The translations under genes and the position numbers were made by a program. 53,269 nucleotides of DNA from Coriobacteriia bacterium. GTDB lineage: Bacteria > Actinomycetota > Coriobacteriia > Anaerosomatales > JAGXFU01. This document shows, piece after piece, positions 1 to 53,269 of the stretch. Location of the stretch: positions 1 through 53,269 of the forward strand of contig JBGSMX010000007.1 of NCBI GenBank assembly GCA_041739935.1, written 5' to 3'. Within the stretch, counting starts at the first letter, position 1. Every line of letters begins with the position of its first letter. The notes beneath the pieces are model-generated. The model was not told the origin of the DNA and did not search any database. It saw only the letters and a list, made by a program, of their open reading frames with translations.

Positions 1-673
1 GCGAGAGCAGCTCGGCCTCGACGATGTTGGAACCACCGCGGTGCCATGCCGTGTAGACGCAGCCGTTGTCTGTGAGAAGCGACGCCGGATAACCCCAGGT
101 GGCGGCGGCGGAATCGAAGACGCGAAGCACGTCGGGGGCACGGACCACAGGCAGCGCCTCGCTGGCCACGATCAGGCGCGAGTGGTCGTCGAGGAAGTTC
201 AGGATGTCGACCTGGGTGCCGCACTCGAGCCGCCAGTGGGTCACGTCGGATTGCCAGCGCTCGTTGGGAAGTGCTGCCTCGAAGCGCACCCACGAGCTTC
301 GGGGTCGCTTGTGGGGCTGCGGGGTGACGAACCCTCGGCGTTTCAAGACCCGCCAGATGGTGGAGACCGACGGGACGTGCTCGCAGCACTCCTGCGTCAG
401 ATGGAAGTGGATGGTGACGGCGCCGGCATCGAAGCCGTCGCCTGCAAGCTCGCCTCGGAGCGCCACGATCCGCTCCTCGACCTCTACCGGCGTGCGATGG
501 GGGATATGGCCCGGGGCGCGTGAGCGGGGAGCGAGTGCCTCGTAGCTGCCCTCCCGGAACCTCCCCACGACCTTGCCCACCCAGCTCTTCGACACCCCGT
601 GGGCCCGTGCCACCTCCCGGTAGCTTCGCCCCTCCACGAGCACGGCTTCCACCACATAGCGCGCCAGATCCAT
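1..673 (-). CDS. IS481-family DDE transposase, N-terminal ~224 codons (ORF runs off the window start, so it is absent from the supplied ORF track)
   Basis: Own minus-strand translation from ATG at 673: MDLARYVVEAVLVEGRSYREVARAHGVSKSWVGKVVGRFREGSYEALAPRSRAPGHIPHRTP...NERWQSDVTHWRLECGTQVDILNFLDDHSRL...SLLTDNGCVYTA. It has an N-terminal HTH plus rve/DDE core motifs (QSDVTH, TDNG) typical of IS481 transposases. The frame is open to position 1. Confidence 0.85.
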   Translation of the reverse strand, partial: MDLARYVVEAVLVEGRSYREVARAHGVSKSWVGKVVGRFREGSYEALAPRSRAPGHIPHRTPVEVEERIVALRGELAGDGFDAGAVTIHFHLTQECCEHVPSVSTIWRVLKRRGFVTPQPHKRPRSSWVRFEAALPNERWQSDVTHWRLECGTQVDILNFLDDHSRLIVASEALPVVRAPDVLRVFDSAAATWGYPASLLTDNGCVYTAWHRGGSNIVEAELLS

Positions 674-743
674 CGCAAGACCCCTTCCATAAGGCGTCCA
701 CGATGTTCCGACACAGGTGTCCACGATGTGGTGAACTCACACA
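1..743 (-). mobile_element. Partial IS481-family insertion sequence. The right-hand terminus is tentatively near 731-743 (TGTGAGTTCAC on the minus strand).
   Basis: Transposase CDS 1..673. The upstream leader carries two 11-bp direct repeats GTCCACGATGT (696..706, 719..729). A TGT-initiated sequence at ~741 resembles IS481-type ends. The other end lies outside the window, so the boundary cannot be confirmed. Confidence 0.45.
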
Positions 744-769
744 CCTCCTCTCGCACCACTGAAACGACA

Positions 770-801
770 GGGTCCTCCCGCACATGCGGGGGGACCCTTT
801 T
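770..801. terminator. Intrinsic-terminator hairpin (12-bp GC stem, 4-nt loop, TTTT on + strand, A-tract/T-rich flank on - strand)
   Basis: GGGTCCTCCCGC-ACAT-GCGGGGGGACCC followed by TTTT. It lies ~50 nt downstream of the stop of the minus-strand PP2C gene (852) and between that gene and the IS. Confidence 0.6.
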
Positions 802-851
802 CGTAGCTGCGTGCGGATTCGTGGCAGCCGGGCGCTATCAAGTAGCTGCGC

Positions 852-3353
852 TTACACCCCGGTGTAGCGGAAGGCCAGTATGGCTATGTCGTCGTCGGGC
901 GACCCTCCGGCGAGTTTGCGGGCTTCGATCATCAGGGTATCGACGACGATCTGGGGGTCCGCATCGCCGAGGCTGTCTACAATCGCGTGAACCCGCGCGT
1001 CGCCGAAGAATTCAGTGTCGCTGCGGGCATCGATGAGTCCGTCGCTGTACAGGATGACCCTCTGACCCCGGTGCAAGTGCACGTTGTAGCTCTCGAAAAC
1101 CCAGTCATCGAACACCCCAAGGGGCGGATTGTGTGTCGCGGCCTGCTCCGTGCAGCCGAGCTCATCGCAGACGAGTGGCAGCGGATGGCCTGCGACCACG
1201 AAGCTAACGTCGCCGGTAACGGGGTCGAGCAGGCCGTAGATGGCGGTGATGAATCGTCCTTCATCGATTTGTTGTGAGATGGAGCGGTTGACCGAGGCTG
1301 CCACTGCGGCAGGCTCCTTGAGTTCGTAGGCAAAGGCACGCAGCGTGCTCTTCGCTATCGAGGTCAAAGCTGCCGCTTCGATGCCCTTTCCGGCGACGTC
1401 TCCGATTACGAAACCCACTCGGCCATCATCGAGCGTGAACACGTCGAAGAAGTCGCCCCCGATTCGAGTGAGCTGTGTGGCGCTCCGATATGCCCACGCG
1501 ACGTCGACCCCGACAACGCACTCGTCCATCCGCAGCATGGAGGCCTGGAGGGTGTCGGCGATGAGGCTCTGCACTTCATACAGTCGTGCGTTGTCTATGG
1601 CCAGAGCCAGCGAGGCACCGAGCTTCTCGGCGAAATCAAGCTCGGCAGCAGTGAACTCGTGGGTCTTGTTTCGCCACAGGAAGGTGAGCGCCCCGTAACG
1701 CTGGTCGCGAAATTGCAGCGGGACGCAGAGAATCGAGGTGACCGTTGCATCCGTTGCCGAGGTGTCGGTCGACCCGTATCGATCGCTCACATCTTCGATG
1801 GCGAGCGGTGCGCCGACAGAGACGCACTCCGCCACATAGGGCACGTCGCCGTCCCGGAACCTGTTGCTGGCTATCAGGTCCGGGTATCCGTGCGAGAGCA
1901 GGGGAATCCACGCACCGTCGTCCTGGATCCAGACAGTGGCTGCATGCGCCTCGATGACTGCCGTGCCCAGCGAGGTGACCCGGCGCATAACCTCAGCGCG
2001 GTCGAACGTCGAGTTGATGGCGCGGTCTATGGCGCCGAGCGCCTCGCTCAGATCCCGCGCGCGGTGCAGTCGCTCCTCGGCGCGCTTTCGAGCGGAGATG
2101 TCCTCGGCGATCATCACGAAGTACCCGGGTTCTCCGGACTCCTCGCGAACCATGCTTGTCGACAGATTCACCCAGACCGTCTGCCCATCGGGGCGCACGT
2201 AGCGCTTCTCCAGGTGATACTCGGGAATCTCGCCCGACAGCAGCCGGGCGTTGAGTTCGATCTCGCGCGCTCGGTCCGCGGGGTACGTTATGTCGGCAGG
2301 GGACCGGTCGAACAGTTGCTGCTCGCCGTAACCGGTTATCTCAGACAGCCGACGGTTCGCGAGCAGCCAGCGGCCGTTCGGTGAGATGTGTGCGATTCCG
2401 ACGGTTGCCTGCTCGAACGTGGCGCGAAAGCGCATCTCGCTGCGGACGAGCTCGTCGCCGGCATGGCTCAGCTGGCGAAACAGGATGTCGTAGGGGCGCA
2501 CGATCGCTATCACGATAAGGCCCCGGTACAGGAGGAAGTACGCAAGGATGCGCAGGAGATGGCCAACGAAGTTGGCTGCCTCGTGTGGCGCACCGTAGAG
2601 CATGAAGGCGATTTCTGCCGCAATCAGCGCGACTATGGATCCCGCAAGAAGCCTGAGGACGTCGCGGTCGAACGCATCGCGCTTACGTAACAAGCCGATG
2701 AGGCCCACCGCGAACGCGACAGCGATGAGCCATTCGCTCCAGATCTTGAACGGGGTGAGCCCTCCGGTCTCCGGTAGAGCCGAGGGCATCATGCCTGCGA
2801 ACACGAACCCCACAAGCAGTACCGTGGCGACAGAGTATGCACCCAGAACCCACGAGGGTCTGAGACGGCGGTGGATGAATGCGGGTGCGATGATGAGTGC
2901 GGAGGCCTGTAGGTAGCGCCCGGCCAGCCACAGCTGCGTCGCCAACTCGGTCGGCGAGTAGCCCTGAAACGCCTCGACTCCCTGATAGGCGAGGGTGTGC
3001 AGGATATCTACGCAGGCGACGAAGAAGTAGGCGATGCCCAGGAACAACACATAGCGGTTGTCGATCGTGTTACGACCGCTCCATGTGATCATGAATGCGG
3101 CGATTGCGACAGCCACCGCGAACAACTCGACGATCGAGTGGAAGGCGGGATACCCGAAGGCCCAGCGAATCGTGAGCAGGCCCGCGACGCTGGCGACGGT
3201 CAGCAGCGTGTAGCGAATCGGCAAGCGCCAGTCGTGGAAGGTGTGCATCGTGCTCCGTCGCTCGGCAAACGCGGGTGATTCATCGTCGCACGTCCGCAGA
3301 TGCTCCTTCAACCGCGCTGAGAAGCGCAGGTCCGCGGGCGCCTCATATACCAT
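852..3353 (-). CDS. Membrane sensor protein phosphatase: polytopic N-terminal (MASE3-like) domain, PAS, GAF, then a PP2C/SpoIIE phosphatase domain
   Basis: 833-aa ORF. N-terminal ~280 aa are hydrophobic multi-TM. A PAS-like block (ATVGIAHISPNGRWLLANRRLSEITGY...) and a GAF-like middle follow. The C-terminus carries GDFFDVF...VIGDVAGKGIEAA...LYSDGLID, typical of the RsbU/SpoIIE PP2C family. The start may be the internal MHTFHDW (3248). Confidence 0.85.
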   Translation of the reverse strand: MVYEAPADLRFSARLKEHLRTCDDESPAFAERRSTMHTFHDWRLPIRYTLLTVASVAGLLTIRWAFGYPAFHSIVELFAVAVAIAAFMITWSGRNTIDNRYVLFLGIAYFFVACVDILHTLAYQGVEAFQGYSPTELATQLWLAGRYLQASALIIAPAFIHRRLRPSWVLGAYSVATVLLVGFVFAGMMPSALPETGGLTPFKIWSEWLIAVAFAVGLIGLLRKRDAFDRDVLRLLAGSIVALIAAEIAFMLYGAPHEAANFVGHLLRILAYFLLYRGLIVIAIVRPYDILFRQLSHAGDELVRSEMRFRATFEQATVGIAHISPNGRWLLANRRLSEITGYGEQQLFDRSPADITYPADRAREIELNARLLSGEIPEYHLEKRYVRPDGQTVWVNLSTSMVREESGEPGYFVMIAEDISARKRAEERLHRARDLSEALGAIDRAINSTFDRAEVMRRVTSLGTAVIEAHAATVWIQDDGAWIPLLSHGYPDLIASNRFRDGDVPYVAECVSVGAPLAIEDVSDRYGSTDTSATDATVTSILCVPLQFRDQRYGALTFLWRNKTHEFTAAELDFAEKLGASLALAIDNARLYEVQSLIADTLQASMLRMDECVVGVDVAWAYRSATQLTRIGGDFFDVFTLDDGRVGFVIGDVAGKGIEAAALTSIAKSTLRAFAYELKEPAAVAASVNRSISQQIDEGRFITAIYGLLDPVTGDVSFVVAGHPLPLVCDELGCTEQAATHNPPLGVFDDWVFESYNVHLHRGQRVILYSDGLIDARSDTEFFGDARVHAIVDSLGDADPQIVVDTLMIEARKLAGGSPDDDIAILAFRYTGV

Positions 3354-3383
3354 AGTCCAACAGCGTGCTTACCTGGGGGCGAT

Positions 3384-4121
3384 GTGATTACTTTTGTCAA
3401 AATCCCAATCGGGACCGGTGGTGGCATTCGCTGCCGTCGGTGCGCTCCGGGTGAACAGTCCGAGGAGTTCTTCGAGACGGACCCGCTGTTGCGGCATGTC
3501 GGCGAGGTGGTCGCAGGATGGCAGCAGGGTCCGGGCCCGAACATCGCGTACGTGGGTGCTGAGCCGTTTCGGCACAGCCGCCTTCCCACGCTCGTTCACG
3601 GCGCGATCGACGCGGGCGTGGAGCGCATGTGCCTGTCAACAGACGCGACGGCGCTGGGCCGTGATGACAACGCGGCAGGCTCGGTGAGCGCCGGCGTTCG
3701 CCATGTCGAAGTCCCGCTGCTGGGGGGCTCTCCCGAGACCCACGACATGTTGTGCGGTCACCCCGGTGCATTCGAGGCGGCGATGGCGGGGATGAAGGCA
3801 TTGCGTGAGGCCGGCATCGCTCAGTCGGTACCGGTCCTGATCTGCGGTCGCGTGCGCGTGTGTAGCCACAACATCAAAGATGTTCCGGCCACAGTCCTCG
3901 CATTCGCGCAGGTCGGGGCGAGCAGTGTAACCCTGCAGTTCGACGGCTCGGTTCCCACCGCAGTAGCACGCCCGTGGGTGGCGGCTGCAGTCGAGACGGG
4001 AATCATCAACAGCGTGTGGGTCGCACTCGAGGGCTTGTCGGCCGCTTCCGTGGGCGTGCACTCACTGCACGATCTCAATACGGTTCGGATCGCCGAGGCT
4101 GTTGGCGGTGAGGCATCGTGA
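3384..4121 (+). CDS. Radical-SAM-fold-like protein with a degenerate cluster motif (GxxxCxxC instead of CxxxCxxC)
   Basis: 245-aa ORF with a GTG start after GGGGG. Its layout resembles the MoaA/PqqE-type radical SAM core (GAEPF..., STDATAL, GVRHVEVPLLGGSPETHD, AGIAQSVPVLICGRV), but the N-terminal motif reads GGGIRCRRC. The stop overlaps the next gene's start by 4 nt. Confidence 0.5.
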   Translation: MITFVKIPIGTGGGIRCRRCAPGEQSEEFFETDPLLRHVGEVVAGWQQGPGPNIAYVGAEPFRHSRLPTLVHGAIDAGVERMCLSTDATALGRDDNAAGSVSAGVRHVEVPLLGGSPETHDMLCGHPGAFEAAMAGMKALREAGIAQSVPVLICGRVRVCSHNIKDVPATVLAFAQVGASSVTLQFDGSVPTAVARPWVAAAVETGIINSVWVALEGLSAASVGVHSLHDLNTVRIAEAVGGEAS

Positions 4122-5410
4122 ACCGGCGTCCGGATCTCGCAGTAGCTTTGGTCGGTCTGAACTGGCCCGGGTATCAGTCGCTTGCCCTGGGCTACGTGCG
4201 CGCGGCCGCGCAACAGGACCCGCGGCTGAGCGGCAAGGCCGGATTCACGACGCTCGATCTCGACAGCGAGCTCGATCCCTGGTGGGTGGCCTACCGGGTT
4301 GCGGGCCTCGAGCCCGACGTCGCGGCCTTCTCGGTCATGTGCTGGAATGCCCTCGCCGTCTATGAGGCGTGTTCTATCCTGAAGCTCGCCTGTCCCGACA
4401 CCTTCATCGTGCTGGGCGGCCCGGAGGTCGGCCCGATCGCCGAGCAGGTGCTTGCCCGCAACCCCGCGGTCGATGCGATCATTCGCGGCGAGGGAGAAGA
4501 GGCGTTTGCGGACCTGCTCGATTCGGTTCTGCACGGCGGCAAGCTGTGGCGGATCGAGGGAGTGACTTGCCGTCGCGACGGGGACATCTACTCGGCGGTT
4601 GACCGTGCTCCGATTGCGGACCTGGATTCGATTCCGTCGCCGTACACAACGGGCGCCATGGTTCCGTCGAACGGGTCGGCCTACATCGAGACCTCCAGGG
4701 GGTGCCCGCATCGGTGCGCCTACTGCTACGAGGGGAAGGGTGTTGCGCGAGTCCGCTCGTTCAGCGAGGCCAGAATCGCGGCGGACATCGAGGCAGTGGC
4801 GACAGCACCGGGAATGACCAACTTCTCGTTCATCGACTCGGTCTTCAACATGACGACCGCGCGCCTCAAGATGATCTCGGATCTGATGGCACCCCACGCA
4901 GCGCGCGGGATGAAGCTGCACACCATAGAAGTCGACATCGAGCGGATTGACGACGAGCAGGCGGCGCTGCTCGCCCGTGCGGGGGTCGAAAGCGTGGAAA
5001 CCGGGCCGCAGACCGTGGGGCCGAGGGCACTGGAGGCGTGTGATCGTCAGTTCGATGAGACCCGGTTTAGGGCCGGCGTCGAGGCATGCAAGCGCGCTGG
5101 CATCGAAGTCGAATGCGATCTGATCGTGGGGCTGCCGCATGACACGATGGAGGACTTCCTTCACGGACTCGAGTTCGTGATCGACGTCGATCCCGGACGG
5201 ATTCAGTTCTCGACTCTGCACGTCTTGCCTGGTACGACGCTTTGGGACAGGGCCCAGGAGTTCGGGCTGGCGTACAATCCGAACCCGCCTCACGAAATCG
5301 TGCGCACTCCCACAATGACCTTCTCGGACCTGAGGCGCGCAGAGGTTCTGGGCTCCGCCATCACCGCCCACTACCGTGCCCGCGTCGACGAGCCTTCGCG
5401 GCCCGCGTAG
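4118..5410 (+). CDS. B12-binding-domain radical SAM protein (class B, DUF4080-type C-terminus)
   Basis: 430 aa. The N-terminal cobalamin-binding-like Rossmann block reads AFSVMCWN...FIVLGGPEV...IIRGEGEEAF. The canonical motif SRGCPHRCAYCYEG (CX3CX2C) is present. Confidence 0.85.
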   Translation: MNRRPDLAVALVGLNWPGYQSLALGYVRAAAQQDPRLSGKAGFTTLDLDSELDPWWVAYRVAGLEPDVAAFSVMCWNALAVYEACSILKLACPDTFIVLGGPEVGPIAEQVLARNPAVDAIIRGEGEEAFADLLDSVLHGGKLWRIEGVTCRRDGDIYSAVDRAPIADLDSIPSPYTTGAMVPSNGSAYIETSRGCPHRCAYCYEGKGVARVRSFSEARIAADIEAVATAPGMTNFSFIDSVFNMTTARLKMISDLMAPHAARGMKLHTIEVDIERIDDEQAALLARAGVESVETGPQTVGPRALEACDRQFDETRFRAGVEACKRAGIEVECDLIVGLPHDTMEDFLHGLEFVIDVDPGRIQFSTLHVLPGTTLWDRAQEFGLAYNPNPPHEIVRTPTMTFSDLRRAEVLGSAITAHYRARVDEPSRPA

Positions 5411-5451
5411 AATCGGCCATACGCTCAGGCGACGGTAGTCCGGGAGGAATC

Positions 5452-6609
5452 GTGGGTGTGTCGAGGCGTGCACAGGCGGTGCGGCCGTTCGTAGTGATGG
5501 ACGTCGTCGCGCGCGCCAAGCAACTCGAGGAGTCCGGCCGCGATATCGTGCGGCTCGAGATAGGCGACCCCGACCTGCCAACTCCGCAGATCGTCACCAA
5601 AGCCGCCGAAGAGGCCATGGAGTCGGGCGACACCGGGTACACGCAGTCGGCCGGTCTGCCCTCGCTCAGAGAAGCGATTTCAGTCCACTACGCGGATGCG
5701 TACGGGGTGGTTGTCGACCCGGAGAATGTCGTCGTGACACAGGGCACCTCGCCCGCGATGCTCCTGGTGTTCGGATCCTTGCTCGATCCGGGTGACGAAG
5801 TCGTGATCTCCGACCCAGGTTATCCTGCCTACTCGAATTACGTGGAGTTTCTCGGCGGGGTGGTGCGCAGAGTGCGGGTGCGCGCCGAGGAGGGATTTCG
5901 CTTCAGACCCGAGGAGATTCGCGCAGCGATCACGCCTCGGACGCGCGCCATCATGATCAACTCGCCGGCAAACCCTATGGGAACAGTGTTGCCTCCCGAG
6001 GATCTGGCCGATCTCGCGCGTATTGCCGAGGAGACGGGGGTCTGGATCGTCAGCGACGAGATATATCACGGACTTCAGTTCGAGGGTCGCGAGCGCAGCA
6101 TCCTGGAGTTCACAGATCGAGCATTTGTGCTCAACGGCTTTTCCAAGGCATACGCGATGACCGGCTGGCGACTGGGCTACCTGATCGCCCCGCAGGAGTT
6201 CGTCAGGCCGTGCGAGGTCATCCAGCAGAACTTCTTCTTGTGCGCGAACCACTTTGTCCAGGTCGCGGGCACGGTGGCCCTGATGCAAGGTGCCGGGGAA
6301 GTCGCACGGATGCGCGCCATCTACGACGAGCGACGACACTACCTGGTTCCCGCGTTGCGTGACATCGGCCTGTCGGTTCGCACCATGCCGACAGGCGCCT
6401 TCTATGTCTTCGCCGACGCCAGCGCGTGGTCCACCGACTCGCTCGCACTCGCCAGGCGCATTCTGGAAGAAGCGGCGGTTTCGACGGCGCCGGGCATCGA
6501 TTTCGGACCGGGGGGCGAAGGATTCCTCAGGTTCAGCTACGCGGCATCGTTGGACCGACTGCGCGAGGGCGTGAGGCGGATAGCCGAGTGGCGTGCTGCG
6601 TCCGGGTAG
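5452..6609 (+). CDS. Class I/II pyridoxal-phosphate aminotransferase (aspartate aminotransferase-like)
   Basis: The ORF track gives 5242..6609, but the upstream part overlaps the rSAM gene. An in-frame GTG at 5452 is preceded by GGGAGGA. Motifs: GDPDLPTP, INSPANPMG, and NGFSKAYAMTGWRLGY carrying the PLP lysine. Confidence 0.85.
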   Translation: MGVSRRAQAVRPFVVMDVVARAKQLEESGRDIVRLEIGDPDLPTPQIVTKAAEEAMESGDTGYTQSAGLPSLREAISVHYADAYGVVVDPENVVVTQGTSPAMLLVFGSLLDPGDEVVISDPGYPAYSNYVEFLGGVVRRVRVRAEEGFRFRPEEIRAAITPRTRAIMINSPANPMGTVLPPEDLADLARIAEETGVWIVSDEIYHGLQFEGRERSILEFTDRAFVLNGFSKAYAMTGWRLGYLIAPQEFVRPCEVIQQNFFLCANHFVQVAGTVALMQGAGEVARMRAIYDERRHYLVPALRDIGLSVRTMPTGAFYVFADASAWSTDSLALARRILEEAAVSTAPGIDFGPGGEGFLRFSYAASLDRLREGVRRIAEWRAASG

Positions 6610-6811
6610 GGATGTCGCCTACCATCAGTTATACAGAGCCGTTCGTCATCGCGCTGTATACTGAAGGCCCTGTGGGTCCGATAGTGAATGTGTTGGGAGC
6701 GACACACGGGGCGAGGCGAAAGCCCTTCGCGTTGCACGACCGGGGCAACAATTCGTGCGGCACGGGACTTGCTTCGTGAGCGTGGGATCAAGTGAGTAGC
6801 GACGACCCTCA

Positions 6812-7549
6812 TTGGGGGATGCATCTGTGAGTGAAGTCTGGAGCAAGGCCGACCTGCATATCCACAGCAATCACAGTGACGGTCTGGCGCGCATCCCGGA
6901 GATCATGGATTACGTCGAGGAGAAGACCGACCTCAAGATCATCGCGATCACGGATCACAACACCATCGAGGGCGCGCTTTTCGCCAAGTCCCTTGAGGAC
7001 CTCTACAACTTCGAGGTCGTTGTCGGCGAAGAGGTCTCGTCCAAGTCGGGCCACGTCATCGGCCTGTTTCTCGACAGCCCGATTCCTGCCGGCCTTTCGG
7101 TTGCCGAGACCATCGCACGCATCAACGAGCAGGGTGGGGTCGCAATAATTCCTCATCCCTTCTCCAATCAGGGCGTGTTCGGTCCGTTCGGTGTCAGCAC
7201 CTTCGGAACCGCACTCAATGACCTGGCTTTTCACGCGCTCGAGGTCTACAACTCGATGCCATTCCTGGTCTGGGCCAACCGGGTTGCCGCCAAGGTTTTC
7301 GCCGGCGGTCAAGGTATCGCCGCGACGGGTGGATCGGACGCGCATGTCTTGCGCGGCATCGGCAAGGGATACACCGTGTTTCGCGGTACCAGTGCCGAGG
7401 ATCTGCGCGCGAGCCTCGCTCGGCTTGAGACGCGTGCCGAGGCAACCGGTCGCGGAGGCCTGAACCTCATGTTGCGCTATTTCGTTCACTTCCCGCAGAT
7501 TCGCAGGCAGCAGTCGCTCAACTGGGATCGCTGCAAGTCGACCCGATAG
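6812..7549 (+). CDS. PHP-domain metal-dependent phosphoesterase (TrpH/RNase AM-like)
   Basis: 245 aa. The N-terminal ADLHIHSNHSDG...AITDHNT motif and later HP/GGSDAH histidine clusters are typical of the PHP family. Confidence 0.8.
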   Translation: MGDASVSEVWSKADLHIHSNHSDGLARIPEIMDYVEEKTDLKIIAITDHNTIEGALFAKSLEDLYNFEVVVGEEVSSKSGHVIGLFLDSPIPAGLSVAETIARINEQGGVAIIPHPFSNQGVFGPFGVSTFGTALNDLAFHALEVYNSMPFLVWANRVAAKVFAGGQGIAATGGSDAHVLRGIGKGYTVFRGTSAEDLRASLARLETRAEATGRGGLNLMLRYFVHFPQIRRQQSLNWDRCKSTR

Positions 7550-7575
7550 CGGGTCGGCGGCACGCGCCGCGACGA

Positions 7576-8808
7576 CTAGATTCCGCGGTCGAGGTCTCTT
7601 GACGCCGTGCGAATCTCGCCGAAGAGTACGTCGGAGACGATCGATTCCTCGCCCCACGCCCCCAGTATGACCGTATTGACGTGGCCCTCGACCCGCGCCT
7701 GCTTCACGGCGACCTGCGCATCGAGCAGGGTAACCGAGCTTTCGAACGGAAAGCATGCGGGGCAGATTAGAACACGGCGGCAGCCCAGTGCCGCCAGATG
7801 CCGCACCGTCTCAGTGATGTCGGGCACCCGCCACTCGGCAAAGCACAGCTTGATGTTGTCGCGTGGGATTCCCTTGTCGGTCAAGATCATCCGAATTCGG
7901 TGCGCGAAGGAATTCTCTTGCACATCGAACGACGCGTGAGAGCGCTCCCACTCATCAGGCTGGCCGTGAAGAATCAGGGCGACGCCTGTTGCAGTCGGTT
8001 CGTCGCGGGCGCGCCATACTTGCTCCGCCACGTGCTCGGCGAGCGCCTCGGAGCCCCAGAGTGGGGGCGTGTACACCACTCGCATACCGTGGGTGTCCGG
8101 TCGCAACGTGTCCACGGCGGACTTGGCGCGATCGGTCACGTAGGATTCTGCCACCGACAAGGTCGCGACGATCACGTTGGCCACGCCCTGGGACGCAGCC
8201 CGGGCCACCGCTCTGTCGAGCGTGTCTCTGCCCACGCAAGACACGAACTCAAGGTATGCAATCGAGTCACCGAGCCTCTTCTCGAGGCGCTCGGCCACGG
8301 CCTGTGCCTGACGTGACGACGGGCTCGTGCCGCCCATAGCCCGGTACCGGGCCTTCTGCGAGGCGTAGAGAAAGGGAGTGATTCCCAGGGTTGCCTCGGG
8401 CAGCCCGGCCTGCGCGAGTCTGTCGAGCTCTTGCGTGATGGCAACAGGCTGGTACTTGCGGGGTTCGATGCAGCTCAGCAGCACGATGCCGGGCTTCGGG
8501 ACTCTGGGTTGGACCTGCTCCGGTAGGGTCGGCCGGCTGCGGTTCGAGGTCATGTACGGCAGAAGCGACGAAACCAGAGCGTAGCCGCCGCCAACCGATG
8601 CGAGCGACAGGCCAAGACCGGCCACTGTCATGTCGATTCGGTTGTAGGTATCGACTATCCCGATGATGCCCCACGTGCCGACGATCACGCCTGCGATGCC
8701 AAGGAGAAACGCGAGTGGTTCGCGGATCCTTTGCGCGACCAACAGACCCACGATCGAAGCGCCGACCGCGAGCCCTCCGACGAACACGGCAACCCACTCA
8801 ACAGTCAT
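7576..8808 (-). CDS. Ferrochelatase-family (class II chelatase) paralog with an N-terminal multi-TM anchor
   Basis: The ORF extends to 8922, but ATG 8808 (MTVEWVAVF...) follows GGGAGAAAC. About 100 aa of TM helices come first, then ferrochelatase-like blocks: QKARYRAMGGTSPSSRQAQAVAERL, VIVATLSVAESY, ALILHGQP. The C-terminal GF..DH.ET block is diverged (CFPFESSVT). Confidence 0.6.
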   Translation of the reverse strand: MTVEWVAVFVGGLAVGASIVGLLVAQRIREPLAFLLGIAGVIVGTWGIIGIVDTYNRIDMTVAGLGLSLASVGGGYALVSSLLPYMTSNRSRPTLPEQVQPRVPKPGIVLLSCIEPRKYQPVAITQELDRLAQAGLPEATLGITPFLYASQKARYRAMGGTSPSSRQAQAVAERLEKRLGDSIAYLEFVSCVGRDTLDRAVARAASQGVANVIVATLSVAESYVTDRAKSAVDTLRPDTHGMRVVYTPPLWGSEALAEHVAEQVWRARDEPTATGVALILHGQPDEWERSHASFDVQENSFAHRIRMILTDKGIPRDNIKLCFAEWRVPDITETVRHLAALGCRRVLICPACFPFESSVTLLDAQVAVKQARVEGHVNTVILGAWGEESIVSDVLFGEIRTASRDLDRGI

Positions 8809-8872
8809 CCGGCGTGTTTCTCCCGTCTCGCCTAATGGGATAAGAATACCTGTATGCAGCGCATCTGACACG

Positions 8873-8901
8873 TTGACGAGAAATACCCCTAGGGGTATAC
8901 T
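8873..8901 (+). promoter_or_regulatory. Sigma-70-type promoter of trxA with an embedded CsoR-family palindromic operator
   Basis: TTGACG (8873..8878), a 17-nt spacer, then TATACT (8896..8901). The perfect 16-bp palindrome ATACCCCTAGGGGTAT (8883..8898) fills the spacer and overlaps the -10. Confidence 0.7.
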
Positions 8902-8952
8902 GTTCCACGAGTCAGATAACACTCGTATTCGTATGTGACGGGAGAATGACCA

Positions 8953-9273
8953 ATGAGCGACTCTGTTAAGGACGTTTCTGAAGCTGATTTCACCGCCGAG
9001 GTGCTCGACGCGACAGTGCCTGTCGTCGTGGACTTCTGGGCGCCGTGGTGTGGTCCGTGCCGCGTCGTGGGGCCCGAGGTTGAGAAGCTCGCGACGCGTG
9101 TGGGCGACAGCGCCAAGTTCGTGAAGGTCAACGTTGACGATGCAAGGGATGTTGCGGTGAAGTACGGGATCATGAGTATTCCGACCATCGCTAAGTTCGA
9201 GCGCGGAGCTATGGTCTCGCAGGTCGTCGGCGCACGTGGCGCGGACGCGTTAGCTGCAGAACTCGGCCTCTAG
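8953..9273 (+). CDS. trxA: Thioredoxin
   Basis: 106 aa with the WAPWCGPC active site and the typical thioredoxin length. Confidence 0.95.
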   Translation: MSDSVKDVSEADFTAEVLDATVPVVVDFWAPWCGPCRVVGPEVEKLATRVGDSAKFVKVNVDDARDVAVKYGIMSIPTIAKFERGAMVSQVVGARGADALAAELGL

Positions 9274-9280
9274 GGATATC

Positions 9281-9487
9281 ATGCCTACGTACGAACTCAC
9301 GTGCGAGGACTGCGGAGAACGCTTCGATCTATTCGTGATGCGGATGCTGCGCGATGATGACAAGGTGTGTGTTGCGTGCGGTTCGCGTAACGTGAGGCGA
9401 GGATTTGGAGGAGGTGTCCTGGGCGTGGGCACGGCAGCGGCCGGCGTGACTGCCGCACCGTCGTGCTCGAGCGGCGGGTTCACCTGA
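9281..9487 (+). CDS. FmdB-family zinc-ribbon putative regulatory protein
   Basis: 68 aa. YELTCEDCGERF...CVACGS provides two CxxC pairs. The Gly/Ser-rich tail ending CSSGG is typical of the family. Confidence 0.8.
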   Translation: MPTYELTCEDCGERFDLFVMRMLRDDDKVCVACGSRNVRRGFGGGVLGVGTAAAGVTAAPSCSSGGFT

Positions 9488-9526
9488 GGATAGTCAGCGC
9501 CCGGTCGGGCGTGCGAAGGAGAGCTC

Positions 9527-9919
9527 GTGGACTACGCGTACAAGCGCGTTGGCACCAGGGATTTCAGCGAGACAATCGAAGCCGTGGAGCGCTCTGTGCG
9601 CGACCACGGCTTCGTCATTGAGCAGTTTCACGACATCAGTGCGCGGCTCGAGGCGAAGGGTTTCCCGATCAGGCAACTGGTGATCTTCGAGATCGGGCCG
9701 GCTCAGGAGAGCACCGACGACATGCTCCGGCTGCTCATGCCTTGCAGGATCAATGTCTACGAAGAAGGCGACGAAGTCGTGGTCGCAGCGTTGCGGCCCA
9801 CCCTGTTCAAGGCCGTCTTTCCCGAGCACGAGCTCGATGCGCTTGCGCAGAAGATCGAAGCGGACGTGGTTCGGGTCGTTGACGATTCCGTCGCGGAGCC
9901 CGGTTCGCGCGCTATCTGA
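9527..9919 (+). CDS. DUF302 domain protein
   Basis: 130 aa with a GTG start after GAAGGAGAG. The pattern ...GFVIEQFHDIS...LMPCRINVYEEGDEVVVAALRP matches the DUF302 signature. Confidence 0.75.
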   Translation: MDYAYKRVGTRDFSETIEAVERSVRDHGFVIEQFHDISARLEAKGFPIRQLVIFEIGPAQESTDDMLRLLMPCRINVYEEGDEVVVAALRPTLFKAVFPEHELDALAQKIEADVVRVVDDSVAEPGSRAI

Positions 9920-10499
9920 CGCAGTCCGAGTACTTGAGGAAGACGAGGATGGCCTCGTCGATGAGCTCGTCGCGACTCTGGCCCGCCTCCTCGATCAGGC
10001 ATCCCTTCATGGAATGGCCGAGGACTGCGAGTCCAACATCGCCGATCGCGGCGGTGGCACGAGACAGTTCGTTTAGCACCAACTCACATTCCGTGCCGTC
10101 CTCGAGAAGACGCTGAATATGCCGGATCTCGTCTTCGAGGGAGTGCAGTCTCGTGATCATCTGCATGGTATCTCCCGGCGAGATGCTCTTGGGGTCGGGG
10201 GTCGAAGCTGACAGACTTCGGTACCGAATGAACACCTCGAACGCGTCCTGGATCAGTTCATCGCGATCCTCGTGCGACCCGGTGGCGAGGCACGTCTTCA
10301 TCGAGTAGCCGATGATATGCATTCCGACCTGCGTAAGCGCGGACTTCGCGGCGAGAATCTGGGTGAGGACCGCCTGGCAGTCTTTCCGGGACTCGATCAT
10401 CGTTTGCAGTCCGCGCACCTGACCTTCGAGGCGCTTGAGACGGTTTATTATTCGGCGTCGCTCGGATTCGACCGTGATTTGGTCTGTCGTTTCGGGCAT
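9912..10499 (-). CDS. Tandem (fused double-domain) CsoR/RcnR/CstR-family metal- or thiol-sensing transcriptional repressor
   Basis: Two DUF156-type repeats sit in one 195-aa chain: IINRLKRLEGQVRGLQTMIESRKDC...GYSMKTC and ITRLHSLEDEIRHIQRLLEDGTEC...GHSMKGC. ATG 10499 follows AAGGAG; the GTG at 10514 in the ORF track would include that RBS. Confidence 0.85.
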   Translation of the reverse strand: MPETTDQITVESERRRIINRLKRLEGQVRGLQTMIESRKDCQAVLTQILAAKSALTQVGMHIIGYSMKTCLATGSHEDRDELIQDAFEVFIRYRSLSASTPDPKSISPGDTMQMITRLHSLEDEIRHIQRLLEDGTECELVLNELSRATAAIGDVGLAVLGHSMKGCLIEEAGQSRDELIDEAILVFLKYSDCVR

Positions 10500-10547
10500 C
10501 GTATCTCCTTGCACGCTATGCGCTAGAATTGGTCGTCACGACATACG

Positions 10548-10576
10548 AATATACCCCCTGGGGGTATGTTCCGCAA
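10548..10576 (-). promoter_or_regulatory. Sigma-70-type promoter of the tandem CsoR-family gene with an embedded palindromic operator (autoregulation)
   Basis: Minus strand reads TTGCGG (10576..10571), a 17-nt spacer, then TATATT (10553..10548). The operator ATACCCCCTGGGGGTAT (10551..10567) lies in the spacer and overlaps the -10. This is the same geometry as at trxA and ccdA. Confidence 0.65.
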
Positions 10577-10590
10577 GCCGGGGGATAGCT

Positions 10591-11535
10591 GTGTCAAACG
10601 AGGATACGTCCAGAGCCGAGAACACGGCAGCCCGAGTGCGCCAGATCAAGCGCGTCTTGTGGATCGTGCTCTTCTTGAACCTTGCCGTGGCAATCGCCAA
10701 GCTCACATGGGGGTATATCTCCGGATCGGTTGCCATGCAGGCAGACGGGTTCCATTCGCTGTTCGACGGAACTTCGAACGTGATCGGGCTCGTGGGCATC
10801 GGTATGGCCGGCCGACCTGCCGACCGCGATCACCCCTACGGTCACGGCAAGTACGAATCGTACGCTTCTCTCGCGATAGGCATAATGCTCGCGCTCGCCG
10901 CATACAACGTGGGATCCAACGCCGTGGCAAAGCTCATGCAGGGCGGCGAGCCGGCCAGGGTGGATGCCATTTCCTTTGCCGTGATGTTCGGCACCCTACT
11001 CGTGAACCTCATCATCACGACATACGAGCGTCGCGTGGGCAAGCGGATCGGGAGTGAGATACTCGTAGCAGATGCCGCGCACACGGGCAGCGACGTGTGG
11101 GTGAGTCTGAGCGTGATCGCGGGTCTTGTTGCTGTGAGGCTCGGGTATCCGGCCGTCGATCCGATCGTTGCCCTCGTCGTCGCGGGCGTCATTGCGTGGA
11201 CTGCGTTCGGTATCTTCAAGCAGGCCACCGCAACGCTGTCTGACACCGCACGTATCCCGCCAAGTGACGTATGCGCGGCTGCGTGGACTGTGCCGGGAGT
11301 CCTGGGCTGCCATCACGTTCGGACTCGCGGCACCGAAGCCGAGACCTACGTCGATCTGCACGTCCAAGTGGATCCCGCCATGAGCGTCGAGCAAGCTCAC
11401 GCCGTGAGTGCCGATGTCGAGAAGCTCATCTGCGACTCGTTTCCTGCGGTTGTCGATGTCGTGGTCCATATCGAGCCGCTGGACCCCTATCAGCAGTCAA
11501 AGACCGCCGAGGAGATCGATGCCGGACTCGCCTAG
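10591..11535 (+). CDS. Cation diffusion facilitator (CDF) family divalent-metal efflux transporter
   Basis: In-frame GTG 10591 follows GGGGGA; the upstream part of ORF 10435.. overlaps the divergent gene. Six TM segments, the motifs ADGFHSLFDG and DAAHTGSDVWVS, and a C-terminal cytoplasmic domain are present. Confidence 0.85.
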   Translation: MSNEDTSRAENTAARVRQIKRVLWIVLFLNLAVAIAKLTWGYISGSVAMQADGFHSLFDGTSNVIGLVGIGMAGRPADRDHPYGHGKYESYASLAIGIMLALAAYNVGSNAVAKLMQGGEPARVDAISFAVMFGTLLVNLIITTYERRVGKRIGSEILVADAAHTGSDVWVSLSVIAGLVAVRLGYPAVDPIVALVVAGVIAWTAFGIFKQATATLSDTARIPPSDVCAAAWTVPGVLGCHHVRTRGTEAETYVDLHVQVDPAMSVEQAHAVSADVEKLICDSFPAVVDVVVHIEPLDPYQQSKTAEEIDAGLA

Positions 11536-12499
11536 GCACCGCGCGCATCCCGAGGCGTGGAAGGGCTATGCGCTCGCAACGATGGCGGCGGTGTTCTGGG
11601 CCACCGGCGGACTGGTCGCGAAGTGGCTGTTCACGCCGCTCGACGCAGCGAGCGCTCAGTGGCCCCTGCCTCCGCTGGGCATCGAGGCGGCGCCGGCGGT
11701 TCTTGCTGGTGCGCGCGCCTTGAGCGCAGCTGTGCTCTTGCTGGTATACGTGGGGATCTTCCGACGGGATGAGCTGCGCATCCGTACTCGTGACATTCCC
11801 TTTCTCGCCTTCTTCGGGATAGTGGGACTCGCCGGATTGCATGTTTCCTACTTCTTTGCGATTGCTAACGCCAACGTTGCGACGGCAGTGCTCCTCGAGT
11901 ATCTAGCGCCGGTCATCGTCCTCGTGTTCTCGGTGGGCTTTCTCGGGGAGCGCTTCACGTGGGCGCTACCGGTGGGAGTGGCGCTGTCCGTGACGGGCTG
12001 TGCTCTCGTTGTGGGCGCGTTTGGCTCGTCGGGACTGGACGTCTCGCCTGCCGGTATTGCCTGGGGCCTCGCCGCCGCAGGGTTCTTTGCCCTCTATCAA
12101 CTCATGGGCAGATGGGCTGCGCCCCGCTTCTCCCCGTGGACCTTGCTGACCTATGGCCTACTTGCCGCGTCGGTGTTCTGGATCGTGTTCCTGGGCGGGC
12201 TCGTTTCAGTCATGCGGCTCGTTTCAACCGTCGGCGGTCTGGCAGCCGTTATCTACGTCGCCGTGATGTCGACCATCATCCCGTTTGCCGCCTCGCTCAA
12301 GGCTTTGCACTATATCGATGCAACGAAGGCTGTCGTCACCTCGACCCTGGAGCCGGTCATCGCGGGTATTCTCGCCTGGTTTCTGCTTGCAGAGTCCTTC
12401 AGTTCCTTGCAGATTCTTGGTGGTGGGCTCGTACTGGCCGCGATCGCGATCGTTCAGCGCTCTGAGAGGCAGGTTCCCAGCTTGCCGCCGGCCCTCTGA
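11519..12499 (+). CDS. EamA/DMT-family transporter
   Basis: ATG 11519 overlaps the CDF stop. There are ten predicted TM helices in two EamA-like repeats (AVFWATGGLVAKW..., ALYQLMGRW...). Confidence 0.75.
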   Translation: MPDSPRHRAHPEAWKGYALATMAAVFWATGGLVAKWLFTPLDAASAQWPLPPLGIEAAPAVLAGARALSAAVLLLVYVGIFRRDELRIRTRDIPFLAFFGIVGLAGLHVSYFFAIANANVATAVLLEYLAPVIVLVFSVGFLGERFTWALPVGVALSVTGCALVVGAFGSSGLDVSPAGIAWGLAAAGFFALYQLMGRWAAPRFSPWTLLTYGLLAASVFWIVFLGGLVSVMRLVSTVGGLAAVIYVAVMSTIIPFAASLKALHYIDATKAVVTSTLEPVIAGILAWFLLAESFSSLQILGGGLVLAAIAIVQRSERQVPSLPPAL

Positions 12500-12545
12500 G
12501 CTTCGGGCCTACACACAACCTCCACGACAGAACCGCCGTTCAAAG

Positions 12546-12561
12546 TGGTATATAAATTGCT
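12546..12561 (+). promoter_or_regulatory. Ambiguous promoter upstream of rpoN: a -24/-12-spaced motif TGGTATATAAATTGCT that also reads as an extended -10 (TGgTATATA)
   Basis: The GG (12547-8) to GC (12559-60) spacing equals that of the sigma-54 consensus TGGCAC-N5-TTGC. The same bases contain TGnTATATA, a sigma-70 extended -10. The motif lies 30-60 nt upstream of the rpoN start candidates. Confidence 0.35.
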
Positions 12562-12565
12562 AGGC

Positions 12566-12583
12566 GCGCGCCCGCGGGCGCGC
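12566..12583. repeat. Perfect 18-bp GC palindrome in the rpoN leader
   Basis: GCGCGCCCGCGGGCGCGC is self-complementary. It lies between the candidate promoter and the rpoN start. Confidence 0.9.
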
Positions 12584-12591
12584 TGATCGAG

Positions 12592-14019
12592 ATGTTGTTC
12601 GGCGGTCGGAAGGCATCAGGCGTGGAACTCGTACAACGCACTGAACTCAGACAGAAGATCACGTTGTCGCCCCAGGTCTATCAGGGGCTGAATATCCTCG
12701 CCATGCCCATCGCCGAGCTCGAGCTGCTCGTCGAAGCCGAGCTGCTCGAGAACCCGGTGCTCGAAGTCGAGGAACCCGAGGTCGACGATACGGCAGACGA
12801 GTTTGATGAACGCTCCGAATCTGAAGAGGACGACAGGGCGTGGGACGAGTGGCTCGACATGTACGACGAGCTCGAATCAACTGACACTTCCGGGCCGCGC
12901 GACCCGAATGAAGAGACGGCCAATACCGAGGAGTTCGTAGGCGGTGCTCTGACCTTCGATGACTACCTCAACGAGCAAATCGGACTTCTCGACATCTCCC
13001 CCGAGTGCGCACGAGCTGCCCGCGCAATCGTTGGCTCACTGGACAAGGATGGCTTCTTCGTGGGCCGGTGCTCTGAGGTTGCTGCGGTGGCTGACGTGAG
13101 CTCCGAGATCGCCGAGGAGGCCCTGAGGGTTGTACAGCAATTGGATCCGCCTGGTGTCGGGGCGCGCAATCTGGGCGAGGCGCTCCGGTTGCAGATGGAC
13201 TACCTGGGTTTGGAGGAGCCCCTGCTCGACGTGATCGTCTCGGATTACCTCGATGATGTTGCAGCGAACCACTACCGCAAGATCTCGAGGGCCCTGCGCA
13301 CCGATGAAGACGAGGTTCGCCGCATCGTCGGAATCCTGCGCACCTTGAATCCGCGACCGGCAGGCGCCTTCTCCCCGGGGCCGTCGCCGGGCTACATCGT
13401 CCCGGACGTCACGCTGCGCAGGTTCGACGACGAGTGGCTTATCACCCCAAACAGCGAGTCCGTACCGACCTTGCGGGTCAGCCCGCGCTATCGCTCGATG
13501 CTGCGTTCGGGCTCCTCGGCAGATGACGATACGCGCCGCTATCTGAAAGACAAGATTCGCTCGGCAGAAAGCTTCATTCGCAACGTGGATCGCCGCAAAG
13601 ACACGGTCAGTCGGATAACGGAGATCATCCTCGACGTGCAGGGTGAGTTCTTCGAGGACGGCAAGGGGCTGCTCAGGCCGCTGAGGCTTGAAGATGTGGC
13701 CGTCGAGCTGGGGGTCCACCTTTCGACAGTCAGCCGGGGGGTGACCGGAAAGTACATGGCCACACCGTACGGGCTGTTCGAGCTCAAGCACTTTTTCTCG
13801 GGCGGATATCGTACGCGCACCGGCACCGATGTGGCATCGACGAGTATCAAGCAGCGGCTGCGAGAAATCGTGAAGGACGAGAATCCGGGGAAGCCATATT
13901 CGGATCAGAAGCTCGCCGAGATGCTTTCGGACGAGGGTGTCACGGTGGCCCGCCGGACGGTGGCGAAGTACCGTGAGGAGCTCGGCATCGAGCCCTCGTG
14001 GGCACGGAGGCGCCGATGA
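12592..14019 (+). CDS. rpoN: RNA polymerase sigma-54 factor
   Basis: 475 aa. Region I is Leu/Gln-rich (LRQKITLSPQVYQGLNILAMP). Region II is acidic (EPEVDDTADEFDERSESEEDD). An HTH (LEDVAVELGVHLSTVSRGV) and the RpoN box ARRTVAKYRE are present. An alternative GTG start lies at 12622, after GGAAGG. Confidence 0.93.
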   Translation: MLFGGRKASGVELVQRTELRQKITLSPQVYQGLNILAMPIAELELLVEAELLENPVLEVEEPEVDDTADEFDERSESEEDDRAWDEWLDMYDELESTDTSGPRDPNEETANTEEFVGGALTFDDYLNEQIGLLDISPECARAARAIVGSLDKDGFFVGRCSEVAAVADVSSEIAEEALRVVQQLDPPGVGARNLGEALRLQMDYLGLEEPLLDVIVSDYLDDVAANHYRKISRALRTDEDEVRRIVGILRTLNPRPAGAFSPGPSPGYIVPDVTLRRFDDEWLITPNSESVPTLRVSPRYRSMLRSGSSADDDTRRYLKDKIRSAESFIRNVDRRKDTVSRITEIILDVQGEFFEDGKGLLRPLRLEDVAVELGVHLSTVSRGVTGKYMATPYGLFELKHFFSGGYRTRTGTDVASTSIKQRLREIVKDENPGKPYSDQKLAEMLSDEGVTVARRTVAKYREELGIEPSWARRRR

Positions 14020-15544
14020 CCGAGACGGCCGGGACGGACGCGAAAGCGAACGGCAGCTCTGACGACGCCGGTCGTGCGCGCACGTACCGCGCAGTTTCCA
14101 TAATCGTCGGAATGCTGGTCACGGTCACTGTGTTGCAGCTCTACACGAACACGCTGGACCAAAGCGTGGGCCTGCACCTGCTGTACCGGCGGCTGTACTA
14201 CGTGCCGATCCTCTACGCCGCCTTCGTGTTCGGGAAGAAGGGGGGAGCACTCGCAGCATTTGCGGCCTCCGTCCCGTTCGCGTTGCATGCGCAGATGTCG
14301 CTTGGCGGCCTGTTTGGGGTGCACGTAGACAACTCTTTCGAGATCGTCATGTACTTCGTAGTCGGAGTGCTTTTCGGTGCACTGAGGGACATGGAGGAGC
14401 GCAAGACACGCGATCTGCGACTCGTTTCCGTCCGGCTCGAGGACGCCTATCGCAAGCTCGAGGAACGAGCGATCCAGCTAATAAACATCCAGGACTACAC
14501 ACAATCGATTCTGCGTTCAATCACATCCGGCGTGCTCACGGTGGGTCCCGACGGTTCGATTACGACGATCAACCCGGCTGCCGAACGTATGCTCGGCGTC
14601 TCCGAGTACGACATCGTCCCCAAGCCGATAGGGTCGATCTTCCGCGATGACGGTGGGCTCAGCGCCGACGTTGATAAGGTGCTCTCGGGCAGGCTCCCGC
14701 TCACGCTAAGGGAGATCACAGTCGTGACGCGAGGGGGTCGAACGGTACACGTCCAGGCGTCGACATCGCGAATGCGAGCGGTTGGCGGCAGGATCCTTGG
14801 AGCTGTTGTCACCGTGGAGGACATCTCGGAGATCAAGACCCTCACCGCGCAGCTGATCCGTGCGGATCGCCTCGCGGCTATGGGCGAACTCACGGCCGGA
14901 GTCGCGCACGAGGTTCGCAATCCGCTGGGCGTCATACGGGCCTCCGTGCAACTGCTCGAAGACGCCAACTGCGACCGCAAGCGAATCCACGAGGCAGCAG
15001 CGGTGATCAAGCAAGAGATTGACCGCCTCGACAGGGTGATCAAGGCGCTTCTCGATTTCGGGCGCCCCAGTAAGCCGACGCTGCTGCAGACGGACATCGA
15101 GCAGGTATTGCAGGACGTGCTGCTGTTTACCGGTCGTTTTGCCAAGCAGGCTGATGTGAAGATCGAGTACGCTTTGGCGGGCGACCTGCCCAGGGTGACT
15201 GCGGACCCGGACCAGCTCAAGCAGGTGTTCCTGAATCTGGTGACGAACGCTGTACAGGCCATGGAGGGTCTGGGAGGAAGAATCTCGGTCGAGACCGGAT
15301 CTGACGGGGATTTCGTCCATATTTCTTTTGCGGACACGGGACCGGGCATCCCTGCATCCGACTTGGGTAAGGTCTTCGATCCCTTCTTCTCCACACGCGA
15401 CGACGGGACCGGGCTCGGGCTCACGATCGTGCATAGGATCATCGACGAGCACGATGGGCATATCGAAGTAGGAAGCGGGCCAGAGGGGACGGTCTTTCGG
15501 GTCTCGCTGCCGATCGCTGTTGCAAACGGCGCGAAGGGGAGTCA

Positions 15545-15548
<4 letters not shown>
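14016..15548 (+). CDS. Membrane sensor histidine kinase (membrane-embedded N-domain, PAS, HisKA, HATPase; NtrB/AtoS-like)
   Basis: ATG 14016 forms an ATGA overlap with the rpoN stop. The H-box AHEVRNPLGVI, N box NLVTNAVQA and G boxes DTGPGI / GTGLGL are present. A PAS block (ILRSITSGVLTVGPDGSITTINPAAERMLG) is also seen. Confidence 0.9.
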
Positions 15549-16894
<1,346 letters not shown>

Positions 16895-16927
16895 TTTTCG
16901 AACGAAACGGCGCAAGACCCTCGTGCT

Positions 16928-16943
16928 TGGCACATCGCTTGCA
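16928..16943 (+). promoter_or_regulatory. Consensus sigma-54 (-24/-12) promoter
   Basis: TGGCACATCGCTTGCA equals TGGCAC-N5-TTGCA with exact spacing. It starts 34 nt after the activator stop and ends 39 nt before the GTG 16982 (RBS AAGGAG at ~16970). Confidence 0.8.
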
Positions 16944-16981
16944 CTGTCCGAGGCGTTGGGATCGGCAGTCAAGGAGCGGTC

Positions 16982-17344
16982 GTGTCGCGCGTTTCGGTCA
17001 GGCATATGGTAACAGCGCTGGGCAGCGGTTTCGTTGCCGGCGTGCTCATGCTGGCTGTTCTTGCGCTGCTCAACGGCGGAATCGGATTCGGCTCGTGTAC
17101 CGCGATGACGGGCCTCGGGTGGATCGTACCGCTTGTTGCGGGACTGATCATCGGCGGGGTCGCGCTTGTGCTTCTCGACACTTCGCAGTCGAATGCCGAC
17201 TCCTCGGCGGACACCCTTCGCGCTTCTACATGCGCGTCGTGCGGTAGCCCCATCATCTCAGAGTGGCGCATGTGTCCGCATTGCGGCGCATTGCTCGAGT
17301 GCGACATGGCCGTCTCCACGGCCACCAGCATTCCTGAGCTCTAG
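16982..17344 (+). CDS. Small membrane protein with a C-terminal zinc ribbon
   Basis: 120 aa. Two hydrophobic helices are followed by CASCGSPIISEWRMCPHCG (CxxC-N10-CxxC). Confidence 0.6.
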   Translation: MSRVSVRHMVTALGSGFVAGVLMLAVLALLNGGIGFGSCTAMTGLGWIVPLVAGLIIGGVALVLLDTSQSNADSSADTLRASTCASCGSPIISEWRMCPHCGALLECDMAVSTATSIPEL

Positions 17345-17356
17345 ATCAGCGAGAGG

Positions 17357-18649
17357 ATGCTCGTGGAGATCCTTCTTCCTATGCTAGGTCTGGGCCTCGT
17401 CACCAGCTTCCACTGTGTCGCCATGTGCGGCGCGCTGGTCGTCACCTATGCAGTCAAGGACGGCCCGACTGGCTCCGTGTGGCATCGGTTGACGCCACAC
17501 CTGACGTACCAATCGGCGAAGATAGCGAGCTACGTCGTCGTGGGATTGGTGCTGGGCGCCATCGGTGCGGCGTTCGATCTGGCCGGGATTCGCGGATGGG
17601 TGATGCTCGCGGCGGGTCTGTTCATGATCTTGCTGGGAATCAACATGACCGGGCATTTCCCGTTGCTTCGCAAGCTGACGCTCAAGCCACCCAAGGCGCT
17701 CGTGCGCGCGCTGTCAACGAACCGAAAGAAGGCGCGCGCTCAGGCACTCGAAGGGCGAACATCTCTCACAACGCCACTGGTGTTCGGTCTGCTCACAGGT
17801 CTCATGCCGTGTGGGCCCCTCCAGGCAGCCCAACTTACGGCCGCAGGTACCGGCAGCGCGGCGACCGGGGCGATTGCGATGCTTGGCTTTGGCCTGGGTA
17901 CCGCGCCGCTCATGATCGCGTTCGGAGTGGGCTCCGGCTACCTGGGTGAGGTCTTCAAACGGCGGATGAACTGGGTCGCGGCGGCCGTCATCATCATCCT
18001 GGGTCTCGTCCTGTTCAACCGCGGGTCGATGCTCGTGGGCTCACCCGTGACGTTCCAGTCAGCGCGGCAGATAGTCACGAGCAGTGTTGCACCGGCAGCC
18101 GAGCCTGCCGAGTTTCGCACCGCGGCCGATGGCGTGGCGGAGATCGATCTGGTAATCGAGAACACCAGGTTCGTTCCCGAGACTGTCAACATCCCCGCCG
18201 ACACGCCGGTGCGAATCATCGTGGATAGGCGCGAGGACAACACGTGTTCGGACCAGCTGGCCATTCCGCAGGCCGGAGTGCTTGCGGATCTCGCGCCATT
18301 CTCTACCACAGCTGTGGACGTCCCGCCGCTCAGCGAGGGAACGTACACCCTCACATGCGGAATGGGGATGATGTCGGGGCGCGTCATCGCCGGGGCCTCG
18401 ACAGGCGGCGTTGCGGGTAGTCCGCTGCTCGGCCTGGGAATCGCTGCCGTGATTCTGGGTGCAGCGGGTTATGCGCTCACAAGGCGGGAGAGTCCGCGCA
18501 GTCGGGAGGTATGCCCCGCTCCCGCTGGTTCGCCCGCGGCCGGTACGGGTAGGACGATTCTTGGGTTCAGCCCTGCCGAGCTGTTGGTTGTGTGCGGCGT
18601 TATCGCGGCGGCAGTGATCGCGGGATTGGCGCTCGGTGGAGTTTTCTGA
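17357..18649 (+). CDS. DsbD_2/UreH-like polytopic membrane protein fused to a cupredoxin_1-like domain and C-terminal TM helices
   Basis: 430 aa. The N-terminal SFHCVAMCG motif and a later LMPCGP are typical of the DsbD_2 (COG2836) family. Residues ~260-345 (AEIDLVIENTRFVPETVNIPADTPVRIIVDRRED...YTLTCGMGMMSGRVI) match the cupredoxin-like domain common next to copA. Confidence 0.7.
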   Translation: MLVEILLPMLGLGLVTSFHCVAMCGALVVTYAVKDGPTGSVWHRLTPHLTYQSAKIASYVVVGLVLGAIGAAFDLAGIRGWVMLAAGLFMILLGINMTGHFPLLRKLTLKPPKALVRALSTNRKKARAQALEGRTSLTTPLVFGLLTGLMPCGPLQAAQLTAAGTGSAATGAIAMLGFGLGTAPLMIAFGVGSGYLGEVFKRRMNWVAAAVIIILGLVLFNRGSMLVGSPVTFQSARQIVTSSVAPAAEPAEFRTAADGVAEIDLVIENTRFVPETVNIPADTPVRIIVDRREDNTCSDQLAIPQAGVLADLAPFSTTAVDVPPLSEGTYTLTCGMGMMSGRVIAGASTGGVAGSPLLGLGIAAVILGAAGYALTRRESPRSREVCPAPAGSPAAGTGRTILGFSPAELLVVCGVIAAAVIAGLALGGVF

Positions 18650-18665
18650 CAGATGGCGGGTTAAC

Positions 18666-18681
18666 TGGCACATCGTTCGCA
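18666..18681 (+). promoter_or_regulatory. Sigma-54 (-24/-12) promoter, near-identical to the one at 16928
   Basis: TGGCACATCGTTCGCA matches 14 of 16 positions of the 16928 motif, with conserved GG/GC spacing. It starts 17 nt after the preceding stop and ends 38 nt before the copZ ATG (RBS GGAGGAGAGG). Confidence 0.7.
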
Positions 18682-18718
18682 TTTAGCGGATTGAAGCACA
18701 CGGAGGAGAGGCAAGAGC

Positions 18719-18931
18719 ATGGCTGTTGAGGAGAGAGTACTCAAGACGACCGGGATGCACTGCCGTTCGTGCTCGATGTTGGTGGATATGACCGTGGGCG
18801 ATCTCGAGGGTGTTCAAAGCGTCGAGACCGACTACGTCACCGGCGACACCAAGCTGAAGTTCGACCCTGATGCGGTCTCAGTCGGCGAGATCATCAACGC
18901 GATTCGTTCGGCCGGATACGACGCCGAGTAG
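18719..18931 (+). CDS. copZ: Heavy-metal-associated (HMA) copper chaperone
   Basis: 70 aa with GMHCRSC (MxCxxC) near the N-terminus and ferredoxin-like HMA length. Confidence 0.85.
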   Translation: MAVEERVLKTTGMHCRSCSMLVDMTVGDLEGVQSVETDYVTGDTKLKFDPDAVSVGEIINAIRSAGYDAE

Positions 18932-18978
18932 CGCCACCGGTACAGTGCAGTCAAATCCTGCGAAAGGAACCCGACACA

Positions 18979-19503
18979 ATGAGTGAGACGACGACATACA
19001 TGACCTCGAACCGCACGAAGTACATTCTGGTGGCGGTAATCGTGGTACTCGCGTTCTTCGCCGCCTATGGCATCGCCTCGGGCCGCTCGTCGAGCGCGGC
19101 AAACGCATCCGCTCCCGCCACAACCGCCGGCACGCCTGTGGCATGCGATCCCGCTGCTGCCGCCGGAACGTCGGAGTGTGGCGGTTCGTGCTGTGGCACG
19201 GGCGGCGAGGCGGTCGAGAACTCGGGTTCGGCGGTGGTCGAAGGCGACGTGCAAAGGATCTCGATCGATGTCTCGGCCGGTTACTTCGATCCGAGCATCA
19301 TCGTGGTGAAGGCCGGCGTACCGGTGGAAATCACATTTGGCGAGGGCACCGGATGCATGGCCGAGGTCATGTTCAAGGACTTCGCGGTATTCGAGGACCT
19401 CACCGAAGGCGGTGCTGTCGTCAGTCTGCCCGCGCTCGAGCCCGGCGAGTACGAGTTCTCGTGCGGCATGGAGATGGTATTCGGGACTGTCGTCGCCCAA
19501 TAG
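18979..19503 (+). CDS. Membrane-anchored Cys-rich cupredoxin_1-like protein
   Basis: 174 aa. An N-terminal TM is followed by the Cys cluster ACDPAAAAGTSECGGSCCGTGG. The cupredoxin-like block (ISIDVSAGYFDPSIIVVKAGVPVEITF...YEFSCGMEMVFGTVV) is paralogous to the C-domain of 17357..18649. Confidence 0.65.
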   Translation: MSETTTYMTSNRTKYILVAVIVVLAFFAAYGIASGRSSSAANASAPATTAGTPVACDPAAAAGTSECGGSCCGTGGEAVENSGSAVVEGDVQRISIDVSAGYFDPSIIVVKAGVPVEITFGEGTGCMAEVMFKDFAVFEDLTEGGAVVSLPALEPGEYEFSCGMEMVFGTVVAQ

Positions 19504-19524
19504 CGCGCACGTGCGCCCGAACCC

Positions 19525-19555
19525 GGGGGTCCGTGCCGCAAGCGGCCGGGCCCCC
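19525..19555 (+). other. Strong GC hairpin in the 109-nt spacer upstream of copA (possible attenuator or partial terminator)
   Basis: GGGGGTCCG(T)GCCGC-AA-GCGGCCGGGCCCCC is followed by TTCACATAGGTTTCTCG. It is preceded by the 12-bp perfect palindrome GCGCACGTGCGC (19505..19516). Confidence 0.4.
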
Positions 19556-19612
19556 TTCACATAGGTTTCTCGTCCGCCCCACGACAGGCGGGCGTAGATT
19601 GGGAGTGAAATC

Positions 19613-22246
19613 ATGAACGACTCCACGACTGCGGCGAGAACCGCAGACGACGAATCGATTGCAGCCGAATCCGAGGCCGTGTTCGCTGTCACCGGAATGA
19701 CGTGTGCCTCGTGCTCCGCCATCATCGAGAAGACCCTCGGTAAGACAGAGGGGGTCGACACGGCCAACGTGAACCTCGCTGCCGAGAAGCTCACCGTGCG
19801 CTACGACCCGGCGCTGATCGACATAGACGCGATAGTAGGCGCGGTCGAAGGGGTCGGGTACGGCGCTTCTCCGATGTCTGCAGCGCATCCTGCTGAGATC
19901 AAGGCCGGCCGTATCACCCTGGCCGTCACAGGTATGACGTGCGCTTCGTGCTCTGCGGTCGTGGAAAAGACACTGGGTAGGCTCACCGGGGTGTCCTCGG
20001 CAGCTGTCAATCTCGCCAACGAGACGGCGACGGTCGAATTCGACCCAACGCTGCTCGGGCCCGACGAGCTGATTGCGGCAGTCAAGAACGCCGGCTACCA
20101 GGCAAGCGTGCTACCCGGCGTCTCCGGCTCGGTCGCGGCGGATTCGGGAGACGCGCAGCGCGAGGCGCAGCGTGCGTACTACAGGCACCAGCGCAACCTA
20201 CTCATCTTTGCTGCGTCGCTTTCGATCCCGCTGTTTCTGATAGCGATGGTTCCGCCGTTCATGGAACTCGTGCCCATGTGGGTGGCCTCATGGTTCGGCA
20301 TCATGGACGAGGAAGGCGTGATGCAGGTCCACAAGTACCTGATGCTGCTCATGGCCGCGCCGGTTCAGTTCTATGCAGGTGCCCAGTACTACCGTGGTTT
20401 CTGGCATGCGATCAAGCGGCGTACAGGCAACATGGACACGCTGATCGCGATAGGCACGACCGCGGCGTTCGCGTACAGCGTCGCCGCGACGTTCTGGTTG
20501 TTCGACGAGCCCGTGTTCTACGAGACCAGCGCACTGCTCATCACGTTCGTGCTTCTGGGCAAGATGCTCGAGGCGCGAGCGAAGGGGCGCACGGGTGATG
20601 CGATCAAGAAGTTGATGGGTCTGGCCGCCAAGACCGCTCGCGTGGTCAGAGGCGGAGAGAGCATCGACATCCCGGTCGAGCAGGTCGTAGTGGGTGACAT
20701 CGTGGTGGTCCGTCCGGGCGAGAAGGTGCCGGTCGACGGCGTCATTATCGACGGCTCGTCGGCCGTGGACGAATCGATGCTCACGGGCGAATCGATTCCG
20801 GTGGAGAAGAACGCATCAGACACCGTTATCGGCGCGACCATCAACAGACTCGGCAGTTTCCGTTTCCGGGCCACGAAGGTCGGCTCGGATACTGCGCTGG
20901 CTCAGATCATCCGACTCGTTGAGGAAGCGCAGGGTTCGAAGGCGCCGGTCCAGAGGTTCGCGGACCGGATCAGCGCGGTGTTCGTTCCCACAGTCGTCTC
21001 GATCGCCTTCGGCACGTTCCTGTTCTGGTACTTCGCAGGACCGGCGATCTTTGGCGCTGTCCCCGATCCATCGCAGTACGCAACCATTCTGCATCCGATT
21101 CTCGAGGCAGCCGCAGCGAGTGGGTGGTTCGTCGCCGCGCTGCTCGCGGGTACCGCCACCGTTGTGATCGCGTGCCCGTGTGCGCTGGGGCTGGCAACTC
21201 CCACGGCCATCATGGTCGGGACCGGCAAGGGCGCTGAGAACGGCGTCCTCATCAAGAGCGGGGAAGCACTCGAGACCGCTCATGCGATCGACGCGATCGT
21301 TTTCGACAAGACCGGAACCCTCACTCATGGCGAGCCGGTCGTCACCGATGTTGTCGCTCTGAATGGATACGACCCCGATCGAGTCCTGTTGTTGGCCGCC
21401 TCGCTTGAGCAGGGCAGCGAGCATCCGCTCGCAGAGGCTATCGTCAACGGCGCGAAAGAGCGCGGACTCGGCCTTTCGCAGGCGACGGAGTTCCTCGCAG
21501 TCCCCGGGCACGGCGTCGAGGGTACCGTCGAAGGCACCCGCGTGGCGCTTGGCAATCGCAAACTCATGCTCCGCGAAGGCGTGGATCTCAGCGACCGCGA
21601 GGAGCAGATCTCGCGCATGGAGAGCGAGGGCAAGACCGTGATGGTGGTTGCGCTCGACGGCGCTGGCGCGGCCGGGCTGATCGCGGTGGCGGACACCATC
21701 AAGGAGAATTCCGGGGCCGCCGTTGCGCGGCTGTCCCAGATGGGCATCGCGGTCTACATGATCACGGGAGACAACCGGCGCACTGCCGAGGCTGTCGCCC
21801 GGGTTGCGGGTATCCCTACCGACCACGTCTTGGCCGAGGTTCTGCCCGAGCACAAGGCCGAGGAAGTCGCAAAGCTGCAGGCGGGCGGTCTGAAGGTCGG
21901 TATGGTCGGCGATGGCATCAACGACACGCCGGCACTGGCCCAGGCCGATGTGGGTGTTGCCATGGGTACCGGCGCCGATGTTGCCGTCGAGACCGGGGGC
22001 GTCGTTCTCATTCGCGATGATCTGCGCGATGTAGTGGGCGCCATCGAGCTTTCCCGGGCTACGATGCGAAAGATACGGGCGAACTTCTTCTGGGCGCTCG
22101 GCTACAATTCGCTGGGCATTCCTGTCGCCGCGTTAGGTCTTCTGTCCCAGGTCCCGTGGATAGCAGGGGCAGCGATGGCATTCTCGAGCGTGAGTGTGGT
22201 GACCAATTCACTGCTGCTGCGCAGGTTCAGGCCGACCCTACGGTAG
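19613..22246 (+). CDS. copA: Copper-translocating P1B-type ATPase with two N-terminal HMA domains
   Basis: 877 aa. GMTCASC occurs twice. The CPC motif ([11 protein letters not shown]), the DKTGTLT phosphorylation site, and the TGDN and [10 protein letters not shown] motifs are present. Confidence 0.95.
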
Positions 22247-22261
22247 TGGCTGGCAAGAGCC

Positions 22262-22290
22262 TTGCGGTGGGATACCCCAGGGGGTATAGT
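22262..22290 (+). promoter_or_regulatory. Sigma-70-type promoter of ccdA with an embedded CsoR-family operator
   Basis: TTGCGG (22262..22267), a 17-nt spacer, then TATAGT (22285..22290). The operator ATACCCCAGGGGGTAT (22272..22287) lies in the spacer and overlaps the -10. Confidence 0.65.
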
Positions 22291-22292
22291 GT

Positions 22293-22326
22293 GAGACCCC
22301 GGAGCTTGCGGGTTTGCCGGGGTCTC
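22293..22326 (+). other. 10-bp stem hairpin at the predicted 5' end of the ccdA transcript / 3' of copA
   Basis: GAGACCCCGG-N14-CCGGGGTCTC, with no clear T-tract afterwards. Confidence 0.4.
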
Positions 22327-22395
22327 GTGTTGCGAGCGGTTAGAATGGCTGCTACGCGAGGAAGGTGAGTTCACTGGAATCAGGAGGGTCTGCGC

Positions 22396-23121
22396 ATGAG
22401 TGAGTCGATTGGCATCGTCGCGGCGTTTCTTGCCGGCGTCATGTCGTTTCTCTCGCCCTGCGTGATTCCTCTGATTCCGGCTTACCTGTCCTTCATCACC
22501 GGCTTCACGCCCGCTGAGCTTTCTGACAAGAAGCTCGGCATCAAGGCAGTGCTCGTGCCAAGCCTGCTCTTTGTTGCCGGTTTCTCCTTCGTGTTCGTCG
22601 CGCTGGGAGCTTCTGCGTCCGTACTCGGTGGGTTCTTCTCCGAGTATCGCGAGTTGCTCGTTCAGCTCTCCGGGATCCTCGTTTTTGTGCTGGGATTCTT
22701 CATGCTCGGTGTGATCAAGGTGCCGTGGTTGTACGGCGAGGCGAGATTCGAGATGGGCAAGGCCCGCTCGTTCGGGCGCGCGGCGGCGTTCGTCGTAGGG
22801 GCGGCGTTCGCCTTCGGCTGGACGCCGTGCGTCGGCCCTATCCTCGGCTCGATACTCGCTCTGGCGGGGTCGACCGGAAGCGTGGCGCAAGGCGCGCTGC
22901 TGCTGTTGGCCTACTCGCTCGGTCTCGGCGTGCCGTTCATCTTGACAGCACTTCTGTTCGGGAAGCTGCGTACCACGCTGGGCTGGCTCAATCGCCATGC
23001 TCTGATCATTAACCGGGTTGCCGGCGTCTTGCTCATGACGGTCGGCGTGCTGATCTTCTCCGGTCAGCTCGGTCGCCTGGCCGGCTGGCTCACGTCTGTA
23101 CTGCCGTCCATCGAGCTCTAG
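22396..23121 (+). CDS. ccdA: Cytochrome c biogenesis / thiol-disulfide transmembrane electron transporter CcdA (DsbD family)
   Basis: 241 aa, six TM segments. The conserved motifs FLSPCVIPLIPAYL and WTPCVGPILG carry the two essential Cys. Confidence 0.9.
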   Translation: MSESIGIVAAFLAGVMSFLSPCVIPLIPAYLSFITGFTPAELSDKKLGIKAVLVPSLLFVAGFSFVFVALGASASVLGGFFSEYRELLVQLSGILVFVLGFFMLGVIKVPWLYGEARFEMGKARSFGRAAAFVVGAAFAFGWTPCVGPILGSILALAGSTGSVAQGALLLLAYSLGLGVPFILTALLFGKLRTTLGWLNRHALIINRVAGVLLMTVGVLIFSGQLGRLAGWLTSVLPSIEL

Positions 23122-23243
23122 CGACGCGAGAATCACGCGCCCGCTGCGCCCGCGTGTGCGCCGCGCTTTGTGGTCACCCGTGTGCTGCACTACGATAGAG
23201 TCGCGCGGCACCCGGGTCCGCGATCCCTTTCGAAGGGCTGTCG

Positions 23244-26200
23244 ATGGCGCGTGAGACCAGGAGCGATTCGCTCGCATCCAACATGATGGTCCTCACGCTG
23301 ATGCTCGTCACCGTGTCGGTCACGATCATCAGTCTTGCCGCATTGGCCGGAGTCTACGATCTCGCCCGTGATCAGGTTGCAGTGAGTCATCAGGCCGTCC
23401 GCGAGGTCTTCTCCGTCGAGGTTGACAGTCGTCTGGCTGCCTCGACCCGTGTTCTCGATGCCGCATCGGCCATTCTGATCGACCCGAGTGCAGAGGCCGT
23501 GGATCGCAAGGCGCTCGCCCTCCAGTTCGACGCCGGGATCGAGTACATCGATCAGCTCATCGTTGCGAACGAGGATGGGACGACTGTCGCTGCATATCCC
23601 GCGCTCGAGGCTGGAACCACGGTGGCCGACCTGCCGGTCTACAAGGCGGGGGTCACGGACGTTACGAGTTTCTACTACGACGAGGTCGACTCCGACGAGA
23701 GCCTCTGGGTGTGTCGGGCCGTTGAAGGGCCGCTCGGCGAGCAGATAGTCCTGGCGCGCGTTCGCACGACGTTTCTGGATCTGCTCGTGCGTGAGTTTTC
23801 CTCGACGACGGACCGTCGGATCGTATCGATAGTAGATGCCGGGGATCGCGTGCTGTATTCCGGCGCCTCGGACGTGGCGGTGGTCGCTGACAGCATCGAG
23901 TTCTCGCCCGATGACGGAGCCGAGGCGGGCGCGGTCAATGCGCTCACCACGGAGGGCTCGGTCATGTGGGGTCAGTACGCCGGGCTGCGCTCCTATCCGG
24001 GGATCGACTGGCGCCTTCTCGTGATCGAGCCGCGTGCGACCATGGTGGAATCGACGTGGCGCGCCCTGACGCCGGCGGTGATCGCCCTGCTCATGACCGG
24101 TGTGATCTCCTTCAGCCTGGCTGCGCTGTTCGCGCGGCGGTTGGTCGCGCCGCTCCGATCGCTGGAATCTCACGCACTTGAAGCGGTGTCCGGGGCGTAC
24201 GTGCCGCCCATCCGTACCGATCGCCGTGATGAGGTCGGACGCCTTGCCGAGGCGTTCAACGCCCTCGCGCTGAGGCTCAACGCGCTGCAGGACCTCTCGC
24301 AGCTCCTCGCCAGTTCATCGAGCCTCGACCAGGTACTCGACGGTATCCTCTCGGCGATGGGCCATATCGTGGGCACGACGAACATCGCCGTGCTGCTCGT
24401 CGACGACTCGCGCACTCATCTGATTGTGGCCCGAAGCAGGGGCGTGACGGACGCTGACGATCTCGTGATCCCGCTGCGCGGACACAACTGGCTGTCACAG
24501 GCGCTGGAGTCAACGGGCCCCGCGACGTTTTCGGGCATGCGTGAGGACATGTTGCGGGCGCTGCCGGGCATCGCCGGCACCGGTACCGTGTCCGGTCTCG
24601 TCGCGCCTCTCCAGGCGGGCACAGAGCCTCTGGGCATCATCATCGTCATCCAACGAGACGAGCGCCTGTTCTCCCAGGCTGAGATGGAGATGGTGCGCAC
24701 GTTCTCTGCGCAGGCCGCTGTAGCCGTCTACAACTCGCGGCTCTTCGAGATCGAGTCCGCATCGCGTCGCGAGGCCGAAGCTATGCGCACGGTCGCCGAG
24801 GCGCTCGCCAACCCGCTCGATTTGCAGCGTTCGTTCGATACGGTCATGCAGATCACTTTGAGGCTGTTCGCGGTCGCTTCCGCGACGATCGCATTCATGG
24901 ACCGCCCGGCTCTGGGGCTTCCTCCTGCCGAGGACATCATGACCGAGCGTCTGCTGCTCTCGGCATGGAGGGCGGGCTGGGCCACCGGCGACGGCGACCT
25001 CGTGACCCGGGTGTCGCCGGGAGATGACCCCCTGATCGACCGCTACCTTGAGTCCAGACATGCGAGCGAGGCGCTTTTCCTCACGGTAATGCGAGCGGAG
25101 CACCCGTGCGCTGTGGTCTCACTCGAGATAGACAGACCGGGACGTATGTTCACGGCGCACGAGCGCAGCCTGGCGTACGCGCTCGGCAAGCAGCTCGCCC
25201 TTGCACTCGACAATGCGTTTCACTACTCAGAGGCGCGCCTGCGTGCGGCCAACCTCGAGACGATCTTTCGCATCAGTCAGGCGGTGAGCTCCTCACTGCA
25301 GATCAAAGTCGTGCTCAATCGGGTTCTCGATGTGGTACAGAAGATCTTCTCGGCGGACACCGTTTCGCTCATGCAGTTCGACGACGCCACAAAGACCGTC
25401 GAGACAGCGATGGCACGCGGGATCATCTCGACCGAGATGCTGCATTTTACCTGCTTACCGGGCCAGGACGTACCGGGCCGGGTCTTCGAAGCGGGCGAAC
25501 CGATCAAGGTAGACGACCTGTACGCCGTCGAGACTACGCTCGCTCAGATCGCCCTGGGCCAGGGTCTCCACTCGATGCTTGCCGTCCCGCTGCTCGCCCG
25601 CGGTCGCTCGATAGGGGTGCTGACGATCTTCTCGGCGCTGCCCTCGGCTTTCACGAGCGAGGACATGGGTCTGCTCCACACGTTCGCGTCGCAGGCGGCC
25701 CTTGCAATCGATACGGCGGCCCTTTACGGGCGAGAGCATCATGTCGCGAGCGTTCTGCAAAGCAGCATCCTTCCCAAGAGCCTGCCGGAGTATGACGAGA
25801 TCGAGTCCAGTAGCGTCTACCTACCGGCGGGCGAGGAGGTCGAGATCGGCGGGGACTACTTCGACCTTTACAAGGACACCGACGGCAAGATAGTGATGGC
25901 GATCGGTGATGTCTGCGGAAAGGGTGTCGAGGCGGCCACCAAGACCTCGATGATCAAGTACCTCGTCAGGGGTCTGGTTGCAGCGGGTCTCGACCCCGCT
26001 GCCGTTCTGAGCGAGGTCAACCGGGCGGTATCCGAATCGGGTGACACGTCCGACATCGTGACCCTATGGCTTGGCTATCTGGATCTGGAGGCCGGCTTGA
26101 TTCGCTATGCCGATGGGGGCCACCCCCCGGCAGTCATCAGGCGCGCCGAGACCGGACGCACCGAGCTACTCGAGACCACAGGGGCGCTGCTGGGTGCTAT

Positions 26201-26483
26201 GGTCAACGCCGAATACGACCAGATTGACGTGCCCTTTGGCGCTGATGACGTGCTCGTTCTCTACACCGACGGCGTTACTGAGGCCCGTCGTGGGAATAAG
26301 TTCTTTGGCGAAGGGCGTGTGAGGCGAGCTGTGGGTGCGGGTGGCAGCGCGAACGATGTAGTCGATCGGCTGCTTGGCTCTCTCGACAGATTCGTTCCGG
26401 GCGCGCTTCGCGACGACGCGGCGATTCTTGCGGTGCGTATGCGGACAAGCAGCGAGCGCGACACGGCGGCGATAGAGACATGA
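23244..26483 (+). CDS. Giant sensor PP2C (RsbU/SpoIIE-type) phosphatase: TM, Cache-like extracytoplasmic domain, TM, HAMP, multiple GAF domains, PP2C
   Basis: 1079 aa. Two TM helices flank a ~250-aa extracytoplasmic region. HAMP block (RRLVAPLRSLESH...VGRLAEAFNALA), at least two or three GAF-like repeats, and C-terminal GGDYFDLY...AIGDVCGKGVEAA...LYTDGVTEA are present. Confidence 0.85.
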   Translation: MARETRSDSLASNMMVLTLMLVTVSVTIISLAALAGVYDLARDQVAVSHQAVREVFSVEVDSRLAASTRVLDAASAILIDPSAEAVDRKALALQFDAGIEYIDQLIVANEDGTTVAAYPALEAGTTVADLPVYKAGVTDVTSFYYDEVDSDESLWVCRAVEGPLGEQIVLARVRTTFLDLLVREFSSTTDRRIVSIVDAGDRVLYSGASDVAVVADSIEFSPDDGAEAGAVNALTTEGSVMWGQYAGLRSYPGIDWRLLVIEPRATMVESTWRALTPAVIALLMTGVISFSLAALFARRLVAPLRSLESHALEAVSGAYVPPIRTDRRDEVGRLAEAFNALALRLNALQDLSQLLASSSSLDQVLDGILSAMGHIVGTTNIAVLLVDDSRTHLIVARSRGVTDADDLVIPLRGHNWLSQALESTGPATFSGMREDMLRALPGIAGTGTVSGLVAPLQAGTEPLGIIIVIQRDERLFSQAEMEMVRTFSAQAAVAVYNSRLFEIESASRREAEAMRTVAEALANPLDLQRSFDTVMQITLRLFAVASATIAFMDRPALGLPPAEDIMTERLLLSAWRAGWATGDGDLVTRVSPGDDPLIDRYLESRHASEALFLTVMRAEHPCAVVSLEIDRPGRMFTAHERSLAYALGKQLALALDNAFHYSEARLRAANLETIFRISQAVSSSLQIKVVLNRVLDVVQKIFSADTVSLMQFDDATKTVETAMARGIISTEMLHFTCLPGQDVPGRVFEAGEPIKVDDLYAVETTLAQIALGQGLHSMLAVPLLARGRSIGVLTIFSALPSAFTSEDMGLLHTFASQAALAIDTAALYGREHHVASVLQSSILPKSLPEYDEIESSSVYLPAGEEVEIGGDYFDLYKDTDGKIVMAIGDVCGKGVEAATKTSMIKYLVRGLVAAGLDPAAVLSEVNRAVSESGDTSDIVTLWLGYLDLEAGLIRYADGGHPPAVIRRAETGRTELLETTGALLGAMVNAEYDQIDVPFGADDVLVLYTDGVTEARRGNKFFGEGRVRRAVGAGGSANDVVDRLLGSLDRFVPGALRDDAAILAVRMRTSSERDTAAIET

Positions 26484-27268
26484 TGATGACCTACACCATG
26501 GAGAGGCACGACGACCTCAAGGCAGCCGTCTTTCACGTAGACGGAGACATCGACATCGCGATGGTCCCCGAGTTTCGCGAGGCAATCGAATCGCTCCTCG
26601 AGAGCGGGATCATCAATGTCGTCGTCGACTTGGGCGGCGTGACATACGCGGACTCCTCGGCGCTCGGACTTCTGGTGTGGCTCGACGGCCGACTGCGGGA
26701 TATCCATGGCAGGATCATGCTGTCTGGTGCCAATCGGAATGTGGCACGGATTCTGGAGATATCGGGGCTCGTGGCCGTTGCTCCGACGCTCTCGTCATCC
26801 GGGAGCGTGAGCGAGGCGCTCGGCGGACTTGAGGCCTTCCGCCGCGACTCGCGGCATCTGTGGTCGGAGAGCCTGAGCGTGCGCGCCGATGTCGAGGAGC
26901 TTGCTGCGGTCAGGGAGATGGTCAGTTCCCTCATCGTTCCTCTACACTTCTCGGAAGCATCTTCGTTCGACATCAAGGTCGCATTGGGAGAGGCGCTTGC
27001 CAACGCAGTGCGCCATGGCTCCTCGGGCGCTTCCAAGCAGATCGGGGTTACGATCGATGCCTTCGATGACCGCGTCGTCGTCCGGGTCGAGGACACCGGG
27101 TGCGGCTTCGACGGAGAGCACGCGTGCAGTGATGATCTCTACGCTTCAGGCGGGCGCGGCATAATGTTCATGAAAGCCCTCATGGATAGGGTTGAGTTCG
27201 AACCCGCCGAAGATGGGGGTACGATTGTCACCTTGGTGAAGCACCGGACCACGGTCGAACAGGACTGA
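26480..27268 (+). CDS. Fusion of a STAS anti-sigma-factor antagonist domain (RsbV/SpoIIAA-like) with an RsbW/SpoIIAB-like serine kinase (HATPase_c_2) domain
   Basis: ATGA overlap with the phosphatase stop. The N-half reads VDGDIDIAMVPEFREAI...VVVDLGGVTYADSSALGLLV (DSS phospho-site motif). The C-half reads EALANAVRHG (N box), VEDTGCGFD, GGRGIMFMKALMD. Confidence 0.8.
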   Translation: MMMTYTMERHDDLKAAVFHVDGDIDIAMVPEFREAIESLLESGIINVVVDLGGVTYADSSALGLLVWLDGRLRDIHGRIMLSGANRNVARILEISGLVAVAPTLSSSGSVSEALGGLEAFRRDSRHLWSESLSVRADVEELAAVREMVSSLIVPLHFSEASSFDIKVALGEALANAVRHGSSGASKQIGVTIDAFDDRVVVRVEDTGCGFDGEHACSDDLYASGGRGIMFMKALMDRVEFEPAEDGGTIVTLVKHRTTVEQD

Positions 27269-27321
27269 GAGCAACGCTCCCGTCCGGACCTCGGCCGATG
27301 CACTCGGGAAGGCTGGGGTAG

Positions 27322-28428
27322 GTGGTAGACGTCAAGCGAGTACTCATCTTCTCGGCATCATTCGGTGGTGGACATCGTTCTGCTGCCGAGGCGCTCAGAC
27401 GCTACTACGAGGCACACTATCCCGATGAGATCGAGGTCAAAGTCGTCGACTTCTTTGACGAGTTCGTCCCGAGCCTCAACGTCCTGGCGAAGTTCGCGTA
27501 CCAGCAGTCGGTCCAGTTCTTCCCGGCTGCGTACGGTACGTTTTTCGAGCTATCGAACAAACTGCCGACCAACCCGGTTGTTCACGAGCTAAAGCTCATG
27601 GGCATGGCCCGGGCCCAGGCGCAGATCGACGAGTTTCATCCCGATGCCGTCATTTCCACGTTTCCCGTGGCGGGAGGCGTGGTTGCCGACATCAAGCGCG
27701 ATCGTCGGCTGGTTTCTGCCACCGTCATCACCGACTTTGGCGCGCATCGCACGTGGCTGCATCCGGCGACGGACATCTATTTTGTCGCGTGTAAGGAAGT
27801 GCGTGAGGACCTGGTGGTGCGGGGGATTCCCTGGGAAAGAGTGGTCGTTTCAGGTATTCCGATCCATGAGCGGTTCAGCGTCCCGCTTGAGCGTGCGGAG
27901 TGTCGCAAGGACTTTGGCCTGGCGGATCGCTTCACCGTGCTGCTGACTTCGGTCGCGGGCACTCCGGGAGACGTGAAGGACCTGACACGACAGCTGCTTG
28001 CCATGGGTGTGCAGGTTGCCGCTGTCGCGGGACGCAGCGAACGGCTCAAGAAGCGTCTCGAGAGCCTCGAGAAGGACTCGGACCTTGTGAAGGTCTTCGG
28101 TTTTGTCGAGGATATGCATAGAATGATGAGAGCGGCGGATGTTCTCGTGGGGAAGGCGGGGGGTCTAACCGTTTCGGAGTCCCTGGCAATGCAGTTGCCC
28201 CTCATCATCTACAATCCGGTTCCGGGGCAGGAGATCTACAATGTTGATTTCCTTGTGAACTACGGGGCAGGGTTGTTGTCACGTGATGAAGAAGATGTAG
28301 TCGAAAAGGTGAGGTTCTTGTCGACTCACCCGGAGCGCATCGCCCAGATGAATGAGAACGCCGGGCTCATCGGGAAGCCCGGTGCCGCGCAGACGGTGTG
28401 CGAGCGAGTGCGCGCGGCCCTGTTGTAG
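27322..28428 (+). CDS. MGDG-synthase/GT28-family glycosyltransferase (UgtP-like diacylglycerol glycosyltransferase)
   Basis: 368 aa. The N-terminal VLIFSASFGGGHRSAAEAL motif and the C-terminal GKAGGLTVSESLAMQLPLIIYNPVPGQE block are typical of this family. Confidence 0.8.
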   Translation: MVDVKRVLIFSASFGGGHRSAAEALRRYYEAHYPDEIEVKVVDFFDEFVPSLNVLAKFAYQQSVQFFPAAYGTFFELSNKLPTNPVVHELKLMGMARAQAQIDEFHPDAVISTFPVAGGVVADIKRDRRLVSATVITDFGAHRTWLHPATDIYFVACKEVREDLVVRGIPWERVVVSGIPIHERFSVPLERAECRKDFGLADRFTVLLTSVAGTPGDVKDLTRQLLAMGVQVAAVAGRSERLKKRLESLEKDSDLVKVFGFVEDMHRMMRAADVLVGKAGGLTVSESLAMQLPLIIYNPVPGQEIYNVDFLVNYGAGLLSRDEEDVVEKVRFLSTHPERIAQMNENAGLIGKPGAAQTVCERVRAALL

Positions 28429-28450
28429 AGGTATCGAGGTGGAGGCGGTC

Positions 28451-29023
28451 ATGGAACTGTTCGAGGCCATCATGAAGCGGCACTCGGTCCGATCATTCAA
28501 AGCAGACCCCGTACCGCGTGAGATGCTCGACCGCCTGTTCCTCGCCGCTTCGCAAGCGCCGTCTTCCATGAACGAGCAGCCGTGGCACTTCTTCGTCGCC
28601 TCCGGCGAATCGCGTGTGGCTGTTGGCGAGATCATGGCTCAGAGCACGAGCTATCTCGAGGAGTACATGAAGCTGATCGGTCATGAGGCGACCGATGAAG
28701 CGATGCGCTGGTACAGCGAACTCGGTGGTGCTCCCGTTCTCATCGCCTGCACGATGCCGCGGGTCGACGATGAGTTCGCCCGGCTGAACAAGCACATCGC
28801 CATGGGAGGTGCGACCGAGAACCTGCTGCTGGCAGCAACGGAGCAGGAACTCGGCGCGTGCAGTATCACGTTCTCGTATTGGGTCAACGATCAGATCGCC
28901 ACCGCGCTCGGGATTCCGGACGACCGGGTGATCGTGTGCATGATCGTGCTCGGATTCCCGGGTGCCGCTGCAGGGGAGAGTGGACCACCGAAATCCCACG
29001 ACGTGGTCACGTACCTCGACTGA
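28451..29023 (+). CDS. Nitroreductase-family protein
   Basis: ATG 28451 follows GAGGTGGAGG. MELFEAIMKRHSVRSFK...APSSMNEQPWHF is the classic nitroreductase N-terminus. Confidence 0.85.
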   Translation: MELFEAIMKRHSVRSFKADPVPREMLDRLFLAASQAPSSMNEQPWHFFVASGESRVAVGEIMAQSTSYLEEYMKLIGHEATDEAMRWYSELGGAPVLIACTMPRVDDEFARLNKHIAMGGATENLLLAATEQELGACSITFSYWVNDQIATALGIPDDRVIVCMIVLGFPGAAAGESGPPKSHDVVTYLD

Positions 29024-29026
29024 CGT

Positions 29027-29725
29027 ATGCATCGAGCGGTCTTCTTCGACGTAGGGAACACCCTGCTGTTTCCGTATCCCAGCGTCTCCGAGGTATGCCG
29101 TCAGGTGCTTGCCCGAGCGGGCCATGTTCGCGACCTGCACGCAATCGACGCCCTCATGCCCATGGTCGATGCGTACTACGAGGACCGCTATCGTGACGAC
29201 GACACCTTCTGGACTGACGAAGGTGAGACGTCCGGCGTGTGGGTCGGAATGTACTCGCTTCTTTGCCGCGAACTCGGGCTCCATCAAACTGCCGAGGAAC
29301 TCGCTCGACAGGTCTACGAGGAGTTCGGGGACCCGGAGCGCTGGCGCGCGTACGACGACGTTGTGCCGGCGTTGCGCAGGCTCAAGTCCGCAGGGGTGCG
29401 GACGGGGATCATCTCGAACTGGGACGGTCGGCTCGCACAGATACTGGAAGGGTTGGGCCTGGCCCCGTTCCTCGACACGATCGTCTCATCGGCGCAGGTC
29501 GGCTTGCACAAGCCCGACCCTCGCATCTTCGAACTCGCGTGCGAGCGACTGGGCGTGAGGCCTGACCAGGCGGCGCACGTCGGAGATCATCATTACGCGG
29601 ACGTCGTAGGAGCCACAGCAGTGGGTATGACTGCAGTACTGATCGACCGGCACTCGAATCCGGTAGAGGCGACGTCCATCGCGTCGCTCGATGATCTCGA
29701 GGCGGCCCTGGGCTGGAAGGGGTAA
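29027..29725 (+). CDS. HAD-superfamily hydrolase (subfamily IA)
   Basis: 232 aa. Motif I FFDVGNTL, motif II ISNW, and C-terminal HVGDHHYADV (motif IV) are present. Confidence 0.8.
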   Translation: MHRAVFFDVGNTLLFPYPSVSEVCRQVLARAGHVRDLHAIDALMPMVDAYYEDRYRDDDTFWTDEGETSGVWVGMYSLLCRELGLHQTAEELARQVYEEFGDPERWRAYDDVVPALRRLKSAGVRTGIISNWDGRLAQILEGLGLAPFLDTIVSSAQVGLHKPDPRIFELACERLGVRPDQAAHVGDHHYADVVGATAVGMTAVLIDRHSNPVEATSIASLDDLEAALGWKG

Positions 29726-29729
29726 GTGC

Positions 29730-31463
29730 ATGGTGTTCAGGCGGCTTGCGTGGATCGCAGGGATTCTCGCGCTGATTGTGGGCTTGGGCACCGCCTATGC
29801 AGCGTACTTGCTGGCGGACTATTCATGGAGCCAGGTAGTCGAATACCGCACTCCTTTCGGAGACTACGACCGGCAGTGGACCGAGGAGTTCGACGCACGT
29901 CCTGTCGTTGAGTCGTCAGACACATCGACCACCCCCAGGGTCGTGCTCGTGCTGATCGATGGTCTGACCCTTCAAGCGTCCCGCGACTTGATGAACTCGC
30001 TCAACACCGCCCGGGAGTATGGAGCCGACATGGTTGCGGTCACACCGCAACCCTCACTGTCCTATCCCACGTGGACAAACGTGGTCTCCGGCGCTCCACC
30101 CGACATCAGCGGCGTCTCGACGAACTGGTTCGAGGGGAAAGTGCCAGTTGAGACGATCTTCGACGCTCTCTATCCCCGGCCGATGATCGTCTCGGCTACG
30201 GAGGATTTCGACCAGCTCTACGGCGTGAGCGATGTCGCGAGCCAGGTGTACCTCGAACCATGGGATGACACGCGCTACCTGGGAGGCATCCTGGTGGATG
30301 AGGCCCTCAACATGGCCGGGGAATCGAATGCAGCCCTCACCTTCGTCTACATCCCGGACGCGGACGAGATTGCGCACGAGCACGGTCCTGAGTCCGATGA
30401 GTACGCCGAGGTAGTCGGCCGGATCGACCGTGATGTGCAGCGGCTGGTGGAGGGCATGCAAGACGATCGCACGATGTTCGTGGTCACTGCCGACCACGGG
30501 CACATCGACGGCGGAGGACACGGGGGTTGGGAGCCGGAGGCGACGCGGATCGCTGCGGTGTTCTTCGGACCGGGCGCTCGCTATGACGCCGGGGAGATCT
30601 CACAATCTGATATCGCCCCCACCATCGCCGCGGTGCTCGATGCCGATGTCCCCGCCTGGACCACCGGGCGCGTACTCAACACGATCGTCGAAATTGACGA
30701 CGTGGCATATGCTGACGCGCAGGCGAGCTACCGGGAGTTCGCGGAACTCTATGCCGAGGTACTCGACGGTTCGAGCTCGCAAATCGGCGGAGCCTCGACT
30801 TACGACGAGATCGACGGGGCGCTCGCTGACGTACGTGCCCAGCGCATGGAGCTGGATCAGGCGGCCCGGATGCCCACTGCCCTGCTGATCGCGGCCGCCG
30901 CCCTGGCAGTACTCGTCGTGCTTGCGGGGCTTTCATGGCGCGCATTCCTAGGTGCGATGGCGGGTGCTGTCGCGTACTACGCGGTCTATAACGGGCTCTA
31001 CTTCGGGGTTCACGGGCATCAGTGGTCGCTATCTGCCTTCAACACCGAGAAGTACATCGAGGCTTTCTTCAACACGCGCATGATCGAGGCTGCCGTTGCC
31101 GGACTCGTCGCAGCACTTGTGGCGGCCCTGGTCTACGCGGCACTCAGGCGCGATCCGAAAGGCCCTCGCTCGTCGTACCTTGGGGGATGGCTCGCCCTTG
31201 GACCGGCGACCGTACTCGCCATTCAGGCCACGCTCGTGTTGCAGGTTGCCTGGTTCCTGTGGGCGTGGGGAGCTGAGTTGACGTGGAGATTGCCCGATCT
31301 CAGGTGGGGTTTCAAGTACGACCTCGACCTGATCCAGATTACGGGGCTAGCCGTTGCCGCCCTGCTCTCCCCGCTGGTAACGTACCTGGTCGGGCGGTAT
31401 CATCCGAAGGTGCGCCGCGCCGAAGCCGGAATTGCCGGGGACTCACCACGCGCGGACGCGTAA
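29730..31463 (+). CDS. Membrane-bound alkaline-phosphatase-superfamily enzyme (type I phosphodiesterase/nucleotide pyrophosphatase-like) with C-terminal polytopic domain
   Basis: 577 aa from ATG 29730. An N-terminal TM precedes the catalytic blocks LVLIDGL, SYPTWTNVVSGAPP, DEIAHEHG and VTADHGHIDGGGHGG. About five C-terminal TM helices follow. Confidence 0.7.
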   Translation: MVFRRLAWIAGILALIVGLGTAYAAYLLADYSWSQVVEYRTPFGDYDRQWTEEFDARPVVESSDTSTTPRVVLVLIDGLTLQASRDLMNSLNTAREYGADMVAVTPQPSLSYPTWTNVVSGAPPDISGVSTNWFEGKVPVETIFDALYPRPMIVSATEDFDQLYGVSDVASQVYLEPWDDTRYLGGILVDEALNMAGESNAALTFVYIPDADEIAHEHGPESDEYAEVVGRIDRDVQRLVEGMQDDRTMFVVTADHGHIDGGGHGGWEPEATRIAAVFFGPGARYDAGEISQSDIAPTIAAVLDADVPAWTTGRVLNTIVEIDDVAYADAQASYREFAELYAEVLDGSSSQIGGASTYDEIDGALADVRAQRMELDQAARMPTALLIAAAALAVLVVLAGLSWRAFLGAMAGAVAYYAVYNGLYFGVHGHQWSLSAFNTEKYIEAFFNTRMIEAAVAGLVAALVAALVYAALRRDPKGPRSSYLGGWLALGPATVLAIQATLVLQVAWFLWAWGAELTWRLPDLRWGFKYDLDLIQITGLAVAALLSPLVTYLVGRYHPKVRRAEAGIAGDSPRADA

Positions 31464-31491
31464 ACTCACCTGACCCGAGAGGGGAGCGCGC

Positions 31492-32985
31492 GTGGCGTTC
31501 AAGGACCTCCGTGATTTCATCGCCCTGCTCGAGAGCAAGGGCCAGCTCACGCGCATAAGCGCCGAGGTTGACCCGTACCTTGAGATCGGCGAGATCACCG
31601 ACCGAGTCAGCAAGGTGACCGGGCCGGCGCTGCTGTTCGAGAATCCGGTGAACCGCGCGACGGGCGAGCCGTACGGCATGCCGGTCGTGATCAACCTGAT
31701 GGGCAGCTACGACCGCATGGCCTGGGCGCTGGGCGTGGACGCTGAGACCGGCACATGGCGTGATTTGGACGCAGTGGCCAAACGGCTCATGGACCTGATC
31801 CCGCTCGACCTGCCCGCATCCATGAAGGGCAAGCTCGATGCGCTGGTGGGCCTGAAGGACCTGGCGACGGCTGGTGCCAAAGAGGTCAAGCAGGGCAAGG
31901 CGCCGTGCCAGCAGGTGGTGCTTCGTGGCGATCAGGTGGATCTGACCAAGCTCCCGGTGCTCACCACATGGCCGGAGGACGGCGGTCCTTTCGTGACGCT
32001 TCCGCTCGTGGTGACCAGCAACCTCAAGGGCCGCATGAACGTGGGCATGTACCGGCTGCAGGTCTTCGACGAGACGACGACCGGTCTCCATATCCACGAG
32101 CACCACGATGGCGCGAAGAACCTGAGGGAGTGGGTTGCTGCGGGCCACGAACGAGTCCCGGTTTCGGTTGCCCTGGGCGCCGATCCGGCGACCATCTTCT
32201 CGGCCACCGCGCCGGTGCCGCCCATGATCGACGAGTACCTGTTCAGTGGCATCGTGACGGGCGAGTCCGTCGAAGTCGTCAAGTGCCTCACCAACGATCT
32301 GCTCGTTCCCGCGCGTGCGGAGATCGTGCTGGAAGGCTGGTGCGACCCGGCAGAGACGCGCTGGGAGGGTCCGTTCGGCGACCACACCGGCTACTACTCG
32401 CTTGCTGACAACTTCCCGGTCTTCCACGTCGAGGCCATCACCATGCGTCGCGACCCGATCTACCCGACGACGATCGTCGGGCAGCCACCCATGGAAGACT
32501 GCTACCTGGGCAAGGCCACCGAGAGGCTGTTCCTGCCCGTGATTCGCGCCATGATGCCCGAGGTCATCGACTACGACCTGCCACTCGAGGGCGTATTCCA
32601 CAACTGCGCTATCTTCCAGATTCGCAAGGAGTTTGCCGGCCAGGCGCAGCGCGTCATGAATTTCGCCTGGTCGATGGGCCAGATGATGTTCACCAAGTAC
32701 GTCATCGTGGTCGACGAGGACGTGGACTGCCACGACTACAGTCAGGTCGCCTGGCGCTGCTTCAACAACGTCGATCCGAGCCGCGACATACTCATCACCA
32801 AGGGCCCACTCGACCGGCTCGATCACTCCAGCAACTTCGAGAGCTTCGGTTTCAAGATGGGAATCGACGCAACCAAACCGCTGCCGAGCGAAGGCCACAC
32901 CCGCGAGTGGCCGGAAGCGATGGTCATGACCGACGAGGTCAAGGCGCGCGTCGATGCCCTCTGGAACGAGCTCGGGCTTGAGTAA
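31492..32985 (+). CDS. ubiD: UbiD-family (prFMN-dependent) decarboxylase, menaquinone/ubiquinone-type
   Basis: 497 aa. FKDLRDFIALLESKGQLTRI..., PLVVTSN..GRMNVGMYR and GPFGDHTGYY are UbiD signatures. Confidence 0.9.
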   Translation: MAFKDLRDFIALLESKGQLTRISAEVDPYLEIGEITDRVSKVTGPALLFENPVNRATGEPYGMPVVINLMGSYDRMAWALGVDAETGTWRDLDAVAKRLMDLIPLDLPASMKGKLDALVGLKDLATAGAKEVKQGKAPCQQVVLRGDQVDLTKLPVLTTWPEDGGPFVTLPLVVTSNLKGRMNVGMYRLQVFDETTTGLHIHEHHDGAKNLREWVAAGHERVPVSVALGADPATIFSATAPVPPMIDEYLFSGIVTGESVEVVKCLTNDLLVPARAEIVLEGWCDPAETRWEGPFGDHTGYYSLADNFPVFHVEAITMRRDPIYPTTIVGQPPMEDCYLGKATERLFLPVIRAMMPEVIDYDLPLEGVFHNCAIFQIRKEFAGQAQRVMNFAWSMGQMMFTKYVIVVDEDVDCHDYSQVAWRCFNNVDPSRDILITKGPLDRLDHSSNFESFGFKMGIDATKPLPSEGHTREWPEAMVMTDEVKARVDALWNELGLE

Positions 32986-33856
32986 GCTCGCCGAGAAGAC
33001 CCGCATCTTGCTCGAACTCGTGAAGTTCGAGCACTCGATCTTCGCGTTGCCGTACGCCTACATCGGGGCGCTGTATGGTGTCGCCCAGGTTGGACGTGCC
33101 TGGCCTTCGATGGCCGATATCCTCTGGATCACGATTGTCATGGTGGGTGCCCGCGCGTTTGCGTTCGTGGTCAACCGCGCAGCGGACAAAGAGATCGACG
33201 CGCGCAATCCCCGCACCGCCGGGCGAGCCGTGCCCGCGGGTCTCATCAAGGCGCGGGAGCTGTGGGCCTTCGCGGTCGTGATGCTCGCGGGCTACCTGTT
33301 TGGCGTGTGGCAGCTGGCGCCCATAACCCGCTGGCTGTGGCCCATTCCGCTCATCGCGTTCGTGATCTACCCGTACACGAAGCGTTTCACGCCGCTGTGC
33401 CACTACTGGCTGGGCCTGTGTCTGGGCCTGGCGCCTGTTGGCGGCTGGGTTGCGGTGGGCGGGCCGATCGGGCATCCCGCACCCTGGGTACTCGGGCTTG
33501 CGGTCCTGCTGTGGACCGCCGGCTTCGACATCATCTACGCGACCCAGGACGTCGCGTGCGATGTGCGCGACAAGATCCACTCGATGCCGGCGGACTACGG
33601 CATCGAGCGCGCGCTCGTGCAGACGCGCATCTCGCATGCCCTCACGGTGGTCCTGCTGGCGCTTGGCGGCTATCTGGCCGGTGCGGGATGGCCATGGTTC
33701 GCGGGAGCGGGTCTGGCCGCAGCGCTGCTGTGGTATGAGAACAGCATCGTGAAAGCCCGCGACCTGTCGCGCGTGAATGCCGCATTCTTCACCGTAAACG
33801 GAGTGATCGCAGTCATCGTGTTTGTCGGCGCACTTGCGGATCGTGCGTTGGCGTAA
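32954..33856 (+). CDS. ubiA: UbiA-family aromatic prenyltransferase
   Basis: 300 aa, polytopic, with NRAADKEIDARNPRT (NxxxDxxxD) and a second Asp-rich motif YATQDVACD. The start is uncertain (ATG 32954 or TTG 32978, both overlapping the ubiD end). Confidence 0.85.
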   Translation: MPSGTSSGLSKLAEKTRILLELVKFEHSIFALPYAYIGALYGVAQVGRAWPSMADILWITIVMVGARAFAFVVNRAADKEIDARNPRTAGRAVPAGLIKARELWAFAVVMLAGYLFGVWQLAPITRWLWPIPLIAFVIYPYTKRFTPLCHYWLGLCLGLAPVGGWVAVGGPIGHPAPWVLGLAVLLWTAGFDIIYATQDVACDVRDKIHSMPADYGIERALVQTRISHALTVVLLALGGYLAGAGWPWFAGAGLAAALLWYENSIVKARDLSRVNAAFFTVNGVIAVIVFVGALADRALA

Positions 33857-33868
33857 GGAAGGGGAACC

Positions 33869-34465
33869 ATGGCTCGCTATGCAGTCGTCATCACAGGAGC
33901 GTCGGGCAGTGCGTACGGCCTACGCCTCATAGAACAACTGCTCGTGCACGGACACGAGGTCGCGGTCACGATGACCGAGGCCGGCCGCGATGTCACTGCG
34001 TACGAAGTCGGCTTCGAACTACCTGCCGAGGAGCCCGCACGCACTCTGCTGCAATTCCTCGAGCTGCCGCACGACGCGCCACTGCGGTATGCGTGCCCGA
34101 ACGACTTGTTCGATCCCATGGCGAGCGGATCTCACCTCTCAGATGGGACGATCGTGTGCCCGGCCAGCATGGGCTTCTGTGCGAGCGTGGCGGCTGGTCT
34201 GGCCAGTGACCTGCCCGAGCGCGTCGCCGATGTGATGCTCAAGGAGCGCAGACCGCTCGTGCTCGTTCCGCGCGAAACGCCGCTTTCGCTCGTCCATCTG
34301 CGGAACCTGACGACGCTCGCGGAGGCCGGTGCCGTGATCCTTCCAGCGATGCCCGCGTTCTATCAGAGGCCGGAGACACTGGACGATGCCGTGAACTTCG
34401 TGGTCGGCAAGGTGCTCGACACCCTGGGCATCGACCACGACCTGTTCGGTCGGTGGGGCGAGTGA
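33869..34465 (+). CDS. ubiX: UbiX-family flavin prenyltransferase
   Basis: 198 aa with the VVITGASGSAYGLRLIEQL N-terminus and VLVPRETPLSLVHLRN. Confidence 0.9.
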   Translation: MARYAVVITGASGSAYGLRLIEQLLVHGHEVAVTMTEAGRDVTAYEVGFELPAEEPARTLLQFLELPHDAPLRYACPNDLFDPMASGSHLSDGTIVCPASMGFCASVAAGLASDLPERVADVMLKERRPLVLVPRETPLSLVHLRNLTTLAEAGAVILPAMPAFYQRPETLDDAVNFVVGKVLDTLGIDHDLFGRWGE

Positions 34466-34971
34466 GCGGTCCCCGGTCCCCTCAGGGATCTGCGGGCTCA
34501 CCCGGCAACCTGGCCCGTCGCTTGACCGGCTGGACCCGATATCTGGTGATGCTGCCCGTCCTAGGGTTGTTCGTGGGTGCGACGACCCTGTTCATCGTCG
34601 CGAGTGTCGAGAGTATCGCGGTGGTGTCGCACACGATATCGGCCGAGGTGTCCGAGAAGGAGGCGGTGCTCGCCTTCATCGAGCTCGCGGACGTCTACTT
34701 GCTCGCCACCGTGCTCTACATCATGTCGCTGGGCCTGTTCGAGTTGTTCATCGACGATCAGCTACCGCTCCCTGCCTGGCTCGAGATCCACACGCTCGAT
34801 GACCTGAAAGAGAAACTCGTAGGTGTTGTGATCGTCGTGCTGGCCGTAACGTTTCTGGGGCAGGCATTGAAGGCGACAGACCCGCTGGCAATCGCATACC
34901 AGGGTCTAGGCATTGCGGTTGTGATAGCCGCGCTCTCGTACTTCCTCAGAGGGGCGCATTCGAAGCCGTGA
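34453..34971 (+). CDS. YqhA (UPF0114)-family small membrane protein
   Basis: 172 aa. The TM pattern and LGLFELFID...LPAWLEIHTLDDLKEKLVGVVIVVLAV resemble the family signature. The start is uncertain (34453, 34462 or 34549). Confidence 0.55.
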   Translation: MGRVSGPRSPQGSAGSPGNLARRLTGWTRYLVMLPVLGLFVGATTLFIVASVESIAVVSHTISAEVSEKEAVLAFIELADVYLLATVLYIMSLGLFELFIDDQLPLPAWLEIHTLDDLKEKLVGVVIVVLAVTFLGQALKATDPLAIAYQGLGIAVVIAALSYFLRGAHSKP

Positions 34972-35003
34972 AGCGCTGACAGAACGCACGTTCGGCTTGT
35001 GGG

Positions 35004-35033
35004 TTGACGTTCTCGGCGAGGTAGCGGGATAAT
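35004..35033 (+). promoter_or_regulatory. Sigma-70-type promoter candidate for the small ORF at 35110
   Basis: TTGACG (35004..35009), an 18-nt spacer, then GATAAT (35028..35033). Confidence 0.5.
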
Positions 35034-35109
35034 GCGGGTGCAGGGTCAACCGAATACAGCACACACCACACCACAGTCGTAGCAGTAGTCGTAGCAGGAG
35101 GTTTAAGTC

Positions 35110-35265
35110 ATGACCCTCTCGCAAGCGCGAAAGCGCTACCCCCTCGTGCCCGAGGAGATCGTTCGTTGGGCGCTCGAGAACATCCCTGACCCGAAAGACC
35201 AGGAACGTGGATTGTTCCGCCTGGAGCAGGCGAAGCAAGTCCAGATTCGATGGTCAGCAGCGTAA
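35110..35265 (+). CDS. Unannotated 51-aa ORF (below the ORF-track size cut-off) with weak resemblance to an excisionase/MerR-type HTH
   Basis: ATG is preceded by GCAGGAGG at 6-nt spacing. The product is MTLSQARKRYPLVPEEIVRWALENIPDPKDQERGLFRLEQAKQVQIRWSAA. Third codon positions are G/C-rich like neighbouring genes. A promoter lies upstream and a terminator downstream. Confidence 0.45.
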   Translation: MTLSQARKRYPLVPEEIVRWALENIPDPKDQERGLFRLEQAKQVQIRWSAA

Positions 35266-35370
35266 CCTTCACGTGTGATCTGCCCGGGGCGGCGTAGAGC
35301 CGACCCGGTCCTCGGCGTACTTGCCACGAGATGCCGGTCTTGGGGCGAGAATAGCCGCCGAGGAGTCAGC

Positions 35371-35400
35371 AAAGGGCCGCCCCGATCAGGGCGGCCCTTT
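35371..35400. terminator. Bidirectional intrinsic terminator
   Basis: AAAGGGCCGCC-N8-GGCGGCCCTTT: an 11-bp stem flanked by an A-tract and a T-tract. It lies between the small ORF (+) and tRNA-Cys (-). Confidence 0.7.
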
Positions 35401-35411
35401 CCTATGAGCGA

Positions 35412-35485
35412 TGGAGGCGACGCCCGGATTCGAACCGGGGATGAGGGCTTTGCAGGCCCCTGCCTTGCCACTTGGCCACGTCGCC
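35412..35485 (-). tRNA. tRNA-Cys (anticodon GCA), CCA encoded
   Basis: The minus strand reads GGCGACGTGGCCAAGTGGCAAGGCAGGGGCCTGCAAAGCCCTCATCCCCGGTTCGAATCCGGGCGTCGCCTCCA. It has a 7-bp acceptor, 3-bp D stem, anticodon loop CUGCAAA, a GGTTCGAATCC T-arm and discriminator U. Confidence 0.95.
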
Positions 35486-35569
35486 GTTTGGGCGCGGGTT
35501 TCGCGCTTATCAAGAAGGCCGGCCTCGTTGGGCCATTTCGGTCCCTCGGGCCGACCTTCGTGGTGTCGT

Positions 35570-35644
35570 TGGAGCGGACGAAGGGATTCGAACCCTCGAC
35601 CCCCACCTTGGCAAGGTGATGTTCTACCACTGAACTACGTCCGC
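35570..35644 (-). tRNA. tRNA-Gly (anticodon GCC), CCA encoded
   Basis: The minus strand reads GCGGACGTAGTTCAGTGGTAGAACATCACCTTGCCAAGGTGGGGGTCGAGGGTTCGAATCCCTTCGTCCGCTCCA, which folds as a canonical cloverleaf. Confidence 0.95.
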
Positions 35645-35813
35645 GCGCGAGGGGTAGTCTACCGTGTAGTACACCGGGATGCAAGGAACTGTTCACAGGC
35701 ACATCTCACGTAGCTGCAGGTAGTGAGTCCGCCGGAGCGCTCGCGGGGAGGGGGTGGCGCAATCGCGCGAGACTGGTACAATACCCCTCGCTGCTGGTTG
35801 AAGCGGCACATAT

Positions 35814-35888
35814 GGGCGCTTAGCTCAGGGGGAGAGCACTTCCTTGACACGGAAGGGGTCGTTGGTTCAAATCCAACAGTGCCCACCA
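35814..35888 (+). tRNA. tRNA-Val (anticodon GAC), CCA encoded
   Basis: GGGCGCTTAGCTCAGGGGGAGAGCACTTCCTTGACACGGAAGGGGTCGTTGGTTCAAATCCAACAGTGCCCACCA. It is preceded by an extended -10 (TGGTACAAT, ~35773..35781). Confidence 0.95.
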
Positions 35889-36033
35889 TGAATTGAGAAA
35901 GGCCCCGGAGGAGTCTGTTTTCGAGGACTCTGACGGGGTCTTTGTATTTGGGGGCGCTGAGGGGGGGGTATACTGACGCTCGTACTCAGGGTCTCTCCAC
36001 TGCGGCAGTTCGACTGCTTGGGAGGTAGCCGAC

Positions 36034-36675
36034 GTGCGCGGAAGAGCAATCGCGAGCGCATGCTTAGCAGTGGCTTTGGTGACAGGCCTGATAGGTTGCG
36101 GTGCTCGTGGGGCCTCGCGCCCTTCAGACGGCCAGTCCGTCGCTGCTTCCTCGGCGCCTGGGCGGTACCCAAGCGCGAACAGTGGGCCCGAGAGCGACTA
36201 TGAGCAGGCGGGCTTCACCGCGGCAACGCAAGAGCAGGCTGAAGCGATTGTGAACGGCCTTCTGCCTCTCCCGGAGCAGGCCATGGGCCGCTCGCGCAGT
36301 TCATTACTGGTTGCTCCACCCGAATGGGGACAGCAAGGCATCGTGGTGGAGTACGGAGATACCCTGAAGATCACGGTTGCAGACTACGGCAGCGCAGAAG
36401 CCGCAAACGAAGCAGTCAAGATCGATGGACAGCCGCCCCTCAGCGACTTCGTACGGATCGTCAAGGTGGGTAGTCTGGAGACACTCGTCAACGATGTGGT
36501 TGATGTGCCGGCTGTGGACGACGCTCAAGGGGTCTCGCTCCCCGGCACTGGAGTCAGGGTCGATTACGCTCGTGTTGTCTTCGCTCGAGACGCTTTGGTG
36601 TACCGGCTGTACAGCGAGACGATGAGTGCACAGGACATGCTGTCTGTTGTTCGTGAGATGGCAGATGACCAGTGA
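36034..36675 (+). CDS. Hypothetical lipoprotein
   Basis: 213 aa. The signal peptide carries the lipobox LVTGLIGC. No recognisable catalytic motifs are present. Confidence 0.6.
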   Translation: MRGRAIASACLAVALVTGLIGCGARGASRPSDGQSVAASSAPGRYPSANSGPESDYEQAGFTAATQEQAEAIVNGLLPLPEQAMGRSRSSLLVAPPEWGQQGIVVEYGDTLKITVADYGSAEAANEAVKIDGQPPLSDFVRIVKVGSLETLVNDVVDVPAVDDAQGVSLPGTGVRVDYARVVFARDALVYRLYSETMSAQDMLSVVREMADDQ

Positions 36676-36763
36676 CTACGCCGGAGGCCTTCGTCGTGCC
36701 TCTATGAACGCCGGCGCGGCGGGCGCGAGGTAGCGTGCTTGCGTAGCGGACGAGGAATTGTGA

Positions 36764-36791
36764 GGGCCCCGACTTTCGCCGGGGCCCCTTT
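36764..36791. terminator. Shared hairpin terminator between convergent genes
   Basis: GGGCCCCG-N8-CGGGGCCC followed by CTTTG. It lies between the stops at 36675 (+) and 36827 (-). Confidence 0.55.
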
Positions 36792-36826
36792 GCGGGTGAA
36801 TGGGATCGAGTGCGGCGAGTATCGCC

Positions 36827-37219
36827 TTAGCAGTCCGCGACCACGAGATTCGCTGCACCGAGCGGAGAGGGCCCCTGGGAGTCGGCGGCGAGGCTCAGCA
36901 TCAGGCGGGCACTCGCATCGTGGATCACAGTCGGGTTCCCACCGGCGGCTCCGGGGTAGGCCGAGCGAAGCTGATTCTCGACGCCGGGCCATTCGGCCAT
37001 GTCGATGACCAGGTCGGCGTCGGGTGCGAGTGCGGTGAGTTCCGCTACGTTGTTCGTGAAAGTGATGCCGAGCTGCTGTGCGGCGAACGCACCCGGGCTA
37101 TCGTCGAACATATCTGCAACCGCAACGACCTCAACGAAGGTGCGGGAAACGAAATCGGCGATAAGCTGGGCCGCAACCCGATTTCCCCCGACGATGACGA
37201 TTTTCAGCCGTTCGTGCAT
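36827..37219 (-). CDS. Hypothetical small Rossmann-like protein
   Basis: 130 aa from the internal ATG (MHERLKIVIVGGNRVAAQLI...). It has a beta-alpha-beta Gly-rich N-terminus. No family could be assigned by eye. Confidence 0.45.
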   Translation of the reverse strand: MHERLKIVIVGGNRVAAQLIADFVSRTFVEVVAVADMFDDSPGAFAAQQLGITFTNNVAELTALAPDADLVIDMAEWPGVENQLRSAYPGAAGGNPTVIHDASARLMLSLAADSQGPSPLGAANLVVADC

Positions 37220-37384
37220 CGCTGCCCTCACTTCGTCCTGAGAACCCTTCAGAAAGCATAATACTACGCTCGTGAATCTTTGCACAAGAGGGAGAAGGAT
37301 AGTCTGCGGTCACGGGGAGTGGCTGACCCCGGGACGGGGTACATTACTCGGCAAGAAGATGAGAGAGTGCGAACGGAGGTGCGT

Positions 37385-37726
37385 ATGGATCGAAGTGTGA
37401 CTGTGCTGCGTTTCGTTCTGATCGCTGCAGTTATCGTTGCAGTCGTAGTCGGAATCGCGGGGTGCGCGTCGGGAGATGCGGGAACCACGGAGCCTTCTGG
37501 CGGTACCGGTACTGAGACGCCTGCAACCGACACGCCCGCAGAAGAGGATCCTGCGGTGACGCTGGTTGAGACCAAATGCTCGATGTGTCACTCGACTGAC
37601 CGCGTATGGTCGGCGACCCAGACCCGCGAGGAGTGGGTCACTACAATCGATCGCATGAGGGCCAACGGGGCCGTGCTCACAGACGACGAGTACGACCAGA
37701 TTGTCGAGTACCTGGCGAACCAGTAG
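37385..37726 (+). CDS. Lipoprotein mono-haem c-type cytochrome-like protein
   Basis: ATG 37385 follows GGAGGTG. The signal peptide has the lipobox GIAGC. A single CSMCH (CxxCH) motif is followed by TREEWVTTIDRMRANGAVLTDDEYDQIVEYL. That resembles the haem-binding domain of quinohaemoprotein amine dehydrogenase-type cytochromes. Confidence 0.6.
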   Translation: MDRSVTVLRFVLIAAVIVAVVVGIAGCASGDAGTTEPSGGTGTETPATDTPAEEDPAVTLVETKCSMCHSTDRVWSATQTREEWVTTIDRMRANGAVLTDDEYDQIVEYLANQ

Positions 37727-37867
37727 TCGGACGTGGCTCGATAGTACGTGGCGCCTCGGATGCGTGATCTGATCCGGGGCGTCATTGCGCTATGACTTTG
37801 CTGATGGAATCGGCGAGAAGGGGCGAGCGCGGGCCCACGGGAGCGACCGCGGGGTGGGCGCAGCGGG

Positions 37868-38797
37868 TTAGTGCTCGGCGCGTCGCAGGTAGGCTTCCGG
37901 AACGACGAGCTTCGCAGCGCCCGGCAAGACACGTGCCCTGAACGGCGTGTTTGCCTGCAGAACCTCGCCATCGGATTGCATGGACAGCGGCGGATCTGCC
38001 ACTACACTGATGTCGCGTCCCGAGTGAATCTCCAGACTCGCAGAGCGATCCAGGCGCGAGCCCGTCGTGCGGTCGATGATCGCGGCCCATACGGCCGGAA
38101 TGAGCTCCGCCACGTTCTTCGAGCGCACGATGACCACCTCGAAAACGCCGTCGCTCGGGTCGCTCGTGTGGGTGATTGCCAGGTCGAACTGTAGTCGAGC
38201 GAAGTTGACGAGCAGAACTGCCATACCCTCGGTCTCGACGGTCTCGCCGTCGATAACGAGGGTGAATCGGGATACGGTCGGTGCGAGGTTCTGCATGACA
38301 CCCACAAGGTAGGCCGCAACACCGATGGTTGGCTTGAGCTCCTGCGCGCCCTCCATGATCTTGGCGTCGAAGCCCGCGCCCGCGGCGATGACGAATCCCG
38401 ACATCGACCACTGGGGTTCGCCCGGATCACCGATCTCGATCTCACCCAGGTCTGCTTCGATGACCGGGCCTACCTGGGTCAGCCGGGCGAGTTCGGCAGG
38501 ATCGATCGGCATCCCGAGATTGAGTGCGAGCAGATTGGCCGTACCAGCGGGATAGACCACGATGGGCACGTCCACGTTGCGCAACTCGTAGCAGACCCCC
38601 GAGACCGTACCATCGCCACCGACTGCGACTACGCGATCGTATTCGCCGGCATCGCGGACCAGATCGCGCAGAGTGGTGCCCCCGGAGATGAAGCGCAACG
38701 TGACTTCCGTCCCGGTACGGCCCACGGCCCTCAGGAACTGGTAGAGGCCTGAGTCCGCCTGGCCGGCAGCAAGATTCACGATGGCAAGGACGCGCAC
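37868..38797 (-). CDS. Diacylglycerol-kinase-family lipid kinase (YegS/DagK-like)
   Basis: The C-terminal 309 codons of the 661-aa track ORF. GTG 38797 follows GAGGAG (VRVLAIVNLAAGQ...). The GGDGT motif (VAVGGDGTVSGV) is present. The remaining 5' part of the track ORF is antisense to rnd. Confidence 0.85.
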   Translation of the reverse strand: MRVLAIVNLAAGQADSGLYQFLRAVGRTGTEVTLRFISGGTTLRDLVRDAGEYDRVVAVGGDGTVSGVCYELRNVDVPIVVYPAGTANLLALNLGMPIDPAELARLTQVGPVIEADLGEIEIGDPGEPQWSMSGFVIAAGAGFDAKIMEGAQELKPTIGVAAYLVGVMQNLAPTVSRFTLVIDGETVETEGMAVLLVNFARLQFDLAITHTSDPSDGVFEVVIVRSKNVAELIPAVWAAIIDRTTGSRLDRSASLEIHSGRDISVVADPPLSMQSDGEVLQANTPFRARVLPGAAKLVVPEAYLRRAEH

Positions 38798-38854
38798 GTG
38801 TAGTCTCCTCGCATACAGACTCGTGGTTCTTCGGCGATTAGCATACGCTATGCG

Positions 38855-40051
38855 GTGACGTACCGGGACGGTACGATGGTCCCGGAGGGAGCCGATGTGT
38901 ACGTAGATGATCAGGCGGGGCTGCTCGAGCTGGTCGACAAGCTGCGCGCAGCCGAGTTTGTAGCATTCGATACTGAATTCATGCGTGAGCGAACGTACTT
39001 CGCGCGGTTGTGCCTCCTCCAGCTTGCGACCGATGATGTCGAGGCCATCGTCGACCCGCTCGCAATCGACGATCTGACACCTCTGGCCGAGGTTCTGTTC
39101 GACGAGACGATCGTCAAACTGGTACACGCCGGCCAGCAGGACATGGAGATCTTCTACTTCATGTTCGATCGCGTGCCCAGGCCCGTCTTCGACACGCAAC
39201 TCGCGGCTACGCTCGCCGGGTTCCCCCAGCAGGTGGGGTACGGAGCGCTCGTGCACGACCTGTTGGGCGTAACACTCGACAAGTCCGATACCTACACGGA
39301 CTGGGGCAAGCGGCCATTGTCCGCCAACCAGGTCGAGTACGCCCTCAACGACGTACGCTATCTGCCCGAGGTCTACCGCAGGCTTCAGTCGGATCTCGAA
39401 CGCGCCGGCAGACTTGAGTGGCTCGCTCCCGATTTCGAGCATCTCGAAGACCCGCGGACCTACCGGGTCGAGCCGCTTCAGTTCTGGCGGCGTCTCAAAC
39501 GCCTCAAGTCGCTCAACCGACGGCAGCTCGGCGTGCTTCAGCAGGTCGCTGCGTGGCGGGAACTCGAGGCTCAGCGTCGCGACATCCCCCGCAAGTGGGT
39601 GCTGGGCGACGAGTCGCTGGTGGAAATAGCCCGTCGGATGCCCGAATCGCGCGAGCAGCTCAGCGCCGTCAGGGGCGTACAGGACAAGCTCTCGAAGGGC
39701 GCCCACAACCACGTCATCGAGGCGGTGCGCGTTGGTCTCGCGCTTGCCGAGGAGGAGCTCCCACTGATAGAGCGTCAGCCCCGGCTGCACAACGATACCG
39801 AGGGTGCCGCGGACCTGATGGCTGCTCTGGTGCGTATTCGCGCAAAGGAGCACGGCGTCGCAGTGCCATTGCTGGCCGCCCGCAAGGATCTGGATCGGCT
39901 GGCTGCCGGGGAGCGTGAGGGCAATGCGCTTCTCGAGGGATGGCGGCGGGAGATGATCGGCAAGGAACTCACAGATCTGCTCGATGGCAGGATCGCCCTG
40001 TCGATCGAGAACGGTACGCTCACCGTACGAAAACTCGATGGAGAATCCTGA
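38855..40051 (+). CDS. rnd: Ribonuclease D (DEDDy 3'-5' exonuclease + HRDC)
   Basis: 398 aa with FDTEF, HAGQQDMEIF and YALNDVRYL exonuclease motifs plus an HRDC-like region (LQQVAAWRELEAQRRDIPRKWV). Confidence 0.88.
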   Translation: MTYRDGTMVPEGADVYVDDQAGLLELVDKLRAAEFVAFDTEFMRERTYFARLCLLQLATDDVEAIVDPLAIDDLTPLAEVLFDETIVKLVHAGQQDMEIFYFMFDRVPRPVFDTQLAATLAGFPQQVGYGALVHDLLGVTLDKSDTYTDWGKRPLSANQVEYALNDVRYLPEVYRRLQSDLERAGRLEWLAPDFEHLEDPRTYRVEPLQFWRRLKRLKSLNRRQLGVLQQVAAWRELEAQRRDIPRKWVLGDESLVEIARRMPESREQLSAVRGVQDKLSKGAHNHVIEAVRVGLALAEEELPLIERQPRLHNDTEGAADLMAALVRIRAKEHGVAVPLLAARKDLDRLAAGEREGNALLEGWRREMIGKELTDLLDGRIALSIENGTLTVRKLDGES

Positions 40052-40145
40052 TTCGGCACGGGTTTCGCGTACCTGCGGGTAGATCTCAGGTTAGCCACAA
40101 TCACGCATCGCGCCCGGGCGGCGCACGCAACAGGAGGAACAACAG

Positions 40146-40817
40146 ATGCTGTTCGGATCGTATCTGCCCATAATGCTCATCGCGATCGTGCTGGGTCTTG
40201 CGACCCAGGGTTGGGTGAATTCCGCATTCAAGCGCTACAGCGCGGTTCCACTGGCGACAGGAATGACGGGCGCTCAAGTCGCACGGGCGATGCTCGATGC
40301 CAACGGGCTCCAGGACGTCCGCATCGAGCAGGTGCAGGGGCGGCTCACAGATCACTACGACCCCCGGGATAACGTGCTGCGACTCTCGCCGGCCGTCTTC
40401 GCAGGGCAGTCGGTTGCCGCGGCCGGAGTTGCGTCTCACGAGGCGGGGCACGCAGTGCAGCATGCGCGAGGCTTCGTATTCGCTCGAATCCGCATGGCGC
40501 TTGTTCCTGCTGCACAACTTGGCTCGAACGCGGCATTCCCGCTGATCTTCCTCGGCATGTTCACGGCGTTCAGTGGACTGATCACGCTGGGTATCGTTCT
40601 GTTCGCCGGTGCCGTGCTCTTCCAGTTGGTGACCCTACCGGTGGAGTTCGACGCCTCCCGGCGCGCTTTGGAGAGCCTGTCAACCGGTGCGTTGATTCCT
40701 GCCGAGCAGGTCGATGGCGCGCGCGCTGTACTCACCGCTGCGGCGATGACGTACCTTGCCGCGGCGCTTATTGCGGTCATGCAGCTGCTCTATTTCGTGG
40801 GGCTGTCGCGTCGCTAG
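40146..40817 (+). CDS. Putative neutral zinc metallopeptidase (Zn_peptidase_2 family), membrane protein
   Basis: 223 aa with GMTGAQVARAMLDANGL, LTDHYDPR and HEAGHAVQH motifs plus C-terminal TM helices. Confidence 0.85.
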   Translation: MLFGSYLPIMLIAIVLGLATQGWVNSAFKRYSAVPLATGMTGAQVARAMLDANGLQDVRIEQVQGRLTDHYDPRDNVLRLSPAVFAGQSVAAAGVASHEAGHAVQHARGFVFARIRMALVPAAQLGSNAAFPLIFLGMFTAFSGLITLGIVLFAGAVLFQLVTLPVEFDASRRALESLSTGALIPAEQVDGARAVLTAAAMTYLAAALIAVMQLLYFVGLSRR

Positions 40818-40923
40818 CAGCTGTTCGAAGCATCGGGGGGCGTTTCGAAATGAACGCGGGTGTCAGAGCCTCCTGGTACTATCGAATCGCACGATAAGCA
40901 CGGGGAAGAGGGGATCGGTTCGC

Positions 40924-42192
40924 GTGGTCGAGGAGCGTGCGCTTACCGTTGTTGAGGCGATGACGCTGGCGCGTCGTGCGCTGGAATCGGTGACCGTGCG
41001 CGTCGTTGGCGAGGTCTCCGAGTTCAATGACAAGCCAGGGTACAAGGCCGCCTACTTCACCGTGTGCGATGAGAACGCCTCCATGCCGTGCATGATGTGG
41101 AGGGACGCGTACCTGGCTTCCGGGGTGGACCTGAGGTGCGGCGTGCTCGTCGAGCTGAGCGGGAGCTTCTCGGCATACGTCCCCAAGGGGCGCATGCAGT
41201 TCATGGTGAAGCGGCTCGCCCTGGCCGGCGAGGGGATGCTTCGCATGCAAGTCGCCGACCTGGCGCGCAAGCTGGAATCCGAGGGGCTCATGCGGGCCGA
41301 GCGCAAGCGGGCTCTGCCCGCATATCCTGCGAGGATCGCGGTCGTGACCTCACCTCGCGGTAAGGCTGTGCATGACGTCATTCGCACACTGAGGCGTCGG
41401 TATCCGCTCGCGGAACTGCTGGTTGCCGGTGTAGCGGTTGAGGGAACGGACGCGCCCAGAGCGATCGTTGAGGGGCTTGAGGCTGCTGCGGGCGCATCTC
41501 CTGACGTGATCTTGCTTGTTCGCGGCGGGGGCAGCTACGAGGATCTGATGCCCTTCAACCACGAGCTGGTTGCCCGCGCGGTGGCCTCGTCTCCGGTACC
41601 GGTCGTAACAGGAATCGGACACGAGCCTGACACCTCGATCGCGGACATGGTCGCCGATCTTCGCGCATCCACGCCCACGGCCGCGGCCGAAGCTGTCGCG
41701 CCATCGATCGAGGAGCTGCGCCAGAGGCTCGTGAGCATCACTCGGCTGCTGGGCAGGGCGCTGTCGCATACGGTGCAGTCCTACGAGCATCGGCTTCGTC
41801 TTGTGGCCCGCCGACCGGTGCTCTGCGACCCGGCGGTGCTCACCGGTCCGGCGTGGCAGCGTATCGATATGGTCGCGCTGGACCTCGCGCGGGCGATTCC
41901 GCTGAGGCTTTCGCGAGATGCCCAGCGGTTGGCGTATCTCCGGGAGCGTTTGGTGCGGGTCGGTCCGCGTGTGCACGAGCGCGCGGCCGAGCGTGTAGCG
42001 CGAGAGGGAGGGCGCCTGATGGATCTGTCGCCCAACGCGATCCTCGGCAGGGGATATGCACTGTGCCTGGCCGAGGACGGGCGTGTCGTGGTGAGATCAC
42101 CTGACCAGGTTCGGACCGGCGAGCCGGTTCAGGTACGTGTTGCCGGCGGTAGAATCGGCTGCATCGTGGAAACAACCGATACGGAGGCATGA
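40924..42192 (+). CDS. xseA: Exodeoxyribonuclease VII large subunit
   Basis: OB-fold N-terminus (VRVVGEVSEFNDKPGYKAAYFTVCDE), RIAVVTSPRGKAVHDV and VTGIGHEPDTSIAD are present. The start is uncertain (GTG 40924 chosen; the track ORF begins at 40756 inside the previous gene). Confidence 0.85.
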   Translation: MVEERALTVVEAMTLARRALESVTVRVVGEVSEFNDKPGYKAAYFTVCDENASMPCMMWRDAYLASGVDLRCGVLVELSGSFSAYVPKGRMQFMVKRLALAGEGMLRMQVADLARKLESEGLMRAERKRALPAYPARIAVVTSPRGKAVHDVIRTLRRRYPLAELLVAGVAVEGTDAPRAIVEGLEAAAGASPDVILLVRGGGSYEDLMPFNHELVARAVASSPVPVVTGIGHEPDTSIADMVADLRASTPTAAAEAVAPSIEELRQRLVSITRLLGRALSHTVQSYEHRLRLVARRPVLCDPAVLTGPAWQRIDMVALDLARAIPLRLSRDAQRLAYLRERLVRVGPRVHERAAERVAREGGRLMDLSPNAILGRGYALCLAEDGRVVVRSPDQVRTGEPVQVRVAGGRIGCIVETTDTEA

Positions 42193-42428
42193 GAATGGTC
42201 GAGGACACGATGGCTCTGCCCGACGACCTCGCGTTTGGCGAGGCTCTGGCCGAGCTTGAGGCGATCGTGGCCGCTCTCGAGGGTGGTCAGCTCGAACTCG
42301 AGGAGAGCCTGACCCGCTACGAGCGGGGTGTTGCGCTGTTGCAGTCGCTGCAGTCCAAGCTCACGGATGCGCAGCAAAGGGTCACGATGCTCATAGGAGA
42401 ACTGGGTGAAGACGAGGCTGCCGAGTAG
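42189..42428 (+). CDS. xseB: Exodeoxyribonuclease VII small subunit
   Basis: 79 aa. FGEALAELEAIVAALEGGQLELEESLTRYERGVAL is the family signature. A 4-nt overlap links it to xseA. Confidence 0.9.
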   Translation: MRMVEDTMALPDDLAFGEALAELEAIVAALEGGQLELEESLTRYERGVALLQSLQSKLTDAQQRVTMLIGELGEDEAAE

Positions 42429-42458
42429 GCGTCCTACGAGGAGAGAGGGAACCTTGCC

Positions 42459-42812
42459 GTGGAGAATTGCATATTCTGCATGATCGGGAGCGGGGACATG
42501 GATGCGAAGAAGGTCTACGAGGATGAGTTCGTGGTCGCCTTCGACGACATCGCCCCTCAGGCGCCGGTGCACACGCTCATAATCCCGAGGACTCACTTCA
42601 ACGACCTGGGCGATGACATTCCGGAAGAGACTCTACGGGCCATCTTCTCGGCGATTCCCAAAGTCGCTGCTCTCAAGGCCGTGGACCGCTCGGGGTATCG
42701 GGTGATCGTCAACAATGGCAAGGACGCCAACCAGACCGTCGGGCACCTGCACATCCACGTCATGGGTGGACGTTCCATGTCTCATGGCATGGTCAACTTC
42801 GCTAGCGAGTAG
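42459..42812 (+). CDS. HIT-family (histidine triad) nucleotide hydrolase
   Basis: 117 aa with CIFC near the N-terminus and the HLHIHVMGG triad. Confidence 0.9.
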   Translation: MENCIFCMIGSGDMDAKKVYEDEFVVAFDDIAPQAPVHTLIIPRTHFNDLGDDIPEETLRAIFSAIPKVAALKAVDRSGYRVIVNNGKDANQTVGHLHIHVMGGRSMSHGMVNFASE

Positions 42813-42820
42813 GAGGCGGC

Positions 42821-43660
42821 ATGCGAAACGTCGCGGTAATCACGGACAGCACCGCCGATCTTTCACCGGACTTGTGCGCGAAGCATGACATCACGGTGGT
42901 GCCGCTGAGCATCGTCTTCGGGCAGGAGACGATCGTCGATGGCACCATCTCGCAGGCCGAATTCTTCCGGCGGATGAATGCCGCGCCTGAGCTGCCGACC
43001 ACGTCTCAGCCTGCGGTGGGCACGTTCGTCGAGGCGTACAGGCGCGCGCTAGAGACCGCTTCCGAAGTGGTCTCGGTCCACATATCGTCCAAACTCTCGG
43101 GCACCATCGAGTCTGCAACTCGTGCCGCAGAGGAGTTCGCAGGAAGGGTTCACGTTGTCGATTCCAAGAACCTTTCGTGGGCCCTCGGCTTCCAGGCTCT
43201 CGAAGCAGGGCGGGCTGCTGCCGAGGGCCTCGATCGTGCGTCGGTCATCGAGCGGGTCGAATCCGTCCGAGACCGGGTCCAGATGATCGTGCACTTCGAT
43301 GGGCTGGACAATCTCGTGAAGGGTGGCCGCATTTCGGGACTCGCGGGTGTAATCGGTGGCGCCCTCAACATCAGGCTCAGTATCACGGTCAAAGACGGCG
43401 CATTCGTGCCGGTCAGGCCGTATCGGAGCGCCAAAGCCGCGCTCAAGCACGGACTCGATTGGGTTGAAGGCCGGATGGGCAATGCCAGCCGGGGCGCCTT
43501 CTGCGTGATTCATGCGCTTTCCGAGGATCGAGCACTCTGGATCAAGGACCAACTCGTAGAGCGATTCGATGTGACCGAGATGTTCGTGATGGAGACGGGC
43601 GCGGTCATTGGCACACACACCGGCACGGGCTGGGGCATCGCATTCGTGCCGGAGGCCTAG
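42821..43660 (+). CDS. DegV-family fatty-acid-binding protein
   Basis: 279 aa. The VAVITDSTADL N-terminus, TSQP motif and SGTIESA are typical of DegV. Confidence 0.88.
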   Translation: MRNVAVITDSTADLSPDLCAKHDITVVPLSIVFGQETIVDGTISQAEFFRRMNAAPELPTTSQPAVGTFVEAYRRALETASEVVSVHISSKLSGTIESATRAAEEFAGRVHVVDSKNLSWALGFQALEAGRAAAEGLDRASVIERVESVRDRVQMIVHFDGLDNLVKGGRISGLAGVIGGALNIRLSITVKDGAFVPVRPYRSAKAALKHGLDWVEGRMGNASRGAFCVIHALSEDRALWIKDQLVERFDVTEMFVMETGAVIGTHTGTGWGIAFVPEA

Positions 43661-43666
43661 CCGATC

Positions 43667-45241
43667 ATGGAGCCCCGAGTTCCGGTGACGTTCGCGCCCA
43701 GCGGGGTGACTGCGTGGGTCAAGCCCGGGGCGACGATTCTCGAGGCTGCTCGCAGCGCTGGGATCGTCATTCCGGCGCCATGTGGTGGCCGAGGAGCGTG
43801 CGGGAAGTGCGCCGTGCGCATTTTGGAGGGTCAACCCGAACGGGCGGATGAGCTGGAAAAGGCGGGACTTGCCCGCGCACCAGCCGGATTGCGGCTGGCT
43901 TGCAGGGCCAAGGTCACGGGACCGGTGACCGTCAGGCCCGTTGTGGCTGGAGGCGTGGTCTCCCAGTCAGGCGCGTCTGCCGTCACAGACGAGTCGTTCC
44001 TAGCCGGGGTCGACCTGGGGACTACCACGGTATCGGCCGTTATCGTGGGCGCGCAGACCGGACTCGAATTGGGCCGGGGTACGGTTCCAAACTCCCAGCA
44101 GAGCTTCGGGATGGATGTCGTGAGCCGGATTGCGGCGGGAGTCGGGGGTCGTGGCCCCGAGCTGCAGGCGGCAGCCGAGTCGTCGGTCACGCAGGCGCTT
44201 GAGGCAGCGTGCGGCGCGGCGGGCGCGTGCCTGGAGAGAATCGTACGCCTGGTGATAGCCGGCAATACCGCCATGACGGCGCTGCTGGCAGGCGCGGATG
44301 TAAGCGGATTGTCCCAGGCGCCTTTCCGCGAACCGGACATGCCAGGCAACGCGATCAAGCTCCCGGTGCTCGCAGAGCGTCTGGCGGCCGGTGCCGAGGT
44401 GATCGGGTTCGACGGGCTCGGGGGGTTCGTGGGTGGTGATATCCCCGCGGGGCTCCTCGCTTCGGGCTTGCTCGCATCGGACGAGGACGCGATCTTCGTC
44501 GATATCGGGACGAACGCTGAGATCGTAGTGAGGAGCAACGGTCGAATCGCATACGCCTCGGCGGCTGCCGGTCCCGCATTCGAGGGCTACGGCATGTCAT
44601 CGGGCGGTCCGGCGGGGCCAGGGGCGGTCACGAGGGTCGATCTGACGTCCGACATACGGCTCGAGGTGATCGGAGGAGGAGAGCCACTCTGGCTCGCGGG
44701 CTCGGGCGTCGTGTCGGCGGTCGCGGAGCTTCTTCGGGTGGGTCACATCGATCGAGCGGGCGGCATGCACGCAGAGGGTCCGGCGAGCACCCGTTTTGGA
44801 CGTGACGAAGCGGGTGTCGTGAGGGTCGGGCTCGGCCCCTACAAAGGCGAGCCCTATCTGACACAGCTCGACGTTCGGGCCTTCCAGACCGCGAAAGCAG
44901 CGGTTGCGGCCGGGCTGGTCTCGGTTGTGCGTGCTTGCGGTCTGAAGCCCAAGAAGGTTCAGCGTTTCGTTGTCGCCGGCTCGTTCGGGGCAGCACTCGA
45001 CATCGTGCAGCTCGTGGCACTGGGTGTCGTGCCCTCGGATCTTGCGGATCGGAGCGAGAGTCTGGCCGACGCGGCCCTGACAGGCGCCGCCGAGCTGGCA
45101 TTCGACCCGACGGCCGCTTCCGATGTGACCCGGCTGAAGGCCGTGGCCTCCAGAGTCGAGCTCGCGACCGATTCGAAGTTCGCGACTATGTTTGCTGCGG
45201 CCACCGAACTTGCGCCATACACGCTCAAGAAGGGCTTCTAG
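43667..45241 (+). CDS. 2Fe-2S ferredoxin-ASKHA (DUF4445) protein, RACo-like corrinoid reductive-activase family
   Basis: 524 aa. The N-terminal plant-type ferredoxin Cys pattern (CGGRGACGKC) is present. ASKHA phosphate motifs (GVDLGTTTV, VDIGTNAEIV) follow. Confidence 0.7.
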   Translation: MEPRVPVTFAPSGVTAWVKPGATILEAARSAGIVIPAPCGGRGACGKCAVRILEGQPERADELEKAGLARAPAGLRLACRAKVTGPVTVRPVVAGGVVSQSGASAVTDESFLAGVDLGTTTVSAVIVGAQTGLELGRGTVPNSQQSFGMDVVSRIAAGVGGRGPELQAAAESSVTQALEAACGAAGACLERIVRLVIAGNTAMTALLAGADVSGLSQAPFREPDMPGNAIKLPVLAERLAAGAEVIGFDGLGGFVGGDIPAGLLASGLLASDEDAIFVDIGTNAEIVVRSNGRIAYASAAAGPAFEGYGMSSGGPAGPGAVTRVDLTSDIRLEVIGGGEPLWLAGSGVVSAVAELLRVGHIDRAGGMHAEGPASTRFGRDEAGVVRVGLGPYKGEPYLTQLDVRAFQTAKAAVAAGLVSVVRACGLKPKKVQRFVVAGSFGAALDIVQLVALGVVPSDLADRSESLADAALTGAAELAFDPTAASDVTRLKAVASRVELATDSKFATMFAAATELAPYTLKKGF

Positions 45242-45256
45242 ATCCGCGGAAAGACC

Positions 45257-45286
45257 GAGGACCCCGGCCTTCGGGCCGGGGTCCTC
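45257..45286 (+). terminator. Strong hairpin terminator after the RACo-like gene
   Basis: GAGGACCCCGGCC-TTCG-GGCCGGGGTCCTC: a 13-bp stem with a UUCG-type loop, followed by a weak T-tract (ACATTCCTTCCC). Confidence 0.6.
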
Positions 45287-45731
45287 ACATTCCTTCCCTT
45301 GCTACCCCTGAGTCTCCGAGCGAGTTGTTGCGCGGTCTGCCTGGTGACCACGCGCACATCGTGATGCCGGTCGACGATGTCCCGCTCAATGTGGCCGTCC
45401 GGATCCCCCGGAAGCGACCGTGTGGGAAGGGAAACTGATATCCAAATGGCACGATACCGCACGCCGAATCCTATTGCAACTATTGTTACAACCATTATCT
45501 TCGTTCATCTGCGGGCGGTCGTTCAGGCGCCCGGATTGTGCTTCCGGGGGGCACCGTCCACCGAGTTATTGCAGCCGTCCACCTGATGGAATATAGGCCT
45601 CTAGCTCGGCATACAGGTAGCATTGTCGGCACATCGGGGTCGCAGCACTCGCGCGCTGCTCGGAGGACTCATGAAGTGCGCGCCGAAGGATGCGACCACA
45701 GGAAGTCACCGGCGGACGAAGGAGGCCATAG

Positions 45732-47723
45732 ATGACTGACGAGTCCACCTCGATCCAATCTATGCAGAAGGAACTGCGGGTCGTGGAACCTGCGGACTGG
45801 GTGCGCGAGAACGCTCACCTCAAGTCCATGGAAGAGTACGAAGCCATGTACAAGCGATCCGTCGAGGATCCTGAGGGTTTCTGGGCCGAGCAGGCCGAGG
45901 AGCACCTCTACTGGCACAAGAAGTGGGACAAGGTGCTCGAGTGGGAGTTCGACACGCCGAAAGTCGAGTGGTTCAAGGGCGGGAAGACGAACGTCGCCTA
46001 CAACTGCGTCGACCGGCATCTCACGACCTGGCGTCGCAACAAGGCGGCCATAATCTGGGAGTCCGACGAGGGCCGCAGCAAGGTCTACACGTATCAGTCG
46101 CTCTACTACAAGGTGTGTCGCTTCGCGAACGTTCTGAAGAAGCATGGCATCAAGAAGGGCGATCGCGTCGCAATCTACATGCCCATGATTCCCGAGCTCG
46201 CCATCGCTATGCTCGCGTGCGCTCGCATTGGCGCGATTCACTCGGTGGTGTTCGGGGGCTTCTCGGCGCAGGCACTGCGTGACCGCATCCAGGACTGCGA
46301 ATCGAAGATGCTGATCACGGCCGACGAGGGCATCCGCGGCGGACGTGTTGTCCCGCTCAAGGCCATGGCTGACGAGGCGCTCCTGGAGTGCCCGACGATC
46401 GACAGTGTCATCGTCGTGTCCCGTGCGCAGACCCGCGTGGACATGGAGCCGGGTCGCGACTTCTGGTACCACGAGGAAGTCCGCTCCGAGGACATCGCGC
46501 GGCATTGCGACATCGAGTGGATGGATGCCGAGGATCCGCTGTTCATTCTCTACACTTCCGGATCGACCGGAAAGCCCAAGGGCGTGCTCCACACGACCGC
46601 AGGCTACCTGCTCTTCTCAGCAGTGACGTTCAAGTACACGTTCGACTACCACGATGAGGACGTGTTCTGGTGCACGGCCGACATCGGCTGGGTCACAGGC
46701 CACAGCTACATCGTGTACGGCCCTCTCGCAGTGGGTGCCACTTCCGTGATGTTCGAGGGCGTGCCCACCTATCCCGACGCGGGTCGCTTCTGGGATGTCG
46801 TCGACAAACACGGCGTCAACCAGTTCTACACCGCTCCGACCGCCATCCGGGCGCTCATGAAGCTTGGCGACGAGTGGCCCAAGAAGTACGACCTGTCCAG
46901 CCTGCGGGTGCTCGGCACGGTAGGCGAGCCGATCAACCCCGAGGCATGGATGTGGTACTACGAGAACGTAGGCCGCGAGCGCATTCCGATCGTGGATACG
47001 TACTGGCAGACCGAGACCGGCGGGCACATGATCACCAACCTGCCGGGTGCCACGCCCATGAAGCCGGGCTCGGCGACCAAGCCGATGTTTGGCATTCAGC
47101 CGATCATTCTCAACGAGGACAAGACCGAGACGCCCGTTGGTGAAGGTGGTCGGCTCTGCATCAAGTTCCCGTGGCCGGGCATGCTGCGGGGAACATGGGG
47201 CGATCCGGAGAACACGCGGGTCAAAGAGGTCTACTTCTCGACGTTTCCCGGCACGTACTTCAGCGGTGACGGTGCGCGCAAGGACGAGGATGGCTACTAC
47301 TGGCTGCTCGGCCGCGTCGACGACGTCATCAATGTCTCGGGTCACCGGATGGGCACGGCCGAGGTCGAGAGCGCTCTCGTGTCGCATGCCGCCGTCGCCG
47401 AGGCCGCTGTCGTCGGCTTCCCGCACGACATCAAGGGCGAGGGCATCTACGCCTACGTCATCTTGCGTGGTGGCAACGAGGGCGATGCGGACCTGGTGAG
47501 CCAGCTCAGGGGTCACGTCCGTCAGCAGATCGGCCCGATCGCGACGCCGGATGAGATTCACCTGGTTCCGGAGCTGCCCAAGACCCGCTCTGGCAAGATC
47601 ATGCGCCGCATTCTTCGTAAGATCGCTGCAGGAGAGACCGATATGTCGGCATTTGGCGATATATCCACGCTCGCCGATCCGTCGATCGTCAAGGTGATTC
47701 TGGACACGCGCCCGGGCGGCTAA
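45732..47723 (+). CDS. acs: Acetyl-CoA synthetase (AMP-forming)
   Basis: 663 aa. [19 protein letters not shown], the SGHR hinge and the [12 protein letters not shown]-terminal lysine motif are present. The RBS GAAGGAGG lies upstream. Confidence 0.95.
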
Positions 47724-47750
47724 GACCGGCTGGCCATTCCACGGTACACG

Positions 47751-47799
47751 CGGACCCCTTTTCGTCTTCTTGCAGGACGGAAGGGGGTCCGTTTGCGTT
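47751..47799 (+). terminator. Intrinsic terminator after acs
   Basis: CGGACCCCTT...AAGGGGGTCCG hairpin (with an inner CGTC/GACG stem) followed by TTTGCGTT. Confidence 0.7.
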
Positions 47800-47919
47800 G
47801 GCGTGGGAATCCGTGTCGATGGCACCCGGGCGGACCCCCGGCGAGCCCGTTTCATGCGTGTTCATGGTAGACTGGCGTACGAATCTCACCCCCTTGAATT
47901 GTGCGAAAGGATCACCCGT

Positions 47920-48996
47920 ATGCCGTTCAACGATCTGTTTCTGCGCGCCGCCCGGCTGGAGCCGACGGAGCGCACGCCCGTATGGATGATGCGCCAGGCC
48001 GGGCGCTACATGCCCGAGTATCGCGCGATACGCGAGAAGCATGGTTTTCTCGAGATGTGTCGGACACCCGAACTTGCGGTCGAGGTGACGCTGCAGCCGG
48101 TTGACCTGGTAGGCGTCGACGCCGCGATTCTCTTCTCCGACATTCTGGTCTCGTTCCCCGGTATGGGACTCGATCTGGAATTCGCAAAGGGCGAGGGCCC
48201 GGTGATACACAATCCCGTACGCACCGCGGCTGATGTATCGAAGCTTCGCGTCGCCGACCCGTACGAGACGACTGGTTTTGTCATGGATGCGATCAAGATC
48301 CTCAGGCGCGAGCTGGAGAACAAGGTGCCCCTGATCGGGTTCGCGGGAGCTCCGTTCACTCTGGCCAGCTACGCCATAGAGGGGCAGGGCACCCGGGACT
48401 ACGAGAACTGCAAGGCCCTCATGTGGACTGAGCCGGCCGCGTGGGACGAGCTCATGGTGAAGTTCTCGGACACGGTGATCGCGTATCTCAACGCCCAGAT
48501 CGATTCGGGCGCGCAGGTCGTGCAACTCTTCGACAGCTGGGTCGGCTACGTTGCCCCGCGTGACTACGAGCGTTACGTGCTGCCACACTCCGCGCGTGTC
48601 ATCGCCGAGGTGAAGGCGCACGGCGATGCCGTGGCGGAAGGCGGCATCCCGCTCATCCACTTCGCGAACGGTGGCACGTCGATGCTCGATCTCGTTCAGC
48701 AGGCCGGTGGTGACATCGTTGGAGTCGACTGGCGGCTCGACATGAAGCGTGCGGTCGAGCTCATCGACGAACGCTTCGGGATCCAGGGCAACATCGACCC
48801 CGTGGCGCTGTTCGCGCCCGATGACGAGCTCGAGCACATGGTCGTCGAGATCCTCGAGGCCGTCGGAACCCGGCCCGGGCACATCTTCAATCTGGGTCAC
48901 GGCATCCACAAGACGAGCGATCCCGAGAAGGCAAAGACCATGATCCGACTGGTGCACGAGCATTCTGACCGGATACGCGGTGGAGCTGCCTCGTGA
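47920..48996 (+). CDS. hemE: Uroporphyrinogen decarboxylase
   Basis: ATG 47920 (MPFNDLFLRAARLEPTERTPVWMMRQAGRYMPEYR) matches the canonical HemE N-terminus. The track ORF start at 47770 lies within the acs terminator region. Confidence 0.93.
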   Translation: MPFNDLFLRAARLEPTERTPVWMMRQAGRYMPEYRAIREKHGFLEMCRTPELAVEVTLQPVDLVGVDAAILFSDILVSFPGMGLDLEFAKGEGPVIHNPVRTAADVSKLRVADPYETTGFVMDAIKILRRELENKVPLIGFAGAPFTLASYAIEGQGTRDYENCKALMWTEPAAWDELMVKFSDTVIAYLNAQIDSGAQVVQLFDSWVGYVAPRDYERYVLPHSARVIAEVKAHGDAVAEGGIPLIHFANGGTSMLDLVQQAGGDIVGVDWRLDMKRAVELIDERFGIQGNIDPVALFAPDDELEHMVVEILEAVGTRPGHIFNLGHGIHKTSDPEKAKTMIRLVHEHSDRIRGGAAS

Positions 48997-50000
48997 CGCA
49001 GGGGTTCGATCGCGCCTCGACAGCCGTGCTAGTGATGGCGTACGGCGGTCCTGACTGCCTGGATGCGGTCGGGCCGTTCATGTGCGACCTGACAGGTCGC
49101 GAGCCGGGTCCGGAGATGCTGGAGCGCATTCAAGCGCGCTATGCGGCGATCGGCGGGAAGTCACCGCTGCCCGAAATCGCTGACGGGTTCGCTGCCGCAT
49201 TGGAGTCCAGGCTTGCCGAGGACGGCTTCGCTGTACCCGTCGTCACTGGATTTCGCTATGCACCGCCGAAGATCGGCGACGTGCTCGCGTTGCTCTATGA
49301 GTCGGGCGTGCGGACGGTGGTGGGGGTGTCGCTCTCGCCGTTCGAGTCCAAGTCGACGAGTACCGCGTATGAAGGAGCCGTCGAAGAGGCGCTGGCGGGA
49401 CTGCCGGGAATGCGGGTCGTCCATACACCGGCACTGGGTGGACTGGCGGCGTTCGCGCAGCTCCACCTCTCCGCATTGGACGCCGCGTTGTACCGCGTCG
49501 GCTCCCCGCAGTCTCGGACGCTCGTAGCTTTCACGGCGCACAGTCTCCCTGTCGCCGACCTCGAGACACCCGAGCTCTATGCCTCGGGGCTTCACCGCGT
49601 GGCGGGTGAGATCGCGCGCGGACTGGGTATGGAGCCCGGTGCCGACTTCTCGGCGAGTGAGAGATTGCCCGGAATCGCGACGTTCGGTGCACCTGACTCG
49701 CATCGACCATGGGTGCTCGCGTATCAGTCGAAAGGGCAGCGACCGGGAGAGTGGCTCGGGCCCGACATCGCAGACGTGATGAATGCGGCCGTGACCAGCG
49801 GGTTCGAGGCGATCGCAGTCAGCCCGATCGGATTCGCGACCGAGCACATGGAGACCCGCTACGATCTTGACGTGGTTGAAGCGGCGCGTGCGGCCGAGCT
49901 CGGCGTGGAATTCGTGCGAAGCGCCGCGCCGAACAGCGCTCCCGAACTCATCGCCGCCGTCTCCTCGGCGGTTATCGAGAGCGCAGGCGGCGGGGCGTAG
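48993..50000 (+). CDS. hemH: Ferrochelatase (coproporphyrin ferrochelatase type expected from hemEHY context)
   Basis: 335 aa. VLVMAYGGP, YAAIGGKSPL, FTAHSLP and IGFATEHMETRYDLD are present. A 4-nt overlap links it to hemE. Confidence 0.9.
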   Translation: MTQGFDRASTAVLVMAYGGPDCLDAVGPFMCDLTGREPGPEMLERIQARYAAIGGKSPLPEIADGFAAALESRLAEDGFAVPVVTGFRYAPPKIGDVLALLYESGVRTVVGVSLSPFESKSTSTAYEGAVEEALAGLPGMRVVHTPALGGLAAFAQLHLSALDAALYRVGSPQSRTLVAFTAHSLPVADLETPELYASGLHRVAGEIARGLGMEPGADFSASERLPGIATFGAPDSHRPWVLAYQSKGQRPGEWLGPDIADVMNAAVTSGFEAIAVSPIGFATEHMETRYDLDVVEAARAAELGVEFVRSAAPNSAPELIAAVSSAVIESAGGGA

Positions 50001-50066
50001 GGGGTCCAAGACGAACGTGCGCGTCCACTCCCGGCACGAGGGGACGTCAAGAGAGGACACCTGGGC

Positions 50067-51569
50067 GTGCGCAAGATCATCATCATCGGTGGCGGGATTG
50101 CGGGGCTGGGCGCGGCATTCAAGCTGCATCGTGCCGCTGTGGCGGGGCACGACGTAGACCTGCTCGTTGTCGAGAAGGCCGACAGGCTGGGTGGCAAGCT
50201 GGCCACCGACTACGTAGAGGATCCGGAATCCGGCGGTCGCTACGTCATCGATGGCGGCTCGGACTCGTTTCTCACGCAGAAGACCGCGGTTCACAGGGTC
50301 GCGCGGCTGCTGGGCATCTTCGATGACGAATGCCCGACGGTTGACGAGAACAAGAAGACGCTGATCGTGAAGTCCGGAAGGCTCGTTGAGTTGCCGGACG
50401 GGATCATGATGTTCGCGCCCACGAAGATCATGCCGATGGCGACCACGAGCCTGTATTCGTGGCCGGCGAAGCTCCGAATGGCGCTCGATCTGGTGATACC
50501 GCGCAAGCGTGTCCCGCAAGGCGAGCTCAACGATGAGACTCTAGAGAGCTTCGTGGTCCGCCGTCTGGGGCGCGAGTGTCTGGACCGGCTTGCCGAGCCG
50601 CTCGTAGGCGGTGTGAACGGCTCGGATCCCGCGCAGATGTCTCTGGCGGCCACGTATCCGAACCTGCTCGAGATGGAGCAGGAGCACGGCTCTCTGGTGC
50701 GCGGATTCCTTGCTCAGCGCAAGAAGGTCGAGGAGATCAAGCGCAAGTACCCGCCCAAGCCCGGCGCGAAGCCAAAGACGTTCTTCACCTCGTTCTACGA
50801 GGGACTGCAGTATCTGACCGATCGTATGGCCGATGCCGTGGGGCGCGACAAGATCCGCACCGGATCGGCAGCCACCTCGCTTCAGCGCAACGAGGGCGGC
50901 ACCTGGACGGTCACGTTGGAAAGTGGCGAGTCGCTTGAGGCGGATGCCGTGATAGTCGCAACCGAGGTCTGGGCCGCTCGCGACCTCGTGGCTGGCGTTG
51001 ACGCGGCGCTGGCGGCGGTCCTGGGTGAGATTCCGAGCAGCTCCTCGGCGACCGTGCCGATCGCATTTCGTGCCGAGGACTGCCCATTCGACCTGGCCTG
51101 GCATGGCATTCTCTCGCCGAGGATCGAGAACCAGCCGGTGACCGGCGTCTCGCTCGTTAGTTCGAAGTGGCCGAACCGAGCGCCTGAAGGCCGTGTGCTC
51201 ATGCGTGCCTTCGTGGGCGGTCCGCACGGCGAGGGAATACTGGGCAAGAGCGACGAGGAGATCGTAGAGATCGTGCGCGAGCAGCTCGTGCGGCTGGTTG
51301 GAGCGCGCGACGGCGCACGGCCCGTGTTTGCGCGCGTCTATCGCTGGGAGCGCGGCATGCCGCAGTACACTCTGGGGCACCTGGATCGTGTCGCGCGCAT
51401 AGAGGCGCTCACAACCTCGATCTCAGGGCTGGCGCTTGCCGGCGGCGGCTTCAGAGGCGTTGGAGTGCCCAACTGCCTCGAGAGCGGGGAGCAGGCGGTC
51501 TCGAAGTTGCTGGGCGAGTGGGGCATCACGTTGGAAGAAGATACAGCCGAGGAGGCGCGCGTCTACTAG
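50067..51569 (+). CDS. hemY: HemY-type FAD-dependent coproporphyrinogen/protoporphyrinogen oxidase, copy 1
   Basis: 500 aa with a GTG start. The dinucleotide fold IIIIGGGIAGLGAAF and the C-terminal GMPQYTLGHL...LAGGGFRGVGVPNC block are present. Confidence 0.88.
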   Translation: MRKIIIIGGGIAGLGAAFKLHRAAVAGHDVDLLVVEKADRLGGKLATDYVEDPESGGRYVIDGGSDSFLTQKTAVHRVARLLGIFDDECPTVDENKKTLIVKSGRLVELPDGIMMFAPTKIMPMATTSLYSWPAKLRMALDLVIPRKRVPQGELNDETLESFVVRRLGRECLDRLAEPLVGGVNGSDPAQMSLAATYPNLLEMEQEHGSLVRGFLAQRKKVEEIKRKYPPKPGAKPKTFFTSFYEGLQYLTDRMADAVGRDKIRTGSAATSLQRNEGGTWTVTLESGESLEADAVIVATEVWAARDLVAGVDAALAAVLGEIPSSSSATVPIAFRAEDCPFDLAWHGILSPRIENQPVTGVSLVSSKWPNRAPEGRVLMRAFVGGPHGEGILGKSDEEIVEIVREQLVRLVGARDGARPVFARVYRWERGMPQYTLGHLDRVARIEALTTSISGLALAGGGFRGVGVPNCLESGEQAVSKLLGEWGITLEEDTAEEARVY

Positions 51570-51623
51570 GCGCGTCTTTGCCGGATGCCACATGGCGCCG
51601 GCACATACAGGGCAAGGAAGCCA

Positions 51624-53126
51624 ATGAAACGAATCATCATCGTGGGCGGCGGGGCAGCGGGACTTGGCGCGGCCTATAAGGTCAAGCGGGCGGCCGACGA
51701 GGGACACGAGGTCGAGTTCCTGCTTGTGGAGAAGGACCCGCGCCTGGGCGGAAAGATCGCGAGCGAGACGGTCACCGACGAGTGGGGCGGCGCATCCGGA
51801 GCCGAGTTCATGATCGATGGCGGGCCCGACTGCTTCTTGACGAGTAAGCCTGCGGTGCATCGGATCGCGAAGTCGGCCGGCTTCTTTGACGACGAGCTGC
51901 CAAGCGACGAGTCCCGCAAGAAGACCCTCATTCTGTCGCGAGGCGGGCTCTACGAGATGCCCGACGGCGTCATGATGTTCGCGCCCACGAAGTTCGTGCC
52001 ATTCGCGACCACAGGCCTGTTCTCGTGGCCCGGCAAGATCCGGATGGGTTGGGACCTGTTCGTGCCCAAGAAGCGGGTGCCGGAAGGTCAACTCAACGAC
52101 GAGACGCTTGAGGACTTCATCGTGCGCCGAATGGGTCGCGAGTGTCTCGATCGCCTCGCCGAGCCGCTGGTGGGCGGAGTCCACGCCTCCGATCCCACGC
52201 AGATGTCGCTTGCAGCGACGTTTCCCAATCTGCTCGAGATGGAGCAGAAGCACGGGTCGATGCTCAAGGGCTTCCTTGCGATGCGCAAGATGGTCGAGGA
52301 CATGAAGAAGAAGTATCCGCCTAAGCCCGGTGACAAACCGAAGACGTTCTTCACATCGTTCACCGGCGGCATGCAGGAGATGACCGATCGCATGGCCGAC
52401 GCAGCGGGACGCAGCAGCCTGCGCACAGCTGCATCGGTCACCGCAATCGAGCGCAGCGATTCTGCGTGGAGCGTCTCGCTCTCAGATGGAGAGCGGCTCG
52501 AGGCGGATGCCGTGATCGTTGCCACCGAGTCGTGGGCAGCCGAACCGCTCATGCGCTCTGTCGACGCCCGGATCGCCGATGCTCTTGCTGACATCCCCGC
52601 GAGTTCCTCGGCGACGGTGTCGATCGGCTTTCGGGCCGAGGAGATCGGTATCGACATGAACGCGTTTGGTGTGTTGTGCCCTCAGGTCGAGGGCCGTGCG
52701 CTCATGGCCGCGACCTACTCGTCGACCAAGTGGCCGGGCCGCGCGCCTGAAGGCAAGGTGCTCATGCGGGGCTTCGTGGGAGGCCCGCGCAACCAGGCGA
52801 TCATGGAGAAGAGCGACCAGGAGCTCTACGAGATCGTCTTGCGCGAGATGCGCCAGATCCTCGGAGTAAAGGGCGAGCCGCTCTTCTACAGGGTGTACCG
52901 CTGGACGCTCGGAATGCCCCAGTACACGATGGGTCACCTGGGCCGGGTCGAACTGATCGAGGCGCGCTGTGCGGACACGCCGGGCCTTGCGCTCGCGGGC
53001 GGGTCGTATCGCGGAGTGGGCATTCCCAACTGCATCGAGAGCGGCGAGCGTGCCGTCTCGAAGGTACTGGCCGAGTGGGGCATCGAGCTTGCCGAGGACC
53101 AGGTCGAGGAGAAACGCGTCTACTAG
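51624..53126 (+). CDS. hemY: HemY-type oxidase, copy 2 (tandem paralog)
   Basis: ATG 51624 follows AAGGAAG; the product is also 500 aa. It is colinear with copy 1 and shares long identical blocks (MFAPTK, GRECLDRLAEPLVGGV, PNLLEMEQ, KYPPKPG.KPKTFFTSF, LEADAVIVATE). Confidence 0.88.
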   Translation: MKRIIIVGGGAAGLGAAYKVKRAADEGHEVEFLLVEKDPRLGGKIASETVTDEWGGASGAEFMIDGGPDCFLTSKPAVHRIAKSAGFFDDELPSDESRKKTLILSRGGLYEMPDGVMMFAPTKFVPFATTGLFSWPGKIRMGWDLFVPKKRVPEGQLNDETLEDFIVRRMGRECLDRLAEPLVGGVHASDPTQMSLAATFPNLLEMEQKHGSMLKGFLAMRKMVEDMKKKYPPKPGDKPKTFFTSFTGGMQEMTDRMADAAGRSSLRTAASVTAIERSDSAWSVSLSDGERLEADAVIVATESWAAEPLMRSVDARIADALADIPASSSATVSIGFRAEEIGIDMNAFGVLCPQVEGRALMAATYSSTKWPGRAPEGKVLMRGFVGGPRNQAIMEKSDQELYEIVLREMRQILGVKGEPLFYRVYRWTLGMPQYTMGHLGRVELIEARCADTPGLALAGGSYRGVGIPNCIESGERAVSKVLAEWGIELAEDQVEEKRVY

Positions 53127-53154
53127 CCGCGGCCGGTGCGCATGCGGTGATCGG

Positions 53155-53269
53155 TCAGCGTTCGCCCAGCACAGTCGCGAGCATCGCCTCGTGCAGGACC
53201 GGGTTCGCCGCGACTATCCCGCCTGCTGCGGGCGACCACGGTGAGCCCTCGACCCCCGTGACGCGCGCG
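53155..53269 (-). CDS. 3' end of an unidentified minus-strand gene entering from beyond the window
   Basis: An open minus-strand frame ends ...GSPWSPAAGGIVAANPVLHEAMLATVLGER with stop TGA at 53157..53155. G/C-rich third positions are present. There is too little sequence to name it. Confidence 0.3.
   Translation of the reverse strand, partial: ARVTGVEGSPWSPAAGGIVAANPVLHEAMLATVLGER

Follow-up and report, generated by a model that had tools for sequence, protein, structure and literature searches.

What do three G/C-tract palindromes lying in one stretch of the genome of a Coriobacteriia bacterium control, and which signal would their repressor sense? The DNA analysed (the window; 53,269 bp) comprises positions 1-53,269 of contig JBGSMX010000007.1 (GCA_041739935.1). 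The pattern ATACCCC-N2-3-GGGGTAT has exactly three matches in it (operators a, b and c in Table 1), and dinucleotide-preserving shuffles of the window gave none. The relaxed pattern TACCCC-N1-5-GGGGTA detected the same three sites only, and a search for ATACCC-N3-6-GGGTAT with up to two mismatches yielded nothing further in the window. The original prediction had named these three positions and had assigned the palindrome to the established operator class of CsoR-family repressors; both statements hold, the latter in agreement with the Streptomyces type-2 CsoR operator consensus, ATATACCCCTNAGGGGTATAT, and the S. lividans copZA1 operator, GATACCCCCTAGGGGTATA (PMC3902906). Type-2 operators are bound by two tetramers via the TAC/GTA repeats and the G-tracts (PMC3902906). 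The window contains only one PF02583 gene, and it adjoins operator b. Judged from the sequence, the three palindromes are almost certainly operators of the CsoR-family repressor encoded by this gene (hereafter csoR).

Table 1. Positions of the operators, promoter elements and genes in the window
Feature	Position	Strand	Description
Putative trxA promoter	8873-8901	+	-35 TTGACG (8873-8878), N17, -10 TATACT (8896-8901)
Operator a	8883-8898		16 bp, ATACCCCTAGGGGTAT (ATACCC-N4-GGGTAT), exact match
trxA	8953-9273	+	Pfam, NCBIfam
FmdB-type CxxC Zn-ribbon gene	9281-9487	+	Pfam, NCBIfam
DUF302 gene	9527-9919	+	Pfam, NCBIfam
Tandem CsoR-family repressor gene	9912-10499	-	195 aa; two PF02583 domains (Pfam E=2.6e-33, 2 stretches)
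Probable -10 of the CDF-eamA promoter	10524-10529	+	TAGAAT
Putative csoR promoter	10548-10576	-	-35 TTGCGG (reverse complement of 10571-10576), N17, -10 TATATT (reverse complement of 10548-10553)
Operator b	10551-10567		17 bp, ATACCCCCTGGGGGTAT (ATACCC-N5-GGGTAT), exact match; common to the divergent csoR and CDF genes
CDF cation exporter gene	10591-11535	+	Pfam
EamA/DMT transporter gene	11519-12499	+	Pfam
Sigma-54 -24/-12 element	16928-16942		TGGCACATCGCTTGC; upstream of Zn-ribbon membrane gene/DsbD_2
Sigma-54 -24/-12 element	18666-18680		TGGCACATCGTTCGC; upstream of copZ
Putative ccdA promoter	22262-22290	+	-35 TTGCGG (22262-22267), N17, -10 TATAGT (22285-22290)
Operator c	22272-22287		16 bp, ATACCCCAGGGGGTAT, exact match
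Strong GC-rich hairpin	22293-22326	+	Start of the ~100-nt ccdA leader
ccdA	22396-23121	+	DsbD_TM family thiol-disulfide electron transporter, PF02683

The comparison set draws on MAGs of uncultured Actinomycetota/Coriobacteriia and contains 80 loci at species level, across which the gene cluster is syntenic as a whole. All of these loci were found via a search for the repressor, so that the co-occurrence of repressor and operator is partly inherent in the sample. At the trxA promoter, the orthologue of operator a is exact in 65 of the 66 evaluable species, with N4 spacing in every one; in the csoR/CDF intergenic region, that of operator b is exact in 76 of 79 (one more carries a single mismatch), with N5 spacing throughout. 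Upstream of ccdA, the orthologue of operator c has N4 or N5 spacing and is exact in 35 of 57 species (three more with one mismatch), and it is absent in about 1/3 of the species, including one close relative. Altogether, the strict pattern ATACCC-N4-5-GGGTAT occurs 178 times in the relatives' loci as against 0.13 expected from shuffles. Nearly all sites occupy the three orthologous positions: only six relaxed sites were found elsewhere, and most of these are the same site classes in rearranged loci. As far as sequence can tell, about 80 species of uncultured Actinomycetota share the layout of operators and genes.

The sigma-70 hexamers were counted by hand, and this count bore out the predicted common geometry with overlap of the -10: all three palindromes fill N17 spacers, with the TAT of the right half-site forming the first three bases of the -10 hexamer. 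A generic sigma-70 scanner called promoter a only (10/12 matches), and the -35 hexamers of b and c agree with TTGACA at just 3 of 6 positions. Thus, the promoter status of b and c rests on conservation in the relatives, not on consensus strength. The flanks have diverged there, yet the register of -35, operator and -10 is kept: the consensus is TTGACA ... ATACCC-N4-GGGTATAcT for trxA (65 species) and TTGC.. / ATACCC-N5-GGGTATAnT for csoR (76 species), and GGGTATAnT is kept before ccdA in 35 species. The weak -35 hexamers, together with the location of site c only 26 bp past the stop codon of copA, a plausible place for a terminator, could suggest that the palindromes are not operators of this repressor but repeats of chance or structural origin, hairpins in RNA, terminators, or another factor's sites. 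This is, however, very improbable. A loop of 2-3 nt cannot form a hairpin, a T-tract is absent, the terminator scan was negative, and a search of Rfam matched no family; in addition to the excess over chance described above, the sites agree with a CsoR operator that has been defined biochemically, and they adjoin a CsoR gene in 79 evaluable loci.

We prefer a reading that comprises operators, repression, regulon, thiolate-based induction and a tandem form of repressor, and consider it likely as a whole. The unliganded, reduced repressor would bind each 16-17 bp palindrome, as suggested by geometry and conservation. At trxA, csoR and ccdA, where the site lies between the hexamers and covers part of the -10, bound repressor would exclude RNA polymerase. 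The position of site b on the putative csoR promoter supports autoregulation, in keeping with the predicted membership of the repressor gene in its own regulon. Site b lies in the 92-bp intergenic region between the divergent csoR and CDF genes. There, read in the CDF direction, 60 of 76 species have a TAnnnT box (TACAAT/TAGAAT/TATCAT) 17-23 nt ahead of the operator, as compared with about 10 of 76 for other 7-nt windows. No conserved -35 was found for the CDF direction among the relatives, and a probable CDF-eamA promoter is assigned from the -10-like box alone. The conserved box would place site b at approximately +10 to +30 of the CDF-eamA transcript; lying just downstream of the start, the bound repressor would block open-complex formation or promoter escape. 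Site b thereby probably also controls the Zn-type CDF exporter and the EamA transporter.

Pfam confirmed the gene assignments made earlier (trxA, FmdB-type, DUF302, the protein with two PF02583 domains, and DsbD_TM/CcdA). The order trxA-fmdB-DUF302 is unchanged in the relatives, and the 3′ end of the DUF302 gene overlaps the stop codon of the convergent csoR by 8 bp. The CDF and eamA genes, whose start codons were checked, overlap by 17 bp, and their synteny extends across the 80-species set. The CDF protein is YiiP/FieF-like, with an H-D/H-D transport site in the PDB alignment to YiiP, and among NCBIfam families it comes closest to Cdf31 (Zn efflux), with a score below the cutoff. The original prediction of a regulon of thiol-redox proteins was largely right but incomplete, since CDF and eamA adjoin site b divergently; the regulon would join a TrxA-to-CcdA reductant relay, the FmdB Zn-ribbon, DUF302, the two exporters CDF and EamA, and the repressor. 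The inclusion of ccdA agrees with the exact site c in the window, although ccdA is the least constant member among the relatives, where its orthologues (47-80% identical) occupy the same position. The copper genes would stand outside: copZ, cupredoxin and copA would be sigma-54-driven and carry no operator. As had been predicted, the scan with two mismatches found no operator before copZ, copA or DsbD_2, and a -24/-12 element was seen upstream of copZ. An element of the 16928-16942 type recurs in 57 of 80 relatives, and an operator upstream of copZ or copA was never found in the 80 species.

The repressor of the window has a fused tandem form, which is rare. Domain 1 (residues ~8-97) retains the RLxR motif and Gln; in domain 2 (~111-194; 38% identity to domain 1) both are gone and Cys138, Cys167 and Cys193 are retained. 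S. lividans CsoR depends on RLxR and Gln to bind DNA: with R57A and with Q81A its binding signal was lost (PMC3902906). Among 29 tandem homologues, N19, R20, R23, G26, Q27, R29, G30, T46 and Q47 are invariant, as are C41, C70 and C167, and C138 and C193 occur in at least 90%. The AF2 model (pLDDT 82, pTM 0.76) contains six helices, each half having the CstR/InrS/CsoR fold. The protein would be a fused pseudo-dimer, in which domain 1 binds DNA and domain 2 is mainly sensory; with one domain of each kind per chain, a pair of chains would give the usual four-domain particle. At the position of the canonical Cu(I) ligand His, all 80 species have Ser or Ala, next to a residue that varies between H, Y and F, and a third conserved Cys occurs at the C-terminus. 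The label "CsoR-type" given earlier is thus correct as to family (PF02583) but hides the missing Cu(I) ligand; by its residues, the repressor falls outside the canonical Cu(I) CsoRs.

Candidate effectors are thiol modification, Cu(I), and Zn/Cd/Co. Induction would act through cysteine thiolates. Neither Cys X nor Cys Z varies, an extra C-terminal Cys exists and the canonical His is absent. The preferred signal would be CstR-type covalent thiol modification, by persulfide, disulfide or electrophile stress; the alternatives would be thiophilic metals, with Cu(I) ahead of Zn/Cd/Co. Against the preferred thiol signal stands the divergent metal exporter, since a gene of this kind usually points to a metal as effector. 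In the CsoR superfamily network, x-C-x-C is the signature of persulfide sensors (PMC8643695). The CstR persulfide sensors (S. aureus, E. faecalis, S. pneumoniae; actinomycete SSN cluster 3) likewise have x-C-x-C with a non-His residue at Y (PMC8643695), an Asp before Cys X (in the CstR sequence aligned with the repressor, Cys X likewise ends a "KDC" motif) and a matching fold (7mq1, TMt ~0.7, probability 1.00). In contrast to CstR, the extra C-terminal Cys is conserved here and a metal-type CDF exporter stands under the same operator; moreover, sulfurtransferase, persulfide dioxygenase, SQR and TauE genes of the cst regulon are absent from the cluster, which also counts against a thiol effector.

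A Cu(I)-sensing CsoR regulon is a possible but doubtful alternative, in which the three Cys would bind Cu(I) in a trigonal, all-thiolate site, Cu(I) would free the repressor, and TrxA/CcdA would repair copper-induced mis-oxidized envelope thiols, complementing the sigma-54-driven copZ/copA. Among PDB sequences, 4m1p, a Cu(I)-CsoR, matches best (E=5.8e-12), and among NCBIfam families RicR does, below the cutoff; copZ is always in the cluster, with the cupredoxin, DsbD_2-cupredoxin and copA genes often there. In the M. tuberculosis RicR regulon, too, a palindrome of the type TACCC...GGGTA lets one CsoR-family repressor act at several dispersed promoters, including those of non-efflux genes; RicR is, however, a C-H-C copper sensor, and its targets lpqS, mymT, socAB and mmcO are unrelated to those here. 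The missing His and the missing operators before copZ and copA oppose Cu(I) sensing, as does the Asp or Glu preceding Cys X, where Cu-CsoRs have a second-shell Tyr. To our knowledge, Cu(I) export is not an established function of CDF transporters. In favour of Cu(I) sensing, uncharacterised CsoR clusters that have cop genes as neighbours have been put forward as Cu sensors (PMC8643695), and the operator matches that of the Streptomyces Cu-CsoR: S. lividans CsoR has near-identical sites in 16-19 bp variants, three per genome (csoR, copZA1 and copZA2) including autoregulation, and likewise an alpha-1 RLxR motif and alpha-2 Gln (PMC3902906). Its targets are copZA, not trxA-fmdB-DUF302, ccdA and CDF-eamA, and the sensor here differs in lacking the C-H-C His and in being a two-domain chain with one degenerate DNA-binding half.

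Less likely still is a Zn/Cd/Co/Ni sensor of the RcnR/DmeR-DmeF type, which would sense the substrate of the divergent CDF via a Cys-rich site, TrxA/CcdA serving as accessory protection against thiophilic-metal thiol damage. As in RcnR-RcnA and DmeR-DmeF (Ni/Co; DmeF is a CDF), the repressor is divergent from a cation exporter with a common intergenic operator. The CDF aligns to YiiP/FieF and matches a Zn-efflux family best, as described above, and in the five species whose repressor has no C-terminal Cys the CDF gene is missing as well. The family has, however, neither the W (N-terminal His) nor the Y (His) ligand of the Ni/Co sensors, and with them the H-C-H-H set; thioredoxin and CcdA are added here, and the operator is of type 2, not the RcnR-type TACT-G6-N-AGTA. 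We know of no natural Zn-sensing CsoR-family member, only of an engineered FrmR variant, E64H, that responds (PMC4528141). The CsoR-like repressor TTHA1953 of T. thermophilus is also comparable, in that disulfide formation weakens its DNA binding and its regulon is not one of metal efflux, but its motif lacks G/C tracts and its Sox gene targets are far from its own gene (PMC10318464).

The ccdA leader (108 nt) folds at -43.9 kcal/mol (z = -2.0); GC-rich hairpins, not conserved in sequence, are found at the equivalent place in the relatives.

The pattern ATACCCC-N2-3-GGGGTAT had three matches in the window, namely sites a, b and c at the trxA promoter, in the csoR/CDF intergenic region and at the ccdA promoter, respectively; the number expected from dinucleotide-preserving shuffles was 0. 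A relaxed operator pattern returned the same three sites with no extra one, and a scan of the window with two mismatches allowed revealed no operator beyond them. The observation on which the original prediction was built, three sites each within an N17 spacer, was confirmed and is far above chance. The TAT of the right half-site is the start of the −10 hexamer at sites a, b and c. A generic promoter scan called only the promoter at site a (10 of 12 matches), and the −35 hexamers at sites b and c match 3 of the 6 consensus positions. In Streptomyces, the type-2 CsoR operator has the consensus ATATACCCCTNAGGGGTATAT, and two tetramers bind it via its TAC/GTA repeats (PMC3902906). The operators in the window fit this type, in that each is a G/C-tract pseudopalindrome between TAC/GTA inverted repeats. 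The possibility that the palindromes are RNA hairpins, terminators or known RNAs was rejected, as a terminator scan and Rfam were negative.

Positions of the genes (order from Pfam and NCBIfam annotation), proposed operator-promoter units and other elements in the window, with counts of the exact site TACCC-N2-8-GGGTA in 80 related loci
Feature	Position	Strand	Remarks
Ferrochelatase/CbiX-like gene	7576-8808	−	
Conserved block GGATACCTGTA/AGAATACCTGTA	8843-8856		
Site a promoter	TTGACG 8873-8878, N17, TATACT 8896-8901	+	counted on the sequence; operator 8883-8898; trxA promoter, exact site in 65/66 evaluable loci
trxA	8953-9273	+	
FmdB-type Zn ribbon gene	9281-9487	+	
DUF302 gene	9527-9919	+	
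Repressor gene	9912-10499	−	protein with two PF02583 (CsoR/RcnR) domains
TAnnnT box, TAGAAT	10524-10529		CDF direction
Site b promoter	TTGCGG reverse complement of 10571-10576, N17, TATATT reverse complement of 10548-10553	−	counted on the sequence; operator 10551-10567; csoR/CDF intergenic region, exact site in 76/79 loci (+1 with one mismatch)
CDF cation exporter gene	10591-11535	+	
EamA transporter gene	11519-12499	+	
Element TGGTATATAAATTGC	12546-12560		ahead of rpoN
rpoN	12592-14019	+	
PAS histidine kinase gene	13998-15548	+	
Sigma-54 activator gene (NtrC-type)	15545-16894	+	
Sigma-54 element TGGCACATCGCTTGC	16928-16942		upstream of Zn-ribbon membrane gene and DsbD_2 gene
Small membrane protein gene	16982-17344	+	C-terminal Zn ribbon
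DsbD_2-cupredoxin fusion gene	17357-18649	+	
Sigma-54 element TGGCACATCGTTCGC	18666-18680		upstream of copZ
copZ	18719-18931	+	
Cupredoxin gene	18979-19503	+	
copA	19613-22246	+	
Site c promoter	TTGCGG 22262-22267, N17, TATAGT 22285-22290	+	counted on the sequence; operator 22272-22287; upstream of ccdA, exact site in 35/57 loci (+3 with one mismatch)
GC-rich hairpin GAGACCCCGG...CCGGGGTCTC	22293-22326		
ccdA	22396-23121	+	
HAMP-GAF-SpoIIE and STAS/kinase genes	23244-26483, 26480-27268	+	

For the conservation of these sites, one genome per GTDB species was scanned, which provided 80 loci (1.38 Mb in all) retrieved with the repressor. Each locus belongs to a MAG of uncultured Actinomycetota, Coriobacteriia or Anaerosomatales, and the cluster is the same throughout. 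The strict pattern ATACCC-N4-5-GGGTAT was observed 178 times in the 80 loci, as compared with 0.13 in shuffles. Only six exact TACCC-N2-8-GGGTA sites were found outside the three positions, and these mostly belong to the same classes in rearranged loci. Operator-anchored alignments gave the consensus TTGACA...ATACCC-N4-GGGTATAcT for trxA (N4 in 65 of 65 sites), TTGC..-ATACCC-N5-GGGTATAnT for the csoR direction (N5 in 76 of 76 sites) and GGGTATAnT for ccdA. The register of the −35, the operator and the −10 is kept while the intergenic sequences diverge, which amounts to a strong phylogenetic footprint in favour of three functional operator-promoter units. An overlap of operator and core promoter at the targets and at the repressor's own gene is predicted from the sequence geometry, which is kept in 65, 76 and 35 species for sites a, b and c. 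Membership of ccdA in the regulon, as originally proposed, is probable in the window, where site c is present, but is not a constant feature of the clade (35 of 57 species).

Site b is located within the 92-bp divergent region that separates the repressor gene from the CDF gene. The original prediction had correctly placed it upstream of the repressor gene, but had missed the CDF gene on the other side. In the CDF direction, the bases past GGGTAT are unconserved in the operator-anchored alignment; hence, no −10 overlaps operator b on this side. For the same reason TATGTT (10565-10570), which would share the right half-site as a CDF −10, was rejected: its positions are unconserved, and a TAnnnT box (TACAAT, TAGAAT or TATCAT) is found upstream instead. 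This box is 17–23 nt upstream of operator b in 60 of 76 species, against about 10 of 76 for other 7-nt windows. The CDF-eamA transcript would accordingly start just upstream of operator b, which puts the operator at roughly +10 to +30, and a single repressor complex on site b would shut both face-to-face promoters, csoR and CDF-eamA. The CDF exporter aligns with YiiP/FieF and has the transport site H-D/H-D; the closest NCBIfam model, a Zn-efflux CDF, scores below the cutoff. The kind of regulon originally proposed for trxA, the repressor and ccdA was right, but its content does not appear purely thiol-redox, as it probably takes in the CDF/EamA exporter pair. A system of one CsoR-family repressor, three operators and four promoters, with autoregulation, is supported by sequence and by conservation.

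Site a is positioned between trxA and the divergent ferrochelatase-like gene. The longest ORF in this direction (7576-8922, minus strand) would cross it, and was rejected: the homologues are 405–416 aa in length and start at 8808, which makes site a intergenic. The conserved block near the start of the divergent gene probably contains the −10 of this gene, TATTCT (minus strand), and an ATACC string that resembles a half-site is part of the block. In 33 of 65 loci, a −10-like box for the gene was found 34–40 nt beyond operator a. Regulation of the gene by operator a is unlikely and is not claimed, given this limited occurrence of the box; operator a would sit upstream of its −35, and the gene is therefore not counted as a target. 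On the ccdA side, the leader is about 100 nt long and opens, directly after the −10, with a strong GC-rich hairpin. In relatives this place is taken by GC-rich hairpins that are non-homologous; a role as 5′ stabiliser, as attenuator or as terminator of the upstream cop operon is conceivable for the hairpin in the window.

The repressor, a protein of 195 aa, is the product of the only PF02583 (DUF156) gene in the window, and contains two stretches of this family of three-helix domains (E = 2.6e-33, Pfam), referred to as domains 1 and 2, which are 38% identical to each other. Repressors of the CsoR/RcnR family typically form a homotetramer, a dimer of dimers, which an effector releases from the DNA. 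Its sequence matches in the PDB are CsoR, InrS, CstR and FrmR. About 30 full-length relatives were found among 5.8 billion proteins; in an exhaustive HMMER search over 1.84 billion 50%-identity representatives, only seven have a match that covers the tandem mostly or entirely (E about 1e-30 or better), further matches being a handful of more distant proteins of 177–193 aa. The contigs of seven tandem relatives (49–84% identity) share the whole gene order. Single-domain relatives are many (about 110 aa, 55–69% identical to the first half), and most species of the clade carry this form. Within the literature that was searched, no paper deals with DUF156 proteins in fused or tandem form. In the AlphaFold2 monomer model, the protein is a confident six-helix chain (pLDDT 82, pTM 0.76), each half of which superposes on the structures of CstR, InrS, FrmR and CsoR (TMt 0.64–0.74). 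Foldseek with the whole tandem model found no single-chain equivalent in the PDB, the CsoR-family matches being half-length; the full-length matches were generic helical bundles with rmsd >20 and were rejected.

[quoted passage not shown] Domain 1 has RLKR and LTQ, invariant in the 29 tandem homologues, where N19, R20, R23, G26, Q27, R29, G30, T46 and Q47 are invariant as well; in domain 2 the corresponding motifs read RLHS and LNE, in columns that are unconserved. The binding signal of Streptomyces CsoR was lost in R57A and Q81A (PMC3902906). Despite the loss of RLxR and Gln, domain 2 retains three conserved cysteines. Cys pairs at the ligand positions X and Z are found in both domains (C41/C70 and C138/C167), and an extra Cys lies close to the C-terminus (three residues away), within a ...KYSxC[VI]x tail. 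Position Y (Z−4), His in the canonical protein, is occupied by Ser or Ala, in the two domains as well as throughout the 80 related species; position Z−5 is variable (H, Y or F), and the variable N-terminus contains no conserved His. The single-domain orthologues have the same His-less signature, with the tail Cys in 75 of 80 species. In the remaining loci (L067, L071, L074, L075 and L085), the single-domain repressor ends in NLPESWP instead of KYSxCV, and the third Cys is absent. The CDF gene is missing in 5 of these 5 loci and trxA in 4; operator b is kept in 5 of 5, and L074 retains trxA together with its site.

These residues were compared with those of the known sensor classes. In the CsoR superfamily network, x-C-H-C denotes Cu(I) sensors and x-C-x-C persulfide sensors, and several clusters are still uncharacterised (PMC8643695). 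The RcnR/InrS/DmeR Ni/Co sensors use H-C-H-H or H-C-H-C with an N-terminal His, a set that the window repressor does not have. The repressor is not a canonical copper sensor, as Cu(I) CsoR has Cys-His-Cys at X-Y-Z and position Y is Ser/Ala here. Moreover, Cu(I) CsoR places copZ/copA under its own operator, whereas in the window no site within two mismatches was found upstream of copZ, copA or the DsbD_2 gene, and no operator precedes copZ or copA in the 80 loci. Cu(I) as the effector is rather unlikely; the copper genes as neighbours, the type of the operator and the all-thiolate site that the cysteines may form speak for it. Still less probable is Zn/Cd/Co/Ni, to which the divergent Zn-type CDF and the joint loss of the tail Cys and CDF point. 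Covalent thiol modification (persulfide, disulfide or electrophile) is a plausible reading, held with somewhat less than even confidence. It is consistent with the x-C-x-C signature, an Asp that precedes Cys X and is also found in CstR, the presence of TrxA/CcdA among the targets and the absence of the operator at copZ or copA. The Cys at X and Z with Ser at Y correspond to CstR, but the sulfide/persulfide detoxification genes that accompany CstR were not found by Pfam in the window or in seven related loci. In CstR sensors, persulfides induce di-, tri- or tetrasulfide crosslinks, and the affinity for DNA falls. By our reasoning, a Zn-type exporter would be compatible with a thiol-stress signal if zinc is freed from oxidised thiolates.

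The assignment of the copper genes to sigma-54 in the original prediction agrees with the sequence, as −24/−12 elements lie upstream of them; that ahead of the Zn-ribbon membrane gene was found in 57 of 80 loci. In 80 of 80 loci, rpoN is inside the cluster, followed by the PAS histidine kinase and the NtrC-type activator, and in 71 of 80 it is preceded by TGGTAY-N5-TTGC. Sigma-54 seems to be private to this cluster and positively autoregulated; the phylum Actinomycetota is usually described as lacking it. A terminator scan of the eamA-rpoN interval of the window found no terminator, and thus read-through of the CDF-eamA transcript from the CsoR-controlled promoter into rpoN is possible. A sigma-54-like sequence, TGGCAAGAGCCTTGC (22251-22265), which overlaps the −35 of site c, was rejected because it is absent from the orthologous regions; matches to this element with one or two mismatches are at the chance level (52 vs 48 expected).

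In the proposed mechanism, the repressor would sterically exclude RNA polymerase from the trxA, csoR and ccdA promoters and block the CDF promoter near its start point, and chemistry at its cysteines would release it from the DNA. Functional asymmetry has been reported for CstR tetramers. More speculatively, and with low confidence, the window may hold a CsoR that occurs naturally as a single chain with such asymmetry hard-wired, one half binding DNA and the other only sensing. In this reading it would represent a subfamily, uncharacterised so far, with three Cys and no His, for the sensing of thiol stress or of a thiophilic metal by a route other than the classical Cu(I) site, and by CDF-eamA read-through it might gate the sigma-54/NtrC-type module for copZ/cupredoxin/copA. 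If true, this would be a two-tier CsoR-to-sigma-54 cascade in Actinomycetota. The regulon would place the TrxA-to-CcdA reductant relay together with a Zn-type CDF exporter under a single cysteine-based switch, which suggests that thiol stress and the release of metal are answered jointly, unlike in the classical response of copper efflux. This gives a well-supported, tractable functional prediction for an uncharacterised CsoR branch whose members have three Cys, lack the His and end in a KYSxC tail, spread through a widespread clade of uncultured anaerobic Actinomycetota. For specialists, the main interest would lie in a sensor with three Cys and no His, and in a tandem fusion that occurs in nature. 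The DNA contacts of CsoR tetramers and the way in which asymmetric effector sites transmit allostery are unsettled questions in the field; having one DNA-binding-competent domain per chain, the tandem protein could be used to probe them.

Several further observations concern the neighbouring genes. The separate cupredoxin (within 17357-19503) carries a Cys-rich stretch, CGGSCCG; the DsbD_2-cupredoxin fusion and the cupredoxin may act as partners of the TrxA-to-CcdA relay outside the cytoplasm. The SpoIIE phosphatase gene (HAMP-GAF-GAF-SpoIIE) adjoins ccdA in nearly all relatives' loci reaching that far, and in the window is followed by a gene for STAS and HATPase_c_2 (an anti-sigma-type kinase; 23244-27268 together), a hint at a partner-switching module associated with the cluster. 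Finally, three tRNA genes are located at 35415-35885, of which one is on the plus strand and the other two are on the minus strand.

Follow-up and report, generated by a model that had tools for sequence, protein, structure and literature searches.

In Escherichia coli and Salmonella, ZraSR-ZraP, a two-component system that depends on sigma-54, responds to metal and envelope stress. Systems in which sigma-54 serves a single activator include Rrp2-RpoN in Borrelia, CtcB/CtcC-sigma-54 in Chlamydia and FlgS/FlgR in Helicobacter and Campylobacter; rpoN is not known to lie in one operon with kinase and regulator in any of these minimal systems. Most sigma-54 bacteria encode several enhancer-binding proteins (bEBPs). 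Negative autoregulation of rpoN is known for Bradyrhizobium rpoN2, Rhizobium etli rpoN1 and Pseudomonas putida rpoN, and R. etli rpoN2 depends on NifA and RpoN1.

The window analysed here (the whole stretch of 53,269 nucleotides, from a Coriobacteriia bacterium) was compared with about 21 related loci, at approximately 20 kb per relative and 53 kb of the source genome. As in ZraSR, a membrane kinase and an NtrC-class REC-AAA+-HTH regulator would act on -24/-12 promoters, the regulatory operon carries a sigma-54 site of its own and would hence be autoregulated, the main predicted target is a small envelope-associated protein, and metal stress is a common theme. Unlike in the Zra system, rpoN lies inside the operon, the predicted targets are znr, copZ and a cupredoxin gene rather than zraP, and the host is an actinobacterium. 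Whereas ZraS responds to Zn/Pb via a periplasmic domain, the kinase studied here spans the membrane with four helices, lacks an outer domain and carries its PAS domain in the cytoplasm. Among NCBIfam models, ZraS ranked second for the kinase and ZraR fourth for the activator, both far below their cut-offs (212.7 versus 479 and 408 versus 760, respectively). The best models were AtoS and AtoC (362 and 492 bits), under equivalog cut-offs of 646 and 714. The AtoS-AtoC pair shares the combination of a PAS-HisKA-HATPase kinase and an NtrC-class regulator, but the N-terminal membrane domain differs and the targets of the present locus are unrelated to acetoacetate metabolism.

As in the minimal sigma-54 systems, a small regulon may be governed by one two-component NtrC-type activator, no second bEBP having been found in the 21 loci; in contrast to those systems, rpoN shares an operon with kinase and regulator, and the targets differ. 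Similar to CsoR-controlled copZA operons of Gram-positive bacteria, CopZ and a P1B-1 CopA are encoded together and a CsoR-family repressor and TACCC-N-GGGTA operators occur in the same locus. However, no exact operator precedes copZ or copA, and -24/-12 promoters precede copZ. Finally, as in autoregulated proteobacterial rpoN genes, a -24/-12-like element overlaps or adjoins a housekeeping -10 box, although here this element stands at the head of an operon in which the activator is encoded as well.

Regulator operon and chromosomal context

The regulator operon consists of three genes:

12592..14019, + strand: rpoN (sigma-54), with Pfam Sigma54_AID, CBD and DBD domains, TIGR02395 and RpoN box
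14016..15548, + strand: sensor histidine kinase with PAS, HisKA and HATPase_c domains (Pfam) and four DUF4118-like transmembrane helices; PAS cytoplasmic
15545..16894, + strand: NtrC-class bEBP with Response_reg, Sigma54_activat and HTH_8 domains (Pfam)

RpoN scored 389.8 bits against NCBIfam TIGR02395 (cut-off 277.35) and contained the RpoN box ARRTVAKYR. Its true start is probably GTG 12622 rather than ATG 12592, since orthologues begin at the former position. In the bEBP, the GAFTGA motif, Walker A and B motifs and the phospho-acceptor Asp were all present. As the sequence-only reading had described, ATGA overlaps couple the rpoN stop to the kinase start (14016-14019) and the kinase stop to the bEBP start (15545-15548), and the gene calls matched Pfam. 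With complete domains and motifs, the three regulators look intact and functional. The operon was retained in every relative and in a distant lineage, L100, in which the rpoN, kinase and bEBP genes also overlap and the encoded proteins share 44, 47 and 57% identity, respectively, with those of the window. Neither a second bEBP nor a second rpoN was found in any of the 21 loci.

RpoN had homologues in over 120 clusters (72-86% identity), and for some of these the source was named as Coriobacteriia or Anaerosomatales. Based on the names of these metagenome-assembled genomes, the uncultured lineage was assigned to the Anaerosomatales (class Coriobacteriia, phylum Actinomycetota). A recurring gene order (radical SAM, aminotransferase, PHP, ferrochelatase-like, trx, DUF302, csoR, CDF, EamA, rpoN, kinase, bEBP, znr, copZ, ccdA, SpoIIE) was shared across the related loci, including contigs of up to 1.44 Mb. 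This common chromosomal neighbourhood in all relatives indicated that the cassette is vertically inherited and not mobile.

The sequence-only reading had proposed a self-contained and possibly transferable metal-resistance cassette. The underlying contiguity of sigma factor, sensor, activator, promoters and first targets was confirmed. Horizontal acquisition would further agree with the isolation of the RpoN clade, whose next cluster representatives beyond the lineage were only 44, 42 and 39% identical, with Fuchsiella (Bacillota) as the sole named organism among those looked up, and the distribution of RpoN would allow for an ancient transfer to the lineage's ancestor. However, flanking genes were identical in kind in all relatives, divergence of cassette genes ran parallel to that of flanking genes, the GC profile was flat at the cassette, the scanned ORFs included no integrase, transposase or other mobility gene, and no plasmid relatives were found. 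Acquisition as a transferable cassette is therefore very improbable, and recent mobility is contradicted by the shared flanks, the flat GC profile and the lack of mobility genes and plasmid relatives.

Predicted sigma-54 promoters of the target operon

Two predicted sigma-54 promoters lie downstream of the activator gene:

16928..16943, + strand: P_znr, TGGCACATCGCTTGCA, exact consensus match, 34 nt past the activator stop
18666..18681, + strand: P_copZ, TGGCACATCGTTCGCA, 17 nt past the preceding stop

Both sites were located approximately 40 nt 5' of a ribosome-binding site and start codon, which confirmed the positions and spacing noted earlier. The P_znr pattern TGGCAY-N5-TTGCA was strongly conserved: all 17 loci compared carry it immediately past the activator stop, with intergenic flanks that could not be aligned. 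The site before copZ was also present as described, but its pattern (TGGCAY-N5-TCGCA) was kept in only four of 16 loci (the window, L097, L082 and L091), again between unalignable flanks. In L100, TGGCACACTTCTTGCT precedes a znr homologue by about 100 nt, and a cupredoxin gene follows that homologue. This similar arrangement suggests that the link between znr and a sigma-54 promoter is old.

With at most one mismatch to TGGCAC-N5-TTGCA, P_znr and P_copZ were the sole matches within 53 kb. Nevertheless, 0.64 such sites are expected per window by chance and nine of 100 shuffles yielded at least two; the number of sites is by itself not decisive. These frequencies would allow both 16-mers to be random occurrences in GC-rich DNA, with the genes transcribed from unrecognised housekeeping promoters. 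It is position, strand and conservation that set the sites apart from chance: both are intergenic and on the correct strand, they adjoin rpoN and the bEBP gene, P_znr is kept in all loci compared and L100 has a matching site. A chance origin is thus extremely improbable, being contradicted by conservation. No sigma-70 consensus was found on the + strand across 12300-23300. When 365 kb of related DNA were scanned with a weight matrix, 58 matches fell at four conserved positions and three elsewhere, against 3.6 expected from shuffles, and the 53 kb window held no match outside the four positions.

Conserved sites before rpoN and a PHP-domain gene

The two other conserved positions, and the gene downstream of the first, are as follows:

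6758..6773, + strand: P_php, candidate sigma-54 promoter, CGGCACGGGACTTGCT, with GG-N10-GC in 16 of 16 related loci
6812..7549, + strand: PHP-domain metallohydrolase gene, NCBIfam CehA/McbA domain above cut-off; PHP and PHP_C in orthologues
12546..12561, + strand: P_rpoN, -24/-12 element, TGGTATATAAATTGCT, YGGTAYA-N4-TTGCW in 21 of 21 loci

P_php, with consensus cGGcAcG-N4-TTGCt, lies 45-100 nt 5' of the PHP start (likely GTG 6827) between flanks that cannot be aligned. With conserved sites also before rpoN and the PHP gene, the predicted circuit is wider than the sequence-only reading had seen.

Around P_rpoN, flanks were likewise unalignable and the spacer varied. In 20 of the 21 loci, the -24 half, TGGTAYAnT, can also be read as an extended -10 box (TGnTATAnT). 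Since this is a good actinobacterial -10 box, and since L100 has TGGTAGAAT upstream of rpoN, a -10-type box without TTGC at -12, the element might represent an ordinary housekeeping-sigma promoter, in which case rpoN would not be autoregulated. Two observations make this unlikely. TTGCW is kept at exact -12 spacing in all 21 loci despite the variable spacer and, in L101, the -24 half (TGGTACGG) no longer resembles a -10 box, yet GG-N10-GC and TTGCT are retained and a separate TATAAT is found 10 nt upstream.

The conservation of P_php, which lies 6 kb upstream of rpoN, implies a regulon that reaches beyond the adjacent operon. This site would also fit sigma-54 as a general alternative sigma factor that works with several activators and at many further promoters across the genome, with the adjacent two-component system as one input and the circuit neither self-contained nor dedicated. 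Consistent with such a general role, several bEBPs are usual in sigma-54 bacteria, a search for an upstream activating sequence (UAS) common to the four promoters found none, as might be expected with different activators, and the sequence examined amounts to 53 kb here and about 20 kb per relative. Against it, the four conserved sites are all found no more than 12 kb from rpoN, matches across the remaining ~40 kb of the window and in the flanking DNA of 20 relatives stayed at background level, the 21 loci yielded no second bEBP or rpoN, and rpoN is coupled to this kinase and bEBP even at 44% identity (L100). A general role is quite possible, with a probability somewhat short of even.

Target genes and the place of copA

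Downstream of P_znr, the following features were identified:

16982..17344, + strand: znr, membrane protein (two transmembrane helices, C-terminal zinc ribbon), CxxCG-x7-WRxCPxCG invariant in the alignment
17357..18649, + strand: DsbD_2-cupredoxin fusion (Pfam), accessory, in the window and L097 only
18719..18931, + strand: copZ-like HMA metallochaperone (Pfam), MHCRSC motif
18979..19503, + strand: membrane-anchored Cys-rich cupredoxin (Pfam Cupredoxin_1), in five related loci
19525..19555, + strand: GC-rich hairpin, conserved, downstream of the cupredoxin gene and ahead of copA, sequence kept in L097
19613..22246, + strand: copA, P1B-1 Cu(I) ATPase with CPC521, YN831, MAFSS855 and two HMA domains

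The gene calls matched Pfam and agreed with the driven genes named earlier. Judged by its promoter, znr is the predicted first and conserved target of the module. In every locus that extended far enough, copZ followed znr, and the conserved target set appears to be znr and copZ, with or without cupredoxin. CopA contained two MTCASC motifs. Both copA and the fusion gene occurred in only two of about 14 loci (the window and L097), copA being absent at this locus in the other relatives. Moreover, the 109 nt that separate copA from the cupredoxin gene have a predicted folding energy of -56.6 kcal/mol (z = -3.3), and the hairpin within them is possibly a terminator, an attenuator or a processing site. 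This strong, conserved hairpin makes the sigma-54 dependence of copA uncertain and, together with the accessory nature of the gene, weakens the proposed link between sigma-54 and copper efflux by CopA.

A CsoR-family repressor in the same locus

The locus also encodes a CsoR-family repressor with predicted operators:

9912..10514, - strand: CsoR-family repressor, tandem fusion of two CsoR-like domains (Pfam Trns_repr_metal, two matched stretches)
10552..10566, no strand: predicted palindromic operator of CsoR type, TACCCCCTGGGGGTA, in the gap that separates csoR from the CDF-EamA operon; kept in nearly all covering loci
22273..22286, no strand: predicted CsoR-type operator, TACCCCAGGGGGTA, overlapping a TATAGT -10 box, directly after copA and before ccdA
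22396..23121, + strand: ccdA/DsbD_TM thiol-disulfide transporter gene, from its sites under a CsoR-type operator and not sigma-54

Orthologues of the repressor measured either 98 or 192-195 aa. By eye, the repressor apparently lacks the His four residues before the second Cys, as in CstR-like persulfide sensors. The operator before ccdA had the exact pattern in nine further loci and slightly variant palindromes at the same place in three more. CsoR-type operators precede the trx/ferrochelatase-like, csoR/CDF and ccdA units. An exact-match search for TACCC-N2-8-GGGTA found no palindrome in 16895-19612, which suggests that CsoR-type control does not cover the znr-copZ genes. The contrast with CsoR control drawn in the sequence-only reading was nevertheless overstated, as csoR lies 2 kb upstream of rpoN and the palindromic operator occurs three times around the cassette, once after copA.

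Signal and proposed mechanism

Judged by the target set, the signal may be copper(I) or thiol stress. The short outer loops of the kinase hold no conserved Cys, His or Met and no metal-binding outer domain was present in the protein, so the copper link rests on the targets; direct metal sensing by the kinase does not seem indicated. Its best-conserved part is the cytoplasmic PAS domain. These features, together with conserved targets limited to znr and copZ with or without a cupredoxin gene, a copA that is rare at this locus, surroundings rich in thioredoxin, DsbD/CcdA and a CsoR-family repressor, and the CstR-like appearance of that repressor, are consistent with a response to thiol, redox or envelope stress rather than copper. 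In such a response, CopZ-like, cupredoxin and DsbD/CcdA-like products would handle thiol-disulfide or metal cofactors and copA would be secondary. In contrast, CopZ has a Cu(I)-type MxCxxC motif, copA, where recruited, was inserted exactly into this operon, and CGMxM motifs in the Cupredoxin_1 domains suggest copper binding. A response to thiol, redox or envelope stress to the exclusion of copper is possible, though less probable than not.

Taken as a whole, the locus is likely to represent a functional, vertically inherited sigma-54 regulatory module of Anaerosomatales that has znr-copZ as primary target, is autoregulated and acts beside CsoR. The parts are seen in the sequence and the steps are modelled on the well-studied NtrC class. 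A signal would reach the kinase via its membrane or PAS domain, the kinase would phosphorylate the receiver Asp of the bEBP, and the bEBP would oligomerise and, by ATP hydrolysis via its GAFTGA loops, open sigma-54 holoenzyme pre-bound at -24/-12 promoters. P_znr, just downstream of the bEBP gene, would drive znr and copZ, with or without the cupredoxin gene, in an operon presumably enlarged by the DsbD_2-cupredoxin fusion and copA in this genome and its closest relative. P_copZ, a second and possibly older promoter, would re-initiate before copZ and the cupredoxin gene, while copA might be reached by read-through of the hairpin only, or from some other promoter. The conserved element before rpoN would make the module autoregulated, perhaps positively through the bEBP, or perhaps negatively, since sigma-54 holoenzyme sitting on the element would block access to the overlapping -10-like box. 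The fourth conserved site would place the PHP-domain hydrolase gene in the regulon. Rather than replacing the CsoR-family repressor, the module would act beside it, with CsoR operators controlling the neighbouring trx/ferrochelatase-like, csoR/CDF-EamA and ccdA units.

[quoted passage not shown] Against this background, the Anaerosomatales represent a high-GC actinobacterial lineage with a chromosomal, conserved sigma-54 gene.

Sigma-54, Kinase and Activator Genes

The Pfam assignments agreed with each gene name proposed in an earlier sequence-only reading, and both ATGA overlaps reported there, between rpoN and the histidine-kinase gene and between the kinase and activator genes, were found. 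The three regulatory genes are:

12592-14019, + strand: rpoN, encoding three sigma-54 domains (Pfam PF00309, PF04963, and PF04552, all above cut-off)
14016-15548, + strand: histidine kinase, PAS-HisKA-HATPase (Pfam)
15545-16894, + strand: activator, REC-AAA+-HTH_8 (Pfam PF00072, PF00158, PF25601, and PF02954)

RpoN scored 389.8 bits against the NCBIfam equivalog TIGR02395 (cut-off 277.35) and contained the RpoN box ARRTVAKYR. The predicted protein thus combined an activator-interacting region I, a core-binding domain and a DNA-binding domain with RpoN box, as in the sigma-54 family. Its annotated start (ATG 12592, 475 aa) probably lies 10 codons upstream of the true one, as orthologues (462–467 aa) aligned from GTG 12622, which is preceded by a GGAAGG ribosome-binding site. 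The activator contained the motifs DDEKN, VLDHRMP, LTKPF, GESGTGKE, EKGAFTGA, and LFLDEIG, which include the phospho-acceptor Asp, the Walker motifs and GAFTGA. A receiver Asp, an AAA+ domain with Walker A/B and GAFTGA, and a C-terminal Fis-type HTH together place the predicted protein among the NtrC-class (group I) enhancer-binding proteins (bEBPs). The module is real and conserved, and in mechanism it conforms to the standard sigma-54 two-component module of the NtrC class. The sequence-only reading had proposed a self-contained circuit in which these regulators drive copper-handling genes; its observations were confirmed, while its interpretation was supported only in part.

Candidate Sigma-54 Promoters

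The two -24/-12 promoters proposed in that reading, TGGCACATCGCTTGCA (16928-16943) and TGGCACATCGTTCGCA (18666-18681), were present, each with a ribosome-binding site and start codon approximately 40 nt downstream. The first matched TGGCAC-N5-TTGCA exactly and the second with one mismatch. Both candidate sigma-54-dependent promoters carried GG-N10-GC, were intergenic and lay on the coding strand upstream of a gene. No further site with at most one mismatch occurred in the 53-kb window, but 0.64 such sites were expected by chance and 9% of shuffles contained two or more. Since counting alone was not significant, the case for these promoters rests on comparison with relatives.

Twenty-one related loci were compared, with gene order read as far as each locus reached. 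Their intergenic DNA could not be aligned, yet four -24/-12 elements stood out:

6758-6773, + strand: P_php, cGGcAcG-N4-TTGCt, before the PHP-domain gene, kept in 16/16 loci
12546-12561, + strand: P_rpoN, YGGTAYA-N4-TTGCW, before rpoN, kept in 21/21 loci
16928-16943, + strand: P_znr, TGGCAY-N5-TTGCA, directly 3' of the activator stop and before znr (zinc-ribbon membrane protein gene), kept in 17/17 loci
18666-18681, + strand: P_copZ, TGGCAY-N5-TCGCA, before copZ, kept in 4/16 loci

P_copZ was present in the window, its closest relative L097, and the related loci L082 and L091; elsewhere, copZ abutted znr or had no such site. A weight matrix built from the four site classes (consensus YGGYAY-N5-TTGCW) and scanned over 365 kb of related DNA yielded 58 matches at the four positions and three elsewhere, versus 3.6 expected from shuffles. 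The 58 matches are circular, because the matrix was trained on those sites; the absence of excess matches elsewhere is not. Within the window, the matrix gave no match beyond the four known positions. A third promoter candidate, TGGCAAGAGCCTTGCG at 22251 after copA, was rejected: it was not conserved, and the conserved element at that place is a CsoR-type palindrome.

For every locus, the 260 nt preceding each of the four promoter classes were searched for enhancers, as shared k-mers (7–9 nt) and inverted repeats; P_znr and P_copZ were also compared pairwise in the window and in L097. No motif common to the promoter classes was found by this search. Its sole candidate, AGGTCGA-NN-TCGACCT, approximately 158 nt upstream of P_znr, was confounded by bEBP coding sequence, as it lay within a conserved EEVELDL coding stretch. 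An Rfam scan of the window detected three tRNAs only, with no riboswitch or leader near the promoters, and a consensus scan of 12300-23300 for sigma-70 promoters and terminators was not informative.

P_php precedes a gene for a CehA/McbA-type PHP-domain metallohydrolase (6812-7549). A conserved GCCGATA, approximately 60–110 nt further upstream, may be a housekeeping -10 box. In the related locus L084, gene calling gave a single 664-aa protein in which the aminotransferase and PHP domain are fused, across the place where the -24/-12 element would be. Genes for a radical SAM protein, a B12-binding radical SAM protein and a class I/II aminotransferase (3384-6609) precede the PHP gene, a trio shared by most relatives.

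The Element Upstream of rpoN

In most loci, the -24 half of P_rpoN (TGGTATAnT) doubles as a good extended -10 box, and in the distant lineage L100 an extended -10 box was the only element before rpoN. A sigma-54 site is favored for P_rpoN because TTGCW occurred at the exact -12 spacing in 21/21 loci and because, in the related locus L101, the -24 half did not resemble a -10 box; a separate TATAAT lay 10 nt upstream in that locus. P_rpoN can thus be read as a composite element through which rpoN would be autoregulated; regulation would be positive if it acts via the activator, or negative if the overlapping -10 box is occluded.

A hairpin just 3' of the -12 element looked conserved by eye, but was no more stable than shuffled sequence and was discarded. 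A non-palindromic motif, ACACACAACCTCCACGACAGAAC (12511-12533), is located just past the stop codon of the EamA gene and 13 nt before the -24 element, and at least six relatives share it (L083, L086, L094, L097, L098; weaker in L087, L088, and L095).

The Target Operon and copA

P1B-1 ATPases are characterized by CPC in TM4, YN in TM5, MxxSS in TM6, and N-terminal HMA domains with MxCxxC. CopA contained CPC521, YN831, MAFSS855, DKTGT565, and MTCASC at 28-34 and 107-113, motifs that identify it as a genuine predicted P1B-1 Cu(I) ATPase. Among the related loci, copA and the gene for the DsbD_2-cupredoxin fusion occurred only in the window and in L097, whose RpoN is 86% identical. On this distribution, both genes are an accessory insertion, and the znr-copZ operon that received them is older.

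The cupredoxin gene and copA are separated by 109 nt, which form a very stable structure (-56.6 kcal/mol, z = -3.3). The main hairpin of this gap (19525-19555) is GC-rich, lacks a U-tract and is conserved in sequence in L097; possible roles are termination, attenuation, or mRNA processing or stabilization. Neither a sigma-54 site nor a CsoR operator was found in the gap. With this stable hairpin and no sigma-54 site before copA, the proposed drive of copA by sigma-54 is uncertain, and the link is secondary and unproven.

CsoR-Type Control in the Same Locus

The sequence-only reading had contrasted the circuit with CsoR control of copper efflux. This contrast was overstated, as a CsoR-family repressor and three conserved operators were found in the same locus:

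9912-10514, - strand: CsoR-family repressor with two Trns_repr_metal domains fused in tandem (200 aa), located 2 kb upstream of rpoN
8884-8897: CsoR-type operator (TACCC-N4-5-GGGTA) between the ferrochelatase-like gene and trx, conserved in relatives
10552-10566: CsoR-type operator (TACCC-N4-5-GGGTA) between csoR and the CDF gene, conserved in relatives
22273-22286: CsoR-type operator (TACCC-N4-5-GGGTA) directly after copA, overlapping a TATAGT -10 box before ccdA, conserved

The tandem fusion was also present in L082, L097, and L101, while the repressor of most relatives is one domain of 98 aa. On visual inspection, neither half seems to have a His at the position four residues ahead of the second Cys; in this, the repressor would be closer to CstR-like persulfide sensors than to Cu(I)-CsoR.

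A search with the exact pattern TACCC-N-GGGTA found no operator within 16895-19612, that is, none before znr, copZ, or copA. A CsoR-repressed cop operon was therefore rejected: exact matches occurred solely at 8884, 10552, and 22273, none of them overlapping a copZ or copA promoter. Taken together, the three operators delineate a local CsoR-family regulon around the sigma-54 cassette. In the absence of an exact operator before znr, copZ, and copA, the sigma-54 and CsoR-type systems divide the locus between them, and the sigma-54 module coexists with CsoR-type control.

The gene under the first operator (7576-8922, - strand) is CbiX/ferrochelatase-like. A hemE-hemH operon, followed by two amine-oxidase-family (HemY-like) genes, occupies the window end (47770-53126). 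The genome thus contains two chelatase-type genes, one of which is apparently metal- or thiol-regulated.

Signal Perception and Znr

An alignment of 17 kinase orthologues showed four transmembrane helices, an invariant RxYYxPxxYAAxxFGxxGG motif and a very well conserved cytoplasmic PAS domain. The outer loops were short and variable, without conserved Cys, His, or Met. The N-terminus is DUF4118-like, with a faint Pfam match in the L100 orthologue. The conserved cytoplasmic PAS domain and the loops without conserved Cys, His, or Met distinguish this kinase from CusS, CopS, and ZraS. As it lacks metal-binding outer features, copper as its signal can be argued only from the target genes, and thiol, redox or membrane stress deserves serious consideration as the signal instead.

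By theme, ZraSR-ZraP is the closest known analogue, while AtoSC is closest by sequence model. Scores remained below the equivalog cut-offs for AtoS (362 vs. 646), AtoC (492 vs. 714), ZraS (213 vs. 479), and ZraR (408 vs. 760). Orthology to ZraSR or AtoSC was rejected on these scores and on the N-terminus, whose four transmembrane helices and short variable loops are unlike the periplasmic metal-sensing domain of ZraS.

Znr contains two transmembrane helices and an invariant ribbon, CxxCG-x7-WRxCPxCG. A homologue search returned four close relatives only, because the protein diverges too fast. A role of Znr as co-sensor or feedback partner is speculation.

Conserved Synteny and Vertical Inheritance

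The recurring gene order comprised, on the 5' side, radical SAM, aminotransferase, PHP, ferrochelatase-like (opposite strand), thioredoxin, DUF302, and csoR (opposite strand) genes, followed by CDF, EamA, rpoN, kinase, activator, znr, copZ, an optional cupredoxin, ccdA, and a HAMP-GAF-SpoIIE phosphatase. Exceptions were L099, without thioredoxin, and L089, L090, and L093, without the CDF gene. This recurrence indicated that the cassette is a vertically inherited chromosomal locus. The suggestion that it might be transferable was not borne out: synteny was identical in relatives, GC content was flat across the window (0.60–0.66), the ORFs scanned encoded no mobility domains, and a plasmid search returned no relatives, its matches covering only short stretches of conserved domains. 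Otherwise, the window contains ordinary chromosomal genes, among them xseA, acetyl-CoA synthetase, hemE-hemH-hemY, and tRNA genes.

Partner-switching signaling genes flank the locus in conserved synteny. Encoded downstream (23244-27268) are a 1079-aa HAMP-GAF-GAF-SpoIIE (PP2C) phosphatase and a STAS-HATPase_c_2 fusion, a single polypeptide with both an anti-anti-sigma and an anti-sigma kinase domain; a MASE3-PAS-GAF-SpoIIE phosphatase is encoded upstream (852-3353, - strand).

The distant lineage L100 (63.5% GC; regions 1750-2764 and 7602-11073 of that locus) retains the overlapping rpoN-kinase-activator operon in a different neighborhood, with RpoN, kinase and activator 44, 47, and 57% identical, respectively. 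There, the candidate sigma-54 promoter TGGCACACTTCTTGCT lies approximately 100 nt upstream of a znr homologue, which is followed by a cupredoxin gene, and this pair is located 5 kb upstream of the operon. This arrangement indicates that the sigma-54 link to znr and cupredoxin is old and the core of the system. Genes for a LysR-type regulator, a Rieske protein and a ferredoxin lie between the pair and the rpoN operon.

RpoN homologues formed more than 120 clusters at 72–86% identity, several of them named Coriobacteriia or Anaerosomatales bacterium by NCBI. Names at 73–79% identity were Coriobacteriia, Anaerosomatales, or Coriobacteriaceae bacterium, and reflect MAG taxonomy; one close locus belonged to a MAG named Coriobacteriaceae bacterium, and a homologue at 68% identity carried the name Actinomycetota bacterium. 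On these MAG names, the host probably belongs to the Anaerosomatales (Actinomycetota). When homologues were clustered at 50% identity, the RpoN clade was isolated: beyond its own cluster, the next representatives were 44, 42, and 39% identical, and the sole named organism among those looked up was Fuchsiella (Halanaerobiales). This isolation argues against recent transfer. A genome-collection scan with the bEBP yielded one close relative; the other 79 loci encoded bEBPs of 41–51% identity from other phyla. Among these 79, a weak rpoN match was nearby in one (L059) and znr or copZ in none.

Discussion

A 2025 survey concluded that Actinomycetota effectively lacks functional RpoN and attributed this to high GC content, which was proposed to make sigma-54 promoters indistinguishable from background (PMC12316311). 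With the host placed as above, the present results contradict the general statement, as a whole order with 62–64% GC has retained rpoN intact, together with a cognate activator and -24/-12 promoters that are sharply conserved. Contrary to the GC-background proposal, spurious sites in 365 kb of this order's DNA occurred at shuffle level only. The main interest of the module is that a high-GC actinobacterial order has a bona fide sigma-54 system. Its unusual aspects are the host phylum, the location of rpoN inside a two-component operon, the -24/-12 element before rpoN and the CopZ/cupredoxin targets; in the papers searched, sigma-54-dependent copZ had a single incidental mention. The paper describing Anaerosomatales does not mention sigma factors (PMC9686372). 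Since cultured members exist (PMC9686372), the circuit can be tested by experiment.

With rpoN translationally coupled to its own two-component system and its own -24/-12 element upstream, the locus offers a compact system for studying start-up and self-regulation of a sigma-54 circuit. It adds a sigma-54 and two-component control route over CopZ/cupredoxin-type metal and thiol genes, parallel to the CsoR-family repressor. It is conceivable, if rather doubtful, that sigma-54 of Anaerosomatales is a dedicated local regulator, with one sigma-54, kinase and bEBP in a single autoregulated operon and a regulon of three to four promoters in approximately 12 kb devoted to copper/thiol homeostasis. 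If so, it would be the first description of a functional sigma-54 system from Actinomycetota and a natural counter-example to the proposal that high GC content stops sigma-54 from distinguishing promoters from random sequence.
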